Shown: positions 1 to 64,000 of the stretch, piece after piece
How positions within the stretch are numbered: the first letter of the stretch is position 1
Layout of the letters: each line of letters begins with the position of its first letter
Origin: Dehalococcoidia bacterium
Lineage (GTDB): Bacteria; Chloroflexota; Dehalococcoidia; Lucifugimonadales; UBA2962
Direction of reading: 5' to 3'
NCBI GenBank assembly: GCA_965207145.1
Contig: OZ242262.1
Location: forward strand, 1,864,827 to 1,928,826
DNA length: 64,000 nt
Notes under the pieces: generated by a model
What the model saw: only the letters and a program-made list of their open reading frames with translations
The model's database searches: none
Told to the model about the DNA's origin: nothing
Program-made: the position numbers and the translations under genes

Positions 1-95
1 ATCAGGAGAAAGAAGATGCAGCCGCCGATCCATGCGGCGGCGGCCGCTAGGTGGAGCCACCGGACAACCAGGACGAATGCGTCAGTAGCGCTCAT
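1..95 (-). CDS. N-terminal fragment of a membrane protein that continues beyond the window start (CopD-like?)
   Basis: ATG at 95-93 gives MSATDAFVLVVRWLHLAAAAAWIGGCIFFLL..., a hydrophobic helix resembling CopD-family N-termini. Only about 31 codons are visible. It is open-ended, so it is not in the ORF track. Confidence 0.3.
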   Translation of the reverse strand, partial: MSATDAFVLVVRWLHLAAAAAWIGGCIFFLL

Positions 96-152
96 GTCGG
101 GGCGCAGATCTTTGCACAGGTGCTCGGCACCGGCAACCGGCCCCGTGCCACC

Positions 153-713
153 CTAGTTCAGAACTTCTGCGATCAGCTCGTCCAGCTTCTCAGCGTCTAG
201 GATCCCCGACCATTTGCGGACCACCTGGTGGTCCTTGTCGAGGAAGATCGTCGTCGGGAAACCGGAAACCTCGTAGTCGACAAGGATGTCGCCCTCGGCG
301 TCGGGTCCGATGGCATAGGTGATGCCGAATTCGTCTATGAACTGCTGTCCGTCCTCTACCGTGTCGAGCACCAGGCTCTGGATACCCACGAACTCGACCC
401 CGTTCGCGGCATGCTTTATTGACGCCGCCTCCAGGTCAGGCATCTCCAGTCGACACGGCGGACAGGACGGGTACCAAAAGTTGAGCACGACCGGCTTGCC
501 CTTCAAATCGGAAAGGCTCAGCGAGGAACCCTTCTCGTGGTGTTCGTTGCCAAAGAGCGTTATCTGAAAATCCGGAGCTGGCTGGGCCGCGGTAGGTGGA
601 GCCGCCTCGTTCGAGCACCCGATGCTGACGAGCACTCCCAGCATGATCGCCAAGGCGATCGCCGCCGACAGACTCAGTGCCGCGTACCGTTTCGATCTTG
701 TGGTCATATGCAT
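153..713 (-). CDS. TlpA/ResA-like thiol:disulfide oxidoreductase, probable lipoprotein
   Basis: Signal peptide with lipobox-like SIGCS. Thioredoxin-fold motif NFWYPSCPPCRLEMP (CxxC). Confidence 0.85.
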   Translation of the reverse strand: MHMTTRSKRYAALSLSAAIALAIMLGVLVSIGCSNEAAPPTAAQPAPDFQITLFGNEHHEKGSSLSLSDLKGKPVVLNFWYPSCPPCRLEMPDLEAASIKHAANGVEFVGIQSLVLDTVEDGQQFIDEFGITYAIGPDAEGDILVDYEVSGFPTTIFLDKDHQVVRKWSGILDAEKLDELIAEVLN

Positions 714-844
714 CGGTTATTCACTCTCATTCAAAGCAAGAGCACACATCTGTGCAAATCTCCCTATCTAGTGGATACGCAGGGGCGACAAGCCGGGATG
801 TATCCGACACCATCAGCGTCCAAGGGTGCTGGCCCGTCCGGTGG

Positions 845-2086
845 CTAGTGCAGCTGTTCGTCCTCCGAGATGAGTCTGGACGCGTACTCCAATAGGACCA
901 CGGCCCTATCTTCGGGTACCTCGGCCGCCCTCAGGTACAGTTCGAGCGCCTTCCTCGGATCGACGCCGGTATTGTATTCCTCTCCCAGGCGAACTCGGGA
1001 GGCCTCGTGCCTGGTATCGCGGGCAATAGAGGCAACGAAGTGGGCATCGGACAGCGCCGCACGCAGCGGCGCGTCGGAGAGGTGAGCTTCGTCCTCGGCC
1101 GAAATCGTAACCTTTAGCCGAACCACGGCTTCCCTCAGATCGTGCTTGCGGATCTCGCGCAGCACGGTGGCCGTGGGGTCGGGGTCGGCCTTTCGAACAT
1201 TCGCCGCTATCGTCAGGAGACGCCTCGCATTGACCTGGATGAACTGAAACGACGTCAACCTGTCTCCTTGGGTTCGTTCGGGATCAAGGTCTATGACGCA
1301 GAACCCCTTCCGGTCGCCTTCCTCGCCGAAATCGACCCTCTGCAGCGCGCCCGAGTAGGTCATCAGGGGATTCTCTCCCAGCACCTGATGGCGGTGGATG
1401 TGACCCAGGGCGACATAGTCAAGCTGGGGCAGGGCAAGGCTGCTCTTGAGCAGCACATAGTCCCGGCCTAGCATCATGGATTGCTCTGAGCTGGTCTCTG
1501 CCTCGCTTACCGTGAGGTGACCCGCCAGCACCGCTGGCAATGACGGATCGAGAGCCGAAACTCGCGCGTTGACGATGTCCGTCAGCCGCTGCTGGATTAG
1601 CCCGTTGACCTCCTCGGGGGACATGCCCCTAGTCTCGTCTCGGGCAAGAATGCCGCTGCGCCTTACCCATGGCACCGCCACTATCTGCAAGGGGCCGGAA
1701 GGCGTCTGGACGACGTAAATGTCAGGCCTACCGCCGACTGTGATGTTTGGCACGCTCAGGGTGCCGAAGATCTCCAGTGCCGTCGCCCGCCCAGCGATTG
1801 CCGGAATGTCGTGGTTTCCCTCCACCAGGAAGGTCGGAATGCCGGCGATTGACAACCTTGCAATACGCCTTGCGAACTCGCGCTGGTGGGTCTGTGACGG
1901 GTCGCGGCTCTTGTATGCGTCCCCGCAGAACAGGGCCAGGTCAGTCCCACTGTCGATGCAGTATTCGACTACCTCGTCGAGTGTTGCGAGAAAGTCCACG
2001 AGCCGTGAGGGCAAACCCGTTGCCGGGTCAGTACGGGAGAAATTCTCCACGCCTATGTGCACGTCGCTGAAGTGAACGATCTTCAT
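845..2086 (-). CDS. SbcD/Mre11-family metallophosphoesterase (DNA repair exonuclease-like); no adjacent sbcC
   Basis: MKIVHFSDVHIG, CGDAYKSRDPS and EGNHD calcineurin-like phosphoesterase motifs. Confidence 0.75.
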   Translation of the reverse strand: MKIVHFSDVHIGVENFSRTDPATGLPSRLVDFLATLDEVVEYCIDSGTDLALFCGDAYKSRDPSQTHQREFARRIARLSIAGIPTFLVEGNHDIPAIAGRATALEIFGTLSVPNITVGGRPDIYVVQTPSGPLQIVAVPWVRRSGILARDETRGMSPEEVNGLIQQRLTDIVNARVSALDPSLPAVLAGHLTVSEAETSSEQSMMLGRDYVLLKSSLALPQLDYVALGHIHRHQVLGENPLMTYSGALQRVDFGEEGDRKGFCVIDLDPERTQGDRLTSFQFIQVNARRLLTIAANVRKADPDPTATVLREIRKHDLREAVVRLKVTISAEDEAHLSDAPLRAALSDAHFVASIARDTRHEASRVRLGEEYNTGVDPRKALELYLRAAEVPEDRAVVLLEYASRLISEDEQLH

Positions 2087-2242
2087 GGCTACCGCTGCCG
2101 GATGCTATGCGCCCCCCGGTAGCAAGGGACGGGCAGGCTAACGGTCACTGGACCAGCCCCACCGTCTGGCTGCCCGTGGCGACATGGCCGCCCTCCTCCG
2201 CCGCGCCCGTGATCTACGTGGCCCCGGGTGCATTGCGGCGAG

Positions 2243-3583
2243 CTACCTACTCAGGCGAGCCGCTAATTCTTGGTCCAGACCCGCTATGGGCACCCGGGTC
2301 TGATCCATTGAATCCCGATCCCGGATGGTCACCGCCTCGTCTTCGAGCGAGTTGAAGTCGACCGTCACGCAAAGCGGCGTACCGACCTCGTCCTGGCGCC
2401 GATATCTGCGGCCAATGCTTTGCGTGTCGTCGTACTGCACGACTCCCTCTACCGATCTGGAGGAGCGGACCGAGTCGAACACCTCGCGGGCCAGGCTGGA
2501 AACCGGCTCCTTCTTGGACAGCGGTAGCACGGCCACCTTTACGGGTGCCACCGATGGATGCAGCTTGAGCATTACGCGGGTCTCGGGCCTTCCCTTGGCG
2601 TCTGGAGCCTCGTCCTCGGTGTAGGCGTCAACCAGGATGGCCATCACCGCCCGGTCGATGCCGAAGGACGGCTCTATGACGTAGGGAACTATGTGCTGTT
2701 TCTCCCGATCGTCAAAGTAGGAAAGCTCCCGCCCGGTCGCCTCTGTGTGTGCCCTGAGGTCGTAGTCGGTACGGTTGGCTATACCCGCCAGTTCGCCCCA
2801 TCCCCAGGGGAACTCATACTCGACGTCGTGCGTGGCCTTTGAATAGTGGGACAGTTCACCGGCCTCATGCTCTCGGATCCTAAGTGAAGATCTGGTGAGC
2901 CCCATGTCCACGTACCAGCTCAGGGCCTCTTCGACCCAGCGTTCATGCCAGCCACGGTCGGTGCCCGGCGGGACGAAGAACTCGATCTCCATCATCTCGA
3001 ACTCCCGGGTCCTGAAGATGAAGTTCCCCGTGGTTATCTCGTTGCGGAACGCCTTGCCCACCTGAGCGATGCCGAACGGCGGCCGGCGGCGTGTCGCGGT
3101 CTGGACGTTCTCGAAGTTGACGAAGATGCCCTGGGCCGTCTCCGGTCGCAGATAAGCCTCCGAAGCGGTGTCTTCCACGGGGCCCAGAAACGTCTTGAAC
3201 ATCAGGTTGAACTGGCGTGCCTCCGACAGAGCACCGCCACAATCCGGACACGACTGGCCGGTTAGCTGGTCGGCGCGGAATCGGTGATGGCACTCCCTGC
3301 ACTCTGCGAGGGGGTCTGTGAAGCTGGTGACGTGTCCGCTCGCCTCCCATACTCGTGGATGCATCAACACGGCCGAATCAAGGCCGACCATGTCGTCGCG
3401 GTCCAGCACGAACCGCCGCCACCAAAGCTCCTTTACGTTGCGCTTGAGCTCAACGCCGAGAGGCCCGTAGTCCCACGTTGAGCCAAGACCGCCGTAGATC
3501 TCGCTGCTCTGGAAGACAAAACCGCGCCGCTTGGCCAGCGATGCGAGCTCATCTATGCTTACTTTGTGTTTAGTTTTGGTCAA
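2243..3583 (-). CDS. glyQS: glycine--tRNA ligase (dimeric class II GlyRS)
   Basis: N-terminus LAKRRGFVFQSSEIYGGLGSTWDYGPLGVELKRNV is typical of GlyQS. Full length is 446 aa. TTG start. Confidence 0.95.
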   Translation of the reverse strand: MTKTKHKVSIDELASLAKRRGFVFQSSEIYGGLGSTWDYGPLGVELKRNVKELWWRRFVLDRDDMVGLDSAVLMHPRVWEASGHVTSFTDPLAECRECHHRFRADQLTGQSCPDCGGALSEARQFNLMFKTFLGPVEDTASEAYLRPETAQGIFVNFENVQTATRRRPPFGIAQVGKAFRNEITTGNFIFRTREFEMMEIEFFVPPGTDRGWHERWVEEALSWYVDMGLTRSSLRIREHEAGELSHYSKATHDVEYEFPWGWGELAGIANRTDYDLRAHTEATGRELSYFDDREKQHIVPYVIEPSFGIDRAVMAILVDAYTEDEAPDAKGRPETRVMLKLHPSVAPVKVAVLPLSKKEPVSSLAREVFDSVRSSRSVEGVVQYDDTQSIGRRYRRQDEVGTPLCVTVDFNSLEDEAVTIRDRDSMDQTRVPIAGLDQELAARLSR

Positions 3584-3805
3584 GCTACTGACGCTCTCAC
3601 CGTCATTCTATCGCCCCTCAGACTGATCCAACCGAGCGGTCCCGGTGCGGGGCCACCGGTACGTTGGATGCCGACTTTGGCGCCCCAGTTGGGCTCCTGC
3701 CGGCTACCCACGTCGAAGAGCAGGGTGCCGCCTACGGGTGAGTGTCCGTGGCGGCAGTCGGCCCCTGGCCCTGCCAGGTTTACCGCTTGAGTGGAGTTCG
3801 TTCCG

Positions 3806-5854
3806 TTAGAGAAATAGCGGTCCGAAGACGAGGGCCACGACCGACATGAGCTTAATCAGGATGTTGAGCGAAGGCCCTGACGTATCCTTGAACGGGTCTC
3901 CGACCGTGTCCCCGACGACTGCGGCGTCATGATCGGAGGAGCCCTTTCCTCCCAGGTTACCCGCCTCTATGAATTTCTTGGCGTTGTCCCAGGCACCGCC
4001 GGCGTTGGCCATCATCACAGCAAACAGGAAACCGGCGGCTATCGCTCCCATCAGCATCCCGCCCAGTGCCTCGGCCCCCAGCACCGAGCCTATGACGATC
4101 GGGGCCACCACAGCCAGAAGGCCGGGAACAATCATCTCGCGCATCGCGCCCGTCGTGCTGATGTCAACGGCGCGGGCGTAGTCGGCCTCTGCCGTGCCTT
4201 CGATAAGGCCCTTGATCTCGCGGAACTGGCGCCGAACCTCCTGCACCATCGCGTTGGCGGCACGTCCCACGGCCTGCATCGTCAAGGCCGCGAACAGGAA
4301 CGGAAGCATGGCACCGATGATCACACCCATCAGCACGTCGGTGTCGAGCAGGTTGAACAGGTCTACGCCGGTTACCACGGAATAGGCAGCCATCAGTGCC
4401 AGCGCGGTGAGGACCGCAGAGCCTATGGCGAACCCCTTGCCCGTGGCGGCCGTGGTGTTGCCGAGCGAATCGAGTGCGTCGGTGCGCTCGCGGACCTTGG
4501 GATCAAGGCGGGCCTGCTCGGCTATCCCGCCGGCGTTGTCCGCCACAGGTCCGTAGGCGTCCGTTGCCAGGGTGATTCCGAGCGTTGACAGCATGCCTAC
4601 CGCCGCCAGGGCAACGCCGTACGTGCCGGCCAGCCAGTTTGCAAGCCACATAGCAGTGACGACCACCACTCCCGGTATGAGCGTGCTGAGCATCCCCAGC
4701 CCCAGTCCGCCGATGATGATCGTCGCGGGGCCGGTCTCGGCCTGCTTTGCAAGGTCGCGGGTGGGCTTGAATTCATAGGAGGTGTAGTACTCGGACGAGG
4801 TTCCGATGATCTGCCCGGCCAGCAGTCCTACCACTACCACCCAGAACAGCTTAAAGCTCAGATCCATGACGCCGACCGCCACTCCCGTTGCCACCAGCAC
4901 CAGTGCGCCCGCACCGAATATCCCGTACCGGAGCGACCACAGCAGGCTGCTCATGGATGCGCCCTCCTTGGTGCGGACCAGGAAGGTACCTATGATCGAT
5001 GCGAAGATGCCCGAGGTTGCGACAAGCAGCGGCAGCATGAACAGGTCTGCGTCGAAGTTGGCCCTGGTATCCGAGATGTCTGCCATGCCCAGCGCTGCCG
5101 CACCGGCCGCGGCCAGGGCTATCGTCGCGATGATCGAGCCCACGTACGACTCGAACAGGTCGGCCCCCATGCCGGCCACGTCCCCAACGTTGTCCCCAAC
5201 GTTGTCGGCGATCGTTGCGGGATTGCGCGGGTCGTCCTCGGGTATTCCCTGCTCGATCTTCCCAACCAGGTCCGCCCCGACATCCGCCGCCTTGGTGTAA
5301 ATGCCACCGCCCACCCTCGCAAAGAGCGCTATCGAGGAGGCGCCGAAGCCAAAGCCGGCGACGATGTTGAAGTCCTTGAAGATCCAGTAGAGGATCGTTA
5401 CGCCGAGCAACCCTATGCCGACCACCGAAATGCCCATCACAGCACCGGAGCTGAACGCGATTCTGAGCGCCGGGTTGAGCCCCTGCTGAGCCTTCACGGT
5501 AGTTCGCGTGTTTGCCCTGACGGCGATGCTCATGCCGATGAAGCCGGCCATCGCCGAGCCGATCGCCCCGACGAGATAGGAGATAGCCGTCGACGGTACG
5601 CTGCGATCCCAGTCGAGCTTGCCGATGACGTCGTAGTCGATGAAGAGCAGCAGGATGATGAACATCGCCACCACAAACAGAGACAGGAAGGTATATTCGC
5701 GCGAGAGGAAGGCCATCGCGCCCTCTCTAATGGCCCGTCCGATGAACCGGACGGTCTCGTCGCCCTCATCCTGCCGCAGCAGGTTGAGGGTGAGAATCCC
5801 GCCGAAGCCGAGCGCGACGACACCGGCGATAATGGCCAATACGATGATCTCCAT
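3806..5854 (-). CDS. hppA: membrane-bound H+/Na+-translocating pyrophosphatase
   Basis: 682-aa polytopic protein with [18 protein letters not shown] and [22 protein letters not shown] signatures. Confidence 0.95.
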
Positions 5855-5940
5855 GCGACCTCCAAGAAAAAGCTCCCCCTAGGGACGATGCCCGAGGGGA
5901 AGCTTTGCCGATTGCATCTGGCGAAGATACCGACCGAAAC

Positions 5941-6687
5941 CTAACACAGGCTCCAAACCGCGTACAACCCGCCACCGGACCGAACGAATCGCACCATGCA
6001 CGGCTCTAGACAGCGGTCCTGCGTCTCGCTGCCCACGCGGGCGCCAGGACTTGACCGGCGCGTTCGGGGACCTGGAGTCGGTGATGAGAATCGAGTCTGC
6101 GAACGCCCGAGACGATAGCCGGGGTACGGGATGTTTACTATCCACCGCGGGTCGCTCGATCCGTCACCGAGCTTGCGTCGCAGGTTTCGTACCATCGAGT
6201 GCAGCAGTTGCACGTCCCCGAAATAGTTGGCCCCCAAGATGAGCCCGAGTAGCTGCATGTGGGTGGCGGGCCTTCCCGTCTTGTCTCTGGCTATGCTGAT
6301 CGTCGCCTCGTTTCACACCGCTGAGCCGTTCTCGTGGATCCACCTGATCGGCAGCCGGTCCGGATACTCCCTCGGAGATTCGAACGGGCTCTCGAGGGTA
6401 GGGCGGTCGTCCGGATGCACGTAGGTGAGCGGCAACCGGGGATCGTGGTATTGCGCCCGTGCCGTGTAGCCCACCAGGGTCTCAGCCGACGGACTGATGT
6501 GGTCGCAGAGCCGCTCCGGCCAGAGGCTGAAGGAGAAAGCGGCATCGTTCGCGGTCTCCGCCAGATGGACCAGCCAGTCACATGCGGGAGTCGATAGGGT
6601 TTCCGCCCTCTCGGGCCGAAGGGATTGATCTATTCCGCAGGCCGGCTCGTCTTGATCAGCCATCCGATAGGGCCATCGGCGGATCAA
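5941..6687 (-). pseudogene. degraded regulator: PAS domain interrupted by an in-frame TGA (6313-6315), then only the C-terminal half of an OmpR-type winged helix
   Basis: ORFs 6313..6687 and 5941..6258 are in the same frame. The PAS-like sequence continues across the stop (RWIHENGSAV*NEATISIARDKTGRP). The downstream part, GDVQLLHSMVRNLRRKLGD...PGYRL, matches only the last part of Trans_reg_C. Confidence 0.4.
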
Positions 6688-6935
6688 TCAGCACTCCCGG
6701 GGGATTACGACAGCCAAGCCTGTTTGGGGCCAACGGCGTCCAGGGATTTGGTTCTCGGCAGACCGGTGCGCCCGGCGAGCCTGCAATCTGCGTCCGGGAG
6801 TGGTCTTCGGGGGCCGCCCAGCCCTTGGTAGACCGTGAACGTGTAGCGGCACCATTACTCGAAGGGCATTACGTTATCAGTCTGCTGAAGGGGAATGTGA
6901 AGTGAATCACATTATCAGGTTGCCCTTGGACGTAA

Positions 6936-6982
6936 GTGATTGGAATCACATAGTTGACAGCCCCCCCATCCCATGCTAGAAG
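6936..6982 (+). promoter_or_regulatory. candidate operator palindrome plus sigma70-like promoter upstream of the SBP gene
   Basis: Perfect palindrome GTGATTGGAATCAC (6936-6949). An extra AATCAC half-site lies at 6905-6910. TTGACA (6954-6959), 17-nt spacer, TAGAAG (6977-6982). Confidence 0.3.
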
Positions 6983-7170
6983 GACGCATCGCCGCTCGAT
7001 GCCAGGGGAGTTCGAGGCTCAACGCAATCGATGGGTTGTCTGCCGCCCGGGGCCCCGACTCCTGCCTTAGTGGCCAACGGTCAAGAGAGGACCTCCGACC
7101 GTTTAGGGATGCCGGGCGGTGCTTTACGGAGCCGATTTGTGAAGCTGTTTTGTTTCGGAAGGGGTGAAAC

Positions 7171-9024
7171 GTGAAACGTTTAGCGGTCCTGTTTACGCTA
7201 GCTGGCCTCGTCGGGCTGGTCGCCGCCGCCTGCGCGGGCGAACCCGAGGTCGTGGTCGAGAAGGAGATCGTCGAGATCGAAAGGGTCGTCGAGGTCCCGG
7301 TCGAGACCGAGAAGGTGGTGGAGGTGGTCAGGGAGGTTGAGGTCCCGGTCGAAACCGAGGTTGAGAGGATCGTCGAGACCGAGGTTGAGAAGATCGTCGA
7401 GGTGGAGGTTGAAAAGGTCGTTGAGGTGGAGGTTGAAAAGGTCGTTGAGGTGGAGACCGAGAGGATCGTGATCAGCACGCCCACTCCACCCCCGCCCGGA
7501 GCCCCGCGCTTTGGAGGGACGCTGAGGGTGATCAGCCACGGAAGCGTCAGCAGCGTGGATCCGGTCTTCTCCCTGTTTGCCGTGGTCAACTACATCTCAA
7601 AGCAGTTCTATGAGCAGCTGTTTGCCTGGGATGGCGATCTGAACGCCCAGCCACAGCTCGTGGACACATGGTCCGTTAGCGATGATGGCCTGGAGTACAC
7701 CTTCACCTTACGCTCGTCCAATTTCCACGATGGGGACACATTCTCTGCTGCGGATGCCGTGGCCTCGATCAACAGGTGGCGCGATGCCGGGACGCCGGCG
7801 GCTGGCATCATTCGCAGGTTCACCGATGACGACGCCTTCGAGATCGTTGATAGGCAGACATTCAAGTGGAGTTTCAATGAGCCGCTTGGATCCACCATCT
7901 TCATACTCGGCATCCCGCACGGCGCCATGCCGATGATGAGGGAGGAGGATGCCGCCACCCCGTTTACGACCGCTGTCGAGGAGAGAATCGGCACGGGGCC
8001 ATACAGGTACGTGCGCTGGGATCAGGGCAACCGGGTAGTGGTGGAACGGTTCGATGAATACTCGCCACGGTCCGAGCCATTCCAGCCTGGCGGGTATATC
8101 GGACACACGGTTGCCTACATCGACAAGATAGAGTTCCTTGAGATCCCCGACGAAGAGACCAAGATGGCGGGGCTGGAGACCGGTGAGTGGGATGTCATCG
8201 AGTTCGCCGGGCTGGACTTTTTCAACCGGCTGAACGACAACCCCGACATCAACGTCACGACCTACGCGCCAGGCCTGAGATCAAACGTCTACCTCAACCC
8301 GCAGATTCCGCCGTTCAGCTATAAGCTGGCGCGACAGGCTCTGCAGACCGGTGTGCGGATAGAGGACTTCATGTTCGCCCTCGGGGACCCGCAGCTGTGG
8401 CAGGTGTGCGATGCCGTCTACTGGTGTGGCACCCCGCTTGAGACACACGTGGGATCGACCTTCGATGTGGAGTTGAGCGACGGTACCCATACCATCGGAT
8501 ACAACGTCTACGATGTCCCGACCGCCCAGCAGATGCTTGCCGAGTCGGACTACGCGGGTGAGACGACCATAATCCTGAACCCCACGGACCTGGCCGTCCT
8601 GACACCGCTTGGTCCGGTGCTCAAGCCGTTCATGGAGGAGATCGGCTTTAACGTGGAGATGCCGGCACTGGACTGGTCCACCATCACGAGCATGTTTGGC
8701 AATACGGACTCCTACAGCCTGGCCACCGACGCCTTCGAGCACTACTGCTGCGGCAGTCCCATACAGGATCACCTGATCTCCGGTACTCTGGACTTCATCA
8801 TCAGGGACTCCGACCTGATCAACCTGCAGCTTGAGTTCGCCCGCGAGACCGACCCGGCAAGGCGCGCCGAGATCATCGACGAGATCCAGGCCGCGCGCTG
8901 GGAGAAGGTGACCTCGCTGCTCCTGGGCCAGTTCTTCCCGATGCACCCCAGCAGCGTCGACCTGAGGAACTGGGAGGTCAAGGCGGTCCCGTACTACGCG
9001 GGCACCTGGCTGGAAAGGCGCTGA
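7171..9024 (+). CDS. ABC transporter substrate-binding lipoprotein, family 5 (peptide/nickel type) with E/V-rich repeat linker
   Basis: GTG start after GGAAGGGG. Signal plus lipobox AAACAG. Body has SBP_bac_5-like features (RFGGTLRV..., GTGPYRYVRWDQGNRVVVERFDEY). Confidence 0.85.
   Translation: MKRLAVLFTLAGLVGLVAAACAGEPEVVVEKEIVEIERVVEVPVETEKVVEVVREVEVPVETEVERIVETEVEKIVEVEVEKVVEVEVEKVVEVETERIVISTPTPPPPGAPRFGGTLRVISHGSVSSVDPVFSLFAVVNYISKQFYEQLFAWDGDLNAQPQLVDTWSVSDDGLEYTFTLRSSNFHDGDTFSAADAVASINRWRDAGTPAAGIIRRFTDDDAFEIVDRQTFKWSFNEPLGSTIFILGIPHGAMPMMREEDAATPFTTAVEERIGTGPYRYVRWDQGNRVVVERFDEYSPRSEPFQPGGYIGHTVAYIDKIEFLEIPDEETKMAGLETGEWDVIEFAGLDFFNRLNDNPDINVTTYAPGLRSNVYLNPQIPPFSYKLARQALQTGVRIEDFMFALGDPQLWQVCDAVYWCGTPLETHVGSTFDVELSDGTHTIGYNVYDVPTAQQMLAESDYAGETTIILNPTDLAVLTPLGPVLKPFMEEIGFNVEMPALDWSTITSMFGNTDSYSLATDAFEHYCCGSPIQDHLISGTLDFIIRDSDLINLQLEFARETDPARRAEIIDEIQAARWEKVTSLLLGQFFPMHPSSVDLRNWEVKAVPYYAGTWLERR
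7399..7446 (+). repeat. perfect 24-bp tandem duplication inside the E/V linker coding region
   Basis: GAGGTGGAGGTTGAAAAGGTCGTT occurs at 7399-7422 and again at 7423-7446. Diverged copies flank it. Confidence 0.9.
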
Positions 9025-9065
9025 TCGCAGTTCCGTCAGGGTAGGGGACGCCGAGTTGCCTATCT

Positions 9066-9107
9066 GTCCCGCGGGGTCTTCTGCAGGCCCCGCGGGACAT
9101 CTTTTTT
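9066..9107 (+). terminator. Rho-independent terminator after the SBP gene
   Basis: 11-bp perfect stem GTCCCGCGGGG/CCCCGCGGGAC with an 11-nt loop, followed by a TTTTTT run at 9102-9107. Confidence 0.7.
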
Positions 9108-9135
9108 CGCTAGTCTATGGACAAGGAGGATGTAG

Positions 9136-10848
9136 ATGACCCAGTCCACACACCTGTTCAAGCCGGCTAATTTCCAGGCGCGTTACGACGTTAAAGTGCC
9201 GATGCGAGACGGGGTTGAGCTGTCGGCCGATGTTTACCTGCCGCACGATAGAACTGGCCCGGTACCGGCGATCCTTGCCCGCACTCCCTACGACAATGGC
9301 GATTTTGCAGGTCTGACCAAGGTCGTTGATCAGGCCATCTACTTCGTTCAGCACGGCTACGCGTTCGTCGTGCAGGACGTCAGGGGCAGGTTCGACTCGG
9401 AGGGCGAGTTTAATCCCTGGGTAAACGAGTACGACGACGGCCACGACACCGTCGAATGGGTCGGCGAGCAGGAGTGGTGTGACGGCAACGTAGGGATGAT
9501 GGGGTTCTCGTACGTGGGCGGGGTGCAGTGGCAGGCCGCGATGACCGCTCCCGGCCACCTCAAGTGCATCGCGCCGGGCGTGATAGGAGATGATCATCAC
9601 GGCCAGACCCACTTTCAGGGCGGGGCGATGCAGCTGGCTCTGGACATGACCTGGACCTTCGCGACGGACGCTCGTACCTGGCACCCGATCGACAACTACG
9701 ACTGGAAGCGGGTGCTCTCGCACCTGCCCCTGTCGGAGATGGCCGTGGCGGCGGGAAGCTCGGCTGCCAGATTGGCCGACTGGATTGACCACCCGGACTA
9801 CGATGAGTACTGGAAGCGGATCGCCTACAAGGAGCGTTACGAAGACGTGGTGGTGCCCGTACTTCAGATCGGCGGCTGGTACGACACGTTTACGGTGGGC
9901 ACCATGAACAACTTCGTCGGCATGCGCGCCCGGGGAGGCAGCGATCTGGCGCGCGCCAACCAGAAGGTGATCGTGGGGCCCTGGGTTCATCAGGCCAGCG
10001 AGCATACCCATGCAGGGGACAGGGACTTCGGCAAGGACTCGGTGCTAGACCTCAACGCAGAGCACCTGCGGTGGTTCGACCGCTGGCTCAAGGGTGTCGA
10101 AAACGGGGTAGAGGATGAGGCGCCGATCAAGCTGTTTGTCATGGGTGCCGACGAGTGGCGCGACGAGCATGAGTGGCCCCTTGCGAGAACGCGCTTTACG
10201 CCTTTCCACCTCCACAGCGGGGGCGAGGCCAACTCCCTGAGGGGAGACGGCACCCTGAGCGTCGAGGCTCCCGGGGACGAGCCTGCCGACGAGTACGATT
10301 ACAATCCGGCTTTTCCCGTCCCCTCAAACGGCGGCAACAACTGCTGTTTCCCTGAGATCGTCGCCTGGGGCGGCTATGATCAAGACCAGATCGAGCAGCG
10401 CGAGGACGTGCTCGTGTATACCTCCGATGAACTGGAGGAGGATCTGGAGGTCACCGGTCCTGTGATCGCAAAGATATACGCGTCGTCCTCGGCTCCCGAC
10501 ACCGACTTCACCGCAAAGCTGGTCGACGTGCATCCCGATGGTTACGCACTCAATCTGTGCGACGGGATAATCCGCGCTCGCTACCGGGACACGCCCGAGC
10601 GCCAGGTCTTGATGGAACCCGGAAAGGTCTATGAATTCACTATCGACCTTTTCCCCACGTCGAACTTGTTCAGGGCGGGACACCGCATCCGGCTGGAGAT
10701 CTCCAGCAGCAACTTTCCCAGGTTCGACCGCAACCTGAACACGGGCGGCAGGTTTGGCCACGAGACGGACATGCGCGTGGCACACCAGACCGTATATCAC
10801 GACGCCGAAAGGCCCTCGCACGTGCTGCTGCCTGTGATACCGGGCTGA
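9136..10848 (+). CDS. CocE/NonD family hydrolase (X-Pro dipeptidyl-peptidase S15-like)
   Basis: AAGGAGGA RBS. ARTPYD N-terminal motif, nucleophile elbow GFSYVGG, and a C-terminal PepX_C-like beta domain (HRIRLEISSSNFPRFDRN). Confidence 0.85.
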   Translation: MTQSTHLFKPANFQARYDVKVPMRDGVELSADVYLPHDRTGPVPAILARTPYDNGDFAGLTKVVDQAIYFVQHGYAFVVQDVRGRFDSEGEFNPWVNEYDDGHDTVEWVGEQEWCDGNVGMMGFSYVGGVQWQAAMTAPGHLKCIAPGVIGDDHHGQTHFQGGAMQLALDMTWTFATDARTWHPIDNYDWKRVLSHLPLSEMAVAAGSSAARLADWIDHPDYDEYWKRIAYKERYEDVVVPVLQIGGWYDTFTVGTMNNFVGMRARGGSDLARANQKVIVGPWVHQASEHTHAGDRDFGKDSVLDLNAEHLRWFDRWLKGVENGVEDEAPIKLFVMGADEWRDEHEWPLARTRFTPFHLHSGGEANSLRGDGTLSVEAPGDEPADEYDYNPAFPVPSNGGNNCCFPEIVAWGGYDQDQIEQREDVLVYTSDELEEDLEVTGPVIAKIYASSSAPDTDFTAKLVDVHPDGYALNLCDGIIRARYRDTPERQVLMEPGKVYEFTIDLFPTSNLFRAGHRIRLEISSSNFPRFDRNLNTGGRFGHETDMRVAHQTVYHDAERPSHVLLPVIPG

Positions 10849-10860
10849 TGCGGGAAACGG

Positions 10861-11538
10861 CTAACCTTTAGTCGACTCCCTGATGGCGTCCTCCAAGGAG
10901 GTCATCCTGCGCTCGAGCCGCCTCTGCCTGCTGGCGACCGTCAGGTCGCCCCGCGTGCGCTCCAGGACCGCCCTGAGTGCGTCGGTCTTGTGGCGCAGTC
11001 CACGCGTAAGCCCGTCCGGATAGTCCATGGTCACAAGGACCGAATAGACCTCTTCCATCAGGTCCAGGAGATCCTCGCACCCCTTGACCTCGTCTCGTCT
11101 GAGCAGGTCGAGTATGCGGCGTCGCATCTCGCTTGCGGCCTCGGCCAGCCCGCCCAGATATGCAGCCGGTCCTACCCCTAGATCATCGGAGGTGGGCAGG
11201 GGGCCGCCCCGCACGAACGCAAGCACCGCCGCGGCCTCTACGTACTCTTTGAGCCCATCCTCGGCGAAGCCCGCATACATCACCGCCGGGAAGTCCTTGA
11301 GGGCGCCGGTCATCTCGTCGGCAAGATCACGGGCCTCGGCGATCAGACTCTCGGCTCGGTCAAGCTCTCCCCTGTGTACGGCTCTGATCGACTCTGAAGA
11401 TCTTCGGATCAGGTCTCGCGAAAGCCTGAGGCCTGTCTCGCGGGCCCGGTGTGAGCGCGCGAGCCTGTCTCGCGCCAGATCGGCCTCTCGGCCTAGCCCG
11501 GCGATCGATTCGTCCCGGTGGCCAGACGGCTCGGCCAA
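10861..11538 (-). CDS. translin-family (COG2178-like) protein
   Basis: Helical protein with AYLGGLAEAASEMRRRILD, resembling the translin YLxGLxDxxGExxR motif. Confidence 0.5.
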   Translation of the reverse strand: MAEPSGHRDESIAGLGREADLARDRLARSHRARETGLRLSRDLIRRSSESIRAVHRGELDRAESLIAEARDLADEMTGALKDFPAVMYAGFAEDGLKEYVEAAAVLAFVRGGPLPTSDDLGVGPAAYLGGLAEAASEMRRRILDLLRRDEVKGCEDLLDLMEEVYSVLVTMDYPDGLTRGLRHKTDALRAVLERTRGDLTVASRQRRLERRMTSLEDAIRESTKG

Positions 11539-11541
11539 AGC

Positions 11542-12636
11542 CTATTCGGACCTCGCCGCCGCTTCCACAATCGCCCGGCAGGCCGTCTCGGGGTCAGCGG
11601 CCAGGGTGACCGCGCTGGCGACGCAGACGGCGTCTGCTCCCGATGCGAACACCTCGGAGCAATTGGCCGTATTGATGCCTCCGATCGCGACCACCGGAGG
11701 GCGTACCCGTTCCTTTACCGCTCTCACCGTCTCGGTGCCTACGGGTGGCTTGCCGCCCTTGCCCATGGTGTCCGTGGGGAACACCGGCCCGATTGCTATG
11801 TAGTCAACACCCTCGGCCTGTGCCCTCAGGGCCTGATCAAGATTCGTGGTGGAGAGACCGATGAGTCGATCTGGCGAAACCAATCGTCGGGCAACGGACG
11901 TGGGCAGATCGGTCTGCCCCACGTGCAGTCCAGTCGCTCCGCTGAGAGCAGCAACGTCGGCGTGGTCGTTGACGATCAACGGGGCTCCGTGCGTGTCGCA
12001 TGCCTTCGCAAGTTCCACTGCCCTTTCCAGAACGGCGCCCATATCGGACCTCTTGTCCCGCAGCTGTATGGCGGATGCCCCTCCCTTGAGCGCCGCTGCG
12101 GCGACGGCCGCCGTCGAACGACCTGCGGTAACCTCCGGGTCGACGATTACGTAGACTCCCGATAGTAGTTTGGCCGTCGCCGCCCGGGAGTCTCCCGCCA
12201 CCTTGTCGGTCGCCCTGCCCAGGACTCGCCGGGCCCTCTGGACCCACTCGGCAGATAGCGGGGAGCCCGCCGACTCGCCAAGCATGGCAAGCGTGTCCAG
12301 GGCACTGACGGCCGAGTCCACGGTGGCCAGAGCGAGGCCCGCGGCATCCTGCGTCGCACTGGATATCGCGGTGCGACGCTCGCGCAGGGCGTCCCTGTCG
12401 AGATCTTCGACCCCGGGCAGGGGCATCGACTCGCGCAGCATCTTGATGTCCGAGTAGAGGCCCAGGGGCCCGGTGACGAGGATCTCGAGGAGGCGCAGAT
12501 CCTCAACGAGCGCGTCTAGTTGCGATTTGACGATCGGGAGCATGTGTTCCGGGTCCTCAAGATATGAATCCAGCCGCTCCGGGGAAGAGCGGGCGGACCT
12601 GCAGGGCAACCCCGTGGCCGGCGCAAATCTTAACAC
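11542..12636 (-). CDS. thiE: thiamine-phosphate synthase with an N-terminal extension of about 150 aa
   Basis: C-terminal TMP-TENI domain: VYVIVDP, IQLRDK, GLHVGQTDL, DYIAIGPVFPT, VVAIGGI. Confidence 0.85.
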   Translation of the reverse strand: MLRFAPATGLPCRSARSSPERLDSYLEDPEHMLPIVKSQLDALVEDLRLLEILVTGPLGLYSDIKMLRESMPLPGVEDLDRDALRERRTAISSATQDAAGLALATVDSAVSALDTLAMLGESAGSPLSAEWVQRARRVLGRATDKVAGDSRAATAKLLSGVYVIVDPEVTAGRSTAAVAAAALKGGASAIQLRDKRSDMGAVLERAVELAKACDTHGAPLIVNDHADVAALSGATGLHVGQTDLPTSVARRLVSPDRLIGLSTTNLDQALRAQAEGVDYIAIGPVFPTDTMGKGGKPPVGTETVRAVKERVRPPVVAIGGINTANCSEVFASGADAVCVASAVTLAADPETACRAIVEAAARSE

Positions 12637-12796
12637 GGGCTGAAGTACCGGCTGCCGACGAGGGTTTAAGGGCAGTTCTTACCGGGCCGCCGGCGAACCG
12701 CGACATGCTAGCGCGACCCTCCGCCAGCCGGGAATGGCCTTAACGAGCCCGTCCGGCGGGCGCTATAGGATGGCCACGCCATCTTCGGCGCCTCCC

Positions 12797-13483
12797 CTAA
12801 GCCGAGAGTCTGGACCGCAGCCTGTCGGAGAAGATGCCCTCGGCCTTGGCCCGGTCCCTGACCGGCGCGAAGGTAATTCTATGTACCTCGCTGGGGCCCA
12901 AACTCTCGAGCGCCACAACGTGGGCAGGAGTACAGTAGCCCTTGTGCCGGGCAAAGCCGTAGCCCGGGTACTCGTGATCTAGCTCGCACATGACGCGGTC
13001 ACGTTCGACCTTGGCCGCTATCGATGCGGCGGCAATCGAAGTGCATAGAGCGTCGCCCTTTACGATGGCCTTCTGCGGGATATCCGAATCAGGAAGGGGA
13101 AACGCATCGAGCAGCAGGAAATCCGGGGCTATGGACAGGTTGTCCAAGGCCCTGACCATGGCGAGCTGCACGGCAGGCGCAATGCCGAGGCGGTCGATCT
13201 CTTCGGCCGATGCAGAGCCGGTTGAGAGGGCCGCGGCGGCCTCGACGAGCCTGGGCAGGACGGTCTCTCGCTGGGAAGCTGTGAGCTTCTTGGAGTCCCG
13301 AACAAGTCCCGTCCATGGCCCTGTGATGGCTCCCGAGAAGACGGCGGCGCCAGCTACCACGGGGCCGGCGATCGGCCCTCTGCCAGCCTCGTCGATACCT
13401 GCGACAGCCGAGTAACCCTCGCTCCACAGGCGCTCCTCTTCCTGCATCGAGGGCAGGGGAGATGCGGAGCTTCCCAGTCTCAA
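12797..13483 (-). CDS. rnhB: ribonuclease HII
   Basis: AGIDEAGRGPIAGPVVAGA catalytic motif, and KDSKKL-like DSKKLT. Confidence 0.9.
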   Translation of the reverse strand: MRLGSSASPLPSMQEEERLWSEGYSAVAGIDEAGRGPIAGPVVAGAAVFSGAITGPWTGLVRDSKKLTASQRETVLPRLVEAAAALSTGSASAEEIDRLGIAPAVQLAMVRALDNLSIAPDFLLLDAFPLPDSDIPQKAIVKGDALCTSIAAASIAAKVERDRVMCELDHEYPGYGFARHKGYCTPAHVVALESLGPSEVHRITFAPVRDRAKAEGIFSDRLRSRLSA

Positions 13484-13514
13484 CTGGCCTTCGCGCGACT
13501 CTGAGCCGGACCGG

Positions 13515-14048
13515 CTAACCGTTCATTCCTCGCTGCAGGCCCCGCAGGTAGGAGACCTGGCCAACATGCTGGCTCTCCTCGACCAGCAGGTGGCTCCACA
13601 TGCGGCCGATCGAGTAGTCGGGCCTTGCCGAATCCGGACAGCGGTCCAGGTCAAGTTCGTTGATCGACTCAAGGTATTCGACGGTGTCGCTCCGAACCGC
13701 GTCCAGGTAGTCCCACAGGTCGCTTGGCTCGAACTCGGGCATGTTACTCACCTGCTCGCCAGACCATCCCCAGCCAGATTCGGGGCCGAAACCTCGTATC
13801 TCCCTGACCGGCAAATTGAGCTTCATCGGCCAGCCTCCCCGGTTCCACACCTGGTCCTCGGCCTGCTTGGCGAATCGGTTGATCCACGCGTCCTCGACCC
13901 GAGCAATGTGCCAGACGGCGAAGTCGATGTGATGCGAGTCGGGCCCGGGCATAAAGCGGCGCTCCTGGTACGTAAGGCCATCTACGGCCTGCTTGAGTTC
14001 ATCGTAGTATTCCTGCAGCCCCATGTTGATGACATCGTGGAACCTCAT
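13515..14048 (-). CDS. DinB-family (four-helix bundle, metal-binding) protein
   Basis: DinB_2-like pattern of His-bearing helices (HHIDFAVWHIARVED ... WSHLLVEESQHVGQ). Confidence 0.7.
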   Translation of the reverse strand: MRFHDVINMGLQEYYDELKQAVDGLTYQERRFMPGPDSHHIDFAVWHIARVEDAWINRFAKQAEDQVWNRGGWPMKLNLPVREIRGFGPESGWGWSGEQVSNMPEFEPSDLWDYLDAVRSDTVEYLESINELDLDRCPDSARPDYSIGRMWSHLLVEESQHVGQVSYLRGLQRGMNG

Positions 14049-14093
14049 GCCATTGCCTTTCGCGGCGCCGCACTGGGCGGCGCCCTTTGTGGT

Positions 14094-15239
14094 TCAGGTA
14101 ACCTGTGCAGGGATGACGGGCTCGGCCTTGGCGCAGTCGCCTCTGCGCGAGCCGGGGGCGTTACCGACCTCTATGTAGCCGCCCCCAAGGACCTCGTCGC
14201 CCACGTAGAAGACTACTGGCTGTCCTGGCGTCACCGCCCTCTGGGGCTCCCTGAACGAAACGGAGGCCCAACCGTCGTGTGGTGTCACCGTGGCCCTCGC
14301 CTCAGGCGCCTTGTACCTGATCTTCGCGGTGACCTGGATAGGATGGGCCGGCTTCTCGCCCCGCACCCAGTTGACGCGAGACGCCCAGAGATCGGCACGG
14401 TAAAGGTCCTGCAGCCGGCCGAGCACCACCAGATCGGCCTCGGAGTCGATCCCGACTACGTAGAGTGGATCTCCGGTGTTTCCGGGCAGACCCAGCTTTC
14501 GTCTCTGTCCCACGGTGAAGAATTGAACGCCGGGGTGTTCGCCTAGGACTTCTCCCCGCGGGTCAACGAATCGACCCGGTCTGGGTTTTAGGCTCTTGCT
14601 GATGAAATCCCGGTAGTCATTGTTTGGTATGAAACAGATCTCCTGGCTGTCCGGCTTTTCCGCCACTGGCAGTCCGGCCCCTGCGGCAAGACGGCGAACG
14701 TCCGCCTTGGGCATCTCTCCAATAGGCAACAGGAGACGGGCGAGCTCAGCCTGGCCAAGCGTAAACAGGACGTACGATTGGTCCTTGCCGTCAATTCCTC
14801 TCAACAGGCGGGCACCTTCGTCGTCCCTGAGAACGCGGGCATAGTGGCCGGTGGCGATGTACTGCGCATCTAGGAACATTGCCCTGCGCAGCAGGAAGTC
14901 AAACTTGATCCTGTCGTTGCACGCCAGGCACGGATGCGGGGTGCGGCCCCGATCGTACTCTTTGACGAAGTAGTCGATGACGTGTTCCCTGAACTCCCGC
15001 TCGAAATTCTGTACGTAGTGTGGGATGCCAATTGTCTGGCAGACTCTCCGCGCGTCTTCCACGTCGTCGACAGAGCAGCACCGCTTGGAGTGCGAATATG
15101 CCGACTCGTCGGGCTGAGACCACAGCCGCATGGTGACACCCACGACCTCGTAACCGGCTCGATGCAGTAGGAGCGCGGCCACCGAGGAATCGACGCCCCC
15201 GCTCATTGCAACGACCACGCGCTGAATCCGACTGGTCAT
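14094..15239 (-). CDS. mnmA: tRNA 2-thiouridine(34) synthase
   Basis: VVVAMSGGVDSSVAA PP-loop. The start is taken at the internal ATG (15239, MTSRIQRVVV), because the upstream 71 codons of the tracked ORF look like a non-coding extension. Confidence 0.9.
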   Translation of the reverse strand: MTSRIQRVVVAMSGGVDSSVAALLLHRAGYEVVGVTMRLWSQPDESAYSHSKRCCSVDDVEDARRVCQTIGIPHYVQNFEREFREHVIDYFVKEYDRGRTPHPCLACNDRIKFDFLLRRAMFLDAQYIATGHYARVLRDDEGARLLRGIDGKDQSYVLFTLGQAELARLLLPIGEMPKADVRRLAAGAGLPVAEKPDSQEICFIPNNDYRDFISKSLKPRPGRFVDPRGEVLGEHPGVQFFTVGQRRKLGLPGNTGDPLYVVGIDSEADLVVLGRLQDLYRADLWASRVNWVRGEKPAHPIQVTAKIRYKAPEARATVTPHDGWASVSFREPQRAVTPGQPVVFYVGDEVLGGGYIEVGNAPGSRRGDCAKAEPVIPAQVT

Positions 15240-15478
15240 GAGCGAAAGGCTAGCATAAGCCCCGTTGCGGCACCCCCCCTCCAACGGGTCCCACATAGCC
15301 GCCAGCTCTGGGAGGGGCCGAACCGTGCTGCGACCGGGGGTACCCGCACTTGGCATGCAGGGGGCCTTGGCGTGCACGAACAAGTCTCGACATCTGTGAG
15401 TGCACTTGCGGCCATGCCGGGCACGCGATCGACCGGCCCGGTGTCGGAGCAATCTTCGCCTCGCCTATAATCTGGTCA

Positions 15479-15856
15479 ATGGCCGCCTACATCGAGAACG
15501 ACCCGGACCCGCTGTCGCCGGAGTCCCTGGCTCGGTTCGCCGTGGACGTGGCCTCGGACAAGCTGGCCTTTGATATCCAGATGCTGGATATCAGCCGGGT
15601 CAGCACCTTCGCCGATTTCTTCGTCATCGCAAGTGTCGATTCCGCGCGCCAGATGAACGCGCTCGTGGAGGACATCGAGATGGCCCTGGAGGCGACCGGA
15701 GCCGTTAGGCTGAGACGTGAGGGCAGCCCGGATAGCGGATGGGTCGTGATCGATTTTGGAGACCTGGTCGTCCACATCTTCGGCGTCGAGGAGCGTGAGT
15801 ACTACGCTCTTGCCGACGCCTGGCCGGGGGCGTCCGAAGTCGTCAGGATTCAATGA
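15479..15856 (+). CDS. rsfS: ribosome silencing factor RsfS (iojap family)
   Basis: FADFFVIASVDSARQ ... WVVIDFGDLVVHIFGVEEREYYALADAW. The start is taken at ATG 15479, 7 nt after a TATAAT. Confidence 0.85.
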   Translation: MAAYIENDPDPLSPESLARFAVDVASDKLAFDIQMLDISRVSTFADFFVIASVDSARQMNALVEDIEMALEATGAVRLRREGSPDSGWVVIDFGDLVVHIFGVEEREYYALADAWPGASEVVRIQ

Positions 15857-16325
15857 TCCAGCGGTCGATATCTCGCTCGTATTCGAACAGTTCGTCTTCT
15901 CCGAAAAACAGGTCGAGCTCCCTTGCGGCGGCCTGTTCGGAATCGGACCCGTGAATCAGATTCGGCCCGACCGTTAGCGCGAGGTCGCCCCTTATGGATC
16001 CCGGCGTCGCTTCTTTGGGGTTGGTGGCGCCCATCACGAGCCTCGTGATGTCGATCGCATCCGGGCCCGCAACAGCGAGCGCGATTATGGGACTTGACGT
16101 GATGAACTCCAGGAGGCTGGGGAAGAAGGGCCTATCAAGGTGGGCCTCGTAGTGGCGGCGTGCAAGCTCCTCGCTGACCAGAACCATTTTCGCCCCCACG
16201 ATCTTGAGGCCCTTGCGCTCGATTCGAGATATCACCTCGCCCGCCAGCCCCCGCTGAATCGCGTCGGGCTTGATCAACACCAGCGTTCGCTGCATCTGAG
16301 TATTTCCTTTTTCAGGGTCTGCCAA
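15843..16325 (-). CDS. ndk: nucleoside-diphosphate kinase
   Basis: QRTLVLIKPDA, NLIHGSDS (active-site His). The true start may be the internal ATG at 16295. Confidence 0.9.
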   Translation of the reverse strand: MADPEKGNTQMQRTLVLIKPDAIQRGLAGEVISRIERKGLKIVGAKMVLVSEELARRHYEAHLDRPFFPSLLEFITSSPIIALAVAGPDAIDITRLVMGATNPKEATPGSIRGDLALTVGPNLIHGSDSEQAAARELDLFFGEDELFEYERDIDRWIIES

Positions 16326-16328
16326 TGG

Positions 16329-17036
16329 TTACCCCAGGTGCGTCCTGGCCGCAACCGAATACTGAGCACTTCGCATGTAGAGTGGTTCAAGCGTGTCCGG
16401 GTGGTCCGTCTGCCCCGTCGCCAGTCTGGACCAGGCTAGTTGGGCGAGCGTGCCGGCCCGCCTCGTAGGAGGCTCATGGTCAGCCATCGTGGCCAGGTCC
16501 CCCAGTAGCTCCTTCAGCGTTGGAGCGCTCTCATGGGCCGCCTCACCGCAGAACATGGTCAACTCCTTTGTGCGCTCCGCCAGCTCCGGGACCGTGACCA
16601 CCGTTAGAGCCTCGGCTGGTCTATCGGACCAACCCGCATAGACGCGACCGCCACCGGCCTCTACGATGGCGCAAACCGGCACATCCGATGGCAGGTGGGG
16701 AGACAGCTCGATATCAAGAGTTCCTATACCCACCAGGGGCACCCCGAGCCCCATCGCTAGGGACTTGGCCATCGACATTCCGACCCTGAGCGAACTGAAT
16801 CCACCGGGGCCTTTAGCAACGAATACCGCCGACAGGTCCGACGGACCAGCCGAGGCCTGCCACATTATGCTTCTGATGGCCGGTGCCAGCTCTACCGAGT
16901 GATTTCGCTCCGCTCTCCACGTCCGTTCCTCGATGACTGTGCCCTGGTTGGAGACCGCGACCGAGGCGAAGCGGGTAGAAGAGTCTATGGAAAGTTCCAA
17001 CTTGCCCTCTAGCTTCCCGACACGCTGAGGCCTCAT
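16329..17036 (-). CDS. tsaB: tRNA t6A biosynthesis protein TsaB (YeaZ)
   Basis: LSIDSSTRFASVAV, KGPGGFSSLRVG. It has a 4-nt overlap with upstream tsaE. Confidence 0.85.
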   Translation of the reverse strand: MRPQRVGKLEGKLELSIDSSTRFASVAVSNQGTVIEERTWRAERNHSVELAPAIRSIMWQASAGPSDLSAVFVAKGPGGFSSLRVGMSMAKSLAMGLGVPLVGIGTLDIELSPHLPSDVPVCAIVEAGGGRVYAGWSDRPAEALTVVTVPELAERTKELTMFCGEAAHESAPTLKELLGDLATMADHEPPTRRAGTLAQLAWSRLATGQTDHPDTLEPLYMRSAQYSVAARTHLG

Positions 17037-17566
17037 TCAACCTGCGCGGCGAACGGCCGGGGATCGAGCACGCCCAATACGCCTTCGAGCAGGTCCATGT
17101 GCCTGCGGCCGGCCGCAGTCAATGTCAGCTTTCGTTCGTCTTCGCGGTCTTCGACCCTCTCGATGCGGATGTCTAGGCGGTCCGGAGGGAAGGCATGGGG
17201 CGCCCTGTCTGCCCATTCCACCAGGCAAAGGCCCTGACCTCGAACATATTCGTCCAGGCCGAGGGTGTCCAGGTCAGAGTCACGCTCGAGCCTATACAGG
17301 TCTACGTGGTACATAGGAATCCTGGCGGAGTGCTCCATGATCAGCACGAATGTCGGGCTACGCACATGGTCCCTTGAATCCAGCCCGCTCAGTGCCCCTT
17401 GTGCCAGGCGCGTCTTGCCCGCACCGAGCTCACCGGTTAGCAACACCAGGTCACCCGGGCGGGCGAGGCTGCCAATCGCGTGGCCGATCTGTTCTGTCCG
17501 GGCGGGTCGCTCCGACCGGAGCTCCCTCTTGGACAGGTGCGGTGGGTCAACTGTTTCTCGGTCCAT
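17033..17566 (-). CDS. tsaE: tRNA t6A biosynthesis ATPase TsaE (YjeE)
   Basis: Walker A GELGAGKT, SPTFVLIMEH, YHVDLYRL. Confidence 0.85.
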   Translation of the reverse strand: MDRETVDPPHLSKRELRSERPARTEQIGHAIGSLARPGDLVLLTGELGAGKTRLAQGALSGLDSRDHVRSPTFVLIMEHSARIPMYHVDLYRLERDSDLDTLGLDEYVRGQGLCLVEWADRAPHAFPPDRLDIRIERVEDREDERKLTLTAAGRRHMDLLEGVLGVLDPRPFAAQVE

Positions 17567-17746
17567 CGGCAGGTGCCGGTCGGTCAGTGAGATACGCGAA
17601 TGGCGCGTCTGGCCAGTGGCATGGGCGTGTATTATATTCGGGACCCGGCCAGCTCAGAAAGACGCTTCAACCGTGGCTTCTGCTCTGCCGCCAGAGGGGG
17701 AGGCTCCGGACCACGCCCCCTTCTCGATCCCTGCATCGGAGCCCAT

Positions 17747-18481
17747 TTGAGAGTTCTCATAGTCTCTGACGTACACGCCAATCTGGAAGCGCTTAGAGCC
17801 GTAATCGCAGACTGCGAGCGGAGAGGTGGATTCGACCAGATCTGGTCACTCGGCGATCTGATCGGTTACGGTCCCGACCCGGGACCCTGTGTAGACCTGA
17901 TACGCAGTCATGAAGCGATATCTGTGGCTGGCAACCACGATCTGGCCTCTATCGGCCGCCTGAGCCTAGAGGCGTTTAACGAGCATGCAGCCGCGGCCAA
18001 CCGCTGGACTTCTTCGCAGATAACCGCGGAACAAGCCGAATACCTAAGGGGATTGCCTCTCAGGGTTGAGCAGGGACTGTTCACGATGGTGCACGGGAGC
18101 CCCAGGGATCCAATCTGGGAATACGTTATTTCGGTCCCTGCTGCAGTCATCAGCTTTCTTCACTTCGACACGGGATGCTGTCTGGTCGGACACTCTCACG
18201 TGCCGTTCCTGTGTAGGCCGATGGCGGAGAAAGGGGCCGCCTTCGTAGAGTTCCCGCTTGACACTCCTATCGGCCTTGGCGGCGACCGGATGATCGTAAA
18301 TCCGGGAGGCGTGGGCCAGCCGCGGGACGGGGATCCGCGGGCTAGCTACGCCGTATACGACGAGCAGGGGGGCGTCATAGTCCATCACCGGGTGGAGTAC
18401 GACGTCCAGGCCACGCAGGCCAAGATGGAGGAGGAGGGCCTACCCCAATATCTGATCGACAGGCTGACCCATGGACGTTAG
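17747..18481 (+). CDS. metallophosphoesterase family protein (YfcE/MJ0936-like)
   Basis: LRVLIVSDVHANLEAL, GDLIGYGP, GNHD, GHSH. The proposed TTG start at 17747 is preceded by GGAG. The tracked ORF starts at 17600. Confidence 0.75.
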   Translation: MRVLIVSDVHANLEALRAVIADCERRGGFDQIWSLGDLIGYGPDPGPCVDLIRSHEAISVAGNHDLASIGRLSLEAFNEHAAAANRWTSSQITAEQAEYLRGLPLRVEQGLFTMVHGSPRDPIWEYVISVPAAVISFLHFDTGCCLVGHSHVPFLCRPMAEKGAAFVEFPLDTPIGLGGDRMIVNPGGVGQPRDGDPRASYAVYDEQGGVIVHHRVEYDVQATQAKMEEEGLPQYLIDRLTHGR

Positions 18482-18488
18482 GGATCGG

Positions 18489-19463
18489 CTAGTCCCTGTC
18501 GAGACTCTCGGGATCCGCCCCTGGCACCAACGTCGATGCGTGTGGGACACCTTTATCTAGCCCATCATTCGAGTGCAAATCGTAGTCATCGGCATCGCTC
18601 GCCGGACCTACCTGGGGTATTAGGGCGATCCTGTCGTCATGTGCGAGCCTGGGCTCAGGCAATTCCCGGATCGCATCGGACAGCTGTTTCAGACCTTCGG
18701 CATCGGTCGTCGGTAGGGCGAGGGCCGACACGCCGCTGCCTCTCATAGCCTCCAGATCTCCGGAGGACAGGATCCCGGGATGGAAGTCGCCTAGGACGAT
18801 TGCATGGGCGCCGGACGTAATGGCCCTGTGAAGCCTCAATATCGACTCGATGCTGAGAGGGATCGTATCGGCGTCGATCGCAATTGCCACGCCATCTATC
18901 GGCAGCGTCTGAACCGCTCGAGAGGTCTCATCGTCAATATCGGCTGCAACGGTCAGGAACTTTCCCAGATCCTCGTCGGTCAACACCGAGCCAGGGGTTC
19001 CGGCTGCGTCGAAGACCACAAAGTCCGCCCCTGCGGCCTTTAGTTGCTCGACCTTACCGCCCGGCAATGCTCCGGTGCGAACCCCCCACGGCAGACCGCT
19101 GAGAGCCGTTGAGGCTGACTGAAGCAGGTCCTCGGACAGATCTACCTCCTCCAGGAGCAAGGCGTCGACGGGGGCCCCGGATGCATCGAGCGCCGACAGT
19201 TGCTCGGGGTCAATCCGGCCCACCATGAGGATGTCAGGTACCTTGTCGGTGCGTCTTGCAGCCCGACCAAATCCCATGGGCTCGCTGTCTCGCCTGCCCG
19301 CCCTACCGAGCAGATCGGTGAATCTCGTCATCGTGCCTGCCAAACCTTTCGTATCCTCCGTTCGCTCCCTGCCGCCCCCGGCCATCAGGCGGCTTCGTCC
19401 CGGTGACCCGAGTGTATCGGTTGGTGTGGATTCTGGACCAGCCGGTCCTTCCAGAAACTGCAA
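18489..19463 (-). CDS. hypothetical protein
   Basis: 324-aa ORF with ordinary composition. No motif recognised. Start uncertain. Confidence 0.4.
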   Translation of the reverse strand: MQFLEGPAGPESTPTDTLGSPGRSRLMAGGGRERTEDTKGLAGTMTRFTDLLGRAGRRDSEPMGFGRAARRTDKVPDILMVGRIDPEQLSALDASGAPVDALLLEEVDLSEDLLQSASTALSGLPWGVRTGALPGGKVEQLKAAGADFVVFDAAGTPGSVLTDEDLGKFLTVAADIDDETSRAVQTLPIDGVAIAIDADTIPLSIESILRLHRAITSGAHAIVLGDFHPGILSSGDLEAMRGSGVSALALPTTDAEGLKQLSDAIRELPEPRLAHDDRIALIPQVGPASDADDYDLHSNDGLDKGVPHASTLVPGADPESLDRD

Positions 19464-19542
19464 GGAGGGCCCAAAGTTCGCTTGAACTGGCGGCTCGTAT
19501 TGCAGGACGATTCCCGGTGGACTGCAATCGAGGTCGAGGCAA

Positions 19543-20232
19543 GTGAAGTATATCCAGCACGAAGGCGACTACCTGAAGTTTGTCGCGGTCGAGCCCAACG
19601 GCTACGACCGGAGCGGCTCATATCCGATGATCGTACTCTTGCACGGCTTTGGGGCCCACATGGGCGATCTGGCTGGACTGGCCCCGGCGATTGACTCCCG
19701 GGGCTACGTCTACGTGTTTCCCAACGCCCCCATAGCTATGGATATGGGCATGAAGGGCGAGAACTACGCTTGGGCACCTCTTGGAGGCGACGGCACTGAT
19801 GAGGCGCTGGCTTATGCGGACAGGCTGATTGCCGGCTTCCTGGATGAGGTAGTGAGCATGTATGGACCGCCCGAGGGGCAGGTGGTGCTGGGCGGCTTCT
19901 CACAGGGAGGTATGATGGCCTACCGCAACGCGCTTTCGTACCCGGAGAGGTTCGCGGGGATCGCCGCCCTGAGCTCCATGCTCGGCAGTGGGCGTGATAT
20001 CGAGGGAGTGATGCCTGCCACCAGAGACCAGGCCATATTCGCCTCGCATGGTACTGCCGACACGATGATCCCTGTCGCGGTAGCCCGCAAGAACATCGAA
20101 TTCCTACGATCTCATGGCTACGTCCCTGACTACCGGGAATACTCCATGGCACACGAAGTGTCGCTGCAGGTTGTCTCCGACCTGACGGTCTGGCTCCACA
20201 AAGTCGTCGACCCCTTCATCCCGGCCTCCTAG
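19543..20232 (+). CDS. phospholipase/carboxylesterase-family alpha/beta hydrolase
   Basis: VLLHGFGA and nucleophile elbow GGFSQGG. Confidence 0.8.
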   Translation: MKYIQHEGDYLKFVAVEPNGYDRSGSYPMIVLLHGFGAHMGDLAGLAPAIDSRGYVYVFPNAPIAMDMGMKGENYAWAPLGGDGTDEALAYADRLIAGFLDEVVSMYGPPEGQVVLGGFSQGGMMAYRNALSYPERFAGIAALSSMLGSGRDIEGVMPATRDQAIFASHGTADTMIPVAVARKNIEFLRSHGYVPDYREYSMAHEVSLQVVSDLTVWLHKVVDPFIPAS

Positions 20233-20329
20233 CACCAGAAAGTCCCACCAGGCTCGAAGGGCGGTTCCGCTTGGAAGCGGCCTTGTCGGGGCCGCCGTCT
20301 CCACGTACCATCTGCGCCGGGGAGTAGAC

Positions 20330-21064
20330 TTGGCCAGACGCAACGCGATCCTGGAGAGGGCGGAGAGGGGCGAGAGGTCGCTCGGATGCTGGCTGACCTT
20401 TCCTTCGGTACAGGTGGTCGAACTAATCGCGCTCGCTGGCTTTCACTTCATTCAGATCGACGGTGAGCATGGTCCATTCGCGCCGCAGGACGTCGAGAGC
20501 ACCTGCCTGGCGGCGCAGGCGGTCGGTCTGACGGTCACTGCCAGAATTCCGAGTCTGGACGCCGGCACTGTCAATTCCTACCTTGACAGGGGCATACAGG
20601 GCATCATGGGCCCCCACGTGGAGAGCTCCCTAGAGGCCGCTGCACTGGTCTCCGCCTGTCGATTTGCGCCGGAGGGAGAGCGCAGCTGGGGTGGTGGAAG
20701 GGCCCTGCATTTCAATGATCCGGGCTCCGTGCAGGACGATGACGGAAGTCGGGCTGACGTAATGGCTCGCGCCAACGCCGAGATGATCGTAACGGCCCAA
20801 TTGGAGTCCAAGGCCGCTCTTGATGCCATCGATGATCTGCTCGCCGTTCCCGGGATCGACTACTTCGCGTTCGGCCCAAACGACCTGGCCCAGTCGATGG
20901 GTCTTCCAGGCCGCCCCGAAGACCCTGCTGTCAAGGCTGCCATGGCGCAGACAGTGCAGCGGGTCCACGCCGCCGGCCGCAAGATGACCACGGATGACAT
21001 GTCGATGACGTACGTCCAGAGCCTGCTGCTTGATGCGGGCCGCGCGTTCGTCGAATCCAACTGA
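20330..21064 (+). CDS. HpcH/HpaI-family aldolase
   Basis: GCWLTFPSVQVVELIALAGFHFIQIDGEHGPF is typical of class II 2-keto-3-deoxy-acid aldolases. Confidence 0.8.
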   Translation: MARRNAILERAERGERSLGCWLTFPSVQVVELIALAGFHFIQIDGEHGPFAPQDVESTCLAAQAVGLTVTARIPSLDAGTVNSYLDRGIQGIMGPHVESSLEAAALVSACRFAPEGERSWGGGRALHFNDPGSVQDDDGSRADVMARANAEMIVTAQLESKAALDAIDDLLAVPGIDYFAFGPNDLAQSMGLPGRPEDPAVKAAMAQTVQRVHAAGRKMTTDDMSMTYVQSLLLDAGRAFVESN

Positions 21065-21077
21065 AGGAGTCCCATCA

Positions 21078-22124
21078 ATGCGAACTATGAGGGCGGCCCT
21101 TTACCAAGGTTCCAGGAAGCTCCTGGTGCAGGACGTGCCGGTCCCCGACGTTGGACCCGGCGAAGTGCTCGCTCGCGTGCGAGCCGAAGGGGTCTGCGGC
21201 TCGGACCTGCTCATCTGGTGGGACAAAACCGAGCCGGATCAGATACCGGCCGGCCATGAGGTGGCCGGTGAGATTGTCGAGGTCGGCGAGGGAGTCGATC
21301 CGGCCCGGGTGGGGGAGAGGGTCGCCATAGACATCCTGGGATTCGGCGTCAACTGCAGTTCTTGCTTCTACTGTCGGCAGGGCCAGCCCATCCAGTGCCT
21401 CGATAAGAAACCCGATACGGGCGGAGGCTATGCACAGTACATCAAGCGCAACGCCGCCGGCTGCTTCCCAATCCGCGAGAGGATGACTTGGGAGGAGGCG
21501 GCTCTGGTTGAGCCTCTTGCCGTCTCGGTGCACGGCTGTCGCCGCGGCAGACTTGAGGGCGGAGAGACGGTGCTGGTCTTGGGTGCGGGCAACATCGGCC
21601 AGACCGCGGTCGCAGCGGCACGGGCGATGGGCGCAGGCAGGGTACTGGTCACCGCCAGGCACGCCCACCAGGGCGAGTTGGCAAAATCCCTGGGTGCAGA
21701 CGTCATTCTTCCGGACCACGGCGATGAGCTTGCCGAGGCCGTCGCCGACGAAACCGCCGGCCGCGGTGCCGACCTGACGCTGGAATCGGTCGGTGGCCGG
21801 ACGGATGCAACGATCCAGCAGTCGATTCAATTCACGCGGCCACAGGGGCGCATCGTCATATTGGGGGGCTTCTGGGTGCCGATAGAGATCGACTGGATGA
21901 AGCCTCTCTTCAAGGAACAGTCGGTGATTTTCTCGTCCTGTTACTCGGTGCTCGACGGTCGGGACGACTTCGAGGTAGCAATCGACATGATGGGGTCGGG
22001 CAGGGTGGACCTGAAACCGATGGTGACACACAAGTATGCCTTGGAGGACATCCAGGAGGCCATCGACACCGCCTTTGACAAGTCCACCGGCTCCATAAAG
22101 GTCCAGATCCACCAACAGGGTTAG
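21078..22124 (+). CDS. zinc-dependent alcohol/polyol dehydrogenase (MDR family)
   Basis: GAAGGAG RBS before ATG 21078. GVCGSDL, GHEVAGEIVEVG, structural-Zn Cys cluster CSSCFYCRQGQPIQC, and GAGNIG Rossmann motif. Confidence 0.85.
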   Translation: MRTMRAALYQGSRKLLVQDVPVPDVGPGEVLARVRAEGVCGSDLLIWWDKTEPDQIPAGHEVAGEIVEVGEGVDPARVGERVAIDILGFGVNCSSCFYCRQGQPIQCLDKKPDTGGGYAQYIKRNAAGCFPIRERMTWEEAALVEPLAVSVHGCRRGRLEGGETVLVLGAGNIGQTAVAAARAMGAGRVLVTARHAHQGELAKSLGADVILPDHGDELAEAVADETAGRGADLTLESVGGRTDATIQQSIQFTRPQGRIVILGGFWVPIEIDWMKPLFKEQSVIFSSCYSVLDGRDDFEVAIDMMGSGRVDLKPMVTHKYALEDIQEAIDTAFDKSTGSIKVQIHQQG

Positions 22125-22215
22125 GATCTCCCCTCCACGCTCACCGTGGTGGGAGGAACCGGCCGGATTCGGAGAACGGGAATCGAGAGAGTACGGGTCT
22201 AGGGAGATTGACCAG

Positions 22216-23262
22216 ATGGCTGCGAAGATGAAGGCGGCGCTATGGAATGGGAAAGGCGCGATGGAGTTGGCGGAGGTCGACCGGCCTCCGGTAGAGCCCG
22301 ACGGGGCCCTCGTGCTCGTAAGGGCGGAGGGCATCTGCGGTTCGGACCTCCTGCTCTATGCGGCCAAGACCGATCGGGAGACGCAACCTGCAGGCCACGA
22401 GATAGCCGGCGAGATCGTCGAGGTCGGCGAGAGCGTTGATCCGGCCCGCATAGGAGAGCGTGTGGCCATCGAGGGAATAGGTGTTGGGCGTGCTTGCCAT
22501 ACATGCTTCTATTGCAGGGAGGGCCAGTATTTCCTCTGCGAGAACCTTTCGCCCGACACGGGCGGCGGATACGCTGAATTCGTCTCGCGCAAGGCTGCCG
22601 GCCTCTACGAATTGGCCGAGAGCATGACCTGGGAGGAGGGAGCACTTGTCGAGCCTTTCGCGGTCGGACTGCACGCCATGCGACGCGGCGAGCTGAGCGG
22701 CGGTGAGACGGTGGCTGTGCTGGGCTCGGGGACCATCGGCCTGTGCACCACCGCGGCCGCGCGCGCCATGGGCGCCGGCACAATAGTTGCGACCGCCCGT
22801 TACCCTCAGCAGGCTGAGATGGCCAGGCGCGTGGGAGCCGACATAGTCGTAGGCTCAGACGGCAGTGAGCTCAAGGAAGCGCTTGGCGAAATCACTGGCG
22901 GGCTTGGAGCCGACCTGACAGTTGAGACCGTCGGTGGGCGCACCGACGTGGCCTTGAACCAGTCTGTTGACGTCACCCGCATGCAAGGCCGGGTCGTTAC
23001 GACCGGGAACTTCTATGGCCCGATGAGAATCGACTGGATGGAGGCCCTCCTCAAAGAGATATCTATCATCTGGTCGGCCATCTACGCGACCAGCCGTGGC
23101 CGAAATGAGTTTGACATCGCCATAGAAATGATGGGATCAGAAAGGGTGGATCTACGGCCGTTGGTGACCCACAGGGTCTCTCTTACAAACATTCAGGCCG
23201 GATTCGACACGGCCGTTGATAAGAGCAGCGGCGCCATAAAGGTCCAGGTTCACACGGTCTAG
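22216..23262 (+). CDS. zinc-dependent alcohol/polyol dehydrogenase (tandem paralogue)
   Basis: GICGSDL, GHEIAGEIVEVG, CHTCFYCREGQYFLC, GSGTIG. Confidence 0.85.
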   Translation: MAAKMKAALWNGKGAMELAEVDRPPVEPDGALVLVRAEGICGSDLLLYAAKTDRETQPAGHEIAGEIVEVGESVDPARIGERVAIEGIGVGRACHTCFYCREGQYFLCENLSPDTGGGYAEFVSRKAAGLYELAESMTWEEGALVEPFAVGLHAMRRGELSGGETVAVLGSGTIGLCTTAAARAMGAGTIVATARYPQQAEMARRVGADIVVGSDGSELKEALGEITGGLGADLTVETVGGRTDVALNQSVDVTRMQGRVVTTGNFYGPMRIDWMEALLKEISIIWSAIYATSRGRNEFDIAIEMMGSERVDLRPLVTHRVSLTNIQAGFDTAVDKSSGAIKVQVHTV

Positions 23263-23819
23263 ACCCCGGGCCGCGCGGAGTAGCCGGAGCGTGCATCGCG
23301 GCCGGAAGTCCATGTCGGTGGCCCAGGCTGCGTGTCCCTCGCGGTCAGGCTGAACAGCTCACCTCTGCACAGAGTACAGAGGGGTCCGATTGCGAAATGC
23401 CGTGGTCAGACAGGGGACGACGTCCCGTACCTGGGTAAGCCGTAAACAGCATCTTCGGAGGTCAGGGCTGGTTTATCCTGCTTGCCAGTAAACAGGGGAA
23501 AGCCAAACATCTGGCTCCAATGGGAAAGCCTTCATTCAACATGCCTACTCGAGTACGTGAGGCCTGCTGGCAAGCAAAGTTGAGACACTTGAGGCAGGCG
23601 AACCTCGGCGGAAATGAATGCGCGCTCGATGTGGGGGCCACGGAGTCAAGTTGAACTGTCGGCGGCCCGGTTGCGCCGGTATTAGGTAGAAGTGACGGAG
23701 TGACTCCTTGGCCAGTGCGGGAGTACCTGAAGTGGGAGGAGATGCGATTCTAGTCCGGAGCGTATCCCGCCCAGCGACAGGTCGAAATTGCGAGTCTTAA
23801 CCAAACTCGGGAGAAATTC

Positions 23820-24578
23820 ATGCCTGGGAAACTGGACAGTAAGGTAAGCATCATCACCGGAGCCAGCTCAGGCATAGGGCGGTGTACTGCCCTCCTCTTT
23901 GCAGGGGAAGGTGCGAAGGTCATCGTCGCCGACGTCAACGAGCGAGGCGGCGAGGAGACTGTCGCGCTCATAGACGAGTCCGGAGGAGACGCTCTTTTCG
24001 TCCAGACCGATGTCTCCCAGCCCTCTCAGGTCCAGGAAATGGTCCAGCGCGCGATAGATTGCTACGGCAAGGTGGACCTGCTAATCAATGTTGCCGGCAG
24101 GCAGGTACAGACTCCTCCCCTGGTCGACGTTACAGAAGAGGAGTGGGACTTGGTGATGGATATCAACGTCAAGGGTATTTTCCTTTGCTGCAAGTACGCG
24201 ATTCCCCGCATGCTCGAAGCGGGAGGAGGAGCCATCGTAAACGTGGCCTCCATAAATGCGCTGCGAGGCTCGACGTTTTCGGCTCCCTATTCCGTGAGCA
24301 AGGCTGGCGTGGTGCAGTTGACAAGGACCGCCAGCAGCCAGTATGCGACGGATGGAATCCGTTCCAACTGCGTACTCCCGGGCCTCATCGACACCCCCGG
24401 CTCTCAGGCCGTGGAAGGCGCAGCCGGCATATTCGATGAGTACGTGTCAGGGATTCCTCTAGGACGGGCCGGCCAGCCCGAGGATGTCGCCAAGCTCATC
24501 CTCTATCTCGCCTCTGATGATGCAGCCTTCGTAACCGGCTCCGCATACGTTATCGATGGTGGAGACGACGTTCGATGA
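23820..24578 (+). CDS. SDR-family oxidoreductase
   Basis: ITGASSGIGR, NVAG, YSVSKAG catalytic YxxxK. Confidence 0.9.
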   Translation: MPGKLDSKVSIITGASSGIGRCTALLFAGEGAKVIVADVNERGGEETVALIDESGGDALFVQTDVSQPSQVQEMVQRAIDCYGKVDLLINVAGRQVQTPPLVDVTEEEWDLVMDINVKGIFLCCKYAIPRMLEAGGGAIVNVASINALRGSTFSAPYSVSKAGVVQLTRTASSQYATDGIRSNCVLPGLIDTPGSQAVEGAAGIFDEYVSGIPLGRAGQPEDVAKLILYLASDDAAFVTGSAYVIDGGDDVR

Positions 24579-24596
24579 ACTGACACACTTTCGGAC

Positions 24597-25412
24597 TCAA
24601 TAGGGGTACTCAGGGTGACCCTTACCCTGCGTACCCTCACCGGCCTCGGGCGCGGAGGCCACTGTAGCTTCCCCAGCCGCTTCGACCGCTGTTGCGCTCT
24701 GTTGCTCTGAAGGTCCGGTGCTGGATTCGCCAGCGTCGTCCGAGTCCTGATCCCGGCTTGACTCGAGTCCGGAATCTCCGCCTCCGCTCACTTCTGACAC
24801 CACCCGTCGCATCTGCTCTTCCGCCCACCGCTTAATCTCGTCCAGCGAGGGGGGTGATATGTAGAACACCTGTATGTCGCCGGGAAACTGCACCCGGTGG
24901 TCTTCGCTGAGGATACACAGTCCCGCCTCATCATCCCCTAGGGTCTTGTCTATTGCGGTGGCCATGTGTGAATACCTGGCCTTCATGGCGTCGTCGAGGG
25001 AGTCTCTGGCTATCCTGGCGACCCTCTCGCTGGCCAGTCCCATCGACAGGCATAGTCTCCAATCGGAGGCCTCAAGGAACGCCTCCTGGTGGTCGGTTGG
25101 CTCAAGTGTCGCGGTAGACTGGCACAGGACATTTACGAAGGCGTGCCCGTGGGGGTTGAGGCTTTCCACCGTACGCAGCCCCTCCTCACCCGGCTTGAAC
25201 ACGGACTCGTGGTATACGTGCGTTACCTTGCTAAGGGTTCGTTCAAGACTCTCCACCTGCTGACGCACCTCGTCCCAGTAGCGGTTGAGCATCTGCACAA
25301 GGTCGTCTGGAATACCAGGGCCCGCCAGCAACGTGGGTACCAGGTAAATCTTGCGGCCGGACCTAAAGTTCTCTGCTTTCGGTCTCGGAATTTCCGTGAT
25401 TCGCTGGGTCAT
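24597..25412 (-). CDS. hypothetical protein with acidic low-complexity tail, translationally close to fdhA
   Basis: 271-aa ORF starting 6 nt downstream of the fdhA stop. No motif recognised. It is not FdhD-like, as it has no Cys-loop. Confidence 0.5.
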   Translation of the reverse strand: MTQRITEIPRPKAENFRSGRKIYLVPTLLAGPGIPDDLVQMLNRYWDEVRQQVESLERTLSKVTHVYHESVFKPGEEGLRTVESLNPHGHAFVNVLCQSTATLEPTDHQEAFLEASDWRLCLSMGLASERVARIARDSLDDAMKARYSHMATAIDKTLGDDEAGLCILSEDHRVQFPGDIQVFYISPPSLDEIKRWAEEQMRRVVSEVSGGGDSGLESSRDQDSDDAGESSTGPSEQQSATAVEAAGEATVASAPEAGEGTQGKGHPEYPY

Positions 25413-25418
25413 TTCGTG

Positions 25419-28166
25419 TCAGCCGTCCGCAATCTCCACCCTGACGGCGCAGACCTTGAACTCCGGTATTTTGGAATCCGGGTCCAGAGCTGAGTTGGTG
25501 AGGAAGTTGGCGGCCGACTCCTTCAGCTTCGTAAAGGGCACGAATACCTGTCCCTCCTCCATCTTTTCGTCAAATATCACACGCGCCTCTAAAGATCCTC
25601 TACGCGATTTCAACCGTGCCCAGACACCCTCCTCCAGGCCGTAGCGTTCCCCGTCCCGTTCGTTCATCGAAACGGTCACCTCGGGCGCGCGGGCCATGAG
25701 GGCGGATGCCCTACGCGTGATGGTACCGCCGTGCCAGTGGTACAGGATGCGGCCGGTGTTAAGGATCAGGGGGAAGCGTTTCGTGGGCATTTCCTCCGCC
25801 GCTGGACCCTGGTCGAAGGCGACGAACCTCGCTGGCTCGCCGTGCGGAAACTCATCCGCGTAAAGGTAGCGGGTGCCGGGGTGTTCGGGGGTAGTGCAGG
25901 GCCATTGCACCCCTCCCTCGCGCTCCAGTCGGTCGTAGTCGATGCCGCTGAACATCGGGACCAACGCGGCCATCTCATCCCATATCTGCGAGGGGTGTGA
26001 AAAAGAAAACTGGCCATCGAGTTCAAGCCCCCGTCGCTTGGCTACGCGCTTTGCAAGATCGCATACGATCTCCCAATCCGGCCTGCTGTCACCAACCGGC
26101 TTTACCGCCTTGCGAACCCGCTGTACCCGGCGCTCGCTGTTGGTGAACGTTCCGTCCTTTTCGGCAAAGGAGGTGGCCGGTAGCACCACGTCGGCTATCT
26201 CAGCGGTCTCGTTCATGAAGATGTCCTGCACGACCAAGAACTCGAGGCTCTCAAAGGCCCTCTGGGCATGGGTCAGGTCGGGTTCCGACAACAGGGGATT
26301 CTCCCCGGTCACGTACATGGCCTTTATTCCGCCGGTAACCATCTCGCCGGTCATCTCGGTGATCACGAGACCGCCTTTCTCAGGCAAGGGGTGTCCGCCC
26401 CACGCCTGTTGGAAGCGGGCGAATTGGTCCGACTCTACTTTCTGGTAACCCGGGAATGAATCGGGAAGGCAGCCGGAGTCTCCGCAGCCCTGTACGTTGT
26501 TCTGGCCCCTAAGGGGCGAGACGCCTGAACCCGGTCTACCCAGCTGTCCCGTTACCAGGGCGAGGTTGAGCAGGCTGTGCACATTGGGGGTGCCGTTCGT
26601 GTGCTGAGTGATGCCCATACCCCAGATGAGGCAGGAACCAGAGAACGGCGGCGAAGCGTATGTGCGCGCCGCTTCGGCCACATCTTCGGCTGGCACCCCG
26701 GTGATTCTCTCGGCAAACGATGCGCTGTAGCGCCCGATAACGGCGCGCCACTCCTCGAAGCCCTCGGTCCTGGCACGGATGAATTCCTCATTGGCCAGGC
26801 CCTCCTCCAATATCACGTTGGCCATGGCGTTGAACAGCGCCACGTCGGTACCCGGTCTCGGCCTGAGCCACAGGTCGGCGTAGTCGCACATTCCAATGCG
26901 CCTGGGATTGATTACGATCAGCTTGGCGCCGCGTTCGACCACAGCCCGCCGCATGCGAGCTGCGGCAACCGGATGGTTGGAGTCGGCGTCCGAGCCGGCG
27001 ATCATCAGGCAGCCGGCCTCCTCGTAGTCGACGTATGAATTGGACGTGGCCCCGCTGCCCAGCGCGATCTGCATCGCCGCCACTGAGGGCGCATGACACA
27101 GGCGAGTGCAATGGTCAATGTTATTGGACTTCATCACGAGCCGGGCGAACTTCTGCTGGACGTAGCCGTCCTCGTTAGTGGCCTTGGCAGAGCAAAGGGT
27201 GCCGAACTCCTCACCGCTGTAGCGAGCCAGCCTGTCGGAGACGGTGTCCAGTGCCTCGTCCCAGCTCACCGGCCGAAGCACGCCGTCCTTTCGAACCAGC
27301 GGCTCGGTCAGGCGACTCTTGTCGTGTACGAACGTGTACCCGAACCGTCCCTTGACGCAGAGCATACCCAGGCTTGACCGGTTGTCCGGGTCATCCAACA
27401 TCTCAACTATGCTGCCTTCGCCATTAATCCTGGCTTTAATGCCGCAGCCGACCCCGCAGTAGGGGCAGGTGGTGTTGATGGTTCTGGCGACATTGGAGAC
27501 CGCCTGTTTGGTGCGGATGGCTCCGGTAGGGCAAACGGAAAGACACTGGCCGCAAGTTGTGCATACCGAGTCCGCAAGGTTACGGTCCATGAAAGTGCCG
27601 ATTCGGCTGGATGCGGCGCCGGTTCCAAGGAAGTCGATGGCGCCTATGAACTGATGGCTGTCCTGGCAGGCACGGGTGCAGCGTCCGCAGAGGATGCAGT
27701 CCTGCATAGCTATGTCGAATACCGGGTTGGATGTATCCGCCATATCCCTTGGACGGCCCGACCATCGCGAGGAAGCGATGCCATGGTGCTCGGCGGCGAC
27801 GGTCAACTCGCGGTGGTCGACCATATCCGGCGCGCCGTTCTCCGAAGGGGACTGCGGGACGCAGACCGTGTCCGACTCCGGAAACATGGCCATGGTCAGC
27901 TCTATCACGCCGGAGCGGATGCGACGCAGGCCCGGTGTATCCGTTCGAATCCTCATCCCGTTGGCTGCCGGAAGGGAGCAGGAGGCCGGATAGCCGCCCA
28001 CACCATCCACCTGCACCAGGCAGGTGCGGCAGGCCCCGATCGGCTTCATGTCAGGATCTTTACACAACTGGGACAGATAGGTGCCGGAGAGATTGACGGC
28101 ATCCAGTACCGAGGCCCCGTGGCCCACGACGACCTTCCGTCCGTCTATCGACACTTCCATGCTCAT
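25419..28166 (-). CDS. fdhA: formate dehydrogenase alpha subunit, NAD-linked FdsA/FdhA type, Cys active site
   Basis: N-terminal 2Fe-2S and 4Fe-4S Cys clusters plus a molybdopterin oxidoreductase body. NIDHCTRLCHAPSVAAM aligns to the FdhF CARVUHGPSVAG site with Cys in place of Sec. Confidence 0.9.
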   Translation of the reverse strand: MSMEVSIDGRKVVVGHGASVLDAVNLSGTYLSQLCKDPDMKPIGACRTCLVQVDGVGGYPASCSLPAANGMRIRTDTPGLRRIRSGVIELTMAMFPESDTVCVPQSPSENGAPDMVDHRELTVAAEHHGIASSRWSGRPRDMADTSNPVFDIAMQDCILCGRCTRACQDSHQFIGAIDFLGTGAASSRIGTFMDRNLADSVCTTCGQCLSVCPTGAIRTKQAVSNVARTINTTCPYCGVGCGIKARINGEGSIVEMLDDPDNRSSLGMLCVKGRFGYTFVHDKSRLTEPLVRKDGVLRPVSWDEALDTVSDRLARYSGEEFGTLCSAKATNEDGYVQQKFARLVMKSNNIDHCTRLCHAPSVAAMQIALGSGATSNSYVDYEEAGCLMIAGSDADSNHPVAAARMRRAVVERGAKLIVINPRRIGMCDYADLWLRPRPGTDVALFNAMANVILEEGLANEEFIRARTEGFEEWRAVIGRYSASFAERITGVPAEDVAEAARTYASPPFSGSCLIWGMGITQHTNGTPNVHSLLNLALVTGQLGRPGSGVSPLRGQNNVQGCGDSGCLPDSFPGYQKVESDQFARFQQAWGGHPLPEKGGLVITEMTGEMVTGGIKAMYVTGENPLLSEPDLTHAQRAFESLEFLVVQDIFMNETAEIADVVLPATSFAEKDGTFTNSERRVQRVRKAVKPVGDSRPDWEIVCDLAKRVAKRRGLELDGQFSFSHPSQIWDEMAALVPMFSGIDYDRLEREGGVQWPCTTPEHPGTRYLYADEFPHGEPARFVAFDQGPAAEEMPTKRFPLILNTGRILYHWHGGTITRRASALMARAPEVTVSMNERDGERYGLEEGVWARLKSRRGSLEARVIFDEKMEEGQVFVPFTKLKESAANFLTNSALDPDSKIPEFKVCAVRVEIADG

Positions 28167-28181
28167 CTCTGCGCGTCCGGG

Positions 28182-28409
28182 CTACCCACTGGACGGTCTA
28201 TCCTCACTACGGCGTCCGGTGCCCTTGCCGACGCGACGTCTCGGTCTGGTCGGCTGCGACCAGGCGACGCCCAGCGCGGCTCCAATTCCTACCCCTGTTG
28301 CCACACCAATGGCCACCGAGTCGAGGAAAGCGCCGGTTGCAACACCTGCGGCGATGCCGATGGCCACTCCTGCGCACAGCCGGCTGTTGCTACCGATGTT
28401 CATGTTCAC
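28182..28409 (-). CDS. small glycine-zipper membrane protein (hypothetical)
   Basis: 75 aa with GxxxG-rich sequence GVAIGIAAGVATGAF...AIGVATGVGIGAALG and a basic tail. It sits between the NuoF-like gene and fdhA. Confidence 0.4.
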   Translation of the reverse strand: MNMNIGSNSRLCAGVAIGIAAGVATGAFLDSVAIGVATGVGIGAALGVAWSQPTRPRRRVGKGTGRRSEDRPSSG

Positions 28410-28478
28410 AGTCCATGCACTAGTCGCATAAATCCGGGAGCGCGATCAGGCCGTCTCACCAATCCTATAACACGAACA

Positions 28479-30074
28479 TCACTTCTCTTGAGGGATGCCT
28501 AACTCCCTCCCAAAGAAGTGAAGCGTGCTGGTTACGGGACCGCCTGCGGCCTGTCCTAGGCCGCACAGGGAGGCAGAGCCGACCACTTCGGCCAGATACG
28601 TCAACTCCTCTACATCTGCCTTGGAGGCACCGCGGCGGGCCAGCCGGTCTATCACCTCGACAATTCGGGGCGTACCCTCGCGGCAAGGGGTGCACTTGCC
28701 GCAAGATTCGTCGGCGTTGTAGGCGGCGAGCGCTCGCATCGCGTCCAGAATTCCTACGGATTCGTCGATGGCGACTAGCCCGCCGGCGCCTAGGATGACT
28801 CCTGACTCGTGCAGCATACCTGGCATGATCTTGATATCAAGTGAAACTGGCGACAGCAGCCCACTCGACGGCCCACCGACGCCAAGCGCGGTCAGCACAC
28901 TTTCGTCTCGCATGCCTCCTCCAATGCCCTCGACCACAGTAGAGAGGGGAGTCCCGAAAGGAGTCTCCACCAGGCCGGGCCGGGCCACCGCGCCCGACAG
29001 GCTAAGTACCTTGGTTCCGGTGGCGTTCTCAGCGCCGAGTGCGCTGAACGCAGCTGGCCCCGCGGTCAGGATGAAGGGCAGGTTCGAAAGGGTCTCTGCG
29101 TTGTTGATCACGGTGGGTCGGGCGTTCAGGCCCGCCTCGGTGGGGAAGGGAGGACGCAGCCTGGGCTCGCGGCGTCGGCCTTCCATGGTGTTCAGCAGCG
29201 TCGTCTCTTCACCGCACACGTAGCCTCCGGCCCCGCGCCGTATCGTAGCCCGTACTGACCAGCCCGAGCCAAGTACATCCTCTCCTATCAGGCCAAGTGC
29301 CTCGGCGTCGGCGAGCGCCCTTTCGATTCGACGGGCTGAAAGATCGGCTTCTGCGTTGATGTACAGGTATATGACACTGGCCTGGGTCGCGTAGGCGGCA
29401 ATCAGTGCTCCCTCGACGATACGGTGGGGGACCCCTTCCATCAGGTGTCGGTCCTTGAACAGCCCTGGCTCACCCTCTTCTGAGTTAACGACCAGGTAGC
29501 GAGATCCCTCCGCCGCCGCCCGCGCGGCCTCCCACTTGAGAGCCGCCGGGTAATACGCGCCGCCGCGGCCCCGGAGGCCAGACTCCTTAACGGTCGCAAT
29601 TGTTGCTTCCGGCGAATCCGACAATGCGGCGGCCAAGCCGCGGTAGCCGCCAGACTGCAGGTACTCGTCGATGCCCTCCGCATCGATGTCGCCGCACCCG
29701 TTCAGGACCACGCGGACCTGGCCTTCGATGAAATCTGAGACGTCATCCGCATAGCGCAGAGGCGTGCCGCCTCCCTCGATGATCGTGGATACGCGGATGG
29801 CCATGTCCACGTCGACCCTGGGCAAGAGTACGGTCTTCCCATCCGGAGCGGTGATGATCACTTGGGGGCCGGCGTAGCAGGCGCCATCGCATCCGGTAGC
29901 AACGAGTCTGGCGTTGTCGAGCAGATCCTCCTCGAAGGCCCTCAGGACATCCTCCGCCCCCAGTGCAATCGAGCAGTGGCCCGCCCGCACCGCGACACGG
30001 ATCTTTCCGGCACTACTCTCCAGTCTTGTGTTCGCCCCCTCGCGCAGGCGCTCGTACGCTGGTAGGGCAGTCAC
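28479..30074 (-). CDS. NuoF-like NAD(H)/FMN/4Fe-4S flavoprotein (FdsB-type FDH beta subunit)
   Basis: GRGGAYYPAALKW, NSEEGEPGLFKDR, ESCGKCTPCREG. The proposed GTG start at 30074 overlaps the NuoE-like TGA (GTGA). Confidence 0.9.
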   Translation of the reverse strand: MTALPAYERLREGANTRLESSAGKIRVAVRAGHCSIALGAEDVLRAFEEDLLDNARLVATGCDGACYAGPQVIITAPDGKTVLLPRVDVDMAIRVSTIIEGGGTPLRYADDVSDFIEGQVRVVLNGCGDIDAEGIDEYLQSGGYRGLAAALSDSPEATIATVKESGLRGRGGAYYPAALKWEAARAAAEGSRYLVVNSEEGEPGLFKDRHLMEGVPHRIVEGALIAAYATQASVIYLYINAEADLSARRIERALADAEALGLIGEDVLGSGWSVRATIRRGAGGYVCGEETTLLNTMEGRRREPRLRPPFPTEAGLNARPTVINNAETLSNLPFILTAGPAAFSALGAENATGTKVLSLSGAVARPGLVETPFGTPLSTVVEGIGGGMRDESVLTALGVGGPSSGLLSPVSLDIKIMPGMLHESGVILGAGGLVAIDESVGILDAMRALAAYNADESCGKCTPCREGTPRIVEVIDRLARRGASKADVEELTYLAEVVGSASLCGLGQAAGGPVTSTLHFFGRELGIPQEK

Positions 30075-30574
30075 GCCGTCACCTTCTCGCCTAGGCGATC
30101 CACGACTTTGGCAGCCCGCTCCGGGGTCGCTCGACCGAGCCATCGTCCGTCCAGCTGCAGGGCCGGCGCTACACCGCACAGGAATCCGCAGGCTGTGGTC
30201 TCAAGGGTCACCGTCTTAACCGGGCCAACCTCCGCCGTTTCTCCCGGCTCGACGCCCAATCGGGCCTTAACGGCGTTCAGTATCGAGTCCGCCCCCGAAA
30301 TCCGGCAGCTAAGGCCCGTGCAGACCCGGATCATGTGCGAGCCGGGTTTGTCGATGCGCAACTCCGAGTAGCTGGTAGCAGCACCGTATACCTCGCTGGC
30401 AGGTATCCCAAGATGCCAGGACACGACTTCCATCGCCCAATCGGGCAAGTAGCCGAAGCGATGCTGAAGATAATGCAGTGCAGGCAGCAGCATCCCGCGC
30501 TCCCTGGGGAATCGATCCCGCAGATCGGCGCGTAGTCCCTTGCGCTCTCCGTCCCTTTGCCTGTCTCGTGCCAC
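30071..30574 (-). CDS. NuoE-like 2Fe-2S thioredoxin-like subunit (FdsG-type FDH gamma subunit)
   Basis: LLPALHYLQHRFGYLP, VCTGLSC ... TACGFLCGVAPA cluster ligands. Confidence 0.9.
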   Translation of the reverse strand: MARDRQRDGERKGLRADLRDRFPRERGMLLPALHYLQHRFGYLPDWAMEVVSWHLGIPASEVYGAATSYSELRIDKPGSHMIRVCTGLSCRISGADSILNAVKARLGVEPGETAEVGPVKTVTLETTACGFLCGVAPALQLDGRWLGRATPERAAKVVDRLGEKVTA

Positions 30575-30582
30575 CCGGGGTG

Positions 30583-32493
30583 CTATGCCTTGGCGACCGG
30601 CAGTCCCAGCTTCAGCAGGCCCAGGTCGGCCAGTTTGGAATCAGGGATGGTGCCGTCAGGCTCCCAGCCCCTAGCCTGGTAGTAGGCAGCTATCATCCGA
30701 TCGAGGTCCCGCCTCGAGAGCCTGACGCCCTTGACAGGTCCGTCGCTGAGTTCCTCCTCTAGGATTCTTCGGGGAAGGGAATCGTCCGCACGGGACCAGC
30801 CCTCTCGGAGGTTGAACAGCTTTTTCAGGTTGTTGATGCGCTCGCCGGCAATGCGAAGCTCTTCTGCCGTAACGTCCCATCCAGTCACGCACGACATCAC
30901 GTCTGCCGACTCGGCGTAGAAGTCCGCGAAGGCGCGGCGCAGGAATTTGCACCAAACAAGTGAATCCATCACCGCCGATCGGTCCTCACCTTCGGCGACG
31001 ATGTGGCCCATCTGAGAATCTGCATTCAGCCGGTCCACCCGGGACGAGAAGTCAGCCTCGTAGGCCGAGGATCGGTTGTGGCACGCGCCCCTGGTGCTGA
31101 CCGCCAATGCCAATGCCATGGTCTTGAGGGAACGGGGTTCGTACCCGGGCATCTCAAGTCCCTTTACATGCATTGCCCACGCTTCCGAGCCTCTACCGAT
31201 CTGATTCGCCGCCCTGCGACTGCCATCCGCCAGCAGGTCGCCTAGGCCCCGCCGGTGCGCAATGTCCTGCAGGATCGTCGGCAATGCCCCTTCGTCTCCG
31301 AACCGCAGGGCCGCTCCGTTTTTGGCCCTTGTGCCATCCAACAGGCCTCTCGATGCGGCTTCGGCGGCCCAGGCTATGGTCGCGCCGGCACTTATGGTGT
31401 CCATGCCCAGCTCGTCGCAGAGAACGGACGCGCGTAGAACTGCGTTAGGATCTGAGATGCCCATCAAGGAGCCCAGGGCGAAAGCCGATTCGTATTCCAT
31501 TCGGCCTTCTACCTTGGTTCCCTGGTCCCTCGTGGTCATCACATGTTCACAGCCTATGGTGCAGTTGGCACAGTGGGCGGTTCGAACTAGATGATCGGTC
31601 TTGAATCGCTCCCCCCCGATCTTCGCTGCGCCCTCAAAGGTTGAGGCCTGGAAGTTTCGGGTGGGCAGGACGCCCAAACGGCTGAATACCTCGACATTCG
31701 CCATGGTGCCTAGGGTCCTGTACTTTTCCGTCGCCTGTCCCAGGCTACGGCGGCTTAATTCAACTCCAATGCGGTTTAGAGCGACCGGATGCGCGACCTT
31801 GACTTTCGCCGATCCCTTTACCGCTATGGCCTTGAGGCCTTTGGACCCCATGACAGCACCGACACCGGTCCGGCCCGCCTGCCTGCCTCCTTCACTACTT
31901 ATGCTGGCGAACCTGACAAGCGACTCGCCGGCAGGTCCTATGCAGGCCACGCGAAAGCCCCTTCCCAGGCGCTCCTTCACCAGTCGCTGCGTATCCGTAG
32001 TCGTCCTTCCGGCAAGGTCGTGGGCGTCAAGGAGGTCTACTTTTCCGTCCTCGATTCGCAGAAGGGTAGGGCGCTCGCGGGCGCCCCTTATGACCAGAGC
32101 GTCAAAGGCGCAGCGCTTGAGTTCGGTGGCCATAAAGCTCGACGACAGCGAGTCGCCTATTAGGCCCGTGAGCGGCGACTTCGCCAGGACCGCGAACTTG
32201 CTCGAGGTCGTCAGCCGGGTTCCCACCAGGGGGCTGGTCACGAAGATCAGGGGGTTCAGGGAGCCCAGGGGCTCCGCCTTCTCGGGGCAGTGCCGGTACA
32301 GCAGCCAAGCACCAAGTCCCGTTCCGCCGATGAAAGCCCGCAAGATCTCATCGGGAATGAGCTCGTACGTCGCCTCTCCCGTATCGAGGTCCACCAGGAG
32401 AGAGCGGCCGTGATAGCCGTAAACCTCTTCGTCTTTGATCAGACCGGTTCCCCTTAAGCCAAGGTCATTCATACCGCGCCGTGCCGTTCGCAA
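30583..32493 (-). CDS. aor: aldehyde:ferredoxin oxidoreductase family (tungstopterin AOR)
   Basis: GYHGRSLLVDLDTGE N-terminus, GGTGLGAWLLY, and CANCTIGC 4Fe-4S motif. 636 aa. Confidence 0.9.
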   Translation of the reverse strand: MRTARRGMNDLGLRGTGLIKDEEVYGYHGRSLLVDLDTGEATYELIPDEILRAFIGGTGLGAWLLYRHCPEKAEPLGSLNPLIFVTSPLVGTRLTTSSKFAVLAKSPLTGLIGDSLSSSFMATELKRCAFDALVIRGARERPTLLRIEDGKVDLLDAHDLAGRTTTDTQRLVKERLGRGFRVACIGPAGESLVRFASISSEGGRQAGRTGVGAVMGSKGLKAIAVKGSAKVKVAHPVALNRIGVELSRRSLGQATEKYRTLGTMANVEVFSRLGVLPTRNFQASTFEGAAKIGGERFKTDHLVRTAHCANCTIGCEHVMTTRDQGTKVEGRMEYESAFALGSLMGISDPNAVLRASVLCDELGMDTISAGATIAWAAEAASRGLLDGTRAKNGAALRFGDEGALPTILQDIAHRRGLGDLLADGSRRAANQIGRGSEAWAMHVKGLEMPGYEPRSLKTMALALAVSTRGACHNRSSAYEADFSSRVDRLNADSQMGHIVAEGEDRSAVMDSLVWCKFLRRAFADFYAESADVMSCVTGWDVTAEELRIAGERINNLKKLFNLREGWSRADDSLPRRILEEELSDGPVKGVRLSRRDLDRMIAAYYQARGWEPDGTIPDSKLADLGLLKLGLPVAKA

Positions 32494-32506
32494 GGCGATT
32501 CCAACT

Positions 32507-32851
32507 CTAGCCGCCTGCCTGGCTGGAAAACAGGAGAATACGGTCTCCAGACATTACCTGCCTGGTCTCGGAGGACATGAAGCAGGTGCCGTTGAGGTTC
32601 AATACGTAGCTTGAGAGTAGTCCTCCATTTGGGTCTATCACCTCGCCCAAGAGCGCCGGTTCTACTTTGGACAACCGCTCGGCAACTTCGGCGGCTGAAG
32701 CCTTGCCTGGCACGCTCAAGTCCACACTGCTTCGGCCGGCCAGCAGCCTGGCGTTACCGAACAGTTCAATTGTCACCCTTCTCTCAGGATCGCCCACTGA
32801 TCTCCAACTCGTCCCCGAAGTCTCTCCCCGCGCGACGCTCACGCTGTCCAT
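32507..32851 (-). CDS. MoaD/ThiS-family ubiquitin-like sulfur carrier (C-terminal GG)
   Basis: Small beta-grasp-like ORF ending ...LLFSSQAGG, 13 nt upstream of aor. The start may be internal. Confidence 0.65.
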   Translation of the reverse strand: MDSVSVARGETSGTSWRSVGDPERRVTIELFGNARLLAGRSSVDLSVPGKASAAEVAERLSKVEPALLGEVIDPNGGLLSSYVLNLNGTCFMSSETRQVMSGDRILLFSSQAGG

Positions 32852-32943
32852 TCAGTGGCGCCGGTTCAACGTGCGCTGTTCGCGCTATCGGCGAACGGAG
32901 CCTGATAGGCCGATAGTGCCGATGTTTTGTGTTTTGTATAGCT

Positions 32944-33612
32944 CTATCCTAAGGGATCGCTCGCCGTCTCTGCCGCGCGTGCCATCGCGATCTCAAGGTC
33001 TGCCGGAGTGTTGACGTTGAAGAAACTCCAAAGCCCCGGATCGAGTGCCTCAACCTTGAGCTGCGGCAGGTACTTTACCCTGACCATTTCGAAGAACGCC
33101 GAGATCTTTAGCTCTCCGGCGTCTACATTCTTCCTGATAGGTCCTATGCAATCCTTGGAGTAGAGGGCGTGGATAGGTTCAGGTCTCCCGTCCAGTAGGG
33201 GGACGACGGCATCATAACTGCTCCTCGCAGATGCCATTTTGGCGAGTAACGCCTGGTTCAGGAAGGGCATGTCGCAGGCGACGACGAGCGCCCAGGCGCG
33301 CGATGCGGCGGTAAGTCCCGTAAGGATTCCCCCGAGCGATCCGGAGTTGGGGTACAGGTCACTGACGACTCTCGCCTGTGTCGGAAGTGGAAGCGCGCGG
33401 GCCTGTTCCTCCTCGGCGACGACTACGACAGTTTCCGAGGATATCGGCTCGATGGCGGAGATGACTCGGGCTATAAGCGGCACGCCGCCGACGAGCTCGA
33501 GAGCCTTGTTTCGCCCCAGGCGGCGGCTGCGCCCGCCGGCAAGGACGACGGCGGTGATTGACCGGAAGTCAATGGAGCAGTTCGCCGCGGTGCCACCGGC
33601 CTCCAGTACCAT
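32944..33612 (-). CDS. mobA: molybdenum cofactor guanylyltransferase
   Basis: AVVLAGGRSRRLGRNKALE motif and NTP_transf_3-like body. Confidence 0.85.
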   Translation of the reverse strand: MVLEAGGTAANCSIDFRSITAVVLAGGRSRRLGRNKALELVGGVPLIARVISAIEPISSETVVVVAEEEQARALPLPTQARVVSDLYPNSGSLGGILTGLTAASRAWALVVACDMPFLNQALLAKMASARSSYDAVVPLLDGRPEPIHALYSKDCIGPIRKNVDAGELKISAFFEMVRVKYLPQLKVEALDPGLWSFFNVNTPADLEIAMARAAETASDPLG

Positions 33613-33815
33613 TGACCAAGATTACCACGCGGCTCACGTTCGGGCATCGTCTGGTCTCAGTGAAGGGGGCAGAGCCCCCGCTCGGTCAGTTGTGGGAGGT
33701 TGCAGGCAGGATTGCTACCGGTCCCACACTGGATGTCGAGAGTGCGGGGAAGGGCGGCCATCAGCGTAATGACACTCAGGCAAGGCCACCTGATGGGATT
33801 GGCAGTGACCGCCTG

Positions 33816-35795
33816 TCAATTGCTCTTCGACACTTGGGCGACCACTTTCCCGGTTTCCCGGGTATCGTAGCCGTCGAGTTCGTCTACACGTTCCTTGAAC
33901 GCGCGTGATCGGATAGCTGCTAGGGCAGTTTTCACCGGCTCTGCATCGAGCAACGCCGATGGCGTCACGAGATCGTAGCGTTCCCTGACCAGGGGCACGA
34001 AGTCGAGATCGAAAGCACGGGCGGCAGACTGTATGCCAAGCCCAACGTCTGCTCGCCCGCTATTTACTGCGGCCGCGACGGCTAGGTGAGTGTATTCCTC
34101 GCGCCCGTATCCTTCTATTGATTGGGGTGAGAGACGCGCCGTCAGGAGTTGATGGTCCAGCAGAACGCGGGTTCCGGAGCCCCGCTGTCGGTTTACGAAC
34201 GTAGCCCGCCGATTTGCTATGTCGGACAGGGAGGCTATGCCGAGTGGGTTACCCCGGGCAACGATCAGCCCCTGGATCCTGTGCACCAGAGTGACAACCG
34301 TCACGTCCCTTGAGACGTGGCGTCGAACATAGCTGAGATTGTATTCCCCGGTGTCGGGGTCGAGCAGGTGTGTGCCGACCATGTGGGCCTCGCCTCGCTC
34401 AAGGGCCACCAGACCACCGAGGGAGCCAACATTCGCCGACGCCAGACGTGAGCCGCCGGTTTCACCGAGCAAGTTGGCCAGGACGTCCAGAGTCAGATCG
34501 TGGCTTCCGGTAACAACGATCGTGTCTTCAATCTCGTTCAGAGACCGAAGCAACTCCACCCTTACTTTCGAACCGGCCTCCAACCCCTCGGAAAAACGTG
34601 GAATCAGGGCGATGCCGTCGGCCTCGACCAGCGACATTATTACCCCCGCTCCCCGCCGTATGGGTGTGGCCACCAGACTGCCGTCAACACGCCCCAGGCG
34701 GACTCTCAAGAACTCGTCCTCGCCTGCAGGGGAGAAGATCTTCCTGGTAACCACGGCCTCCGCCGTCGGGCCCCGGGTCAGGGCAGTCAGCTCATGGAAA
34801 TGAGAAGCTCTTGTTGAGATGCCGAGGCATCGCTCTATGGTCGATTTCAAAAAGAGTTCGGATGTAACTAGCGCAGAGACCGGATAGCCGGGAATACCCA
34901 GCACCGGCCGTCCCTTCACGACCCCGAGCACGACCGGGTGCCCGGGACGAATTGCGACTCCGTGGACGGCCAGGTCACCCAGAGCTTGGACGGCGGGGGC
35001 TGTGTAGTCCTCCGAGCCGGCCGAAGAGCCCGCGTTGATGACAACAATTTCGTTCTCGTCGGCAGCCTTAAGGATCGATTCTTCGATCAGGCTGGGCTGG
35101 TCTTTGACTGGATCCATACGGATCGGAATTCCGCCCCATTCAAGCACCTGGGCAGCCAGCATGATCGAGTTGAACTCCACCACCTGTCCTGGCTCGGCGT
35201 TGACGCCGGGCTCAACCAGTTCCGTGCCAGTGGGGATGATCGCGACTGATGGCCTTTTGCGCACCTTGATTGTCGCCACTCCGGCCGATGCGCAGGCCCC
35301 TAGGTCTTGCGGCCTCATTCGGTGTCCTTCCGGCAGTACCAATTCGGTCGCTGCGATGTCCTCGCCAATTGGTCGGACGTGCTGGTAGGGTGCCACCGGC
35401 TCCCGAATCTCGATGTGCATACCGCCGAGGTCCTGCACGTGTTCGATCATCACGACGGCGTCAAAGCCATCGGGCATTGGGTCGCCAGTATCCAGCCAGG
35501 CGGCCTGTTCCCCGATCCTCAGTTGCAGCGGCGATGTCTCCGTTGCGCCGACCGTTTCGGCCGATCGCACGGCGACCCCGTCCATCGCGGCGGCATCGTA
35601 ATGGGGAGAAGATTTCAGAGCCCAAATGGGTTCGGCTGTAACTCGGCCCGCAGCCTCCTCCAGGGCCACGGTCTCCGGTCCAGTGATCAGGTGTGCGCCG
35701 GACCTGTAGAGCGCTTGATCGAAGCGCCGCAATGCCTCATCCAGAGGCACGTCCTGCAGGTAATAGCGGCGGCCGACCCTTCTGCCGTGGTTCAT
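33816..35795 (-). CDS. moeA: MoeA molybdopterin molybdo/tungsto-transferase fused to a C-terminal PBP-like (molybdate/tungstate-binding-like) domain
   Basis: MoeA N/central/C regions, then TGSHDLTLDVLANLL...GGLVALERGEAHMVGTHLLD...FVNRQRGSGTR, typical of the PBP_like fusion. The start is taken at ATG 35795, 1 nt after the upstream TGA. Confidence 0.85.
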   Translation of the reverse strand: MNHGRRVGRRYYLQDVPLDEALRRFDQALYRSGAHLITGPETVALEEAAGRVTAEPIWALKSSPHYDAAAMDGVAVRSAETVGATETSPLQLRIGEQAAWLDTGDPMPDGFDAVVMIEHVQDLGGMHIEIREPVAPYQHVRPIGEDIAATELVLPEGHRMRPQDLGACASAGVATIKVRKRPSVAIIPTGTELVEPGVNAEPGQVVEFNSIMLAAQVLEWGGIPIRMDPVKDQPSLIEESILKAADENEIVVINAGSSAGSEDYTAPAVQALGDLAVHGVAIRPGHPVVLGVVKGRPVLGIPGYPVSALVTSELFLKSTIERCLGISTRASHFHELTALTRGPTAEAVVTRKIFSPAGEDEFLRVRLGRVDGSLVATPIRRGAGVIMSLVEADGIALIPRFSEGLEAGSKVRVELLRSLNEIEDTIVVTGSHDLTLDVLANLLGETGGSRLASANVGSLGGLVALERGEAHMVGTHLLDPDTGEYNLSYVRRHVSRDVTVVTLVHRIQGLIVARGNPLGIASLSDIANRRATFVNRQRGSGTRVLLDHQLLTARLSPQSIEGYGREEYTHLAVAAAVNSGRADVGLGIQSAARAFDLDFVPLVRERYDLVTPSALLDAEPVKTALAAIRSRAFKERVDELDGYDTRETGKVVAQVSKSN

Positions 35796-35796
35796 C

Positions 35797-37071
35797 TCAA
35801 AATGTGGTGACGTGTACCGTGTCGCCCGCGTACAGACCGCCGGAGTCAAGCGATACCGATGCCAGTCCATCGGCACGCACAAGAGTGAAAATCAGATTAG
35901 ACTTGCCGAAGATTGGCTCGGCCACCAGACCGCCAGGGCCTGTCTCCAACCTTACTGGGAAGAAATCCTGGCGGCCGGGCGCGGACGGGACGTTTGAAGC
36001 CAGGGTTGCCGGGACGCCCCGGCTAGTCGCAGGTTCGCTTGCGCCCATGAGGGAGCGGATGACCGGGCGGACGATGAGGTTGAAGACTACCATCGCAGAC
36101 ACTGGGTTGCCGGGCAGGCCGAAGACGGGCGTGTCGCCTACCAGACCGGCTATCGTAGGCTTGCCGGGCTTAATCGATATGCCATGGACCAGCACTCCCG
36201 GCCCGCCGAGTTCGGCCAGCACCCTCGCGGTCATGTCCCGGCTTCCGACTGAGCTACCCGCCGAGAACACCACGATGTCTCCGCAGTCCACCGCCTCGCG
36301 TGCGGCCCCCCTCTGAGCTTCCAGGTCGTCGGGGAAGATCCCAAGAGGCACCGGCGCGCCCCCGGCGCGCTCCACCAGGGCCGCCACCGTGTGCGTGTTG
36401 ATGTCGCGCACCTGCCCGGGGCCGGGCTCGTCGGCCGGTTCCACCAGCTCATCGCCGGTGGACACTATTGCGACCCTAGGCCTGCGGGCAACCTCGACGC
36501 TGGTCACTCCGACCGCAAGCAGAGCACCCAGATCTTGGGGTCGCATGGTATGGCCTTCCGGCACCACGTCCTGACCGGCCCGGACGTCCTCGTCGGACTG
36601 GACGACGTTCTCCCCGGGAGCAACCGAGCGAACGACCTCTATGGTGGCCTCGCCCACAGAGTGAGTGTGCTCGATCATTACGACCGCGTCGGCTGCTCCG
36701 GCAAGCATTCCGCCGGTGTATGCCACCGCGACCTGTCCCGGGCCCAAGGTGATCTGCGGTGCCCTCCCCATGGGAACCTCGCCGACAACTTCAAGATATG
36801 CGGGCATGCTGTCACTTGCCCCGAATGTGTCGGCAGCCCGGACCGAGTATCCGTCCATTGCGGACCTCGCGAATGCCGGCAACCCGGCAGGGGACACGCA
36901 ACGCTTCGTGGTAACCCGGTCGAGCGCGCTTGAGACGAGGACCGTCTCTGAGCCTGTCCGTACACCACCGATGCGCTCTAGAAGGACAGCGATCGCCTCA
37001 TCCGGGGGCAGAAGGTTGAACAGTTCGGGCATGGGGATTGTCAAATAGCCGTAGCTTAGTCTTCTCCGCAT
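35797..37071 (-). CDS. moeA: MoeA molybdopterin molybdotransferase (stand-alone copy)
   Basis: SAMDGYSVRAADT, IVSTGDELVEP, VVFSAGSSVGSRD, KPGKPT. Confidence 0.9.
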   Translation of the reverse strand: MRRRLSYGYLTIPMPELFNLLPPDEAIAVLLERIGGVRTGSETVLVSSALDRVTTKRCVSPAGLPAFARSAMDGYSVRAADTFGASDSMPAYLEVVGEVPMGRAPQITLGPGQVAVAYTGGMLAGAADAVVMIEHTHSVGEATIEVVRSVAPGENVVQSDEDVRAGQDVVPEGHTMRPQDLGALLAVGVTSVEVARRPRVAIVSTGDELVEPADEPGPGQVRDINTHTVAALVERAGGAPVPLGIFPDDLEAQRGAAREAVDCGDIVVFSAGSSVGSRDMTARVLAELGGPGVLVHGISIKPGKPTIAGLVGDTPVFGLPGNPVSAMVVFNLIVRPVIRSLMGASEPATSRGVPATLASNVPSAPGRQDFFPVRLETGPGGLVAEPIFGKSNLIFTLVRADGLASVSLDSGGLYAGDTVHVTTF

Positions 37072-37158
37072 CCGCTAGCGGGAAAGGGCTACGTTAACCT
37101 TGTCCCTTACTAGGACGCCAGCCCACTGTCATATCGGCCGCCATGGGCCGATCGAATA

Positions 37159-38862
37159 CTAGAGGCCTACGATGGCCCCGTCCTCGTCGACGTCCAGGGA
37201 GCGCGGTCTAGTCGGCAATCCAGGCATCGTGACTATGTTCCCCGCGATCGGGTATATGAACCCTGCGCCCACGGACGCCCGTACGTCGCTGACCTCAAAG
37301 GTGTAGCCAGAGGGACGGCCCTTGAGCGCCGCCCTGTGGCTGATCGAAAGATGCGTCTTGGCCATGCATACGGGCAAGTCTTCCCATCCCAGCTCGCGGA
37401 AGCGCCGCAGTTGCCTTCGTGCCGCCAGGCTCCAGGTTGCGTCAGCGGCGTTGTAGACCCTGCGAGCCAATGCAAGGACCTTGTCCTCCAGCGAGTCCGA
37501 CAGTTCGTATGCGTAGTCGATCACCGGGTCGCCCGTTGGTGAGGAGTCGTCGGTCGCAGCGATCAGCGCCTCTGCCAGGTCCCTGCACCCCGAACCCCCT
37601 TCGGTGTAGGGGCTGCTCTCGACAGTCGCGGCTGCGCCGGCGCGCTCGCTGCCCCGCTCGGCGATACGCAGCTCCTCGGGCGTGTCCGTGGGAAAGCGGT
37701 TCAGGGCGACAACCACGGGCAGTCCGAAAGAACGTATGACCCCGATAAGGTGGGTCAAGTTGTCTAAGCCCGCCTCAACTGCCGACGGATTGGGAGGATC
37801 CAGATCCCTGGCCTTTACCCCGCCGTGGTACTTTAGCGCCTTTATTGTGGCCACGATCACCGCACCCTGCGGATGCAGGCCTGAGGTGCGTGCCTTGATG
37901 TGCATGAACTTCTCGAATCCCAGGTCAGCGCCAAAGCCGGCCTCAGTGAGCACGTAGTCCGCATAGGAAAGCGCAAGACGGTCGCCGACCACAGAGCTGC
38001 ACCCATGGGCGATGTTGCCGAACGGACCCGTATGGACGATGACCGGCTGACCTTCCGTAGTCTGGACGAGATTGGGCAAGAGGGCGTGGCGAAGTAGCGA
38101 CATCATCGAGCCAACCGCGCCAACGTCGGCTGCGGTTACCGCCCGGCCGTCGTCGGCGAAACCGATCACGATCCGGCTAAGCCTTGCCCGGAGATCCTCA
38201 AGATCCGTGCTTAGTGCGAGTATCGCCATCACCTCGGAGGCGGTGACAATGTCGAAGCCCGTCTCCCTGACCGGAGCGTTGTTTACGCCACCAAGCCCCG
38301 TGGCAATTTGCCGTAGCGATCGCTCCTCCATGTCGGACACGCGTCGAAGGGTTATCCCTGCGGGCGACATGTCTGCCACCTGCCCTCGCTGTACGGCGTT
38401 GTCTGTAAGTGCGGCTAGCAGGTTGTGGGCTGAACCGACTGCATGAGCGTCACCGGTAAAGTGGACGTTCACTTCGTCTTCGGGCTCGATTCGAGACTTA
38501 CCGCCCCCGGTGCCACCACCCTTGATGCCGAAGATTGGTCCGAGGGAAGGCTCGCGCAGCGTGGTGACGACGTTGACACCCAGCTGCCCCATGCCCTGCG
38601 CAAGGCCCACGGCGGTGGTGGTCTTGCCTTCCCCGGCGGGCGTTGGAGTCATGCCGGTTATTACGATCAATTTGCCGCGTCGGCCGCCCTGTCCTATGGC
38701 GTCCAAGGGGATCTTTGCCTTGTGGTGGCCGTAGGGGATTAGAAGCTTGGGATCGACCCCCAGGGCCTTGGCGATCTCGGTTATTGGTCGCACGTTGGAA
38801 TTAACCCCTATATGTCGCGTGCCATCCGTCTTTAGCGTCGAAACGCGGCACGATTCTAGCAT
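37159..38862 (-). CDS. fhs: formate--tetrahydrofolate ligase
   Basis: TPTPAGEGKTTTAVGL P-loop and full-length FTHFS architecture. The start codon is possibly internal. Confidence 0.95.
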   Translation of the reverse strand: MLESCRVSTLKTDGTRHIGVNSNVRPITEIAKALGVDPKLLIPYGHHKAKIPLDAIGQGGRRGKLIVITGMTPTPAGEGKTTTAVGLAQGMGQLGVNVVTTLREPSLGPIFGIKGGGTGGGKSRIEPEDEVNVHFTGDAHAVGSAHNLLAALTDNAVQRGQVADMSPAGITLRRVSDMEERSLRQIATGLGGVNNAPVRETGFDIVTASEVMAILALSTDLEDLRARLSRIVIGFADDGRAVTAADVGAVGSMMSLLRHALLPNLVQTTEGQPVIVHTGPFGNIAHGCSSVVGDRLALSYADYVLTEAGFGADLGFEKFMHIKARTSGLHPQGAVIVATIKALKYHGGVKARDLDPPNPSAVEAGLDNLTHLIGVIRSFGLPVVVALNRFPTDTPEELRIAERGSERAGAAATVESSPYTEGGSGCRDLAEALIAATDDSSPTGDPVIDYAYELSDSLEDKVLALARRVYNAADATWSLAARRQLRRFRELGWEDLPVCMAKTHLSISHRAALKGRPSGYTFEVSDVRASVGAGFIYPIAGNIVTMPGLPTRPRSLDVDEDGAIVGL

Positions 38863-38904
38863 AGGGACCGCAGGGTTACTCTCCCTGGCTAACGAGGTCG
38901 TCGG

Positions 38905-39894
38905 TCAGGTTCTACAAGCCTGTTCCCCTGAGATTTCCGCCTCCTGCCTTCGCAGTTCAAGGAGCACTGGCTGAGTGCGACGTATCACGTCCGGACCCGA
39001 CATGGTCTTTCCCTGGCCCCGCGCCGCAGATATGAAGGCCCGAAAGCTCTCGCGCATTCCTACGAAACCCGCCTCCGGTCTTGTGCAGTCGGCCATCCCC
39101 GAATTCCAGTCGCCGCCTTGACGCCGCCACGCGTATTCTCCCGTAGTCAGGTCGGCCGTGGCCTCTCCTACGGCCCCGGTCAGCGTGAGTTTGAGGCCAA
39201 GAACGCTCGGGCCCTCAAAACTGAACGTCCAGGACGATCTGGCACCGGACTGATATGCAATTTCGGCTCGGCCGGTTACGACCAGGCCGTCTCCTCGGAT
39301 CTTGGAGGGAAGCATCTCTATGCGTTTGGCCGGACTCTCGACGAGGCTGTCCAGAAGGTCCACGTACCATGGCCCTAGGCCGGATATCATGCTTGACCTC
39401 TGATAATCGCTGGCCAGGAGCATTTCGTGCTGCAGGTGGCACGAGTGCAGCATGCCCAGCTCTGCTTCCTCACCGAACAGTCGGCGCAGAGCCTGAACTG
39501 CGGGCAGGTACCTGGGCTCCACGTCAACATGCAGGACGGCTGATCCAGACTCTGCGAGGGACAGCATCCTTTCGGTGTCCTCATCGCGGGCAAAGGGAGG
39601 TTCCACGAAGGTGTGCAGGCCTGCTCTTAGTGCCTCTGCGGCGGCCGCGGCATTGAGTTCAGATGTCAGGGCTATCAATACTGCGTCCACATCGCCTGCC
39701 TCGATCAGCTCTGAGTAGCCTGCAAAGAGCTTCACTTCCTCGCCCAACTGCTCTCGAGCGGCCGTCCGGGACCCTTCTGTTCGTGCGGCGACGCTCACGA
39801 CTTTTGCGTCCGTTATCTCGTCTATCAGTGGGAGGTAAGAGACGCGGGCCCAGTAGCCGAACCCCACCAGCCCGATCCGCATTGCATTGCTCAA
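38905..39894 (-). CDS. Gfo/Idh/MocA-family oxidoreductase
   Basis: MRIGLVGFGYWA Rossmann N-terminus and EPPFA motif. Confidence 0.8.
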   Translation of the reverse strand: MSNAMRIGLVGFGYWARVSYLPLIDEITDAKVVSVAARTEGSRTAAREQLGEEVKLFAGYSELIEAGDVDAVLIALTSELNAAAAAEALRAGLHTFVEPPFARDEDTERMLSLAESGSAVLHVDVEPRYLPAVQALRRLFGEEAELGMLHSCHLQHEMLLASDYQRSSMISGLGPWYVDLLDSLVESPAKRIEMLPSKIRGDGLVVTGRAEIAYQSGARSSWTFSFEGPSVLGLKLTLTGAVGEATADLTTGEYAWRRQGGDWNSGMADCTRPEAGFVGMRESFRAFISAARGQGKTMSGPDVIRRTQPVLLELRRQEAEISGEQACRT

Positions 39895-39898
39895 TGTC

Positions 39899-41245
39899 TC
39901 ACCTCAGCCCTCGCAAGTCTCTTTGGGTAAGAAGCATGGCAGCTGACGCCACCAATAGTAGGACCGCCATGGCACCGATCACCACCTGGCCGTCAAACTG
40001 CTCAATCGCGACTCCCACCGGCATAACGACTAGGGGTACCACGCCGAAGCTCATGAGATAGAGGCTCATCGTCCTGCCCCGGAATTCAGGATCCCCATGC
40101 TCCATCATCAGCGAGTGGGTTAGCGTGCGGCGCCCTGAATCCGCCACACCCAGGATCGCCATTAGCACCGCGGCGACCGCATAAATGGGTACCGCGGCCA
40201 CGGCAAGCAGCGCGGCTCCCGATGCCACGCTGGCCAGGATCAAGGCCATTCCTCGCCTCAGACCCCGCACCGCTGCCAGCGCGAGCGCCCCCACCAGCGA
40301 TCCGGCACCCATGATGCTTACCAGAATGCCCAGAGCCTCTGGCCCCCGCTCGTATACATCGACAACGAACACCGGCAAAACGAAGCGGAATGGGATCGCG
40401 AGCGAGGCGGTCACCAGAGTCAGGAGTAACAACAAGCGGATCAGGGGCGAGCGGCCGACATACTGTAGGCCTTCACCAATCTCCAGGAGAACCGAGCGAG
40501 CCTTGCGCCTGACTGGCTTCAGAGAGGGCAGTGCGCCGGTGAGAATCACGGAGATGCAGCCCAGACCCGCAATAACGAAAAAGACGACCTCAGGTCCGCT
40601 GAGGGCATAGAGCGCGCCTCCGATGCCCGGGGCTATCAAGAAGGTTGCACTTAGAAGCGCGCCGTTCAGTGCCACCGCATTGCCGAGTTGACGCCGGTCG
40701 ACCAGTTCCGGCACGCACGCCTGCCTTGCAGGCATGGTGAACGCGAAGACCGTGCCATAGGTAAAGCCCATCAGGATGAGATGGGACCAGTGGATGTGTC
40801 CGCTCCAGATCGCCAGTGCGACCAGCAGCGCGATAGCACCGGCGGTGATCTGTCCAATCTGCATGGCCCGCTTTCGATCGAATCGATCGGCGACGAACCC
40901 TCCGAAAGGTGACAGGACCAGCATCGGAACGGCCTGGGCTCCGTGCACGAAACCGAGCAGAGATGCCGAGCCCGTCAGGTCATACGCGAGGTAACCCATT
41001 GCTACAAAGGACATCTGCACGCCGCTCATGAAAGCGAGCATTCCAAGCCACATGTAGCGAAAATTCCTTTGCGACAGGGAAGAGAAGGTATGCCTCCACC
41101 ACGCCGGTGGACGTCGGCGACGCGGCCTCGCAGGCGCCGTGGGCGAGGCTCGGCCCGCCTTCAAGGAGAACTTCGATGCTGCGCTGGCTATCTGAGAGCG
41201 GTTGTCAGAGGGGGATCTAGGGGAGGCCGGTAAGTCCGAGTCCAT
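39899..41245 (-). CDS. MFS transporter
   Basis: About 12 predicted hydrophobic helices. GGFVADRFDRKR loop motif typical of MFS. The N-terminal 50 aa are possibly over-extended. Confidence 0.8.
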   Translation of the reverse strand: MDSDLPASPRSPSDNRSQIASAASKFSLKAGRASPTAPARPRRRRPPAWWRHTFSSLSQRNFRYMWLGMLAFMSGVQMSFVAMGYLAYDLTGSASLLGFVHGAQAVPMLVLSPFGGFVADRFDRKRAMQIGQITAGAIALLVALAIWSGHIHWSHLILMGFTYGTVFAFTMPARQACVPELVDRRQLGNAVALNGALLSATFLIAPGIGGALYALSGPEVVFFVIAGLGCISVILTGALPSLKPVRRKARSVLLEIGEGLQYVGRSPLIRLLLLLTLVTASLAIPFRFVLPVFVVDVYERGPEALGILVSIMGAGSLVGALALAAVRGLRRGMALILASVASGAALLAVAAVPIYAVAAVLMAILGVADSGRRTLTHSLMMEHGDPEFRGRTMSLYLMSFGVVPLVVMPVGVAIEQFDGQVVIGAMAVLLLVASAAMLLTQRDLRGLR

Positions 41246-41607
41246 TCATGCCAATATAGGCTCGGCCTACAACGTCGGGCAAGGAAGGATTGGGGCCCCC
41301 TTTAAGAGCCTTTCAGATTCTGCATTCGGAGCATGTAGGCTCCCGAATACTTGGGAAGGCCGACTGACGAACGCTCCATGCTGCCCAAGAGTTCGTCTTA
41401 GAGGCGCTGTTCACGAGAGGGAAACAGAGTCTGGTCCACGCGAAATCGGCCGCCAGAAGAATAGGGGTCCGGGCCACGAGGTGCGCTCACCCCACCTGGG
41501 CTTGGCCCAGGCAGGTAGGCCCTCGCGGGTGTTCGGCCCGGACCCGCTCCGCTAACTCTGCACCGCACTGCCAAGGCGCCGCGGTGCCCTGATGGTACCA
41601 TAGCGCG

Positions 41608-42684
41608 ATGGGCAGCACTTTCGGGAACATCTTTCGCTCAACCACGTGGGGAGAGTCTCATGGCGGTGCCGTTGGTGTGGTCGTCGATGGCTGTCCCCCC
41701 AACCTGGAACTGGATGTCTCGGATGTTCAGGCGGAGCTGGACCGTCGACGCCCAGGGCAGAGCGAAATTACCACCCAACGTCGAGAAGATGACCGCGCCG
41801 AGATACTTTCCGGTCTGTTTGAGGGCCGCACCCTTGGCACTCCGATTCTGATCGTGGTGCGAAACAAAGACGCGAGGGCCAAGGACTACGAGCACATCAG
41901 GTCGGTCTTCCGGCCATCGCACGCAGACTATACCTATCATGCCAAGTACGGCATCCGAAACTGGCAGGGAGGTGGGCGAGCGAGCGCCAGGGAGACGGTC
42001 GGCCGTGTTGCTGCAGGGGCTATCGCGTCAAAGATACTGGCCGAAGCGGGGATGGAGGTTATCGCCTACGTTAAGAAGGTCTGGACCATGGAGGTAGATG
42101 TAGATCCCGACACCGTCCAGCGTCGAGAGGTCGAGGCCAACGTGGCGCGAGTGCCTGACCCGGACATGGCCGAGAAGATCATTGGACGCATAAAGCAGGC
42201 CCGCAAGGAAGGGGACTCTTTGGGGGGCGTCGTCGAGGCCGTGGCACGTGGCGTCCCACCCGGTCTCGGGGAGCCCGTCTTCGACAAGCTAGAAGCCGAC
42301 CTTGCGCGGGGCCTTCTGTCATTGCCGGCATGTAAGGGATTCGAGATAGGCTCGGGGTTTGCCGGCACCGAGATGACAGGATCTGCGCACAATGATCCCT
42401 TCTACAGCGAAGGTGGCCGGATACGCACGCGCACCAACCGGTCAGGTGGGGTTCAGGGCGGAATCTCCACCGGGGAAAACATCGTGGTGCGTGCGGGCTT
42501 TAAGCCTACAGCCACCATAGCCGTGGAGCAGGACACCGTTGACGAGCATGGCAACGCCGTCACGATTTCCGGCCGGGGTCGCCACGACCCTTGCGTGCTT
42601 CCCAGGGCGGTTCCGATGGTCGAGGCGATGGTAGCGCTCGTGCTATGCGACCACCTGTTGATGCAAAGGGCGGTCCGACCCTAA
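41608..42684 (+). CDS. aroC: chorismate synthase
   Basis: [44 protein letters not shown]. Confidence 0.95.
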
Positions 42685-42779
42685 AACACCCCAGGACCCG
42701 CCCGAACGCGCCGATGAGAGTGTAATCCCGCCGCTGGATGGCCCTGTAGAAACGGGCCTTTGGTGGCGGGAAGGTGCAT

Positions 42780-43562
42780 CTACACGACCGGTGACATTCC
42801 TCCGTCGATGTTCACGGCCGTGCCGGTTATGTAGGCTGCTCGGTCGGATGCCAAGAACGCTATGAGATCGGCCGCCTCGGTCGCTTCTCCGACCCTGCCA
42901 AGCGGCACGCCAGAACCCAGTTCTTCGTACCACTCGTCCAGGGTCAACTGCCTGCCGGAGTCCCGCCACCAGCGCTCATGCTGAGCGCTCTTGATCAGCC
43001 CGATGCAGACCGTGTTTACGGTGATCCGGTCGGCAGCATAGTCGAGGGACATAGCCTTGGTCAGTGCGATGCCCGCGGCGCGGCTCACGGAGGTCGGGAC
43101 ACTTCCGCCTCTAGGCGCCTTGCCGGCTGGCGTGGTGATGTTGATTATCCGTCCGCCGCCCTGCCTACGCATGTGAGCTGCGGCTGCTCGTGCACCTAGG
43201 ACTGCGCCCATCAGCTTTAGGTCGAGATCCTCCCTCCACACTCCGTCGCTGACGGCGTCGACGTGACCAGCCGCGGACTTTCCCGCATTGCTGACGAGTA
43301 TGTCCAGGCGGCCGAAGGCGGCCGCCGCCTCGTCGACGGCCGACTTGATCTGATCGGGCTCTGTCACGTCTCCTGGCAGGGCGAGCACCTCCCTGCCGGT
43401 CGAAGCCGCTATCTCACGGGCTGCTGACCGCAGGTGATCGGATCGACGGGCGGTGATGCCAACTGATGCCCCCTCGACCGCTAGCCGGTGGGCTGTAGCC
43501 TTACCTATCCCGTCGCTGCCGCCGGTCACCAGGGCGGCTCTTCCACTTAGACCTAAGTTCAT
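42780..43562 (-). CDS. SDR-family oxidoreductase
   Basis: ALVTGGSDGIGKA. The start is taken at ATG 43562 (MNLGLSGR). The tracked ORF extends to 43643. Confidence 0.85.
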   Translation of the reverse strand: MNLGLSGRAALVTGGSDGIGKATAHRLAVEGASVGITARRSDHLRSAAREIAASTGREVLALPGDVTEPDQIKSAVDEAAAAFGRLDILVSNAGKSAAGHVDAVSDGVWREDLDLKLMGAVLGARAAAAHMRRQGGGRIINITTPAGKAPRGGSVPTSVSRAAGIALTKAMSLDYAADRITVNTVCIGLIKSAQHERWWRDSGRQLTLDEWYEELGSGVPLGRVGEATEAADLIAFLASDRAAYITGTAVNIDGGMSPVV

Positions 43563-45003
43563 GTCTCTCTCCCTCCCAGCCCGAATCGCCGTCGTGTGAC
43601 TTTCTGGTGGGTCGTACCTTAACGCCAGCCATCCTCTCTGCAAGGTACGCCTCGTCGAGTAGATCGGTAACGTACCTGACCTCGATCCGGGCGTTGTCGC
43701 GTTCGCTCCCGTACTGGAGCTGCATCATGCAGCCCGGGTTACCCGTAGCCACGACGGTGGCACCGGTGCCTTCAATCGATGCCATCTTGTCGTCCAGGAG
43801 CCGGAGGGACATGTCCCTCTGGGTGATCGTGTATGTCCCGCCGGCGCCGCAACAGCGAGTCGAGTCAGTCATTTCGACCAGGCGAATTCCCGGGATCGAT
43901 TCAATAAGGGCACGAGGCTGTCCTCGCACTCCCTGGGTGTGGGACAGATGGCAGGCGTCCTGATAGGTGACCGTGTAGTCGAGAGTGCCCTTTGGAGGCT
44001 CGATTGGCAGGTCGCTAAGAAACTCGTGAACGTCGAGTACCTTCTCGGAAAGATCTCTCGCCTTCTGGGCGTACATCTGGTCATCACAGAGGAGTTCAAC
44101 GTATTCCTTCATCCTGGTTCCGCAACCTGCTGAAGCGGTGACGACGGCGTCGACGGGTAGCGCCAGGAATGCGTCCACATTGCGGCGGGCCAGATCGCGC
44201 GCTCGTTCGATGTCGCCGACGTGCGTGTGAATTGCCCCGCAGCATACCTGCGACTCGGGTACGATCACCTCCACGCCGTTGCGGTTCAGGACCCTCACAA
44301 CCCCGCGCATCTGCGGGCCGTGTATCAGCGGCATCACACATCCCGAAAGCAGTGCCACCGATGCGCGCGGCTGGCCTTGAGCTTGGTATGTCTGGCCTTC
44401 GGCGCCGAAGAAAGTGTCCGGTGTGTCAGGCAGGGAACGCTCCAGCTCGGCGATTTTGCCGGGGATCAGCTCCAGGAGCCTTGACAGCCGGAGGACGCGC
44501 TGTATTCCAGATCGCTGATACAACCTTAGAGTTCCCACCACGCCGGTCAGGGCGCTCTGGTCGGGGAGGATTTTCCCGATCACCAGCCAAGATAAGAAAC
44601 GGCCCAGAAGGGAGACCCTTCTCCTTCTCTCCACCTGCACCATGGTCTTTTCGATGAGTCGTCCGTAGGGCACTCCCGATGGGCAGACATCCTCGCAGGC
44701 TCGGCACTGGATGCACATGTCCCAGTGGCTGTAGACGTCTTGTCCGATCCCCAACCGTCCTTCGTTGACCGCCTTCATAAGCGCTATTCGGCCCCTGGGA
44801 GATTCGGTCTCCAGGCCGGTCTGTAGGTAGGTGGGGCAGGCCTGAAGGCAAAAGCCGCAGTGGACGCACTTGTAGAGATCCTCCTCTGCGGGCGCGTCGT
44901 GCGCGTCGAAACCGGGGGCAGGCGTAACAGGGCTCAGGGAATGAGAGGGGTGAGAATTGACCTCGGTCACGGGCCCCGCCGATGTTCGTTCATCAGATCC
45001 CAC
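43501..45003 (-). CDS. glcF: glycolate oxidase iron-sulfur subunit (CCG-domain Fe-S protein)
   Basis: CVHCGFCLQACPTY and CIQCRACEDVCPSG ferredoxin motifs plus two CCG-type Cys-rich domains. Confidence 0.85.
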   Translation of the reverse strand: MGSDERTSAGPVTEVNSHPSHSLSPVTPAPGFDAHDAPAEEDLYKCVHCGFCLQACPTYLQTGLETESPRGRIALMKAVNEGRLGIGQDVYSHWDMCIQCRACEDVCPSGVPYGRLIEKTMVQVERRRRVSLLGRFLSWLVIGKILPDQSALTGVVGTLRLYQRSGIQRVLRLSRLLELIPGKIAELERSLPDTPDTFFGAEGQTYQAQGQPRASVALLSGCVMPLIHGPQMRGVVRVLNRNGVEVIVPESQVCCGAIHTHVGDIERARDLARRNVDAFLALPVDAVVTASAGCGTRMKEYVELLCDDQMYAQKARDLSEKVLDVHEFLSDLPIEPPKGTLDYTVTYQDACHLSHTQGVRGQPRALIESIPGIRLVEMTDSTRCCGAGGTYTITQRDMSLRLLDDKMASIEGTGATVVATGNPGCMMQLQYGSERDNARIEVRYVTDLLDEAYLAERMAGVKVRPTRKSHDGDSGWEGERHELRSKWKSRPGDRRQRRDR

Positions 45004-46354
45004 CGACGAACCGTCCGGGGTTGAGCGTGCAATTCGGGTCGTACAGATCCTTGAGCCGTCTCATTATCGCCATCGCCTCGCCCCCTCCGTCCCATACGTC
45101 GATACTTTGCTTGGCCTTGACGGGAGCCTGTTCTAGCACAGCGGTACCCCGGCGCTGCCTGGTGAGCTTGCGAGCATCGGCGATAACCTGGGCCAAGGCC
45201 CCTAGGTTGATTGACTCCCCAGGGCAGTAAAGGTGGACCAGCACGGTGCCGGAGGGAACGTGCGTCACTAGGGCGGGCATAAGGCCGCGCGCTGCGGCAG
45301 CGCTCTCAAGCGATGCGAGCACTTCGCCAGCGATGGCCGGCGGAAGGGAGATCCTGACTGAGGCGGCTGGCCTTGTCGATTCGTCCCATCCAAAATCGGC
45401 CACCGCGCGCCATATTCGCTCGTGCTCGGCGCCGTCGAGGCGATCCAATTCCAGGGTATCGTGGTGTCCGCAGGCAGCTGTGGCCTCGTCGATCATGCGC
45501 TCTAGCGTGCGAGGCCGCCCGTGCAACCTAACCGCCAGGTGGTGGCTCCCCTTTCGGATCAGGTTGAGCCTTTGCGCTGCGACCGGGCTCAGCAGAGTCA
45601 TGGCTAGGGGCGAACTCCGACCGTGGAACACCGACATTCCGGCCTCGAAGGCATCGCCCGGTCTTCGGAAGGAAGCAAGGATAGTGGCCTGCCCGGCCGG
45701 CAGGGGAGTTAGTTTGAACGATACCTCGGCGACGATCCCAAGCGTACCAAGCCCGCCGATGTGGAGTCGGGACATGTCATAGCCGCTTACGTTCTTTACG
45801 ACCTGTCCTCCGCTCTTCGTCAGGTCGCCATTTGGCGAGGCCACCTTCATGCCGATCACGATGTCGCGGAGCCCCCAACCTTGCCATCTCAGTGGCCCGG
45901 AGTTTCCTATTGCCAATGTTCCTCCGACGGTCGCCTGATCGGGTAGGGGAGGGTCGATAGCTACAAACTGGCCGTGCTCGGCAAGAGACTCCTGCAGCGA
46001 CGAAACGGTAATCCCGGCCTCAACTGTGGCCGTGAGGTCGGCCTGGTTGTGAGAGATCGGGCTCCTGAGGCGGCTAGTACTAATGGCGACGTCGTAACGG
46101 GCCGGAATCTTGCCGATCTTGGTCCGCGTGAGACCCCCGACGGGCGAGACGGACAGGCGCTCGCCGTTGCAGGTCGCCAGTGCTGCGCATAGGGCTTCAA
46201 TGGTATCGGGGGCGAAGACCGCTTCCGGCGTCAGTCCGTCAATCTCGTGGTCAGATAGGGGCTCGGTGACAGACCCATCGGCAAGTCCCTGCAAGATCGT
46301 TTGAGGTCTTGCGCCGCCGGCGGAGTTTGATTCCGACTCAGCCACGTCCGTCAT
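44993..46354 (-). CDS. glcE: glycolate oxidase FAD-binding subunit
   Basis: PCMH-type FAD-binding domain. It lies between and overlaps glcD and glcF. Confidence 0.8.
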   Translation of the reverse strand: MTDVAESESNSAGGARPQTILQGLADGSVTEPLSDHEIDGLTPEAVFAPDTIEALCAALATCNGERLSVSPVGGLTRTKIGKIPARYDVAISTSRLRSPISHNQADLTATVEAGITVSSLQESLAEHGQFVAIDPPLPDQATVGGTLAIGNSGPLRWQGWGLRDIVIGMKVASPNGDLTKSGGQVVKNVSGYDMSRLHIGGLGTLGIVAEVSFKLTPLPAGQATILASFRRPGDAFEAGMSVFHGRSSPLAMTLLSPVAAQRLNLIRKGSHHLAVRLHGRPRTLERMIDEATAACGHHDTLELDRLDGAEHERIWRAVADFGWDESTRPAASVRISLPPAIAGEVLASLESAAAARGLMPALVTHVPSGTVLVHLYCPGESINLGALAQVIADARKLTRQRRGTAVLEQAPVKAKQSIDVWDGGGEAMAIMRRLKDLYDPNCTLNPGRFVGGI

Positions 46355-47805
46355 ATGTAGGCTCCGGTGCCCGCCCGGGCAACAGGCCCGACCTGAGTCA
46401 ACTCATTTGCTGCCGATCCCTGGGGGAAGATCTTGCCCGGGTTGAGAGCATCCCGGGTGTCGAACGCCGGCTTTAGCTTTGCCATCGTCCGCATGTCCTC
46501 GTCGCTAAACATGTACGGCATGTACTCCCTCTTCTCAATGCCTATACCGTGCTCTCCGGACAGAACGCCTCCCTCATCGACGCACAGTTTCAATATCTGT
46601 CCGCCTATCTCAAGTACCCGTTTCGTCTCGCCGGGCTTGCGCTCGTCGAAAAGGATCGACGGATGCAGGTTGCCATCGCCCGCATGCAGTACATTGGCAA
46701 TTGGAAATCCGGATTCCGCCGAGATTTCCTTGATTCGCGCCATCACTTCCACCAGTCTCGTGGGAGGTATCGTGCCGTCAATGAGGTAGTAATTGGGTGC
46801 AAGTCTGCCTAAAGCCCCCAATGCCCCCTTGCGGCCTGCCCACAACCGTTGGCGCTCATCCGCGTCCCTGGCGGTTCTGATCTCCATCGGCGAATGCCGC
46901 TCCATGACAGACTCGATTAACTCCGACTCCTCTTCCACGGACTCGGCCAAACCGTCCACTTCGACCAGCAGCACCGCGCCCGCTTCGGCAGGGTATCCAG
47001 CATTGACTGCAGGTTCGACCGCTGCAATGGCCAGATCGTCCATCATCTCCATGGCTGCCGGCACGATGCCCGACCCGATGACGTCTGACACCGCGGAGCT
47101 GGCATCGTCTAGTTCCCTGTAGACAGCCAACATCGTCTTGACCGCCTCGGGGCGCCCTAGCAACCTCACAATGACCTTAGTCACCAGGGCCAGCGTGCCT
47201 TCCGATCCGATCAAGATACCTCGGAGGTCGTAGCCGGGAGTCTCGGACGACCGGCCGCCTAGCCAGACCACCGTGCCGTCCGCGAGCACAGCCTCCAACC
47301 CCAGCACGTGGTTGGTGGTGACTCCGTAAGCAAGGCAGTGGGGTCCGCCCGAGTTTTCCGCGACGTTGCCGCCGATCGTACACGCCTGTTGGCTTGAAGG
47401 ATCTGGCGCATAGTAGAGGTCGTGTTCCGCGGCGGCCAGCGTTAGGTCCAAGTTGACGACACCCGGATCTACGACGGCGAGCCGGTTGGCCGGGTCAATC
47501 TCCACGATCCGGTTCATCCTGGTTAGAGGAACCACCAGACTGCCTTGCTCGGGAACAGAACCGCCGCTTAGTCCGGTGCCGGCGCCGCGAGCGACTATCG
47601 TCGCGCCGTGGTCTCTGGCGGCCTTCATAACCTGCGACACTTCCGCCGTGCATGCCGGCAGCACCACCGCCGAGGGTAGCGCCCGGTCTACGGAACCGTC
47701 GTACTCAAAGGCGATGAGGCCAGCCGGATCATCCACGACGTAGGCGTCGCCGACGATGCGCCTGAGTTGGTCAATCAGAGATTTGTCGCTCATGGTTTTC
47801 GGCAC
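46351..47805 (-). CDS. glcD: glycolate oxidase / FAD-linked oxidase subunit
   Basis: ARGAGTGLSGG, plus the FAD_binding_4 and FAD-oxidase_C architecture. Confidence 0.9.
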   Translation of the reverse strand: MPKTMSDKSLIDQLRRIVGDAYVVDDPAGLIAFEYDGSVDRALPSAVVLPACTAEVSQVMKAARDHGATIVARGAGTGLSGGSVPEQGSLVVPLTRMNRIVEIDPANRLAVVDPGVVNLDLTLAAAEHDLYYAPDPSSQQACTIGGNVAENSGGPHCLAYGVTTNHVLGLEAVLADGTVVWLGGRSSETPGYDLRGILIGSEGTLALVTKVIVRLLGRPEAVKTMLAVYRELDDASSAVSDVIGSGIVPAAMEMMDDLAIAAVEPAVNAGYPAEAGAVLLVEVDGLAESVEEESELIESVMERHSPMEIRTARDADERQRLWAGRKGALGALGRLAPNYYLIDGTIPPTRLVEVMARIKEISAESGFPIANVLHAGDGNLHPSILFDERKPGETKRVLEIGGQILKLCVDEGGVLSGEHGIGIEKREYMPYMFSDEDMRTMAKLKPAFDTRDALNPGKIFPQGSAANELTQVGPVARAGTGAYI

Positions 47806-48124
47806 TACGAGAGGCCACGATCATGATATTTGCAGCCTCCACGAGGTCGCAATCGCGAGAGCGAGGATGGGTCGTCTTGTCGCAGCTCCGACTCAGCTAG
47901 CTCGACCAGACGAGAGTCGTGGGGCCACACTTGGCTGCATGCCCTGAGCGCAACCTGTGGACACCCACTCAGGCTCCCGAAGTAGGCGAACCTTCGATGA
48001 GGTTGTCCATGTGCCAGTCAAGCTGCGTCCGCCGCCATCTAGTGATGGTGGTTGCGTGTCGCGCCGATGCTCAAGCGGTTGACCGGTTCAGCCAAGGCAT
48101 ACCCCGAACTAGGCAGGTCATCAA

Positions 48125-50218
48125 CTAGGGCGCTCGGCCGCCGGCCAACTGCTGTGCCATCACACTCGGGTCGGTGGTAGGCATTTGGCAGGCGTAGTTT
48201 TCGCAAACGTACGCGGTAGCTACCCCTCCTAGTCTTTCCCGTTCCCTTGCAAGGGGCAGGTTGGCGATGGATCCTCTATCCCCAACCCCCATAACTACCT
48301 TGTTGGGCAAATAGTGTCTGTAGATCTCGGCCAGCAATGCCCGGGTGGCATCGTCGCTTGGGTCGCCAGCTATCGCGATCTCCTTTGGAGCACTGAGGCA
48401 AAAGTCCAGTCCGCCAAGCCAGTGACCGGCTCCAGCTGGCACCCGCAGCATCAGCTCCCGGGCCGAGCGGATGCCCTCGACAGCCATGTCTCTCATGCCG
48501 GACTCGCCGGTGTATATGGCGAGCTTTAGCAGGACAGAGCAGGCCGCCGAGCTACCCGATGGAGTCGCATTGTCCGAGACATCGCGGGGCCGGACGATGA
48601 GGTCTTCGTGATCCGAGCCGGTGTCATAGAACTGGCCAGTGCCGCGGTCCCAGAACAGTTCGACCATCGATTGCCCCAAACTGATCGCCTCGGAGAGCCA
48701 ACGTGCCTCGAGGGTAGCCTCATGCAGCGCCAGAAGACCGTCGATGGTAAAGGCGTAGTCCTCCAAGTAGCCGTTGAGTTTGGCCGCCCCGTCCTTGTAG
48801 GTTCGCAACAGACGGCCATCGCGCCGGAGCGCCGTCAGAAGGAAATCGGAGCATTTTGCGGCCGCGGCCGCGTATTCTTGGTTCTCTAGCACCGCCGACG
48901 CCTCTGCCAGGGCCGCGATCATCAATCCGTTCCAAGCGGTCAAGATCTTGTCATCAGTACTGGGAGGCACTCGGCGAGAGCGGGCCTCGTAAAGCTTCTT
49001 TTTGGCGCCGGCGATGAATTGCAGGACCTGCGCTTCATCCCGCGATAGGGAAGCGCGAAGCTCTTCCGTGAAATTGAGGATCGATGAGCCCTCGAAATTG
49101 CCCGCGTCAGACACATCAAAGTAGGCGGCCATGCGCTGACCCGCGGCTGTGCCCAAGACTTCGCAGAGCTCCCCGGGTCTCCACACAAAGAACTTGCCTT
49201 CCACTCCTTCACTGTCTGCGTCTTGCGCCGAGTAGAAGGCACCCTCAGGGGCCATCATCTCCCTCAGGACATAGCGAAGAGTCTCATCGACTAGGCGACG
49301 GTATGCGGGGTTTCCCGTTATCTGAAAGGCGTGAAGATACAGCCGGACTAGCAGGGCATTGTCGTAGAGCATCTTCTCGAAGTGAGGAACCAGCCATCGC
49401 GCGTCCGTAGAGTAACGGTGGAAGCCGCCCCCAACCTGGTCATATATCCCTCCCTGCGCCATTGCGTCCAGTGTCCTGGTCACCATTTCCAGTGCATCAC
49501 CGTCTCCAGTTCGCAGGTAATAGCGGAGCAGAAACTCGTAAATCATCGGCTGCGGGAATTTTGGCGCGCCACTCAAGCCACCCATTTCCCGGTCGGCTTG
49601 CGCCGAAAGGTTTGCGTAGGCCGAGGAAAGGTTAGCCTCCGCAAGTAGTTCGCGAGACCTGCCGGCAAGGGTTGTCTGACGGATCCGGGCCACGAACTGT
49701 TCTGAGGATAGCTCGAGGTCGCCCTTCTTGTGCCGATAGGCATGGGAGACGGCATCGAGAATCCTTGGAAACCCGGGCATGCCGCCGCGATCCGACGGAG
49801 GGAAGTAGGTGCCCCCATAAAAGGGTCTGCCGTCCGGCATCAAGAAGACGGTCAGAGGCCACCCCCCGTGACCGGCCAGAGCTTGCACGGCCGTCATGTA
49901 GATGGAATCGATGTCGGGGCGTTCCTCTCGGTCCACCTTGATGGATATAAAGTTGCGATTCATTTGGGCCGCGATGTCGTCGTCTTCGAACGATTCGCGC
50001 TCCATTACGTGACACCAGTGGCAGGCGGAGTATCCGATACTCAACAGGATCGGCTTATCCTGTCTCCGGGCCTCTTCAAGCGCTTCTTTACCCCAGGGGA
50101 ACCAGTCCACGGGGTTATCTTTGTGCTGGAGAAGATAGGGGCTGCTCTCGGCAGCGAGTCTGTTGGGCAATCGGACCAGCCTAGGGCATAAGCGCAAGCG
50201 TTGAAACTGAGCCGCCAA
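48125..50218 (-). CDS. thioredoxin-domain protein of the YyaL/SSP411 (DUF255 + six-hairpin glycosidase-like) family
   Basis: [25 protein letters not shown] ... [18 protein letters not shown]. The true start is probably the internal TTG at 50170, which would remove the overlap with the upstream gene. Confidence 0.9.
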
Positions 50219-51659
50219 CGATGTCTGCCACGCGTATGACGTGGTTGTTTGTGTCGGCGATGAAGATCAGGTCTCCGGCCACAGAAAGACCTCCTGGCTC
50301 GTGGAACCCTGCCCCTTTACCGTATCCATCCTCCAGGCCTGGCTGTCCCGTCCCGAAGAGAGTAGTGACCTCGCCGGTGACCAGTTCGATCCTCTTGATC
50401 CTGTTATTGTAAGTGTCCGTCAGGTACAAGAATCCCCCTGCGAGGTCCACGCCTATAGGGTGCTGCAACCTTGCGCTCTTCCCGGGGCCGTCTAGGTCAC
50501 CGAACGAGAACAGGTCCTCGCCGACAATTGTTGACACGAAGCCTGCTTCGTCCACGTCGGCCGTACGTATGGCGCTCGTCTCGCTGTCCGCAAAATAGAG
50601 CTTGGAGCCATCGCTCACTATGCCGCTCGGCTGGGCCAACTGGGCCGAGAGCAGGGGACCGTCCACGATATTCTCCCGACCGGAGCCGGCATGCGGCGCC
50701 ATGAATCCCGACGCTAGGTCGAGTCGCCATATTTGGTGGAAACCGGCCATCGCAATGTAGAGGTTGGCATCGCAGAGAGCGACATCCCATGGCGATTTGA
50801 TCGGGGTCGACCTGGCTGGACCTCCGCGATTGAATCTGGGGGCCGGTTGTCCGGTGCCCGCGAGCGTCACGACACTGCCCTCGGAAAGATTGACCCGGCG
50901 GATCGCGTGGTTCTTCGTGTCTGCAACGTAGATCTGGTCCCCGGAGAGGGCTAAACCTTGCGGATCCCGGAATCGGGCAGAGGCGAAATCCCCATCCGTA
51001 AGTCCGGCTGCACCAGACCCAACTATTGCGCGGACTCGTCCATCAAGCCCGGCCACTACTAGGCGGTTGTGATTGGAGTCGGCGACCACGAGTGTGTCTG
51101 ATTCTCTCTCGGCCACAACCTTGCCCGGGAAGGAGAGCGGCCCATCCGACATCTTGTCGCGTTCCAACGTGAATTGAATTGGAGTGCGGTCGATCAGCCC
51201 CCTTGCATCGAAATCGCCTATCAATCCTGCAATTGCCCTGTCCAAAGCGTCTTTGTCGAACTCTCCCTCGTGCTTGCCGAGGACGGTGCCTTCCGGACCG
51301 ATAAACATGAAGGTCGGCCAGGCGCGCACACCCCACCTGCGCCACACCTCGAAGCCGGAGTCGTTGGCCACCGGGTGATTGATGTCGTAACGCAGCACTG
51401 CCTGGCGCACGTTGTCCAACGACTTCTCCTGCGTGAATTTGGCGGAGTGCACACCGATTACGACCATTTCGTCTCGATACTTTGCTTCTAGTTCCGCCAA
51501 CTGCGGAATTGCGTGCATGCAGTTAATTCAGCAATACGTCCAAAAGTCGAGAATTATCAGCTTTCCCCTCAAGCCCTCGATCGTGACTGGATGCTCGGAA
51601 TTGAGCCATTCCAACCCTCCGGGGAACTCTGGCGCGCGAACTTGCTTTCTCTCCGTCAT
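50181..51659 (-). CDS. thioredoxin-like + NHL-repeat protein (NHLRC2/YbbN-like) with in-frame TGA at the CxxC position: selenoprotein candidate or pseudogene
   Basis: The tracked ORF (50181..51518) starts just after the redox motif. The same frame upstream reads [56 protein letters not shown] from ATG 51659. The TGA is at 51528-51530. The NHL beta-propeller repeats lie downstream. Confidence 0.7.
51499..51524 (-). promoter_or_regulatory. candidate bacterial SECIS-like hairpin immediately 3' of the in-frame UGA
   Basis: mRNA reads UGA AUU AACUGC AUGCACGCAAUUCC GCAGUU GG. It has a 6-bp stem (extendable by 2 G-U pairs) and a 14-nt loop. An alternative GAAUU/AAUUC pairing is also possible. Confidence 0.3.
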
Positions 51660-52672
51660 TGGCTATTCTCCTGGGCGGGCTTGCGCACAACAGCAAAGCT
51701 AGGTCTCTAGTTCTACTCTATTCCGAATCACCTGGAATAGTTAGGGCTTGCTTGGCATCTGAGATACTCGACTTGGACTCTGCCGCGCAGCTAGGGCTTG
51801 GCATTAATCCTCCGAGGTGGGCCCTAAATGCGTCTACCTCGGGGGCGGTACGTCAGTCGCTCCGCCCAAAAGACCTCTAGCGTGGGCCGAAGTGTACGGC
51901 AACTCTACGTCGTTGCCGCTTAGGGCCGATCCATCCTTCATGCCGGACTTGGCAAGATTCGTTGAGCCTACAACTTCGCCTCTAGCCGAGCCAGCCCCGT
52001 GTCGTCGCCAGATTCGGTGAAGGACGAAGCATTCACCGAAATCACTGCGGCGAGCCGATTTGCCACTCTGGCCTGAAGCCTCGCTGAGTCGGTATGTAAC
52101 TGGCACTCCGGCTACCGGATTAGGTAACCGAGTGGAACGTTCTTGAGTCCATGAATGGACAACTGGAAACGCTGGCTAGGGAGAGCAAACATTAGCCAAA
52201 AATGTTCGGATTTCACGAATATCGATACATAGACTTATCTGCACAGAGATAGATAGTTAATGCGACTGTGGATATATGCCATATATCTCCCGTCGATTGA
52301 AACGGATAGTGATCAGAAATCGAGAGCGGGAAGGGTGTATATAACTCTATCAGTGCTTAGCACTATCGGCCAAACGATACCGGGTCTGTTGTACAAGCGC
52401 GTGTGATGCAGATTGCAGGCGAGAACTGCGTCGTTGCGGCTGTCATTCCACTGGCTTAGTCGACATCGCGGATGATGCTGCCTCTCCGTTTTGGTATGGT
52501 GCTGCGGAATATGTGCGGCACCACCGCTTCTTTCGCCTTTGAGGGCAACATGGAGGCAGGGAACGGCAATGCTGCAGCTGATTAGTGCGCCGGGCACTTG
52601 CCCTCCGAACGGACGTGCTTCGTGCAGATGTAGAGCGTTACTCTGTGACTATTGAACGGAAGTGGAGACGGT

Positions 52673-54508
52673 ATGCGCTTTCTTCTTGACCCGTGGCGCC
52701 GCATAGGTGCCCGACTATACCTCGCCCTGGGATTTGCGGTGCTCCTTACCCTGGGTTCTAGCGCCGTGGCAGTGTATTACTTCGAGCGGAGCGGAGACCT
52801 TAATCACCGGGTCCAGACCGAGGCGGAACCAGCTCTGGATGCATCTTGGGCAGCTGCTCGGGAAGCAGAGCGACTCTTGTCGTTAGGCCTCAGGCTCATG
52901 GTCCAGAACGCGGCAGGGGTCTCTACAGACACAGCGACGGCCTCGCTGGAGCGGTTGGAAAGTTACCTGACCGCTGCCAGCGTTGTCCCTGCCTTGCTGC
53001 CGGCAGCGAACGAGGTGCATGAAGGAGCATATGCACTGGTCGGAGTCATCGATCAGTTGGCAGTCTACCAAGCTGCGGTTCAAGACAACGACGTAGCTGC
53101 GACTGAACTTGGAGGCGCCATAGAAGGGTTGTCGGTCGATGGTGAGTCCCGTGCGTCGCTGAGGCGAGCTCTATTGGCTTCTGACCAGGCTGAGCTTGAC
53201 CGCCTCTGGGACCAAATCGCAGTACTACCGTTGGGTGAACAGGTGTATGCGGTCCGTGGTCAGCAACTAGCGCTGCGGGCTCAAGCAAATGGATTCGCTG
53301 CCACTCTCGATGAGCGAAGTGTGGCTCTGGAGGACTCGGTCACTGGTCTATTGGCGACCGCGCGCGCAGAGTCGCAGGTAATACTTGAGTCGTCGGTCCG
53401 CAGTTTTGACGAGGGTCGCATCATCCTGGCGGTGATCAGTATTGCAAGCGTCCTCGCGGCTACCCTGAGCGCCTGGCTTTGGGTGGGGCAGGGGGTGGTG
53501 CGTCGTCTATCTAGGCTGTCTGAGCGCATGCGCGGCATGGCGTCCGGTGACCTCGAAACTCCGATACCCGAGGTAAGCCGGGACGAAATAGGCGAACTGG
53601 CCGGCGCTCTTGAAGTGTGGCGCCAGCAGGCGCTTGAAGTGCAGCGGCTGAATCTGGTTGAACGCCTCTACGGAGAGCTGCGTGAGGTGAACGAGGAGTT
53701 GCAGCGGATGCAGGCCAGGCTAGTGGCACAAGAGAAGCTGGCCGCCTTGGGGGAGCTGGTATCCGGTGTAGCGCACGAGATCAGTAATCCGCTGAACTTC
53801 GTCAAGAACTTTACCGAGGGATCCTTAGAGCTTCAGCGTGAACTGATGGGAATGCTGACAAGTTACCGCGGTCAAATGACGGAGGATGATGCCGGTCTCC
53901 TTGATGACATCAGCGAGGAGTTGGCAACCAGTCTGGAGCGCGTGCAGTCCAACGGCGGTCGCGCTCTAGCAATTGTCGAGCGAATGCGGGGTCTGGGAGT
54001 AGTCGGAGGGGATCCGGAGCCCACAGACTTGAACGGTGCGTTGCGATCCGCCGTGCGGCTGGCTTGCGAGGCCTTTCACGCGGAATGGAGGGATTTTAGC
54101 GTGGAGCCTGACTTTGACCTGGACCGCTCGGTGGGCGATGTGTCGCTTGTAGCCAATGACTTTAGCGAAGCCGTCGTAGGCCTTGTTTCGAACGCCTGCT
54201 ATGCACTGAGACAAAAGAGGGATGCGCAAGACGGCGAGTATGAACCGGGCCTGTCTGTGTCCAGCCGCCTTTCGGACGGTTTAGTGGAGGTGCGTGTCCG
54301 TGACAATGGGCCGGGAATCCCCGATGAAGTTGTGGGGCAGATATTTGACCCCTTCTTTTCGACCCGTGAAGGTGTAGTCGGAGCCGGACTGGGACTTCCC
54401 ATCGCCGCTGATGTAATGAGGCGCCTCGGAGGAGATCTCGTCGTTGACACGGTCCACGGCGAATACACGGAGTTCACCATGACGCTGCCGGCAGGCTCCA
54501 CGCCCTAG
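52673..54508 (+). CDS. sensor histidine kinase (TM sensor region, HAMP, HisKA, HATPase_c); no cognate response regulator nearby
   Basis: HAMP SGDLETPIPEVSRDEIGELAGAL, H-box SGVAHEISNPLN, G-boxes DNGPGIP and GAGLGLPIA. ATG 52673 follows GGAGACGG. The tracked ORF begins at TTG 52652. Confidence 0.85.
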   Translation: MRFLLDPWRRIGARLYLALGFAVLLTLGSSAVAVYYFERSGDLNHRVQTEAEPALDASWAAAREAERLLSLGLRLMVQNAAGVSTDTATASLERLESYLTAASVVPALLPAANEVHEGAYALVGVIDQLAVYQAAVQDNDVAATELGGAIEGLSVDGESRASLRRALLASDQAELDRLWDQIAVLPLGEQVYAVRGQQLALRAQANGFAATLDERSVALEDSVTGLLATARAESQVILESSVRSFDEGRIILAVISIASVLAATLSAWLWVGQGVVRRLSRLSERMRGMASGDLETPIPEVSRDEIGELAGALEVWRQQALEVQRLNLVERLYGELREVNEELQRMQARLVAQEKLAALGELVSGVAHEISNPLNFVKNFTEGSLELQRELMGMLTSYRGQMTEDDAGLLDDISEELATSLERVQSNGGRALAIVERMRGLGVVGGDPEPTDLNGALRSAVRLACEAFHAEWRDFSVEPDFDLDRSVGDVSLVANDFSEAVVGLVSNACYALRQKRDAQDGEYEPGLSVSSRLSDGLVEVRVRDNGPGIPDEVVGQIFDPFFSTREGVVGAGLGLPIAADVMRRLGGDLVVDTVHGEYTEFTMTLPAGSTP

Positions 54509-54649
54509 GCCGGGCGGCCCGTGTCGGTAATCGGAAGCCCGCTTCCGATCAGGTCAGTAAGCTCGACAATCGCGGGACCATCACTTGAGTGGACAGCTAG
54601 TCTCCGGAGACTTAGAGGAGGCTTGCACCTGCCACCACGACCGGTGGGA

Positions 54650-55462
54650 CTACAACTCGATAATGCCAAAGCCGACTGCGTAGTCGCATCCGGCTAATTC
54701 ACCGATGGCAGCGGCTCCCCAGTGAAGGAATTCATCGGGGTCAAAGGATTGGGGCAGGTTGTCGATGTAGACGCGGTGTTCTCTGAGCGATTGGACACCC
54801 TTATCGATGAATCCGGTCACGTCAACGTAGTGGGTGATACTCGGGGCTGACGCTATGAAGACACACTTGGTGCCGCGCCAGGGCTCATAGCCTTCGTCAA
54901 GGAGTTCGGGGAATATCCATCGGTTGTCGGCGTCCCTGGCGGCGTCGAGCACTGCAATTCCTACGGCACGGTGGTCGGCCATATTGAGTTTGTCGCCAGC
55001 CCAGGTGAGTTCATGGTTGCCGCTGATCAGAACATCGGGTCGGAATTTTCGAATGGCTCGGGAGATGTCGCGCCGAAGAGGTAGACCGTACTCTACGACT
55101 CCGTCCCTGTAATCGAGAAACTCCACGGAATCAACGCCAACAACACGTGCGCTGCTAATCTCCTCGTGCATCCGGAGCCTTGCGGTCTCTTCGGGATGCA
55201 TGGAATCTATTCCTGCCTCGCCCTTGGTTATCATCAGGTAGCCGATCTTCTTTCCCTGCGAGGTCCAGCGCGCGATGGCACTGGCGGCGCCGTATTCCAG
55301 ATCGTCAGGATGGGCAGCAATTGCAAGGGCCCGGGACCAGTCCTCTGGCAGGGGCGAGAGCTTGGCGGATTGATCAGGTACAGCTATGGCACAGGCTCCC
55401 GTGGCAATTGATAGTCGCAGAGCATGCCCCCAGCATGGCAGGGAACGCTGATTTGGATGCAA
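54650..55462 (-). CDS. PIG-L/LmbE-family N-acetylglucosaminyl deacetylase
   Basis: AIAAHPDDLEYGAASAIA (AHPDDxE) and a downstream HxxH-type region. Confidence 0.8.
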   Translation of the reverse strand: MHPNQRSLPCWGHALRLSIATGACAIAVPDQSAKLSPLPEDWSRALAIAAHPDDLEYGAASAIARWTSQGKKIGYLMITKGEAGIDSMHPEETARLRMHEEISSARVVGVDSVEFLDYRDGVVEYGLPLRRDISRAIRKFRPDVLISGNHELTWAGDKLNMADHRAVGIAVLDAARDADNRWIFPELLDEGYEPWRGTKCVFIASAPSITHYVDVTGFIDKGVQSLREHRVYIDNLPQSFDPDEFLHWGAAAIGELAGCDYAVGFGIIEL

Positions 55463-55726
55463 CAGTCTAGCAGAGCAGATCAGAGAGACACGCTGAGGCC
55501 TTAAGCTACATTCGCAGTCGATTGAGCCTCATGTGCCGCAAACACTCGGCACAATAGTCGACAGGCAATTCACCAATCGCGAGCTTCGCATCTACCCGGG
55601 TCGACTGGACTCCTGCCCAGACCTACGCGGACGGTCGCACATCGTTAGCCGTTTGCGGGCCAGTTGAGGCCTTCTGCCTCGCCCAAGGCATGGGGAGGTA
55701 GCCTCAAAAGGTGTGTAAACGATCAG

Positions 55727-55788
55727 GCGGTGTAACCTCTCTCTGATCACAGACGGGCTTTTTATGCCCGAGAGAGGAGTACACCGCC
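55727..55788 (+). promoter_or_regulatory. stem-loop sequestering the transposase RBS
   Basis: GGCGGTGTAACCTCTCTC (55727-55744) pairs with GAGAGAGGAGTACACCGCC (55770-55788), which contains the GAGGAG SD. There is an inner CGGGC/GCCCG stem. Confidence 0.4.
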
Positions 55789-55789
55789 C

Positions 55790-57034
55790 ATGGTCAAGGA
55801 GAGCATTGAAACAGGACCTGAGTCAAGGCCGGGATTCGAGCACCTGGAGGACTGGTTGCGAGGTCAGATGCAGGGTCTGATCCAGGACATGCTGGAGGAG
55901 GAGGTCACCGAGTTCCTGGGCAGGGCCAGGTCGGTGCGCCGGTCGGGATCCGATAGGGACTCTGGGTACCGAAACGGTCACGGAAGCCCCCGGAGGCTGA
56001 CGCTGAGCTCGGGGACGATCCAGGTGAGGCGGCCGAGGGTACGTGATACCGAGGAGCGGTTCGAGAGCAGGCTTCTTCCCCTGTTCGCCAACAGGAGCCG
56101 GCAGGTCGACGTCCTGCTTCCGGAACTGTACCTGCACGGTCTGTCGGAGGGGGACTTCGACCTGGCGCTGCGAGGTCTGCTGGGCGAGGCCGCTCCGATA
56201 TCGGCCAGCACGATCGCGCGTCTGAAGGACAGGTGGAACGCAGAGCTCGCCGAGTGGCGGGGAAGGTCCCTTTCCGAGCTAGAGGTAGTCTACATGTGGG
56301 TGGACGGGGTGTACGTGAAGGCGGGCCTGGAGCGTGAGAAGGCCGCGATCCTGGTGGTTGTGGCGGCGCTGAGCGACGGGAGCAAGGTGGTCCTGAGCGC
56401 GGTGCCCGGGTACCGGGAGTCCACACGGAGCTGGTCGGATGTGCTCAGGGACCTGAGGGACCGCGGTCTCAGCTGCCCGCGGCTGGTGGTCGGAGACGGT
56501 CATCTGGGGATCTGGGGGGCGCTTGGCAACGTGTACCCGGAGGCGGGAGAGCAGCGCTGCTGGAACCACAAGATCCTCAACGTGCTCGACAAGCTTCCCA
56601 AACGTCAGCATGACCAGGCAAAGCTGATGCTGCGCAGCATGCCGTACGCTCCCACCCGGGCCGAGGCAGAGCGGCTCAGGCGGGTCTTCACGCGGTGGTG
56701 CGGCGAGCACTCCTACGAAGCAGCCCGTGAGGCTATCGAGCGTGACTGGGACAGGATGGTGGCCTTCTACGACTACCCCAAACAGCACTGGCGTCACCTG
56801 AGAACGACCAACCCGGTCGAGTCGCCCTTCGCTGCGCTGCGCATCCGGACGGATGCGGCCAGGCGCTATAAGAAGGTGGACCGGGCGATCGCAGTCATAT
56901 GGAAGATGCTGATGGTGGCCGAGAACAGGTTCCGGCGCCTGCAGGCGCCGGAGCTGATGGCTGACGTCTACCTCGGTGCCAGGTACAAGGACGGGGTCGC
57001 CATCGAGCAACAGGAAGAGAGGATCGCCGCCTGA
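55790..57034 (+). CDS. IS256-family (Mutator-type) transposase
   Basis: YMWVDGVYVKAG ... VVGDGHLGIWGAL ... QRCWNHKILNVLDKLPK signature (DDE with the CWxHK motif). Confidence 0.9.
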   Translation: MVKESIETGPESRPGFEHLEDWLRGQMQGLIQDMLEEEVTEFLGRARSVRRSGSDRDSGYRNGHGSPRRLTLSSGTIQVRRPRVRDTEERFESRLLPLFANRSRQVDVLLPELYLHGLSEGDFDLALRGLLGEAAPISASTIARLKDRWNAELAEWRGRSLSELEVVYMWVDGVYVKAGLEREKAAILVVVAALSDGSKVVLSAVPGYRESTRSWSDVLRDLRDRGLSCPRLVVGDGHLGIWGALGNVYPEAGEQRCWNHKILNVLDKLPKRQHDQAKLMLRSMPYAPTRAEAERLRRVFTRWCGEHSYEAAREAIERDWDRMVAFYDYPKQHWRHLRTTNPVESPFAALRIRTDAARRYKKVDRAIAVIWKMLMVAENRFRRLQAPELMADVYLGARYKDGVAIEQQEERIAA

Positions 57035-57803
57035 TCGCTTTTACACACCCTTTGACGCAACCTCCCGGGCGGTGGAGTAACTACAGTGCATTGCGAACTG
57101 TTCGGCGTGCGGCGGCAGGATAGAATTCCGGTTAAATTACCCCTGCCGTCTGAGCCTACTCCCTTCCAACTTCCTTGGCAGCAGGTAAGATCAACCGGTT
57201 GTGTCGCAGTTTGAGCCACGCGTAGGGCGGCACCGCAGGCGAACGGTTCCCTGAGAGAGTCTCAGTCTGAGAGTGGAGTCAGTTTAGCCTCGGCTACCGC
57301 AGTTGACGTACAGGACGGCCGATCCGAAGGCGGACGCGGCAAGGATCGGTGTCATCCACTTAGCAAACTCGATGATGGTCCGAGAGTTATGTCCTCTAGG
57401 AGGTCCTCCTGCCACTGTTCACCTTGCAGCTTGGACATTCAGGGGGCGTTGTTCTTCGATGTGCCTGATGTGTTTTTTTCAAGGCATTCCGCAGGCGGAC
57501 TGCACCGTCATACGAAAAGAGGTGACAGTTCTCTTCAATTTGCAACTCCAGGCTCGCAAGGCCATCAGGCCAGTCCTCGACCTACACCACTATGTGAGCC
57601 AAGTTAGGCTTCCTCTTCCTTCCAAACCTCGCAAGGTTTCCTATGTCTAGGCCATTTCACTTCGGGCCTTCCTACGATCCGGTTCCGCCGCTTTCCGTAA
57701 CCGGATTGCAGCACTTACCCGAGTCCGGCGTCGGATACCCGAAGGCGAAGGGCGAGGGCGACGGGGTCAAGGTACCGTAGAGCCGACGAGAGGAGTCGTG
57801 AAT

Positions 57804-58745
57804 ATGCCTATCTGGTCCTTCAGCGATCTTGGAGAGCTGTTTTCAAACCAGTCGATTGGCCTCTGGGAGCGTTTGAGCTACGTCAGGGAGTCCATCAAGA
57901 GCCGCGGCGTCCTTGGGCCGGTGAGGTTCGGGGAGGAGACGATCACTGACCTGCTGATGATGGACCTCTACGTCCAGGGGTCGACGCTGGCCCTCTTCCA
58001 GCAGACCTCCAAGCCCGAGGAGGCCATGTGGGGGACCGACTTCGAGCTGTGGCTGGGGTCGGACCCGCTTGGGTGGTTTCGATTCGCCATCCAGGCCAAG
58101 AAGCTCGACCTGAGGAGCGGCAGGTACGCTTCCCTCACGCAGAGCAACGTCAACGGAAAGCAGATTGACCTCCTCGAACGATACGCCGGGCGCAAGCGTG
58201 CCGCGCCGCTGTACTGCCTCTACAACCACACCGACGATGCGAACGAGCTGAACCACTGGCATTGCTGCACCGGCCCCGCCAACCTGAAGGACCTCGGGTG
58301 CTCCGTCACCCCGTCGTCGAACATCCGCAAGGCCATCGGCCAGTGGAAGGGCAAGAACTTCAAGAGCATTCACCAGAGGAAGAACACGCTGCCCTGGAAG
58401 TGCCTGGTCTCCTGCCCATCGGTGTGGTACCTGCTCCAGGTCAAGTCGGGGAAGGGCACCGGGAGCCCTATAATCCGGGAGACGCCCCTGTTTGATGCCG
58501 ACTCCTGTTACCACGATACATTGCCTCTGGCGCTTCGGATGCAGGATCAGCCAGCCGTCGTACGGCGAAGCGAGCGTGGGGGTTCGCTGATATCGATACC
58601 GCTGGATGCGGAGAGGGACATCGATCAGGCTGCCGACGCGTTCGGGCGGGAGGTCCGTCGCGACTTCAGGGAATGGTATGACCCGGAAACCGGATCGCCC
58701 AAAGCGGCTGCCGTCATAGAAGTGCAAGGTCCTGCTCTGAGATGA
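57804..58745 (+). CDS. hypothetical protein with PD-(D/E)xK-like nuclease-fold motifs
   Basis: AGGAG lies 8 nt before ATG 57804. Pattern: EETITDLLMMDL helix, GTDFELWLG strand, RFAIQAKKL strand (E...D-x-E...QxK). The opposite-strand 294-aa ORF is R/P/G/L-rich shadow. Confidence 0.55.
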   Translation: MPIWSFSDLGELFSNQSIGLWERLSYVRESIKSRGVLGPVRFGEETITDLLMMDLYVQGSTLALFQQTSKPEEAMWGTDFELWLGSDPLGWFRFAIQAKKLDLRSGRYASLTQSNVNGKQIDLLERYAGRKRAAPLYCLYNHTDDANELNHWHCCTGPANLKDLGCSVTPSSNIRKAIGQWKGKNFKSIHQRKNTLPWKCLVSCPSVWYLLQVKSGKGTGSPIIRETPLFDADSCYHDTLPLALRMQDQPAVVRRSERGGSLISIPLDAERDIDQAADAFGREVRRDFREWYDPETGSPKAAAVIEVQGPALR

Positions 58746-58817
58746 CTATTGCGGCCTGTAGTAACCCGCTAGAAACGTTTACCCGTTTCCAACCTCACGC
58801 GTTGGGGAAGAAAAGAA

Positions 58818-59663
58818 ATGTCGATCCCTGAATCGACGCTCTCCAGATGGAGCCACCATCGGGCTGCGACGGCCTTCACGCAGGCGCACCTTCCCATCCG
58901 GGCCGCCTTGGACAACTACAGTTGGCCCTCGGACATCACGTACGAGGTTTTCCTTCAGGGCTCCTACAAGAACGACACGAACCTCGGCGGGGACAGTGAT
59001 GTCGACGTGGTGGTGCGGTTGAACCATCGGCTCAGGCCGCGAGTGGCCGAGCTCACGGGCCGGCAGTTGCGGGGTGACGCTTCCCGCCAAGGGGCATACC
59101 AGCGGTGGAAGTCCTTCAGGGACCATGCGCTCAAGGCGATGAGAGCTAGGTTCGGGAATGCCGCCAAGAGCGGCCGGAAGACCGTGAAGGTGCCGAAAGG
59201 CAAGATCCCGGCGGACGCCGACCTCGTCGTCACGCTGCGCTACAGGGAAGGCATAGCGTTCTACCTACCGGATGAAGGACGCTGGGTCTTCAGCTTTCCG
59301 CAGCAGCACCACGCTCAGGGTCAGAAGAAGGAAGAGGCAACCAACCGGCGGTTCAAGCGGACCATCCGTATGTTCAAAGCGGCACGGAACCGGCTGGTCG
59401 AGACGGAGGCGCTCACCAAAAGTGATGTCCCCTCCTACTTCATCGAATGCCTGCTCTACAACGTCCCCGACGACCTGTTCAAACCGAAGCTGGTGCCGAG
59501 GTATACGGTCATCGTCGATTGGCTGAAGACAGCGAGGCTCGGTGATCTCAAATGCCAGAACGGCCAAGTGGAACTGTTCGGCTCGGGCAAGGAGCAGTGG
59601 TCCGTGAAGAAGGCGCGGGCGTTCGTCAGGGCGTTGGAGAAGCTGTGGGAGGCGGGGGCATGA
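58818..59663 (+). CDS. nucleotidyltransferase, CD-NTase/SMODS-like (Pol-beta fold with helical C-domain)
   Basis: LQGSYKNDTNLGGDSDVDVVVRL (GS...DxD) at 58959-59006. A later ADADLVVTL carries the third acidic residue. C-terminal region FKRTIRMFKAARN...PSYFIECLLYNVP is typical of cGAS/DncV-like enzymes. Confidence 0.65.
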   Translation: MSIPESTLSRWSHHRAATAFTQAHLPIRAALDNYSWPSDITYEVFLQGSYKNDTNLGGDSDVDVVVRLNHRLRPRVAELTGRQLRGDASRQGAYQRWKSFRDHALKAMRARFGNAAKSGRKTVKVPKGKIPADADLVVTLRYREGIAFYLPDEGRWVFSFPQQHHAQGQKKEEATNRRFKRTIRMFKAARNRLVETEALTKSDVPSYFIECLLYNVPDDLFKPKLVPRYTVIVDWLKTARLGDLKCQNGQVELFGSGKEQWSVKKARAFVRALEKLWEAGA

Positions 59664-59875
59664 AGGATGGCCATCCGCCCACAATCAGGTATCCCGCGGG
59701 ACAAAGTTAAGGATAGTCGTGCCCGTCCAGATTCTCACGGGCCAAGAGCTGTCCCTGAGAGCATGGGAATCTCGGTTGTCAGCAGGTGACCGATCCCTAG
59801 GCACGAAGGTCAGACCACCTCCCTACGGAAGAGCCCTCGATAGTCGCTGGGAGATTTGGCGACGGCCGGGGTCAG

Positions 59876-59905
59876 TTGATCGTAAGAAAAGGGAGATTCT
59901 ATACT
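59876..59905 (+). promoter_or_regulatory. sigma70-like promoter for the HTH/DruA-like/large-ORF operon
   Basis: TTGATC (59876-59881), 18-nt spacer, TATACT (59900-59905). It lies about 45 nt upstream of ATG 59950. Confidence 0.4.
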
Positions 59906-59949
59906 TTCGCCGACTTTCATGGCCATTGATATGTAAGGGCGGTACTGAC

Positions 59950-60171
59950 ATGAGTCTCACGGAGAGCTGGGTGAACATTGCGGAAGTGGCAGCGCACCTA
60001 CAAGTTACGAAGGATTCGATATATCGCTGGGTCGATTCGAAGGGTTTTCCGGCTCACCGCGCCGGGCGACTATTGAGATTCAAGCTATCAGAAGTAGACA
60101 CATGGGTGCGGTCAGGTAGTGATGAGCACACTCCTTTAGAGGGTCATAACAGAAGCGCAGATGACAACTAA
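59950..60171 (+). CDS. small excisionase/MerR-type HTH DNA-binding protein (HTH_17-like)
   Basis: VNIAEVAAHLQVTKDSIYRWVDSKGFPAHRAGRLLRFKLSEVDTWV. The start is taken at the internal ATG 59950. It overlaps the next gene by 11 nt. Confidence 0.75.
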   Translation: MSLTESWVNIAEVAAHLQVTKDSIYRWVDSKGFPAHRAGRLLRFKLSEVDTWVRSGSDEHTPLEGHNRSADDN

Positions 60172-61405
60172 ATCAACTGGCCCGGATTCGGCCGTATTTC
60201 AGGAGGGGCATCTCTCGGCGGGAGCCAATGGTTCTTCGCTGTCTAGTGACCGCGCTGACGGAGCGTCCTTGAAGAGCGCAATACACGAGCACCTGTTGAA
60301 TCTAGGCTTCTCTCGGAATGGCAGTGGCTATTTCGTCGATGGAGTTTTGACGAAGCAGAAGATCCGGAATCTTCATGCCGCCCAACGGGTCGACATCCTG
60401 GAGCGGCATAGGAGCTTTGTTGAAACGCATGGCACCGAATTGGCGAGGCATTTTGCGAGCGGTAGTCAGGTTGACACCGGGTCGATTAGTCCAAGGCTAG
60501 TCCCGGTTCTTCCGGGCTCCCTTGAGTCTCGATTGTTCAGATTTGCTTCGCTGCTGTGGTCTGTGCCAGTGTCGCAGGGCTTTGGGCGTCGACTGCGTTT
60601 CCTCGTCAAGGACAGACAGAACGATTGTTTGATCGGCCTCTTCGCTCTGGGAGACCCCGTCTTCAATCTTTCCGCTCGGGACAATTGGATCGGCTGGACA
60701 CACGAGGACCGCCGGGATCGACTCGTCCATGTAATGGATGCCTATGTTGTTGGCGCCGTTCCTCCATACTCTCAATTGATTGGTGGGAAACTCGTGGCCG
60801 CACTCATGGGTAGCAAGGAGGTGCGACGAGCCTACGAACGGAAGTACCTGGCCCGGCAATCAGTGATTCGCCAGAGGACACATCGGGCGCGTCTGGTGCT
60901 TTTGACGACAACATCGGCTCTGGGTCGTTCATCGATCTACAACCGTCTGACCATACCGGACGGTCCTCGCTTCCTCAGGATTGGTACGACCAAGGGTTTC
61001 GGTCACTTTCATCTTTACGGCGAAGTGTTCGATTCGCTCAGGGATCATCTGGAGGAGACTGGGCACCCCTATGCTTCCGGCCACAGGTTCGGCATGGGGC
61101 CAAACTGGAAGCTGCGCGTCGCAAGAGCCGCACTTGAGGACATTGGCATTGACGGAAACTCAGTCTTGAAGCACGGCATCGAGCGTGAAGTGTACGCCAT
61201 CCCACTGGCTGAGAATTGGAAGAAGGTCATATCGGGTGAGCATCAGAGAGTCCGCTCCCTTGCCAAGCCGGCCGCCGAAATCTCGAAGTACTGCTTGGAC
61301 CGTTGGATCGTGCCTCGATCGGAGCGGGACACGAGTTTTCGTAGCTTTGACAAGGACATCATCATACCTACTTTGTTGAACGGAGGCCCTGGGGCAACGT
61401 GGTAA
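60161..61405 (+). CDS. DruA-like protein (DUF4338-like core)
   Basis: GRRLRFLVKDRQNDCLIGLFALGDPVFNLSARDNWIGWTHEDRRDRL (60584-60697) resembles, from memory, the DUF4338 signature (RLRYLV...RDxWIGW) of Druantia DruA. Size is 414 aa. Confidence 0.55.
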   Translation: MTTKSTGPDSAVFQEGHLSAGANGSSLSSDRADGASLKSAIHEHLLNLGFSRNGSGYFVDGVLTKQKIRNLHAAQRVDILERHRSFVETHGTELARHFASGSQVDTGSISPRLVPVLPGSLESRLFRFASLLWSVPVSQGFGRRLRFLVKDRQNDCLIGLFALGDPVFNLSARDNWIGWTHEDRRDRLVHVMDAYVVGAVPPYSQLIGGKLVAALMGSKEVRRAYERKYLARQSVIRQRTHRARLVLLTTTSALGRSSIYNRLTIPDGPRFLRIGTTKGFGHFHLYGEVFDSLRDHLEETGHPYASGHRFGMGPNWKLRVARAALEDIGIDGNSVLKHGIEREVYAIPLAENWKKVISGEHQRVRSLAKPAAEISKYCLDRWIVPRSERDTSFRSFDKDIIIPTLLNGGPGATW

Positions 61406-64000
61406 TGATCTCTGAACTAGAGGCATGGCAGACGCGCCTGTCACTTCACTTTGCGACTCTCAGGGACAGTCAGCGCGCAAGTGGAACAGGGGAGTCCCTC
61501 TTTGCTCTTGAACACGGTCTGACAGAGTCGGAGGTATCAGCTCTTGAGGGGGCGGTGCGAGCTCACATCGCGTCCCGTGCGCCATCACGCGACCATTGGC
61601 TGGTATGGGTCGTGTACTCTGCCGAACTGGGCTATCGGTACGCCGGTGACGAGTACTGGCAGACGTTCGAACAAGAGACCCCGGGATGGATCGTCAACGG
61701 AGACCGCTACAGGATTCGCGATTTCTACAGACGGTTCGAAAGGGAATTCGGCGGCGCAGTACCTTCGGGTCCTTGGGCTGCGCAATTCTCCATCATATGT
61801 TGGCCCATCACGCATGCCATCCTTCCAAAGGACTTGCAGGTGCAACTTGCCCGGACGCTCTATGAGTGCAGGTTCCTGTTCTCAGAGGATGTTCTCGGGT
61901 CGCCAGAGCGGTTGGGTGGCCTCCTCGCCGCACGGAGTTGGAACGCGTCGTCCCGCTTCAGAAACCTAGCGGAAGACACACGCCTCTTGGGGCAGATCGC
62001 TGCGGCTCTTCTCACCCAGGGACGGCCTGCGTCCGGTGAGCTCATATACCCGGCGACATTACAGAGGATCAGCGAGGACCTTGACCGAGAGCGACAAGCA
62101 CGAGAGTGGATTAGGAAAGCACGTAGTTCCGCAGATGAACGCGTGCAGGTCCGCGGTCTCGGCCCCGTCAGCAGCCGGGCAATTCCGTCCAGCATTAGTC
62201 AAATAGGCGAGGCAAGGGCGGCTGTCGCGCAACTAGGAATCGAGCCACGTCTCGTTCTTCGACCAAGAGACGCATCCGAGAGATTGTGGGACATACTGCT
62301 AGAGGTCCCTAGCCTGGCTCATTTGTTGCTGCGATTCCCTCAGACTCGGGAGATACTCACCGGCTCGCGCTGCGTTGTTGCGGGATCGCAAGGACGCCGC
62401 TTAGCGCGAGGTCGCCTCGTTTATGGCGCTCAGCGCATAAGGCTGGTCAGGTGGCCGAAATCCGACGAAGTGCTGCTGCAATTCGAGAAGAAGGACCCGC
62501 AACTTGACTTCCTCCTTCGTACGGAGTGTCTGCTCCGGCCTGGTTACACTTGGCTCTTGAGGATCGCTTCCGATGGTCTGGCCTATGAGCTCAGGGGCTT
62601 GAGAGTTAGGCCAGATGAGCGCTATGTCATCCTTAGCATGGATGGACCGGTCGACGGAGGCGGGCACGTTACCCCGATTGAGGTAGGGTGCGAGGGAGTC
62701 AACGCCGCGATCCTTGACCTGCCCAAGTCTCTCGACGAAGACTGGCAACAGTCGATTCAGAATCTAGGCCTTGGGCAGGCAAGGGGCATCGAGGTTTGGC
62801 CCGCCGGTTTGTCCGCAGTGGCTTGGGACGGCGAAGGGAATGGCGAGTGGCTGGCCTCCGAGCGACCATGCCTTGCCATTCTTGCGGACTATCCCCTGGA
62901 ATCCCTCAGGGTCTCTATTGATTCAAGCCCCCTTCACGTCTTCGAGTTGGCAACTCTGGAAGCAGGGGAACTCTTGTTTCTCGAACTTCCTCTGCTTCCT
63001 ATAGGGATGCATAAGCTGAGATTCTCAGCAAGTAGCAATCTGGCAGGTGAGATTGAAGCGCTCGCCGATCAAGAAGCCACGATACGCATTCTTGAAGACA
63101 GGCCGCAACCTTCAACGATTGACTTTCGGGGACCGCTGTCAGTGCAGGTCGACCCCCCACACCCCACCATGGAGCAACTCTGGGATGGTGAGGTTGAGGT
63201 CCTGCTTCAAGGTCCTCAGCACCGTGAGGTTTCTTGTCGCGTCTCCCTACTTGCGAGAAATGAAGGGGGTACGATTCTTGCGAAAGACCTGCCGCCGGTC
63301 AGATTGCCTTTATCTCCCAATGATTGGAGGGATCACTTCGAACAACGTTTTCGAAAAAGTGAAGACGTACAAGAGGCATACGACCGGGCCAACGCCTGCG
63401 TACTGGAGTTCGGTGTTGGTGAACTCGGAAGTTTCGTGCTCCGATGCGAGCGCACCTTCACTCCACTCAGGTGGACGTTACGACGGGAGGGTAACGCATA
63501 TGTGACGCGGCTCTATGATGACAGCGGTCACACGGGGCGACCCACAATCAGTCATGTTGCTTTCGAGGCTCCTTCTAGCGAACAAGAGTTGCCGTTCGAT
63601 GAAGAAATCCATGTTGCAGATGACGGTGGGATGTATATCGCACGAACACAGGCTCATACGGTGGCAATCATTGCTCCGCCCGTGCTCCACCACGGCTTCG
63701 GACTCGCCGCGTTAGGCCTCAAACCAGAAATAGAGCGCCTGAGGCGTTCCACTGACTCCGTCATAAGGGTGACGGAGATTGCGGCTCTTTGGAGCCGGGC
63801 GAGGCTGCCCGGCGGTCTCATGGCCGTAGTCCGACGGCAGCAGGTAATGATGGCATTGACCCGCGAACTCTCTCGCCTTGTGGGTGGAGACAATTGGGCG
63901 AGAGCAGAAGAGGAGGCTGACATTAGTGGCAGAGGCACCTGGACCTTAGAAGCCTTGTCCCAAGCGATATCCAAGAACCCTACAGAGGCCGGAGTTGGCC
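61405..64000 (+). CDS. large protein of unknown function, 5' part only (at least 865 codons, open at window end)
   Basis: The ATG overlaps the DruA-like stop (TAATG). By manual translation, frame 1 has no stop to position 64000 (MISELEAWQTRLSLHFATLRD...). It is absent from the ORF track, presumably because it has no stop. No Walker A or DEAD/DEAH motif was seen. Confidence 0.75.
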   Translation, partial: MISELEAWQTRLSLHFATLRDSQRASGTGESLFALEHGLTESEVSALEGAVRAHIASRAPSRDHWLVWVVYSAELGYRYAGDEYWQTFEQETPGWIVNGDRYRIRDFYRRFEREFGGAVPSGPWAAQFSIICWPITHAILPKDLQVQLARTLYECRFLFSEDVLGSPERLGGLLAARSWNASSRFRNLAEDTRLLGQIAAALLTQGRPASGELIYPATLQRISEDLDRERQAREWIRKARSSADERVQVRGLGPVSSRAIPSSISQIGEARAAVAQLGIEPRLVLRPRDASERLWDILLEVPSLAHLLLRFPQTREILTGSRCVVAGSQGRRLARGRLVYGAQRIRLVRWPKSDEVLLQFEKKDPQLDFLLRTECLLRPGYTWLLRIASDGLAYELRGLRVRPDERYVILSMDGPVDGGGHVTPIEVGCEGVNAAILDLPKSLDEDWQQSIQNLGLGQARGIEVWPAGLSAVAWDGEGNGEWLASERPCLAILADYPLESLRVSIDSSPLHVFELATLEAGELLFLELPLLPIGMHKLRFSASSNLAGEIEALADQEATIRILEDRPQPSTIDFRGPLSVQVDPPHPTMEQLWDGEVEVLLQGPQHREVSCRVSLLARNEGGTILAKDLPPVRLPLSPNDWRDHFEQRFRKSEDVQEAYDRANACVLEFGVGELGSFVLRCERTFTPLRWTLRREGNAYVTRLYDDSGHTGRPTISHVAFEAPSSEQELPFDEEIHVADDGGMYIARTQAHTVAIIAPPVLHHGFGLAALGLKPEIERLRRSTDSVIRVTEIAALWSRARLPGGLMAVVRRQQVMMALTRELSRLVGGDNWARAEEEADISGRGTWTLEALSQAISKNPTEAGVG

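Follow-up and report, generated by a model that had tools for sequence, protein, structure and literature searches.

Enzymes of the AOR family are considered to depend strictly on tungsten, an element much less abundant in seawater than molybdenum; the existing architectures of tungsten AORs comprise the types M, N, BF and U. In the deep ocean the SAR202/Dehalococcoidia are abundant and degrade recalcitrant organic matter, and the lineage has abundant members in oxygenated, tungsten-poor seawater. The tungsten enzyme (WOR) of B. massiliensis is a single-subunit, ferredoxin-linked AOR that works in an obligate aerobe (PMC9424855). The known multi-subunit AORs, AorABC and WorABCSL, are connected through a polyferredoxin subunit (PMC6365974, PMC12318220), and bifurcating Bfu enzymes are defined by the 2x[4Fe-4S] clusters at the C terminus of their B subunit (PMC9304861).

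Here we describe a gene cluster in a marine, SAR202-type Dehalococcoidia bacterium that combines an AOR large subunit with an NAD-linked formate dehydrogenase (FDH). It lies in a window of 64,000 nt, by which we mean the whole stretch of DNA analysed (assembly GCA_965207145.1, contig OZ242262.1, positions 1,864,827-1,928,826 of the forward strand), and no prior description of its arrangement was found in the open-access corpus. By examining the encoded proteins, their solved relatives and the order of the genes in related genomes, we consider it fairly probable that the cluster codes for two distinct pterin enzymes and for the supply of their cofactors, in one supra-operon conserved among marine Dehalococcoidia/SAR202.

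Gene content, junctions and cofactor genes

The cluster occupies positions 24597-38862 on the minus strand and comprises eleven genes, in the order fhs/moeA/moeA-PBP/mobA/moaD-like/aor/nuoE-like/nuoF-like/small membrane protein/fdhA/271-aa gene. All eleven one-strand genes named in a sequence-only reading of this DNA were recovered, with families assigned by Pfam and NCBIfam, and two further genes continue the same-strand run upstream of fhs:

39899-41245, same strand: MFS transporter, upstream of the GFO/IDH/MocA gene
38905-39894, same strand: GFO/IDH/MocA oxidoreductase, upstream of fhs
37159..38862, minus strand: fhs, formate-tetrahydrofolate ligase, 567 aa (Pfam FTHFS, E 1.6e-211; NF010030, 673 bits, cutoff 652)
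35797..37071, minus strand: moeA, molybdopterin metal-insertion protein, 424 aa (Pfam MoeA_N, MoCF_biosynth, MoeA_C)
33816..35795, minus strand: moeA-PBP, MoeA fused to a periplasmic-binding-protein-like domain, 659 aa, ATG at 35795 (Pfam MoeA_N, MoCF_biosynth, MoeA_C; PBP_like, E 1.2e-70)
32944..33612, minus strand: mobA-like molybdenum cofactor guanylyltransferase, 222 aa (Pfam NTP_transf_3, E 2.6e-37)
32507..32851, minus strand: MoaD/ThiS/SAMP-like small protein, 114 aa, with a C-terminal Gly-Gly
30583..32472, minus strand: aor, tungstopterin-type aldehyde oxidoreductase, large subunit only, 629 aa from ATG (longest ORF from TTG at 32493)
30071..30574, minus strand: nuoE/fdsG-like [2Fe-2S] subunit, 167 aa (Pfam 2Fe-2S_thioredx, E 1.1e-32)
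28479..30074, minus strand: nuoF/fdsB-like FMN/NAD(H)/[4Fe-4S] subunit, 531 aa, GTG start (Pfam Complex1_51K, SLBB, NADH_4Fe-4S)
28182..28409, minus strand: small Gly/Ala/Val-rich membrane protein, 75 aa (Kyte-Doolittle maximum 2.0 over 19 residues)
25419..28166, minus strand: fdhA, catalytic subunit of a metal-dependent formate dehydrogenase, 915 aa, with a NuoG-like Fe-S N-terminus and Cys, not selenocysteine
24597..25412, minus strand: conserved hypothetical protein of 271 aa whose acidic tail is disordered; 46 related loci have its gene downstream of fdhA

The spacing is 1 nt from moeA to moeA-PBP, 6 nt from fdhA to the 271-aa gene and 8 nt from aor to nuoE when the latter starts at the GTG at 30574, a start supported by orthologues that conserve residues 11-27; nuoE and nuoF overlap by the 4 nt GTGA. 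The distance from the moaD-like gene to aor is 13 nt from the TTG start and 34 nt from the ATG at 32472, which is the likelier start because homologues are 613-629 aa long. The junctions given in the sequence-only reading are thus right for the longest ORFs, and its 13-nt value for moaD-like/aor holds only with the TTG. Wider gaps separate nuoF from fdhA (312 nt, containing the 75-aa ORF), moeA-PBP from mobA (203 nt), mobA from the moaD-like gene (92 nt) and fhs from moeA (87 nt). Promoter and terminator signals that might delimit transcription units did not rise above chance, and a search for a Moco riboswitch found none; co-regulation of the cluster genes is therefore a presumption.

Two of the eleven genes may be peripheral. 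The 75-aa ORF was found only in the three closest genomes, and its substitutions concentrate at third codon positions (24 vs 8 and 30 vs 16); it is a real but lineage-specific gene, probably outside the system. The 271-aa protein has no match in Pfam, NCBIfam or the PDB, and neither it nor the 75-aa product matches FdhD or any other Pfam/NCBIfam family. Its own family (60 clusters) is confined to Chloroflexi, the core of its AF2 model has pLDDT >90 with no Foldseek match in the PDB, and distant members adjoin DnaJ and PAC2 genes, not FDH; homology, structure and neighbourhood searches gave no indication that this protein is part of the enzyme system.

The cofactor genes are better defined. The moeA gene is present in 62 related loci, and moeA-PBP scores 742.8 bits against NF011068 (cutoff 534). 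The top NCBIfam matches of the mobA-like product are MobA models, yet they fall below the cutoffs of these models; its gene stands directly upstream of moaD-like and aor in 81/81 related loci. MobA makes the bis-MGD cofactor, which is needed by FdhA and not by AOR, so the interleaving of mobA with the moaD-like gene that accompanies AOR fits a shared cofactor unit. The 114-aa MoaD-like protein has no Pfam match, and its NCBIfam match to SAMP1 is weak (E 7.8e-6, below cutoff); the C-terminal Gly-Gly is kept in 82/82 orthologues, and the top seven PDB matches of the orthologue profile are all MoaD, MoaD2 or SAMP1 (best the MoaD 2m19_A, E 1.3e-4); the profile also matches 1vjk. These are features of a putative beta-grasp sulfur carrier (MoaD/ThiS/SAMP, typically about 90-110 aa), and the signs of homology, though modest, agree with one another. 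Both MoeA paralogues, one of them with an oxyanion-binding-like PBP domain, would together with MobA and the MoaD-like protein mature the cofactors of both enzymes. The aor operon of Aromatoleum likewise holds the MoaD-like aorD and aorE (PMC6365974).

Gene order among Dehalococcoidia

The sequence-only reading had put forward conservation in relatives as a check, and the core order mobA/moaD-like/aor/nuoE/nuoF/fdhA is indeed kept in 80/80 related Dehalococcoidia/SAR202 genomes, with zero exceptions, counting for each gene only those loci whose length suffices to include it. The arrangement recurs in 38 of 49 informative metagenome loci, and in 29/29 informative metagenome loci retrieved through NuoF, at >=50% NuoF identity, the order is kept; wherever a metagenome locus contains AOR, aor lies next to nuoE in the same orientation (38/38). 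The six-gene core is thus unbroken in 118 loci with AOR identities of 54-97%, and the flanking genes (fhs, moeA, the 271-aa gene, MFS and GFO) are shuffled or lost among related loci. All of the conserved loci belong to one class, the Dehalococcoidia of the Chloroflexota.

Such an arrangement is far from chance, and strict synteny in both search directions argues for selection on co-location. We think it very unlikely that the order has been inherited without functional meaning, the AOR and its cofactor genes having landed upstream of an ancestral FDH operon and not yet having separated from it. The restriction of every locus to a single class would agree with such a history, as would the existence of sister operons that lack AOR; against it, flanks shuffle and vanish and spacers take insertions, yet the core has stayed intact down to the lowest AOR identity.

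Spacing within the core is not uniform. The nuoE/nuoF junction is <=113 nt in 81/81 loci; the aor/nuoE spacer exceeds 350 nt in 34/82 (~40%), where it carries toxin-antitoxin, cupin or DUF6232 genes, and at one locus (L011) three opposite-strand genes lie between aor and nuoE. In the nearest AOR-less relatives, sister operons carry the nuoEF-fdhA module with unchanged cofactor motifs, which indicates that this module is self-sufficient.

Two probable pterin enzymes and their proposed electron routes

FdhA scores 756 bits against TIGR01591 (cutoff 666), and its top PDB matches are the W-FDH of M. extorquens (7vw6_A, E 1.6e-203) and R. capsulatus FdsA (6tg9_A). Cys357-His358 and Arg553 are invariant (100%) across 69 sequences. 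The His-ligated [4Fe-4S] motif HxxxCxxCx5C is absent from the window FdhA and from all 50 relatives examined, AOR-linked or not, and the remaining clusters, one [2Fe-2S] and three [4Fe-4S], are conserved. The NuoE-like subunit, whose PDB matches include HydC, NfnC and FdsG, keeps C85, C90, C129 and C133 in all orthologues (100%), and the N3-type cysteines of the NuoF-like subunit (C458, C461, C464 and C504) are equally invariant. A bis-MGD alpha subunit carrying the Cys-His pair and the Arg, adjoined by NuoF- and NuoE-like subunits, points to an enzyme of the FdsGBA/FoDH1 type. The first enzyme would be a soluble NAD+-dependent formate dehydrogenase of this type, oxidising formate at a Cys-ligated W/Mo-bis-MGD site of FdhA (the metal is presumed); electrons would pass through the [4Fe-4S] and [2Fe-2S] clusters of FdhA to the [4Fe-4S] cluster and FMN of the NuoF-like subunit and on to NAD+, with the NuoE-like subunit contributing an accessory [2Fe-2S] cluster.

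The second enzyme would be a large-subunit-only ('M-type') AOR, converting aldehydes, possibly including formaldehyde, to acids. Its protein covers both Pfam domains, AFOR_N (E 1e-67, profile positions 2-198 of 199) and AFOR_C (E 1.9e-122, 16-385 of 385), and among solved structures it comes closest to the single-subunit P. furiosus AOR (1aor, E 4.8e-114), followed by A. mobile WorL (9mqx_D, E 1.8e-111). In the alignment to 1aor, equivalents of the [4Fe-4S] ligands C288, C291, C295 and C494 are all present, and these cysteines are 100% conserved among 81 orthologues; equivalents of the catalytic Glu313 and His448 are kept, as are the pterin-binding motifs DxxGxD and DSxxxC. Domains and residues alike are those expected of an AOR-family member. 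From its single [4Fe-4S] cluster, electrons would probably go to a soluble carrier such as ferredoxin, presumably encoded elsewhere; the B. massiliensis WOR is a precedent for such an enzyme in an aerobic host. Fhs would tie formate to the folate C1 pool, so that aldehydes or formaldehyde would lead to formate and on to CO2 or formyl-THF, if the metabolic link and the co-transcription that we assume are real.

A narrower reading, in which the AOR is a formaldehyde oxidoreductase of a dedicated C1 module, its formate passing to FDH (CO2 + NADH) or to Fhs, and is not a general aldehyde detoxification enzyme, seems to us unlikely. In its favour, fhs, aor and fdh share one conserved block, formate is the only metabolite common to three enzymes of the cluster, and P. 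furiosus FOR is a strong relative of the AOR (1b25_A, E 4e-98). Against FOR, however, the AOR scores 332 bits, less than against the broad-spectrum P. furiosus AOR (385 bits) and WorL (376 bits); other neighbours of the cluster (Zn-alcohol dehydrogenases, an SDR and an HpcH aldolase) make larger aldehydes; and fhs, upstream of the core in 41 related genome loci, is missing within 10 kb in about half. Substrate range, moreover, cannot be read from sequence.

How the AOR passes on its electrons bears on the sequence-only reading, which had offered either a diaphorase shared by AOR and FDH or a co-regulated unit with its own cofactor genes and fhs. The co-regulated unit fits the data; for the shared NAD(H) diaphorase no positive evidence was found beyond adjacency, and several observations speak against it, among them the lack of Bfu-type C-terminal clusters in the NuoF-like subunit. 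That reading had also remarked that AorA and AorC partners are missing and that NuoEF is the sole flavoprotein adjoining aor, which is true for this window: no AorC-like FAD or pyridine-nucleotide oxidoreductase was found among the cluster neighbours, and no ferredoxin gene in the window or near aor in relatives. No CxxCxxCxxxC polyferredoxin is present in the 64 kb, where the motif occurs only in FdhA and a GlcF-like protein. The 80 related loci gave no convincing candidate within 10 kb of aor, the sole traces of the motif being a contig-end segment (L020) and an opposite-strand single-motif ORF (L082).

It is conceivable, although quite unlikely, that the AOR docks without an adaptor on NuoE, on the N-terminal domain of NuoF or on the 2x[4Fe-4S] domain of FdhA, giving a two-headed, non-bifurcating enzyme in which aldehyde oxidation and formate oxidation would feed a single FMN/NAD+ site. 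The invariant adjacency and orientation of aor and nuoE (80/80 and 38/38 loci), their 8-nt junction in the window and the lack of a nearby ferredoxin, AorA or AorC gene would suit such docking. AOR large subunits wired to a NuoEF-type module (WorABCSL) or to an NAD-reducing subunit (AorABC) are precedents, and the ferredoxin-like 2x[4Fe-4S] domain at the N-terminus of FdhA belongs, by Pfam, to the type of domain that makes up the polyferredoxin adaptors. All solved multi-subunit AORs, however, have a polyferredoxin adaptor, and here it is absent; the window AOR has Gly in place of Glu156, the WorL residue that forms the bridge to WorS and WorA. AOR-linked and AOR-less relatives do not differ in any feature of NuoE, NuoF or FdhA: both have the conserved Cys triad in the N-terminal domain of NuoF, and both lack the C-terminal domain and the His-ligated cluster. 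The frequent interruption of the aor/nuoE spacer, once by opposite-strand genes, and the sister FDH operons without aor also argue against docking. The two-enzyme reading has difficulties of its own: no gene for the proposed ferredoxin acceptor turned up in the window or near aor in relatives, and the absolute aor-nuoE adjacency and the 8-nt junction are tighter than shared cofactor needs alone require.

Significance and comparison with known systems

The conserved grouping of AOR, NAD-linked FDH, Fhs and pterin genes suggests that pterin enzymes oxidising aldehydes and C1 compounds are central to this lineage, and the tungsten dependence of AORs, set against tungsten scarcity and largely aerobic hosts, raises the question of which metal and which electron acceptor this AOR uses. 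Were the AOR to dock directly on NuoE, NuoF or FdhA, it would constitute a fifth, FDH-linked AOR architectural type, widespread in SAR202/Dehalococcoidia, and by plugging into NuoEF it would extend the known wirings of tungsten enzymes to NAD+. Should there be no such connection, which is likelier, the cluster nonetheless offers a clearly delimited system for expression and biochemical work.

Like A. aromaticum AorABC (8c0z), the cluster encodes an AOR large subunit with MoaD-like maturation genes; unlike AorABC, it has neither AorA (4x[4Fe-4S]) nor AorC (FAD), so that an N-type assembly is not indicated by the genes present; AorB, at 298 bits, is also a weaker relative of the window AOR than P. 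furiosus AOR is. As in A. mobile WorABCSL (9mqx), the large subunit is encoded with NuoE-, NuoF- and NuoG-N-terminal-like proteins, and WorL, WorB and WorC are significant PDB matches of the three window proteins. Unlike WorABCSL, the window lacks the WorS polyferredoxin adaptor that links WorL to WorA (PMC12318220), and instead of a 247-aa WorA bearing a docking helix it encodes the NuoG-like region as the N-terminal part of a complete FDH catalytic subunit. The NuoF-like subunit scores 408 bits against Bfu-type B subunits and 255-291 bits against FdsB; its alignment to Bfu B subunits (9bov_B, 8oh5_B) ends at their residue 508 of 584, and a C-terminal ferredoxin domain is absent in 77/77 orthologues, whose tails run 22-37 aa past the last N3-type Cys and are Cys-free. 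The subunit therefore lacks the B-subunit clusters that define bifurcating enzymes and, with WorS missing too, the gene products do not match a WorABCSL/Bfu-type complex.

The FDH half closely follows FdsGBA (R. capsulatus/C. necator) and FoDH1 (M. extorquens; 6tg9, 6vw7, 7vw6), with a NuoG-like N-terminus and bis-MGD alpha subunit, a NuoF-like FMN/[4Fe-4S] beta subunit without a C-terminal ferredoxin domain and a NuoE-like [2Fe-2S] gamma subunit. Its NuoF-like subunit stands apart by the conserved N-terminal Cys triad and by scoring higher against Bfu-type B subunits than against FdsB. The FDH half differs from R. capsulatus FdsA in lacking the His-ligated [4Fe-4S] cluster and from the fdsGBACD operon in that neither FdsC/FdhD nor FdsD was recognised in the window cluster (their genes may lie elsewhere in the genome), and from both systems in having aor and cofactor genes directly upstream. 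The AOR half resembles P. furiosus AOR and B. massiliensis WOR, the M-type enzymes, in consisting of a large subunit only, with full AFOR_N and AFOR_C domains. Unlike in P. furiosus AOR, the residues of the dimer-bridging metal site, Glu332/His383, are replaced by Arg and Pro, and unlike the genes of described M-type enzymes, the window aor is locked beside an NAD-linked FDH in all close relatives.

Gene layout and the small proteins of the cluster

Eleven consecutive genes, all on the minus strand, fill positions 24597-38862, as the sequence-only reading had it; their identities were assigned by Pfam and NCBIfam, and for two small proteins on other grounds.

Genes of the cluster (assignment by Pfam/NCBIfam unless another basis is given)
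37159-38862, minus strand: fhs, formate-THF ligase
35797-37071, minus strand: MoeA
33816-35795, minus strand: MoeA fused to a PBP-like domain
32944-33612, minus strand: MobA-like guanylyltransferase
32507-32851, minus strand: predicted MoaD/SAMP-like protein of 114 aa (Gly-Gly end, profile matches)
30583-32472, minus strand: AOR-family large subunit
30071-30574, minus strand: NuoE-like [2Fe-2S] protein
28479-30074, minus strand: NuoF-like flavoprotein
28182-28409, minus strand: hydrophobic ORF of 75 aa (coding-type substitution pattern)
25419-28166, minus strand: Cys-type formate dehydrogenase (FDH) alpha subunit, with a NuoG-like N-terminus
24597-25412, minus strand: 271-aa protein without a family match in the Pfam/NCBIfam search

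The short junctions quoted in that reading hold when the longest ORFs are used. For one of them, the 13 nt between the moaD-like gene and aor, this is true of the longest ORF but not of the likelier ATG at 32472, which we favour because homologue lengths fit and which widens the gap to 34 nt; the 8-nt aor-nuoE junction stands, since NuoE orthologues conserve the N-terminal residues. The same-strand run reaches two genes upstream beyond fhs, a GFO-type oxidoreductase and then an MFS transporter. Promoter and terminator matches were no more numerous than in shuffled sequence, so that operon limits could not be set, and a search for a Moco/Tuco riboswitch or other Rfam element to define regulation found none.

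The 114-aa protein is probably MoaD/SAMP-like: its profile matches MoaD and SAMP1 structures, and a Gly-Gly C-terminus is present in all 82 of 82 orthologues. The 75-aa ORF between nuoF and fdhA, Gly/Ala/Val-rich and of membrane type, is confined to the three closest genomes (loci L001, L003 and L004), and we take it to be a real gene because substitutions fall mostly at third codon positions. The 271-aa protein was considered as a missing adaptor or an FdhD/FdsD analogue and rejected, having no Fe-S motif, family or fold match. No more than two of its Cys show even partial conservation; its family is confined to Chloroflexi and lacks a Pfam match, and its distant homologues adjoin genes for DnaJ and PAC2-domain proteins, not FDH. 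AF2 predicts an alpha/beta core (pLDDT >90) for it, and Foldseek found no PDB match to the model.

Conservation of the gene order and the surroundings

A search with an AOR alignment, one genome per species, returned 440 relatives, and the best 80 of these 440 (62-97% identity; all Dehalococcoidia, SAR202 or Chloroflexota MAGs) were taken for synteny, with gene positions mapped by tblastn. The order and orientation of the core genes (mobA, moaD-like, aor, nuoE-like, nuoF-like and fdhA) are identical in 80/80 relatives, wherever the contig is long enough; fhs, both moeA genes and the 271-aa gene occur in many related loci, not all. In the reverse test, metagenome contigs were searched with the NuoF-like alignment: at NuoF identities of at least 50%, aor lies upstream in 29/29 informative loci, and below 50%, nine loci have aor and 11 are without it. 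The gene order on which the proposed unit depended is thus conserved in relatives, and the association of aor with nuoEF-fdhA is confined to one large clade. That the order is simply inherited and carries no meaning we regard as very improbable.

In a sister group the nuoEF-fdhA module exists alone, without aor. The FdhA of this AOR-less group is about 54-57% identical, and both AOR-less loci examined encode NuoE and NuoF in a single fused ORF, about 700 aa long (7470-9575 in locus L152; 7326-9467 in locus L142). The beta subunit of M. extorquens FoDH1 is a similar NuoE-NuoF fusion; its 572-aa chain is matched by both the NuoE-like and the NuoF-like protein. In some MAGs the whole block from mobA to nuoE/fdhA is present twice, on different contigs (loci L033 and L071 in CAJWER01; L029 and L038 in CBDCFV01); the L033 and L071 copies differ in sequence and spacer lengths, so that either true paralogy or a mixture of strains may lie behind them.

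Downstream, on the plus strand and facing the cluster end, positions 20330-24578 encode an HpcH/HpaI aldolase, two Zn-type alcohol dehydrogenases and an SDR, and close relatives have like neighbours (dehydrogenases in L001 and L002, an SDR in L001, an aldolase in L002). Aldehyde substrates could plausibly come from these enzymes; a variant in which the cluster serves a formaldehyde-specific C1 pathway is unlikely. The annotated ORFs of the window include neither a tungstate transporter nor a ferredoxin. Farther away, a Mutator-family transposase and a homologue of DruA (Druantia anti-phage) lie at 55790-57034 and 60161-61405, in low-GC stretches (dips to 0.57 at 50-54 kb and 60-64 kb, against about 0.62) that may mark a mobile or defence island.

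Two enzymes and the question of a shared NAD(H) module

FdhA scores above the cutoff of the curated FDH-alpha model, its closest solved relatives are the W-containing FDH of M. extorquens and FdsA of R. capsulatus, Cys357-His358 and Arg553 are invariant, and its conserved Cys residues fit one [2Fe-2S] and three [4Fe-4S] clusters. Unlike R. capsulatus FdsA and HydA, it is without a His-ligated [4Fe-4S] cluster: the motif (HxxxCxxCx5C) is absent from about residues 90-150 and from all 50 relatives examined, AOR-linked or not (also among loci L086-L165), which leaves this FDH subfamily one Fe-S cluster short of the enzymes that serve as structural models. The loss was considered as an adaptation exposing a surface for AOR docking, a notion we dropped as AOR-less relatives also lack the motif.

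The NuoE-like protein keeps all four Cys, and the NuoF-like protein its FMN/NADH region and N3-type cluster. The top PDB matches of the latter are B subunits of bifurcating Bfu enzymes, but the alignment stops where their C-terminal 2x[4Fe-4S] domain starts, and no NuoF-like orthologue has such a ferredoxin domain. A bifurcating Bfu-type enzyme is accordingly rejected; because this domain is absent, the criteria set by Schut et al. 2022 place the protein with non-bifurcating, FdsB-like NAD(H) modules. Its N-terminal thioredoxin-like domain (residues 26-70) has a His/Gln-Cys...Cys-x3-Cys pattern in 94% of orthologues, a likeness to Stn/Nfn B subunits, which differ in possessing the C-terminal ferredoxin domain. 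This N-terminal Cys triad was considered as an AOR-specific electron entry and set aside as evidence for one, being kept in the AOR-less outgroup.

The AOR is a complete family large subunit, with cluster ligands, equivalents of Glu313 and His448, and pterin motifs all present; its nearest relatives are the single-subunit P. furiosus AOR and WorL of A. mobile WorABCSL. In the known wirings of AOR to NAD+, AorABC and WorABCSL, electrons pass through a polyferredoxin, AorA or WorS (PMC6365974; PMC12318220). A motif scan of the 64-kb window found no polyferredoxin of this type, and scanning up to 10 kb from aor in 80 related loci gave two minor matches, neither a convincing ferredoxin: in L020 a segment at a contig end, taken to be a cut-off fdhA, and in L082 an opposite-strand ORF with a single motif. 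The neighbours of aor likewise bear out that no AorC-like flavoprotein or AorA-like polyferredoxin stands near it. Upstream of the cluster is a GlcDEF-like set (43501-47805): a CCG/4Fe-4S protein, which apart from FdhA is the window's sole protein with a ferredoxin motif, and two FAD_binding_4/FAD-oxidase_C proteins.

The explanation we rank first, and consider probable, is that an FdsGBA-type FDH and an M-type AOR are two separate enzymes encoded in one conserved cluster. A direct complex, in which AOR binds NuoE/NuoF/FdhA and shares their NAD(H) module, would agree with the absolute adjacency of aor and nuoE and their tight junction, which are genomic signals, and with the absence of any ferredoxin gene close by. 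We nevertheless judge it, and with it the shared diaphorase of the sequence-only reading, quite unlikely: the adaptor subunit is absent, NuoE, NuoF and FdhA show no architectural difference between AOR-linked and AOR-less forms, and in sister lineages the module works without aor. The aor-nuoE spacer, moreover, exceeds 350 nt in 34/82 loci, the inserts being toxin-antitoxin-like, cupin or DUF6232 genes (in no case hidden ferredoxins, an idea we rejected), and L011 has aor and nuoE separated by three opposite-strand genes (5.4 kb), whose products have signal-peptide-like N-termini. These spacer arguments are weakened because nuoF and fdhA, whose products certainly form a complex, are interrupted just as often (33/73 loci). 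Both spacers are insertion hot spots in the related loci L001-L082, with HicB-like antitoxins (18 loci), cupin (9 loci), nucleotidyltransferase/HEPN pairs, PIN, RelE-like and DUF6232 genes.

Comparison with known systems

Every component of the cluster belongs to a known family, and it is the conserved arrangement of these further family members that is noteworthy. In the searchable literature, a limited corpus, we found no description of the arrangement seen in SAR202/Dehalococcoidia, where an M-type AOR is, with strict conservation, flanked by pterin-cofactor genes on one side and an FdsGBA-type FDH on the other; a direct AOR-NuoE/NuoF/FdhA complex, if true, would give AOR enzymes a genuinely new architecture. 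Like the Aromatoleum aor operon, which carries the MoaD-like genes aorD and aorE (PMC6365974), the cluster has a MoaD-like candidate beside aor, that for the 114-aa protein. In A. mobile, WorL Glu156 bridges to WorS and WorA; the corresponding residue of the window AOR is Gly, and by gene content this AOR is M-type under the classification of Feng et al. 2025.

Follow-up and report, generated by a model that had tools for sequence, protein, structure and literature searches.

A very probable active-site selenocysteine codon in the gene for an NHLRC2/SOQ1-like protein from Dehalococcoidia

Among the genes carried on a 64-kb stretch of DNA from a Dehalococcoidia bacterium (hereafter the window), one encodes a protein related to NHLRC2 of humans and SOQ1 of plants whose active site is interrupted by an in-frame TGA, and this TGA is very probably a genuine selenocysteine (Sec) codon. 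The original prediction, that Sec takes the place of the first Cys in the CxxC motif (CINC) of an NHLRC2-type protein composed of thioredoxin (Trx) and NHL domains, is strongly supported by the conservation of the TGA, by selection acting on both of its flanks, by a covarying hairpin located downstream, by the presence of Cys in distant homologues, and by a Cys revertant that still bears the hairpin.

In the mechanism that we propose, the region 51659..50181 would be translated into one protein, a bacterial short-form orthologue of NHLRC2 from humans and of the lumenal portion of SOQ1 from plants, in which a TlpA-like thioredoxin domain would be packed against a six-bladed NHL propeller. With the ribosome at the UGA, the hairpin UUCCGC-AGUUG-GCGGAA, 20 nt downstream, would lie just outside the ribosome, where SelB carrying Sec-tRNA(Sec) could bind it, and Sec would be inserted instead of termination taking place. 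This Sec would most likely act as the N-terminal, solvent-exposed nucleophile of a U-x-x-C motif situated in the interdomain cleft. Its target may be a disulfide of the substrate or a sulfur species in an oxidised state, and the downstream Cys would resolve the intermediate as a selenenylsulfide. Sec nearly always stands in for a catalytic redox Cys.

Gene structure and predicted product

Translation through the TGA yields 492 codons with a single internal stop and an otherwise intact frame (starting with MTERK and reading LDFWTYC before the TGA); the encoded protein has 491 residues (Table 1). The TGA is in frame with both ATG 51659 and ATG 51518, the start chosen by gene callers, as had been predicted, and all coordinates of that prediction were verified. 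On sequence grounds, ATG 51659..51657 is the true start, since it is preceded by a Shine-Dalgarno sequence, the 36 codons upstream of the TGA show a dN/dS of 0.135, and inspection of the sequence ahead of ATG 51518 revealed no ribosome-binding site comparable to AGGAGA. The closest database proteins are all approximately 445 aa long and cover 90% of the query, that is, they share the same truncation point, whereas full-length Cys forms appeared in the database search only at 60% identity or below. The public calls seen for the Sec form thus all start after the UGA, and the active site is lost from them.

Table 1. Coordinates of the features discussed in the text (positions in the window).
Feature	Position	Strand	Details
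Candidate Sec-form NHLRC2/SOQ1-like CDS	50181..51659	-	492 codons including one UGA; translation, Pfam, structure homology
Terminal stop TAG of this CDS	50183..50181	-	
In-frame UGA, candidate Sec codon	51530..51528	-	Residue 44, C-U-I-N-C
Translation start of this CDS	ATG 51659..51657; Shine-Dalgarno AGGAGA 51672..51667	-	7 nt spacing
Caller-made fragments of this CDS	43-aa ORF 51659..51528; 445-aa ORF 51518..50181	-	
Thioredoxin-like (TlpA/ResA/DipZ-type) domain	51282..51566	-	Residues 32-126; C-U-I-N-C, cis-Pro context RAWPTF
Six-bladed NHL beta-propeller	50199..51155	-	Residues about 169-487; PF01436 3.4e-27
Proposed bacterial SECIS	51492..51508	-	5' arm UUCCGC 51508..51503; loop AGUUG 51502..51498; 3' arm GCGGAA 51497..51492
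Originally predicted hairpin	51499..51524	-	AACUGC 51524..51519 pairs with GCAGUU 51504..51499; overlaps the proposed SECIS, the two being mutually exclusive
DUF255/YyaL-type thioredoxin-domain protein	48125..50218	-	CHWC motif; PF03190 1e-75

The thioredoxin-like domain matches Thioredoxin_8 in Pfam (PF13905, 1.4e-16), as well as AhpC-TSA and Redoxin, and aligns with DipZ (2hyx, 6.7e-24). The propeller aligns with the propeller-only chains 7djm (2e-70) and 6g7w (2e-61). NCBIfam contains no model for this protein, and ResA and StoA were matched only below threshold. The Sec-form protein is probably cytoplasmic because neither a signal peptide nor a membrane anchor is recognisable in its 30-residue N-terminus. 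The stop of the gene is overlapped by the gene encoding the DUF255 protein; the same order is found in relatives L001-L003 and L086, and in 48 of the 140 loci with enough flanking sequence to judge, the DUF255 gene is the next one downstream. The two genes may form an operon.

Conservation of the TGA codon

Of 80 species-representative genomes, nearly all of which bear the label Dehalococcoidia, SAR202 or Chloroflexota (54-92% protein identity), 79 have TGA at precisely this position, as do at least 120 metagenome contigs, well beyond what chance would produce; the TGA and the RNA hairpin signal are kept together in about 200 related sequences. In none of the 80 genome loci was the codon TAA or TAG. 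Downstream of the TGA, dN/dS is 0.185, and together with the value given above for the upstream codons this points to purifying selection on both sides. In the window, TGA terminates 27 of the 59 ordinary ORFs and is the commonest stop, hence the genetic code is not reassigned.

In alignments, the U falls opposite the second C of WTYCCINC in SOQ1, NHLRC2 and nine full-length bacterial homologues, and the codon in this column is TGC in L083, L086 and L087. The expectation that homologues carry Cys at the UGA column was thus borne out by the alignment of relatives, in which TGA predominates and Cys (TGC) appears in the more distant homologues. The L086 protein, a Cys form with 60% identity, is encoded by a gene that retains the entire hairpin, whereas the hairpin is absent from distant Cys forms; in our reading, L086 is a Cys revertant of the Sec form.

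That the locus is a pseudogene of an ordinary Cys-type gene (TGC to TGA), or that the base at 51528 was miscalled, has a negligible probability. Such a change would require only one transversion, the Sec machinery is invisible in the window, and L086 does show TGC at this codon; nevertheless, the TGA recurs in independent species genomes and in contigs derived from many samples and assemblers, the gene is otherwise undisrupted, and the downstream hairpin both covaries and is frozen at synonymous sites. The diverse flanking codons rule out a shared systematic assembly error. Both of these alternatives had been kept open in the original prediction, and they are excluded by the distribution of the TGA and the low dN/dS on its two sides.

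Another reading takes the UGA as a terminator, in which case the locus would give a 43-residue peptide and a separate 445-residue protein starting at ATG 51518 and devoid of the first redox residue, with the hairpin serving re-initiation or mRNA stability. All automatic gene callers interpret the locus in this manner, and in the window an ATG is indeed found 9 nt after the TGA. However, the stop was never seen as TAA or TAG in the 80 genome loci, this ATG is not universal (codon +4 is Met in 72 of 79 sequences, while the remaining seven have non-start codons, including three Ala and ATA and TTA once each), it is not preceded by a ribosome-binding site in the window, and both the Cys revertant and the Cys homologues are contiguous proteins. 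Moreover, termination would split the Trx fold before helix alpha-1 and remove the nucleophile, an arrangement unlikely to hold W-T-Y-C and I-N-C equally constrained. We therefore regard two separate products as very unlikely and retain Sec insertion at the UGA as the preferred reading.

The downstream hairpin and the selenocysteine machinery

The hairpin UUCCGC-AGUUG-GCGGAA downstream of the UGA is a conserved element, which we propose to be the SECIS. Its stem begins 20 nt after the UGA and its loop 26 nt after it (25 nt between the UGA and the loop), with a calculated dG of -8.2 kcal/mol. Synonymous sites are frozen at codons +7 to +12 (CCG in 78 of 79 sequences, TTG in 78 of 79, and CGG in 75 of 75), whereas four-fold sites elsewhere vary by 1.4-1.8 bits. 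In the Dehalococcoidia set, 97% of the SECIS cells are paired and compensatory changes occur in two of the seven pairs (UA>CG and UA>GC); among 100 independent metagenome sequences, they occur in six of the seven. In the metagenome set, the covariation score reached 0.292, compared with 0.133 for shuffles (none of 500 attained the observed value), and slid controls did not exceed 0.10. Bacterial SECIS elements, as defined by the bSECISearch criteria, have an apical loop 16-37 nt from the UGA and a G within the first two loop bases. The distance falls in this range in 172 of 178 unique sequences, and the loop G is present in 165 of 178. Folding of single sequences showed the region to be no more stable than shuffled sequences (z = -0.03 for the window region and -0.10 for the consensus), a result regarded as uninformative. 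In Rfam, no match at the gathering score was found in the window, and a search of 51380..51600 with E up to 10 returned only unrelated sRNAs at chance level.

A different hairpin, AACUGC N14 GCAGUU, had been pointed out previously. It does exist and starts 4 nt after the UGA, but it is not the conserved signal: although 99% of its cells are paired, none of the changes is compensatory, and it is lost in 23 of 24 TGA forms without GCAGUU. At 4 nt from the UGA it would be covered by the ribosome with the UGA in the A site. RNAalifold applied to the Dehalococcoidia-only alignment returned this hairpin, not the proposed SECIS, as the consensus. It was rejected as the SECIS owing to its lack of compensatory change, its proximity to the UGA, and its disappearance from TGA forms without GCAGUU, and we judge it to be a by-product; at the very most it would be a competing fold, melted by the ribosome.

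No selA, selB, selD or tRNA-Sec gene was detected in the window (ARAGORN; tblastn with the SelA, SelB and SelD proteins of E. coli), in agreement with the original prediction, and the window likewise gave no other tRNA gene and no Rfam match. The same prediction had assigned the formate dehydrogenase (FDH) of the window to the Cys form, and alignment of its alpha subunit (28166..25419) indeed places Cys where E. coli FdhH has Sec140 (RLCHAPSV versus RVUHGPSV). In approximately 1.4 Mb of DNA flanking the gene in relatives, selA, selB and tRNA-Sec were not found, and only SelD was recovered. Matches to SelB in L181 and L203 are most likely EF-Tu, given 28% identity over the GTPase part and a location beside tRNA-Thr and tRNA-Tyr genes. 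A home-made scan of the window and flanks for further coding regions interrupted by TGA was also discarded: its recurring candidates were antisense or out-of-frame reads of GC-rich genes, in the form of low-complexity Arg/His/Val strings, and it missed the target gene itself.

The SelD of this lineage has a TGA at the position of E. coli Cys17, a known catalytic Cys/Sec site. On the marine contig L181, its gene and the TGA gene are 4.7 kb apart, and a SelD with TGA is also present in two related Dehalococcoidia chromosomes, L209 and L210, which are taken, from their exactly equal length, to be the same contigs as L070 (3,084,362 bp) and L068 (3,302,831 bp), respectively. In L209 and L210, the SelD TGA is followed at a similar distance by a hairpin with a GUU loop (AGGACCUG-GUU-CAGGUUCU, 20 nt after the UGA), and the SelD gene calls of the lineage are truncated in the same way as those of the NHLRC2-type gene. 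The UGA at the Sec position of SelD is taken as evidence for decoding of UGA as Sec in genomes with the TGA gene. None of the best 120 SelD matches was tied to the nearest relatives of the window (contigs of 2,717,351, 3,247,277 and 2,651,423 bp). In two relatives, selD is located between a MoeA-PBP gene and MobA/AOR genes; in the window these genes are only about 200 nt apart, thus selD is not at that place here.

The UGA could also be recoded to an amino acid other than Sec, either to Cys through a tRNA-Sec-like tRNA(Cys) and a SelB-like factor, which is a known system, or to Trp or Cys through near-cognate read-through. The inserted amino acid is not distinguishable from sequence, selA was not seen in the flanking DNA reached, and Cys is functionally acceptable at the Sec position. 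On the other hand, genomes with the TGA gene also encode SelD, the enzyme that produces the selenium donor, and SelD itself has a UGA at the Sec position together with a hairpin of similar GUU loop and distance, while leaky read-through needs no dedicated hairpin at SECIS distance. In addition, Dehalococcoidia have been reported to be rich in selenoproteins, with 49 and 46 selenoprotein genes in metagenome-assembled genomes listed in BSepDB (PMC13326102). Insertion of a residue other than Sec is thus very unlikely, and Sec remains by far the most plausible product of the UGA.

Implications and comparison with known systems

It is conceivable, if on balance somewhat doubtful, that the Sec-form NHLRC2/SOQ1 orthologue represents a selenoprotein family not described previously, predominant in marine and terrestrial Dehalococcoidia-like Chloroflexota and equipped with its own SECIS (a C-G-closed stem and an AGUU loop). 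The term NHL is absent from the main text of four selenoproteome papers, where such genes may have been filed under a generic Trx-like or Prx-like heading. If the Sec form does represent such a family, the natural Sec/Cys pair would for the first time give evolutionary support to the second Cys of CCINC as a true catalytic redox nucleophile. Among the members of the NHLRC2/SOQ1 family are a human disease gene (FINCA) and a regulator of photoprotection in plants, and to our knowledge no enzymatic activity has ever been demonstrated for it. Since Sec nearly always replaces a catalytic redox Cys, its lineage-wide presence at the position of SOQ1 C431 and NHLRC2 C90 argues for the family being thiol/selenol oxidoreductases in which this residue is the nucleophile, despite the failure of NHLRC2 in the insulin assay, in which reductase activity was absent (PMC6107167). 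The bacterial Sec enzyme, or an NHLRC2 variant with Cys changed to Sec, might offer a more reactive handle for substrate trapping. Owing to the truncated calls of both the NHLRC2-type protein and SelD, metabolic reconstructions of SAR202/Dehalococcoidia miss these selenoproteins. The approximately 180 distinct covarying sequences could be turned into a lineage-specific Chloroflexota SECIS model, usable to find further selenoprotein genes.

The window protein aligns continuously with Arabidopsis SOQ1 (7djj, E=9e-127, residues 8-487) and NHLRC2 (6gc1, E=7e-113, residues 7-489), with which it shares the domain order, the W-T-Y-C-[C/U]-I-N-C-M-H string and the W-P-T cis-Pro context. The active-site motif of this family is CC(I/V)NC (PMC6107167), and the window (C-U-I-N-C), like its relatives (C-U-(I/V)-N-C), departs from it only by having Sec where the motif has its second Cys. 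Within CCINC, the Sec position corresponds to C431 of SOQ1 and C90 of NHLRC2, that is, to the first Cys of CxxC; C431 is essential together with C434 according to a preprint citing earlier mutagenesis (bioRxiv 10.1101/2021.03.16.435614). In contrast to SOQ1 and NHLRC2, the window protein has Sec instead of Cys and contains neither a HAD domain nor a membrane anchor. It also lacks the C-terminal beta-stranded (n-DsbD-like) domain with its Cys pair (491 residues versus 667 in the 7djj construct): it ends 5 residues past the propeller alignment, which stops at residue 505 of 7djj. Homologues without this poorly conserved domain have been described, and the bacterial architecture is depicted in Fig. 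5B of the same work (PMC6107167); its absence here therefore does not exclude family membership.

Among selenoproteins, the closest resemblance in motif is to the UxxC families 'Trx-like 1', 'Prx-like 1' and 'Prx-like 3' of marine bacteria in the GOS selenoproteome (PMC2398784), which likewise have Sec at the N-terminal Cys of a Trx-fold CxxC, a bacterial-type SECIS in the coding region just downstream, and Cys homologues that greatly outnumber Sec forms outside one lineage. In contrast to these families, the Trx domain studied here forms the N-terminal region of a two-domain protein of the NHLRC2/SOQ1 type, which also comprises an NHL propeller and has the motif C-U-(I/V)-N-C. The lineage SelD similarly combines a UGA at its catalytic Cys/Sec site with a GUU-loop stem, but belongs to a different family and has a different function. 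The proposed SECIS resembles that of E. coli fdhF in forming a hairpin within the coding sequence after the UGA, in having G-U in the apical loop, and in a loop distance within the bacterial range. It differs from the fdhF element in that its stem starts 19-20 nt after the UGA instead of 11, its loop lies at +26 instead of +19 and comprises 4-5 nt, AGUU(G), the bulged U is absent, and the sequence is unrelated.

Conservation of the in-frame TGA codon

The target gene encodes a thioredoxin-like protein whose Thioredoxin_8/AhpC-TSA/Redoxin domain (residues 32-126) precedes a set of NHL repeats (Pfam). Its frame is open from the ATG at 51659 except for one TGA, as the original prediction had stated, and that observation is accurate in every respect. 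In a collection of 5.8 billion proteins, the nearest matches comprise one set at 72-96% identity and another at 60-62%; every one is about 445 amino acids long with 90% query coverage, the gene calls being cut at a common place. No full-length form exceeds 60% identity. The DNA of three relatives (L001 and L002, 96% identity; L003, 77%) accounts for these calls, since in each a TGA separates a 43-codon from a 445-codon ORF.

Scanning a single genome for each GTDB species yielded 80 loci, nearly all labeled Dehalococcoidia, SAR202 or Chloroflexota. The alignment of orthologues proposed earlier was run on them: the codon is TGA in 79, in the context F-W-T-(Y/F)-C-TGA-(I/V)-N-C, and TGC in the sole exception (L083). 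Every more distant homologue examined has Cys at this position. At least 120 further TGA contigs came from a pattern scan of JGI metagenomes; some are marine by record name, and the rest, at a guess from their identifiers only, come from soil and freshwater.

The two alternatives left open by the original prediction are excluded by these data. A sequencing error is incompatible with the identical codon in so many species genomes and contigs, and a TGC-to-TGA pseudogene is excluded by the same conservation together with the median dN/dS (0.135 over 36 codons upstream of the TGA, 0.185 for downstream codons), which indicates protein-level constraint on both halves of the gene. Global recoding of TGA is likewise excluded, since TGA terminates 27 of the 59 ordinary ORFs in the window and the code is thus not reassigned. 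Judged from sequence, the target is very probably a real selenoprotein gene.

Features of the window and of the selD loci in related genomes
Feature	Position	Strand	Remarks
Target ORF start, ATG	51659..51657	minus	AGGAGA (51672..51667) 7 nt upstream
Target ORF stop, TAG	50183..50181	minus	translation
TGA, sole internal stop of target ORF	51530..51528	minus	translation
Proposed SECIS hairpin UUCCGC-AGUUG-GCGGAA	51508..51492	minus	3' arm shifted one base
DUF255/YyaL-type Trx-domain protein	48125-50218	minus	CHWC motif; directly downstream; longest ORF overlaps target stop by 38 nt
Thiol-disulfide oxidoreductase (second), AhpC-TSA/Redoxin, ResA/TlpA-like	153-713	minus	186 aa; uninterrupted ORF
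One-carbon and molybdenum/tungsten cofactor cluster	25419-38862	minus	
IS256-type (Transposase_mut) transposase	55790-57034		
DUF6615	57798-58745		
HTH_17 protein	59719-60171		
Druantia DruA homologue	60161-61405		8e-86
SelD, TGA at E. coli Cys17 position (SHCAG-U-AAK)	L181:5622-6668	minus	DNA
SelD, same TGA	L209:9899-10945	minus	DNA
SelD, same TGA	L210:9881-10927	minus	DNA

RNA hairpins downstream of the TGA

Codon-by-codon entropy over 79 distinct Dehalococcoidia sequences revealed near-invariant synonymous sites at codons +7 to +12 after the TGA (consensus TTT CCG CAG TTG CGG AAA), with CCG in 78/79, TTG in 78/79 and CGG in 75/75, against 1.4-1.8 bits at four-fold sites elsewhere. These 18 nt fold as UUUCCGC-AGUU-GCGGAAA, the proposed SECIS hairpin. 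The window and the three relatives closest to it have the 3' arm shifted by one base, which changes the encoded R-K to A-E; the structure is retained there at the expense of protein sequence. Across the Dehalococcoidia alignment, 97% of the hairpin cells pair, compensatory changes comprise U-A to C-G in seven sequences and one U-A to G-C, and the observed covariation is reached by none of 500 shuffles. A covariance model built from this alignment recovered all 100 metagenome loci tested, which lay outside the training set. Compensatory changes affect six of seven pairs there (53 cells), and the covariation score is 0.292; shuffles give 0.133, with 0/500 as high, and slid controls do not exceed 0.10. 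This alignment is fitted to the model, which favors the SECIS structure, but the bias is shared by the slid controls.

With folding restricted to mRNA past the ribosome footprint, an AGUU(G) loop forms 25 nt after the UGA in 126 of the 178 unique sequences; the distance from UGA to loop is 16-37 nt in 172, and a G is among the first two loop bases in 165. Published criteria for bacterial SECIS elements place the loop 16-37 nt from the UGA with a G in its first two bases, and these counts agree with both features. One TGA subfamily among the metagenome contigs (L092, L096, L097, L110, L144-L151 and others) has P-E-L-(E/D)-A-L-E in place of P-Q-L-R-K-L-E and forms another hairpin in roughly the same position, e.g., CCGGAGC-UGGAA-GCUCUGG; the predicted SECIS has evidently been remodeled there, not inherited unchanged.

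The hairpin named in the original prediction, AACUGC (51524..51519) with GCAGUU (51504..51499), is present as described; it overlaps the SECIS hairpin, and the two are mutually exclusive. In the Dehalococcoidia set 99% of its cells pair, and RNAalifold chooses it. Its changes are one-sided (wobble) only, its 5' arm coincides with the invariant codons for Asn and Cys, and its start lies 4 nt downstream of the UGA, inside the ribosome when the UGA occupies the A site. Among 24 TGA forms lacking GCAGUU, all six pairs are kept in one (mean 3.3), and 16 form another hairpin starting 16-22 nt after the UGA with a G early in the loop. The wobble-only changes, the nearness to the UGA and the loss in these forms led us to reject it as the recoding signal; given also its constrained 5' arm, we regard it as arising from the SECIS sequence as a by-product or, at most, as competing with the SECIS fold.

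A Cys form 60% identical to the target (L086:383-1876) has TGC, yet its SECIS hairpin, tttccgcagttgcggaaa, is intact and DUF255 still follows downstream; it therefore appears to be a recent Sec-to-Cys replacement with a "fossil" SECIS. The distant Cys forms L083 and L087 have no comparable hairpin.

SelD and the genomic neighborhood

In agreement with the original prediction, no sel gene was found in the 64-kb window. No tRNA or Rfam family was found there either. Sec machinery is absent from the window and most flanks searched, and selA, selB and tRNA-Sec were seen neither in the window nor in the flanking DNA of relatives searched. L181 encodes a homologue of E. coli SelD (44% identity) 4.7 kb from its TGA gene. 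The best 120 SelD proteins retrieved with it are all N-terminally truncated calls (306-328 aa), and none is tied to the closest relatives of the window. In L209 and L210, the selD TGA is followed about 20 nt later by AGGACCUG-GUU-CAGGUUCU, a hairpin of the same GUU-loop kind as the target SECIS and about as far from the TGA; SelD of these Dehalococcoidia-like genomes, L181 included, with TGA at the E. coli Cys17 position, is itself a predicted selenoprotein. The lengths of the L209 and L210 contigs (3,084,362 and 3,302,831 bp) equal to the base those of the Dehalococcoidia contigs that hold the TGA gene in L070 and L068, and on this agreement in length they are presumed to be the same contigs. 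Between MoeA-PBP and MobA-like/AOR, both carry selD, a molybdopterin oxidoreductase-domain gene, DUF502, MerR, grpE and dnaK; in the window only some 200 nt (33612-33816) separate these blocks, so the selD-dnaK segment lies elsewhere in the genome or is absent. Two Dehalococcoidia MAGs are among the ten most selenoprotein-rich bacteria, with 49 and 46 genes (BSepDB, PMC13326102).

The DUF255/YyaL gene is directly downstream in 48 of 140 loci with enough flank, which hints at, and does not prove, a functional pair; the Trx part of its product matches the NCBIfam model of selenoprotein TsoB weakly, below threshold. A tRNA-Arg(TCT) gene lies 1-2 kb upstream of the target gene in L001 (1142-1218) and about 30 other loci; ARAGORN detects none in the window. 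The region 55790-64000 looks like a mobile or defense island, and in L001 the transposase is missing between the PIG-L gene and its neighbors. The cofactor cluster encodes formate-tetrahydrofolate ligase, two MoeA proteins (one a PBP-like fusion), a MobA-like protein, aldehyde:ferredoxin oxidoreductase and an NAD-type formate dehydrogenase with 2Fe-2S, NuoF-like and 915-aa alpha subunits; the last (28166..25419) has Cys at the E. coli FdhH Sec140 position, in keeping with the predicted Cys form. The second oxidoreductase is presumably also a Cys form, since its ORF is uninterrupted.

Comparison with known selenoproteins and with SOQ1 and NHLRC2

Bacterial selenoproteins most commonly have Sec at the first Cys of a Trx-fold CxxC and a SECIS within the coding region, as in Trx-like and Prx-like proteins (PMC2398784), and the target is of this known type. 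No mention of an NHL/NHLRC2-type selenoprotein was found in the main text of the selenoproteome papers examined or in full-text literature searches, and NCBIfam has no model for the protein; in BSepDB such genes may already be filed among generic Trx-like or Prx-like entries. Their recognition corrects a systematic mis-annotation across a large, ecologically important lineage, and the natural Sec/Cys pair suggests which residue of the NHLRC2/SOQ1 family is catalytic. By analogy with UxxC Trx-fold selenoproteins, Sec would act as the attacking nucleophile, the downstream Cys would resolve the Sec intermediate, and the NHL propeller would present the substrate.

Over its full length the protein can be aligned with human NHLRC2 (6gc1, E=7e-113) and with the lumenal Trx-like/NHL region of Arabidopsis SOQ1 (7djj, E=9e-127), bearing out the NHLRC2-type assignment. 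Sec, at the N-terminal position of CxxC, takes the place of C431 in SOQ1 and of C90 in NHLRC2. Earlier mutagenesis, as cited in the SOQ1 preprint, is reported to have found C431 and C434 each essential (bioRxiv 10.1101/2021.03.16.435614), and NHLRC2 was inactive in an insulin reduction assay (PMC6107167). In sequence and homologue comparisons, the target has a short architecture, with no C-terminal n-DsbD-like domain, HAD domain or N-terminal membrane anchor, whereas some bacterial homologues carry such an anchor. All three proteins share the FWTYC[C/U]INCMH string and the W-P-T cis-proline context; SOQ1 and NHLRC2 have CCINC, whereas the target would carry Sec at the second Cys of that motif.

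Follow-up and report, generated by a model that had tools for sequence, protein, structure and literature searches.

Two neighbouring genes in a stretch of 64,000 nucleotides of a Dehalococcoidia genome, hereafter the window, raise the question of whether a nuclease-like protein and a putative nucleotide cyclase form a minimal signalling defence module or are unrelated neighbours. The sequence-only reading proposed such a pair, directly downstream of an IS256 element (Table 1). Both genes are indeed on the same strand, separated by exactly 72 nt, and their coordinates were confirmed. The IS256 element is also upstream as claimed, but it ends 737 nt before gene 1 and is therefore near the pair rather than directly adjacent to it. 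An in-frame GTG at 57798 is an alternative start that would lengthen the product of gene 1 by 2 aa.

Table 1. Position of the gene pair and of the surrounding features in the window.
Feature	Position	Strand	Details
Gene 1, DUF6615 protein, 313 aa	57804-58745	+	ATG start, TGA stop; proposed effector
Gene 2, CdnE, 281 aa	58818-59663	+	ATG start, TGA stop
Conserved region upstream of gene 1; putative promoter/5' UTR	57719-57803	+	GAGGAG 7-12 nt before start codon
Intergenic spacer, 72 nt	58746-58817	+	conserved AAGGA-type ribosome-binding site ahead of gene 2
IS256/Mutator-type transposase	55790-57034		Pfam E 6e-57
IS256 inverted repeats, 27 nt each	55693-55719 and 57040-57066
HTH_17/MAD1-like gene	ORF 59719-60171		downstream of gene 2
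DruA	60161-61405		PADLOC E 1e-139; downstream of gene 2

The DNA homology between the window and four other loci (L007, L009, L015 and L037) starts at 57719-57725, some 80 nt ahead of the ATG of gene 1. A sigma-70 scan of this upstream region detected no consensus promoter, and the promoter and terminator scan was uninformative. No terminator was predicted on the + strand of the spacer, and the small hairpin found there in clade A, the group of related loci that includes the window, has no support across relatives according to RNAalifold; no conserved RNA structure was found in the spacer. The flanks (IS256, HTH gene and DruA) harbor no other effector candidate next to the cyclase, and the neighbourhood contains no Cap2, Cap3, HORMA or TRIP13 genes.

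Gene 2 is a clade-E CD-NTase (CdnE) with an intact active site. It aligns over its full length with RmCdnE from Rhodothermus marinus (PDB 6E0K; E 1e-67, 47% identity, 272 aligned residues), and its five PDB sequence matches are all clade-E enzymes: RmCdnE, EmCdnE, EfCdnE, ClCdnE and 7x4f, the chain of the latter being named 'cyclic dipyrimidine nucleotide synthase'. Furthermore, it matches 28 PADLOC cyclase models, the best one over its full length (Cyclase PDLC00788, E 3e-78), and has more than 3,000 homologues at E<=1e-20. Its own Pfam match is a weak one to NTP_transf_2 (residues 41-72, E 5e-5); its precomputed Pfam annotation is PF26305 CD_NTase_C. The motifs previously pointed out in this protein (G48-S49, D61-V-D63, D135 and PSYFIECLLYN at residue 205) were all retrieved, and the catalytic G48-S49, D61, D63 and D135 are invariant in all aligned relatives. 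Its score with the DS-2 cyclase model of DefensePredictor (NCBIfam NF053871) is 211.9 bits, below the equivalog cutoff of 350 bits. DS-2 associates a phospholipase, a cGAS-like enzyme and a diadenylate cyclase (PMC13092281), and neither the phospholipase nor the diadenylate cyclase is encoded at the window locus.

Gene 1 encodes a member of the Pfam family DUF6615 (PF20320; 42.5 bits for a cutoff of 23.8, over residues 41-144 only), and its plasmid homologues are labelled 'DUF6615 family protein' by RefSeq. It has 213 homologues in a database clustered at 90% identity, and an exhaustive representative-level search extended the superfamily to 2,429 clusters at 50% identity. These proteins are nearly all single-domain and 250-300 aa long; 90 of 92 representatives match DUF6615 alone. 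The residues on which the sequence-only reading had based its nuclease proposal (E44, E73, D79-x-E81 and Q97-x-K99) are all present. Five of them (E44, E73, D79, Q97 and K99) are invariant in 44 homologues and in the 92 distant representatives, and E81 is invariant in the former and conserved in at least 90% of the latter. The core (about residues 36-145), which also includes Q120, is followed by a conserved Cys/His cluster (C154, H190, C200 and C204, plus C138, C155 and C166), and the last 60 residues or so are a tail found mainly in closer, mostly Dehalococcoidia, relatives. Gene 1 has no match in PADLOC or NCBIfam. The literature searched contains no mention of DUF6615 and no description of a CdnE-DUF6615 pair in Dehalococcoidia.

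The AF2 model of gene 1 (pLDDT 86.8) predicts an alpha-beta-beta-beta-alpha-beta core with the topology of PD-(D/E)xK enzymes (H44-57, E61-66, E80-86, E90-100, H120-131 and E134-140), in which E44 is on helix 1, D79 at the start of strand 2 and Q97-x-K99 in strand 3. The middle residue of the motif is a Gln and not the Asp or Glu of the consensus; E81 or E73 might stand in for this missing acidic residue. With the model of the N-terminal domain, the best Foldseek match is human Rep15 (E 1e-4), described as Hjc-like (PMC9308819), followed by SwaI, CinB, TnsA and EcoRV, all below the threshold. With the full-length model, Hjc is the top PDB match, and no match is significant in the PDB or in the viral BFVD library. 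Sequence searches of PDB chains with gene 1 alone or with a profile of 44 sequences gave no match. Two DUF6615 members match the Pfam profile Rab15_effector; Rep15 belongs to the Rab effectors of eukaryotes and is not known to act as a nuclease. The restriction-endonuclease-like core that had been suggested for gene 1 is thus supported by the predicted order of its secondary structures and by the Rep15 match. According to the model, gene 1 has a nuclease-like fold carrying invariant acidic and lysine residues, from which we infer a nuclease activity.

As previously noted, gene 1 has no SAVED, STING, TIR or transmembrane region detectable with Pfam, with PADLOC, in the 92 family representatives or by hydropathy, the highest 19-aa value being 1.14, which indicates that there is no transmembrane segment. 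More generally, Pfam, PADLOC and Foldseek revealed no recognised cyclic-oligonucleotide receptor (SAVED, STING, Cap15 beta-barrel or NucC pocket), and Foldseek searches of PDB and BFVD, the PDB profile search and the family representatives revealed no cyclic-nucleotide-binding fold. A nuclease effector devoid of a sensor domain had been considered an unusual architecture. This view does not hold since a precedent exists: in NucC, the nuclease itself senses the signal and there is no distinct sensor domain (reviewed in PMC10419184).

The signal can be predicted from the cyclase. Ser159 of gene 2 aligns with N166 of RmCdnE, and gene 2 lacks the lid-1 Asn of the uracil-specific CdnE enzymes that make cUA or cUU. 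The substitution N166S moves the product of RmCdnE from cUA to cAA (PMC10442399). Since Ser159 replaces the uracil-selecting Asn, the predicted product of gene 2 is a purine-containing cyclic dinucleotide (c-di-AMP- or cGAMP-like) and not cUMP-AMP. CdnE relatives at 38-47% identity carry the lid-1 Asn in 57 of 59 cases, and Cap15, which senses uracil-containing dinucleotides (PMC10419184), is encoded immediately downstream in 53 loci. All members of the window CdnE clade (52-100% identity) have a lid-1 Ser and none is associated with Cap15. Hence, the change of signal would coincide with a change of partner.

The two genes have an operon-like arrangement that recurs in other genomes. A DUF6615 gene is located at most 75 nt from a CdnE gene in 11 loci, and an insertion splits the pair in two more. 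Four arrangements are observed: (i) clade A, with a gap of 72-74 nt in nine loci (including the window, L006, L008, L009, L011, L012, L015 and L123), and where the same pair is interrupted by an IS fragment in L122; (ii) L125, with a 284-aa DUF6615 protein only 28-33% identical and a gap of 62 nt; (iii) L025, with the reverse gene order and a gap of 54 nt; and (iv) L029, where an inserted helicase gene splits the pair. Between arrangements, DUF6615 proteins are 25-40% identical and cyclases 62-88% identical. Since many clade-A pairs share a common ancestry, these loci represent about four independent events and not thirteen. Within clade A, both genes travel as one block, the DNA homology extending from the leader of gene 1 to the end of CdnE.

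Every conserved site checked is intact in all ten clade-A DUF6615 genes located beside CdnE. For the clade-A genes of the GTDB scan, 7 of 11 without an adjacent intact cyclase carry lesions versus none of the six paired ones (Fisher p 0.035 including Cys changes, 0.24 without them). The lesions are D79Y, one frameshift, two fragmented genes and Cys substitutions. An absence of co-occurrence, which would speak against a module, is seen only in part: CdnE directly adjoins DUF6615 in 7 of 32 GTDB loci and as a degraded copy in 2 more, yet none of 80 metagenomic CdnE loci includes DUF6615. No CdnE was found near DUF6615 in the other 23 GTDB loci, in the three plasmid contexts examined or in L130. 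The co-phylogeny of the two genes is not significant (Mantel r 0.36, p 0.08), and no residue convincingly distinguishes cyclase-linked from unpaired DUF6615 proteins. Nevertheless, the recurrence of the pairing in four arrangements makes a functional pair likely, although unproven.

Taken together, these data are best explained by a minimal type I CBASS-like module equipped with a new NucC-style nuclease effector, a reading to which we give an even chance. Phage infection would activate the clade-E cyclase, which would then produce a cyclic dinucleotide, probably purine-based given the lid-1 Ser. The effector would be the upstream DUF6615 protein, a putative latent nuclease combining an Hjc/Rep15-like PD-(D/E)xK core and a Cys/His cluster. 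As it has no separate sensor domain, DUF6615 is proposed to be itself the receptor of the signal, with a binding site probably formed, as in NucC, between subunits of an oligomer. Once activated, it would cut DNA and thereby abort the infection. This reading is favored by other loci in which DUF6615 behaves as a plug-in effector: it occupies the LmuA position ahead of an LmuB-like SMC gene in L033, lies 6 nt after HsdM in L026 and overlaps the hsdR stop codon on a Vibrio plasmid. A broader proposal, whose chances seem to be somewhat below even, is that DUF6615 proteins are latent suicide nucleases of a new class, directly activated by a purine cyclic dinucleotide without a SAVED-, STING- or Cap15-type receptor and, beyond this, plug-in effectors that various sensors (CdnE, LmuB-like SMC proteins and type I RM complexes) recruit and that share ancestry with vertebrate REP15.

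Another explanation, of appreciable probability but below even, is that both genes reside independently of each other in one defence-island hotspot. DUF6615 would be a defence nuclease that needs no other gene, or be tied to other neighbours, and CdnE would be an orphan, decaying, or signalling to an effector encoded elsewhere. Their adjacency would result from common descent and from repeated loading of a small hotspot located, in Dehalococcoidia, downstream of a histidine-kinase/response-regulator and epimerase block. The size of the DUF6615 family and its nearly constant single-domain organization favor this explanation, as does the Mantel test. Moreover, roughly three out of four DUF6615 genes come without a cyclase and lie beside RM, Lamassu-like, Zorya (ZorE), Kiwa (KwaA) or Thoeris (ThsB-TIR) genes or PDC candidates. 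An HMM built from 99 CdnEs revealed no hidden divergent cyclase near these other loci, and the cyclase-less genes still keep their catalytic residues. The ORFs of about 170 aa upstream of the unpaired DUF6615 genes of L002 and L130 were considered as a common partner and rejected since they are unrelated.

The cyclase also has other neighbours in the same hotspot, which is again in favor of independence. The genes that adjoin CdnE homologues at 72-84% identity encode DUF4238 in L038 (where it directly precedes a CdnE with 84% identity), an unrelated protein of 282 aa in L039 and DUF5677 in L124, and the CdnE of L126 is located 48 nt after a housekeeping-type epimerase gene, with no effector candidate. 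Profile comparison shows no relationship between DUF6615 and these three upstream proteins, which are therefore not one hidden family. A DUF4238 protein confers stand-alone defence in E. coli (PMC9122126). With L038 and L039, homology at the DNA level sets in precisely at the start codon of CdnE, and recombination, as far as these breakpoints indicate, respects the boundary of the CdnE gene. However, if the genes were independent, the window and at least 12 other loci would harbor an intact and conserved cyclase without effector, and the same rare family would have had to reach CdnE on about four separate occasions, with both gene orders represented. The heavier load of lesions in clade-A DUF6615 genes deprived of a cyclase is a further argument against independence.

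An inverted coupling of the Panoptes type appears improbable. Here, a constitutive signal made by the cyclase would silence an autonomous DUF6615 nuclease until phage sponges or nucleases eliminated this signal. In most genomes, DUF6615 evidently needs no cyclase to work, and a paired cyclase may therefore modulate it rather than enable it. Nucleotide-cyclase guard systems do exist, the Panoptes-like ones being described in a preprint. DUF6615 genes inside type I RM operons may also resemble PrrC-type guards. However, this coupling predicts that loss of the cyclase would be toxic, whereas L007 harbors an intact DUF6615 gene beside a deleted cyclase. In addition, all CdnE enzymes characterised to date are, to our knowledge, infection-activated CBASS cyclases. 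Finally, a toxin-antitoxin-like module in which gene 2 is a non-signalling nucleotidyltransferase (MNT antitoxin or aminoglycoside nucleotidyltransferase) could invoke the weak generic NTP_transf_2 match but is effectively refuted by the RmCdnE alignment, which includes the CD-NTase C-terminal helical domain, by the PF26305 annotation and by the PADLOC cyclase matches, all of which bear out the original CD-NTase assignment.

If the type I CBASS reading is right, a cyclic dinucleotide sensed by a restriction-endonuclease-like protein would constitute both a new CBASS receptor and a new effector fold. A predicted purine-specific CdnE with a candidate target would also open the matching of clade-E signals and receptors to direct examination. 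If the genes are independent, the locus amounts to a defence-island hotspot of the ordinary kind that harbors an orphan cyclase. Coupled or not, DUF6615 can reasonably be put forward as a candidate new defence gene or effector module: its approximately 2,400 clusters, consistently found in defence islands and absent from PADLOC v2 and NCBIfam, represent a gap in defence catalogues.

Among known systems, the pair resembles the CdnE-Cap15 type I CBASS of R. marinus by the clade of its cyclase, its two-gene logic without Cap2, Cap3 or HORMA and its location in a defence island. It differs by its partner, a soluble nuclease-like protein encoded upstream, whereas Cap15 has two transmembrane segments and a beta-barrel and is encoded downstream, and by its lid-1 Ser, which predicts a different signal. 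Furthermore, RmCdnE-type cassettes are nested in a methyltransferase/restriction operon, unlike the window pair. As for NucC, the proposed effector has 240-310 aa, a restriction-endonuclease fold (predicted for DUF6615) and no separate sensor domain. However, NucC is absent from the phmmer, profile and Foldseek PDB results of gene 1, and DUF6615 has a Cys/His cluster. NucC senses cA3 made by clade C/D cyclases; the signal expected for the window pair is a dinucleotide.

Cap4 carries a SAVED sensor, and its DUF4297 nuclease module is common to CBASS and Lamassu. Like Cap4 and LmuA, a PD-(D/E)xK-type module found beside CD-NTases and before SMC-like LmuB, DUF6615 occurs in both contexts (the latter in L033), but it belongs to a different Pfam family and is almost always single-domain. 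The resemblance to Rst_DUF4238 (Rousset 2022) lies in position, as DUF4238 takes the place of DUF6615 in L038 and most DUF6615 genes stand alone in islands; the proteins are unrelated, and defence, demonstrated experimentally for DUF4238, is a putative role of DUF6615. Lastly, the fold of Hjc and Rep15 provides the best structural matches of the gene 1 model. Unlike Rep15, DUF6615 has retained an invariant E/D/QxK set and possesses an additional Cys/His region on the C-terminal side.

Gene 2 encodes, judging by sequence comparison, a clade-E CD-NTase (CdnE). It aligned end to end with the Rhodothermus marinus enzyme RmCdnE (PDB 6E0K; E 1e-67, 47% identity over 272 positions), and its four remaining PDB matches were CdnE enzymes as well. 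Furthermore, the PADLOC CBASS cyclase model PDLC00788 spanned its full length (E 3e-78), and the catalytic residues G48-S49, D61, D63 and D135 were invariant across all aligned relatives. The top NCBIfam model was the DS-2 cyclase, at 212 bits under a 350-bit cutoff; DS-2 is a CBASS combining a phospholipase, a cGAS-like enzyme and a diadenylate cyclase (PMC13092281). These data confirm the CD-NTase named in the sequence-only reading; the MNT or aminoglycoside nucleotidyltransferase that it kept as an alternative is excluded. Gene 2 adds a new cyclase to an established clade.

Positions of the features discussed, in the window and in comparison loci from other genomes (L numbers)
Locus	Position	Feature	Remark
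Window	55693-55719 and 57040-57066	27-nt inverted repeats, IS256/Mutator-family element	89% complementary
Window	55790-57034	IS256/Mutator-family transposase	Upstream of gene 1
Window	57804-58745	Gene 1 (DUF6615), 313 aa	Co-directional with gene 2
Window	58818-59663	Gene 2 (CdnE), 281 aa	Co-directional with gene 1
Window	From 59719	HTH_17/MAD1-like ORF	Downstream of gene 2
Window	60161-61405	DruA	After the HTH_17/MAD1-like gene
L007	8943-9160	Decayed pair	Cyclase deleted after about 140 nt
L011	9017-9862	Decayed pair	In-frame stop in cyclase
L122	3113-4001	Decayed pair	IS fragment between genes
L029	8819-13717	Decayed pair	Mokosh-like helicase insertion ahead of frameshifted cyclase
L122	4886-6244	452-aa protein, 40 nt after CdnE	DUF6615 upstream
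L123	3250-4608	452-aa protein, 40 nt after CdnE	DUF6615 upstream
L033	7950-12839	DUF6615 adjoining ZorE	Precedes LmuB-like SMC ATPase (LmuA position)
L017		DUF6615	Adjoins KwaA
L026	7962-8642	DUF6615	After HsdM, gap 6 nt
L031		DUF6615	Adjoins Type II methyltransferase
L034		DUF6615	Adjoins PDC-S31
L130		DUF6615	Adjoins ThsB-TIR genes
L128 (Vibrio gigantis plasmid NZ_CP092386)	8083-8913	DUF6615	Overlaps hsdR stop, Type I R-M
L065	1129-8239	CdnE-Cap15 cassette in R-M operon	Also L064, L072, L081, L090
L131 (Rhodothermus marinus plasmid NC_015970)	15684-22819	CdnE-Cap15 cassette in R-M operon	

The signal made by this cyclase is predicted to differ from that of RmCdnE. In the latter, the acceptor nucleotide's uracil is recognised by the lid residue N166 (lid-1); with serine there (N166S), the enzyme makes mainly cAA instead of cUA (PMC10442399). 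The window CdnE has Ser159 at this position. Asparagine is found in 57 of the 59 CdnEs sharing 38-47% identity with it, and 53 loci of this group carry Cap15 (Pfam Cap15_CD_rec and Cap15_TM) within a few bases after CdnE. Among the loci collected, all CdnEs 52-100% identical to that of the window have serine and none has Cap15, the lid split being clean. Since Cap15 senses uracil-containing dinucleotides (PMC10419184), the window clade seems to have changed both signal and receptor. The Asn-lid CdnE-Cap15 cassettes are nested in a Type III-like restriction-modification operon, in the order N6/N4 methyltransferase (about 900-960 aa), CdnE, Cap15 and BPTD_3080-family restriction helicase; the methyltransferase stop and CdnE start overlap by 13 nt in about 20 loci. 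The four genes seem to form a fixed unit, with CBASS embedded in R-M.

The proposed effector, gene 1, is uncharacterised: its sole family match is Pfam PF20320 (DUF6615), neither of the defence-gene libraries PADLOC and NCBIfam gave a match, and a literature search for DUF6615 found no mention. This family comprises 2,429 clusters at 50% identity, mostly of 250-300 aa. The restriction-endonuclease fold suspected from residue patterns is reasonably supported by a confident AlphaFold2 model (44-sequence alignment, pLDDT 86.8), nuclease activity being a prediction. The modelled core (helix 44-57; strands 61-66, 80-86 and 90-100; helix 120-131; strand 134-140) has PD-(D/E)xK topology, with E44 on the first helix, D79 opening strand 2 and Q97-x-K99 within strand 3. 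E44, E73, G77, D79, Q97, K99 and Q120 are invariant in 92 DUF6615 representatives (27-44% identical to the query), and the conservation of C154, H190, C200 and C204 (at least 90%) suggests a metal site. Foldseek searches of the full model against PDB and viral structures gave nothing significant (best, Hjc resolvase, E 0.9); the model of residues 1-146 (pLDDT 73) matched human Rep15 (PDB 8a4b, E 1e-4), followed by SwaI, CinB, TnsA and EcoRV, all sub-threshold. Rep15 has been described as Hjc-like (PMC9308819). The matching core is the N-terminal domain of gene 1 (57804-58241), and two of the 92 representatives match the Pfam Rab15_effector profile (about 1e-4). Vertebrate REP15 may have descended from this bacterial nuclease-like family. 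As first noticed, gene 1 has no TM segment and no sensor domain; 90 of the 92 representatives match DUF6615 alone, and no fused sensor was found.

The two genes, 72 nt apart, had been placed directly between an IS256 element and a Druantia-like operon. A complete IS256/Mutator-family element with terminal inverted repeats (55693-57066) does lie upstream, 737 nt from gene 1, and comparison of this interval with the genes nearby in related loci detected no coding similarity. DruA was also found; the operon is atypical, since PADLOC gave no match to the ORF that follows (865+ aa, from 61405 up to where the window ends). The HTH_17/MAD1-like ORF immediately 5' of DruA is listed as 150 aa; its homologues have 73-75 aa, so its true start is probably an ATG near 59947. 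In L038, L122 and L123 the same gene stands at the head of MADS-like or methylase systems. A small hairpin (GAAACG...CGTTTC, 58770-58795) in the spacer recurs in the four closest relatives; over the full set of eight sequences, its conservation as a structure is not supported. The nearest relatives are all Dehalococcoidia metagenome-assembled genomes, and the window probably derives from a genome of this kind.

A cyclase needs an effector and no other nearby gene qualifies, which argues for pairing with gene 1. DUF6615 lies less than 75 nt from CdnE in 11 loci, and an insertion parts the pair in two more. The DUF6615 clade that includes the window (clade A) contributes nine loci with a 72-74 nt spacer (window, L006, L008, L009, L011, L012, L015, L123) or split by an IS fragment (L122). 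Elsewhere, a 284-aa DUF6615 merely 28-33% identical lies 62 nt from CdnE (L125), the order is reversed with a 54-nt gap (L025), or a Mokosh-like helicase gene stands between DUF6615 and a frameshifted cyclase (L029). Between arrangements, identity is 25-40% for DUF6615 and 62-88% for the cyclases. Chance is a poor explanation for such a rare family turning up next to CdnE repeatedly and in either gene order. Moreover, clade-A DNA homology forms a single block, opening about 80 nt before gene 1 and closing with the final CdnE codon. None of the ten clade-A DUF6615 genes beside CdnE has lost any of the conserved sites that were checked; lesions in those without a cyclase include D79Y (L019), a frameshift (L022), fragments (L028, L037) and Cys substitutions (L016-L018). 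Clade-A genes look less well kept after cyclase loss: in a GTDB scan, lesions affected 7 of 11 without an intact cyclase beside them versus none of six paired (Fisher p 0.035; 0.24 counting clear knock-outs only). The 452-aa protein of L122 and L123, without Pfam or PADLOC match, is a candidate third component or alternative effector; the window has no such gene 3' of CdnE.

The co-occurrence is partial, about three quarters of the DUF6615 contexts examined having no cyclase within 3 kb, and DUF6615 was absent from all 80 metagenomic CdnE loci. The two genes may thus be independent neighbours, a serious if somewhat less probable explanation. Seven close CdnE proteins were chosen blind to DUF6615. 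Two of them had DUF6615 upstream (L122/L123; L125); DUF4238 (L038), an unknown 282-aa protein (L039) and DUF5677 (L124) held this place in one case each; one CdnE had nothing there (L126), and for one the upstream gene was lost to a contig end (L040/L041). The three other proteins are unrelated to DUF6615, and one DUF4238 protein has been validated as a stand-alone defence (PMC9122126). DNA homology of the window to L038 and L039 starts exactly at the CdnE start codon. Co-divergence of DUF6615 and CdnE is not clear (Mantel r 0.36, p 0.08), and no residues specific to cyclase-linked DUF6615 proteins were found. A guard-type inverted logic is improbable.

Cyclase-less DUF6615 genes are located in defence islands; on the Vibrio gigantis plasmid, an hsdM-hsdS-hsdR operon has one fused to its end. 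DUF6615 resembles a plug-in nuclease module whose operon partner may be a CdnE cyclase, an SMC protein of LmuB type or subunits of Type I R-M, and the Ser-lid CdnE clade resembles a cyclase that often exchanges its partner. The overall pattern fits a modular picture, which favours a type I CBASS-like pair; we give about even chances to CdnE and DUF6615 forming one in which a dinucleotide would activate DUF6615 directly, as cA3 activates NucC.

Since NucC is itself a sensor-less nuclease effector (PMC10419184), this architecture is less unusual than the sequence-only reading supposed. The DUF4297 nuclease of Cap4/LmuA is likewise modular across partners. Hence, if the coupling is true, the pair would be a new CBASS variant rather than a new kind of system.

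Follow-up and report, generated by a model that had tools for sequence, protein, structure and literature searches.

The last part of the window (the whole stretch of 64,000 nucleotides that was analysed) most probably carries, with a probability of roughly 0.85, the half nearest the promoter of an anti-phage operon that resembles Druantia type I. The layout would be HTH-druA-druX-(druD-druE), in which one protein of approximately 986 aa, referred to as X, replaces DruB and DruC. The following features were assigned to this locus:

59876..59905, forward strand: promoter-like site, TTGATC (-35, 59876-59881), 18-nt spacer, TATACT (-10, 59900-59905)
59903..59920, forward strand: direct-repeat pair of 2 x 8 nt, candidate operator
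59950..60171, forward strand: HTH gene, 73 aa, from ATG at 59950 to a TAA ending at 60171, Pfam HTH_17
60161..61405, forward strand: druA, 414 aa, PF14236 and PADLOC DruA1
61405..64000, forward strand: first 865 codons of druX, an open frame without a stop up to the window end

The promoter box positions, the three open reading frames, and the coupled junctions, first described in a sequence-only reading, were all found again on re-reading the sequence. Tight translational coupling was evident at the operon junctions: the end of the HTH frame and the start of the druA frame overlapped by 11 nt, and the TAA of druA (61403-61405) and the ATG of druX (61405-61407) had one base in common (TAATG). 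The GC content was 0.55-0.60 in the locus stretch, whereas most of the window had approximately 0.62, in agreement with the lower-GC stretch claimed earlier.

The 414-aa protein matched Pfam PF14236 (8.3e-86, 288 bits against a cut-off of 27, profile positions 2-296 of 297) and PADLOC DruA1 (1e-139), and both models bear out the DUF4338/DruA identity that had been proposed for it earlier. In alignments it was 42-47% identical to plasmid DruA proteins annotated in RefSeq. The DUF4338/DruA domain has been read as a GNAT-like fold (PMC10853773); sequence-profile searches of the PDB with X, DruA, and DruD gave nothing meaningful.

For druX, a database protein of 986 aa (P0001) was 100% identical over all 865 codons present in the window. 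The missing part corresponds to approximately 365 nt (121 codons), with the gene end expected near 64365; at 986 aa, the full-length protein is not the "giant" that the open frame had been taken for. X had no match in Pfam-A, PADLOC-DB 2.0.0, or NCBIfam 20.0, consistent with its earlier description as longer than DruB and devoid of NTPase motifs. Clustered at 50% identity, the X-like proteins had 1,539 representatives, spread across many phyla, and their length was constant (950-1,000 aa) across approximately 1,500 clusters. The AlphaFold model of X (pLDDT 81) predicted a helical N-domain, a tandem Ig-like beta-sandwich core, and a helical C-domain; no enzyme or catalytic fold was recognized in the model, and its structural matches were solely of the tandem Ig/FnIII/macroglobulin type. 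X is an uncatalogued family occupying the druB-druC slot. Because it is missing from the three databases, tools requiring DruB and DruC would under-call or mislabel X-type systems.

In relatives with 68-81% identity in X, X was followed by DruD and then by a 1,843-aa DruE helicase. The loci designated L001 (X 81% identical) and L002 (69%) continued from HTH-DruA-X into a 358/359-aa protein and an 1,843/1,845-aa protein with DEAD, Helicase_C, and MZB domains, and at the junctions the genes overlapped or almost abutted. The gene after X matched PADLOC DruD1 (2.2e-115), and the helicase matched DruE1 with 1922 bits versus 580-642 bits for DruE2, DruE3, and DruE4. Because the relatives continue with DruD and DruE of this kind, the locus is regarded as type I-like and not as a different system. 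The window ends inside druX, and we infer from the relatives that druD (approximately 360 aa) and druE (approximately 1,845 aa) of the window genome follow it.

Comparison of the homologous neighbourhoods, which had been proposed earlier, revealed a block conserved as druA-X-druD-druE. Among 82 non-redundant DruA loci of species-representative genomes, 53 contained X and 5 were canonical, a ratio that is biased because the best 80 loci were kept by similarity to a query alignment in which X-type DruA predominated. Of 44 X loci with more than 3 kb of downstream sequence, 43 had DruD adjacent to X and 41 had both DruD and DruE; no separate gene lay between X and DruD in the relatives. On these counts, the idea of a different system reusing a DruA-like module was rejected in this lineage. 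A standard druB-E set, which had been named as the finding that would make the locus an ordinary type I system, was recovered in part, as druD and druE were present in the relatives and druB and druC were not. Nor is the layout rare: among the DruA contexts of the genome scan, druA-X-druD-druE was the most frequent one, and it is common in environmental bacteria. The four-gene block was conserved across many phyla, with DruB and DruC absent. A neighbour-joining DruA tree had the canonical systems nested among X-type ones. Twenty DruD sequences had no Pfam or PDB-sequence match, and a methyltransferase assignment of DruD, for which one weak PADLOC MTase_II match (0.002) was obtained, was rejected for this reason; the block yielded no methyltransferase either.

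The canonical type I system, druABCDE, was reportedly described by Doron and colleagues in 2018. It shares with the present group DruA (PF14236) in first position, DruD and an approximately 1,850-aa DruE (DEAD, Helicase_C, MZB/DUF1998) in last position in the relatives, matches to the type I-specific PADLOC models (DruA1 and, in relatives, DruD1 and DruE1), and co-directional, tightly coupled genes in a block of approximately 11 kb. In contrast, the present group lacks both DruB (558 aa, with a CoiA_N zinc ribbon) and DruC (625 aa, with a coiled coil), and one 950-1,000-aa protein, unrelated or undetectably related, stands in their place. The coupled HTH_17 gene in front of druA, pointed out earlier as foreign to canonical type I, is indeed an additional gene of the present sub-clade. 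The same druA-X-druD-druE architecture was found on plasmid pNWAT01 of Nitrosococcus watsonii C-113 (NC_014316.1), encoding WP_041351085.1 (DruA), WP_013221941.1 (X), WP_013221942.1 (DruD), and WP_013221943.1 (DruE). X of the window was 32% identical to WP_013221941.1 over the full length (6e-163), and DruD of the plasmid matched the same PADLOC model (PDLC00010), although the plasmid lacks the upstream HTH gene and its X belongs to the other X clade ("X955"). For X and DruD of pNWAT01, the RefSeq annotation goes no further than hypothetical protein; DruE is listed there as a DEAD/DEAH box helicase.

Druantia type III (DruH-DruE) likewise combines a homologous YprA-family DruE with an approximately 1,000-aa accessory protein without a recognized catalytic domain, but it lacks DruA and DruD, and X did not match the PADLOC DruH models. 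No gene of the block matched DruM/DruF/DruG, DruH, or DruF/DruL of types II, III, and IV in PADLOC. Type I DruE has been placed in the YprA helicase family, and its Vsr-like domain described as inactivated, whereas type III DruE carries PLD-like nuclease domains (PMC12458937).

The best-surviving alternative, itself improbable, is a normal type I Druantia with five genes, whose long open reading frame is a DruB-DruC fusion or an artefactual join of druB and druC. X lies exactly where DruB and DruC sit, and the DruB model has a tandem beta-sandwich core of the same kind as X. Further, hhalign recurrently aligned the beta-rich cores (X approximately 230-470 with DruB approximately 30-265), and predicted secondary structure agreed at 52% of the aligned positions versus 36 ± 3.5% at shifted registers. 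However, the E-values of X against DruB (0.05-0.4) were not significant, PADLOC DruB did not match X at E<=10, BLASTP against P. putida DruB returned nothing, and HMM searches in both directions gave no cross matches above noise, the DruB HMM failing to retrieve X. Against DruC, BLASTP returned nothing, the PADLOC model did not match, and hhalign was empty (E 0.43-0.47). As positive controls, P. putida DruB matched PADLOC PDLC00005 at 6e-230, and the five genes of the canonical block of P. putida pKF715A included strong PADLOC matches for DruB, DruC, and DruD; the models for DruB and DruC are therefore functional, yet they miss X. In addition, X has neither the CoiA_N zinc ribbon of DruB nor the coiled coil of DruC, and is approximately 200 aa shorter than the two proteins together (1,183 aa). 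An assembly artefact is contradicted by the constant length of X across its clusters. The DruC half of a fusion was rejected, and the DruB half stays unproven. Of the fused or rearranged variant suggested earlier, the non-canonical operon stood; the DruB-DruC fusion found no sequence or profile support beyond the non-significant alignment of the beta cores.

Upstream of the locus, an IS256 element and a second defence-like gene pair had been noticed in the sequence-only reading, and both were corroborated by Pfam and PADLOC matches and by inverted repeats:

55790..57034: IS256/Mutator-family transposase, Pfam 6e-57, with 27-nt terminal inverted repeats of the element at 55693-55719 and 57040-57066
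57798..58745: DUF6615 gene, paired with the CD-NTase-like gene
58818..59663: CD-NTase-like gene, paired with the DUF6615 gene

Marginally less probable than the fusion is a single composite system of this pair and the Druantia genes, in which a nucleotide signal would control Druantia. The gene immediately before HTH-druA was the NTase gene, both in the window and in L001, L002, L008, L009, and L011, the DUF6615 gene was also found in L001 and L008, and L009 belongs to a different class of Chloroflexota. However, the pair was absent from most X-type loci, and the HTH gene starts after a gap of 286 nt and behind a conserved promoter of its own. Moreover, close synteny among near relatives is equally expected from a defence island moving as a block, and the NTase matched, below the cut-off, a stand-alone anti-phage nucleotidyltransferase family.

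The HTH protein is of the HTH_17, or excisionase/MerR-like, class (Pfam HTH_17, 1.3e-13). HTH_17 proteins include excisionases, and matches were obtained to the excisionase-family domain TIGR01764 of NCBIfam (1.6e-12) and to PADLOC mad1 (2e-9). The large operon of MADS, the methylation-associated defence system, also opens with a gene for a small HTH_17 protein (MAD1), but the window protein scored 61.4 bits against NCBIfam MADS1, below the equivalog cut-off of 80, and was rejected as MAD1; the remaining MADS genes were absent, and the sole other mad match in the block was a weak one to mad8 (9e-5) within DruE of the relatives. A non-Druantia system or mobile-element module reusing DruA, with the HTH protein as, e.g., the excisionase of an integrated element or a MADS-like marker, is very unlikely: despite these matches, the IS256 element 2.9 kb upstream, and approximately nine loci whose DruA is accompanied solely by a DruE-like helicase immediately upstream, the HTH-DruA-X block ran on into DruD and DruE in every close relative, no integrase gene or tRNA was located in or near it, and the 11-nt overlap of the HTH stop and druA start in all close relatives fits an operon member.

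Within the Druantia type I-like operon, the HTH gene is an extra confined to a single sub-clade, since it occurred with the same 11-nt overlap only in the closest one (L001, L002, L007, L008, L009, and L011, together with L014, L016, and L021). Matches to a promoter consensus in the 57-64 kb region were at chance level (3 sites versus 2.2 ± 1.7 in shuffles). The arrangement TTGAC(C)-N17/18-TCTATACT was kept in L001, L002, L007, L008, and L011 and was degenerate in L009, and the flank further upstream diverged among these six relatives; conservation of the -35 and -10 boxes without that of the flank supports a real promoter. The two repeat copies, ACTTTCGC at 59903-59910 and ACTTTCAT at 59913-59920, have a period of 10 nt and share bases with the -10 box and with the probable start of the transcript. 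The corresponding region was ACTTTCAT-AG-ACTTTCAT in L002, and ACTATCAT or ACTGTCAT followed by AG and ACTTTCAT in L008 and L011. In the distant L014 (HTH protein 54% identical) it was ACTCTCGT-AG-ACTCTCGT, and both copies have therefore been altered together. The direct repeat is a candidate operator for the HTH protein, which, co-transcribed from a conserved promoter overlapping the repeat, most likely autoregulates the operon.

DruE-type proteins are large SF2 helicases with a DUF1998/MZB zinc domain and belong to the YprA/MrfA helicase family. In the type I-like operon, DruE would be the ATP-driven motor engaging phage DNA, and DruA (GNAT-like), DruD, and X may form an accessory module for discriminating or licensing the target. 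X would most likely act as a scaffold or sensing subunit, a role that DruB (zinc ribbon and tandem beta-sandwiches) and DruC (coiled coil) would fill in the canonical system; this working model is drawn from what is established about Druantia and the YprA/MrfA helicases. The mechanistic work found in the literature covered here concerned only type III, for which recognition of ssDNA or forked DNA and directional unwinding were studied, and one preprint that links type I of E. coli to m6A marking of host DNA (bioRxiv 10.1101/2024.04.14.589459), with which target discrimination or licensing in that system may correlate. Literature searches on DruB/DruC/DruD, DUF4338, DUF6615, and Druantia type I retrieved no account of the X-type layout or of phage tests on it.

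DruA, DruD, and DruE remain a constant set, whereas another, single protein occupies the slot of DruB and DruC, and this swap tells a conserved core apart from an exchangeable module. As a tentative extension, druA-X-druD-druE could be the main, possibly ancestral, form of type I, with DruA, DruD, and DruE as the invariant engine and the middle slot (X or DruB and DruC) as an interchangeable module for sensing or specificity with tandem Ig-like domains as its basis, placed in the present sub-clade under an HTH autoregulator binding the direct-repeat operator. X and DruB plus DruC also provide experimenters with a natural swap. The present locus is one member of the X-type group, and its own features are the coupled HTH gene and the candidate operator.

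The first two genes and most of the third gene of a putative defence operon lie in the window, with the following features:

59876-59881 and 59900-59905: promoter-like site TTGATC / 18-nt spacer / TATACT, 5' of the ATG at 59950
59903-59910 and 59913-59920: two 8-nt direct repeats (ACTTTCGC and ACTTTCAT) with a 10-nt period, overlapping the -10 box
59950..60171: HTH ORF, 73 aa, with an 11-nt overlap with the 414-aa ORF
60161..61405: druA ORF, 414 aa; the last A of its TAA is the first base of the ATG at 61405
from 61405, forward strand: third ORF (druX), 865 stop-free codons up to the window end

These coordinates confirmed the promoter-like site, the three ORFs, their overlaps, and the 865 open codons described in the sequence-only reading. 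The GC content around the operon was 0.55-0.60, compared with about 0.62 in the bulk of the window. The proposed identity of the 414-aa protein also held: the translation of 60161..61405 matched nearly the whole Pfam profile PF14236 (8.3e-86) and the PADLOC model DruA1 (1e-139), and is unambiguously DruA. The product of the third ORF (hereafter X) had zero matches in Pfam-A, PADLOC-DB, and NCBIfam, permissive thresholds included. A database protein of 986 aa (P0001) was 100% identical to it across all 865 codons, and its gene shares a contig with an exact DruA; given this length, approximately 365 nt of druX lie beyond the window.

The continuation of the operon was read in two relatives, L001 and L002, whose X is 81% and 69% identical, respectively. 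In each of them, a CD-NTase-like gene came first and was followed by the genes for HTH (73 aa), DruA, and X (986-988 aa), then by one for a protein of 358/359 aa, and last by one for a protein of 1,843/1,845 aa containing DEAD, Helicase_C, and MZB (DUF1998) domains; the gene junctions overlapped or almost abutted. The 358/359-aa protein matched PADLOC DruD1 at 2.2e-115, and had no match in Pfam or PDB sequences. The 1,843/1,845-aa protein matched DruE1 with 1922 bits, the DruE2, DruE3, and DruE4 models scoring far lower. Because of the DruA, DruD1, and DruE1 matches, the lineage is, as judged from sequence, Druantia type I-like at three components, with DruD and DruE read in the relatives. The initial view of the locus as Druantia-like and non-canonical is retained; for this lineage, the option of a different system and the notion of a giant ORF are abandoned, since X has 986 aa and DruD and DruE follow in relatives. 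Compared with type I Druantia, DruA is present in the locus itself and DruD and DruE in its relatives, whereas DruB and DruC are missing from the locus. It belongs to none of Druantia types II, III, and IV, nor to MADS.

A tblastn search of DruA against plasmids showed that both layouts are present in RefSeq. Pseudomonas putida pKF715A encodes, between DruA on one side and DruD and DruE on the other, proteins of 558 and 625 aa, which correspond to PADLOC DruB (6e-230) and DruC (5e-272), respectively. Nitrosococcus watsonii pNWAT01 encodes DruA followed by proteins of 955, 360, and 1,849 aa. The 955-aa protein, labeled only as a hypothetical protein in RefSeq and without a PADLOC match, was 32% identical to X over its full length (6e-163). 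BLASTP of X against DruB and against DruC returned nothing, and profile-profile comparison of deep alignments gave E-values of 0.05-0.4 for X versus DruB and 0.43-0.47 for X versus DruC. HMM-against-sequence searches of X versus DruB and DruC, run in both directions over 9,481 ORFs, produced no cross hits above noise.

The AlphaFold2 model of X had a mean pLDDT of 81 and a pTM of 0.43, in line with a multi-domain architecture, and was divided as follows:

residues about 1-247: N-domain, all-helical, holding most of the invariant residues
residues about 280-760: beta-rich core
residues about 780-970: helical C-domain

Foldseek searches of X in PDB and BFVD retrieved solely Ig/FnIII/macroglobulin-type beta-sandwich arrays (TM about 0.1), and no catalytic fold was recognizable in the predicted structure. 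The model of canonical DruB (pLDDT 81) comprised a beta-rich core preceded by a CoiA_N zinc ribbon and followed by a short helical tail, and in this prediction matched tandem Ig-like arrays of the same kind as X. In sequence, canonical DruB (L004 15205..16881; P0121-P0194) carried the N-terminal CoiA_N zinc ribbon (PF25164, 1.7e-6) with invariant residues C26, C29, H47, and C56, and DruB is labeled "competence protein CoiA family" in several sources. Outside the zinc ribbon, DruB was predicted to consist of tandem beta-sandwiches.

To describe the distribution of the layout, species-representative genomes were scanned with a DruA alignment, which yielded 237 loci; the best 80 of the 237 plus loci collected beforehand, with duplicates removed, gave 82 loci, which were classified by BLASTP against reference components. 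X was present in 53 of the 82 and DruB with DruC in 5, a ratio that is indicative only because selection favoured loci similar to the query. The layout is not rare. Nine loci had only a DruE-like helicase immediately 5' of DruA, and 15 were other or incomplete. Among the 44 X loci with >3 kb downstream, DruD was adjacent in 43 and both DruD and DruE were found in 41. The hosts spanned many lineages, namely Dehalococcoidia and other Chloroflexota, Planctomycetota, Acidobacteriota, Gemmatimonadota, Desulfobacterota, Alpha- and Gammaproteobacteria, and Bacteroidota. An exhaustive profile search (E<=1e-3) put the X family at 1,539 representatives when clustered at 50% identity; a word-limited search gave, as 90% identity clusters, at least 1,054 for X versus 74 for DruB and 144 for DruC. 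X was absent from all three family libraries searched, and no description of the druA-X-druD-druE layout (X-type) was found in the literature searched. The X-type class is widespread and uncatalogued, and the individual locus is an ordinary one.

In a neighbor-joining tree of DruA, X-type sequences formed two large clades, and P. putida DruA was sister to Nitrosococcus DruA. Because canonical DruA nests beside one X-type clade, this simple distance tree, read cautiously, suggests module exchange within type I.

Several loci deviated from these layouts. In L012 (11203..14177), X was divided between two ORFs of 752 aa and 247 aa, and in L024 and L072 it was DruE that was fragmented, in each case over several ORFs; these X-type loci look decayed, possibly as pseudogenes or through MAG assembly errors. 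L002 had a 435-aa ORF directly 3' of druE (19622..20929, forward strand) that was absent from L001, with only weak Pfam matches to HEPN (0.007) and Zn-ribbon (0.019) and none in PADLOC. In L043, L045, L046, L049, L053, L057, L077, L078, and L085, a DruE-like gene stopped some 3-20 nt short of druA, around locus position 9900-10000; L003 and L081 also belong here. Across about ten species, a ~1,800-aa DruE-like helicase (31-33% identical to X-type DruE) immediately preceded a ~420-aa DruA, and none of X, DruB, DruC, and DruD was detectable beside these pairs. L081 encoded a DruB-like 534-aa protein 3' of DruA (hmmsearch 5e-24), and L003, a Meiothermus plasmid, had a 381-aa ORF between the DruE-like gene and DruA. 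The DruE-DruA pair looks like another uncatalogued Druantia arrangement, possibly of two genes.

The 73-aa protein is an HTH_17 / excisionase-MerR-like helix-turn-helix protein (Pfam HTH_17, 1.3e-13). It matched PADLOC mad1 at 2e-9, and its NCBIfam MADS1 score of 61 bits was under the cut-off of 80. Its gene lay directly 5' of druA only in the sub-clade nearest the window and, more distantly, in L014, L016, and L021; owing to this restriction, it is a lineage-specific addition and no trait of the X-type layout. The 11-nt HTH/druA overlap was identical in the closest sub-clade, where examined. A consensus scan found 3 promoter sites versus 2.2 +/- 1.7 in shuffled sequences, so that a bare match is at chance level. 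The upstream alignment of six relatives changes that picture: TTGAC(C)-N17/18-TCTATACT was kept, and the flank farther upstream diverges. The direct repeats, ACTTTCnn in the window, were also retained in relatives, the distant L014 having ACTCTCGT in both copies, and may represent an operator for autoregulation.

Type I DruE belongs to the YprA/MrfA family of SF2 helicases and carries a Vsr-like domain that is inactivated (PMC12458937), and DUF4338 has been read as a GNAT-like domain (PMC10853773). A preprint connects the type I system of E. coli with m6A marking and names no methyltransferase (10.1101/2024.04.14.589459); none was found in the operon block studied here. In type III, DruE is reported to act on ssDNA or forked phage DNA. 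Composition and conservation were observed in the present loci; for the mechanism, we infer from the Druantia literature that DruE would serve as motor or effector and that DruA, DruD, and X would form an accessory module, in which X most likely provides a scaffold or sensing function, as DruB and DruC would elsewhere.

Three features precede the operon:

55693..57066: IS256/Mutator-family insertion sequence (transposase gene 55790..57034, Pfam Transposase_mut 5.8e-57)
57798..58745, forward strand: DUF6615 protein, 315 aa (Pfam, 7.6e-11)
58818..59663, forward strand: CD-NTase-like nucleotidyltransferase, 281 aa, 3' of the DUF6615 gene

The nucleotidyltransferase matched the PADLOC "Cyclase" model PDLC00788 at 2.8e-78; its NCBIfam NF053871 ("DS2_2 anti-phage nucleotidyltransferase") score of 212 bits was under the cut-off of 350. 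No CBASS effector was recognized with the pair, and no mention of DUF6615 was found in the literature searched. The nucleotidyltransferase gene was located directly 5' of HTH-druA in L001, L002, L008, L009, and L011; L001 and L008 also retained the DUF6615 gene. Terminal inverted repeats of 27 nt (55693-55719 and 57040-57066; 89% complementary) delimit the insertion sequence, which has a PIG-L deacetylase gene on one side and the defence genes on the other.
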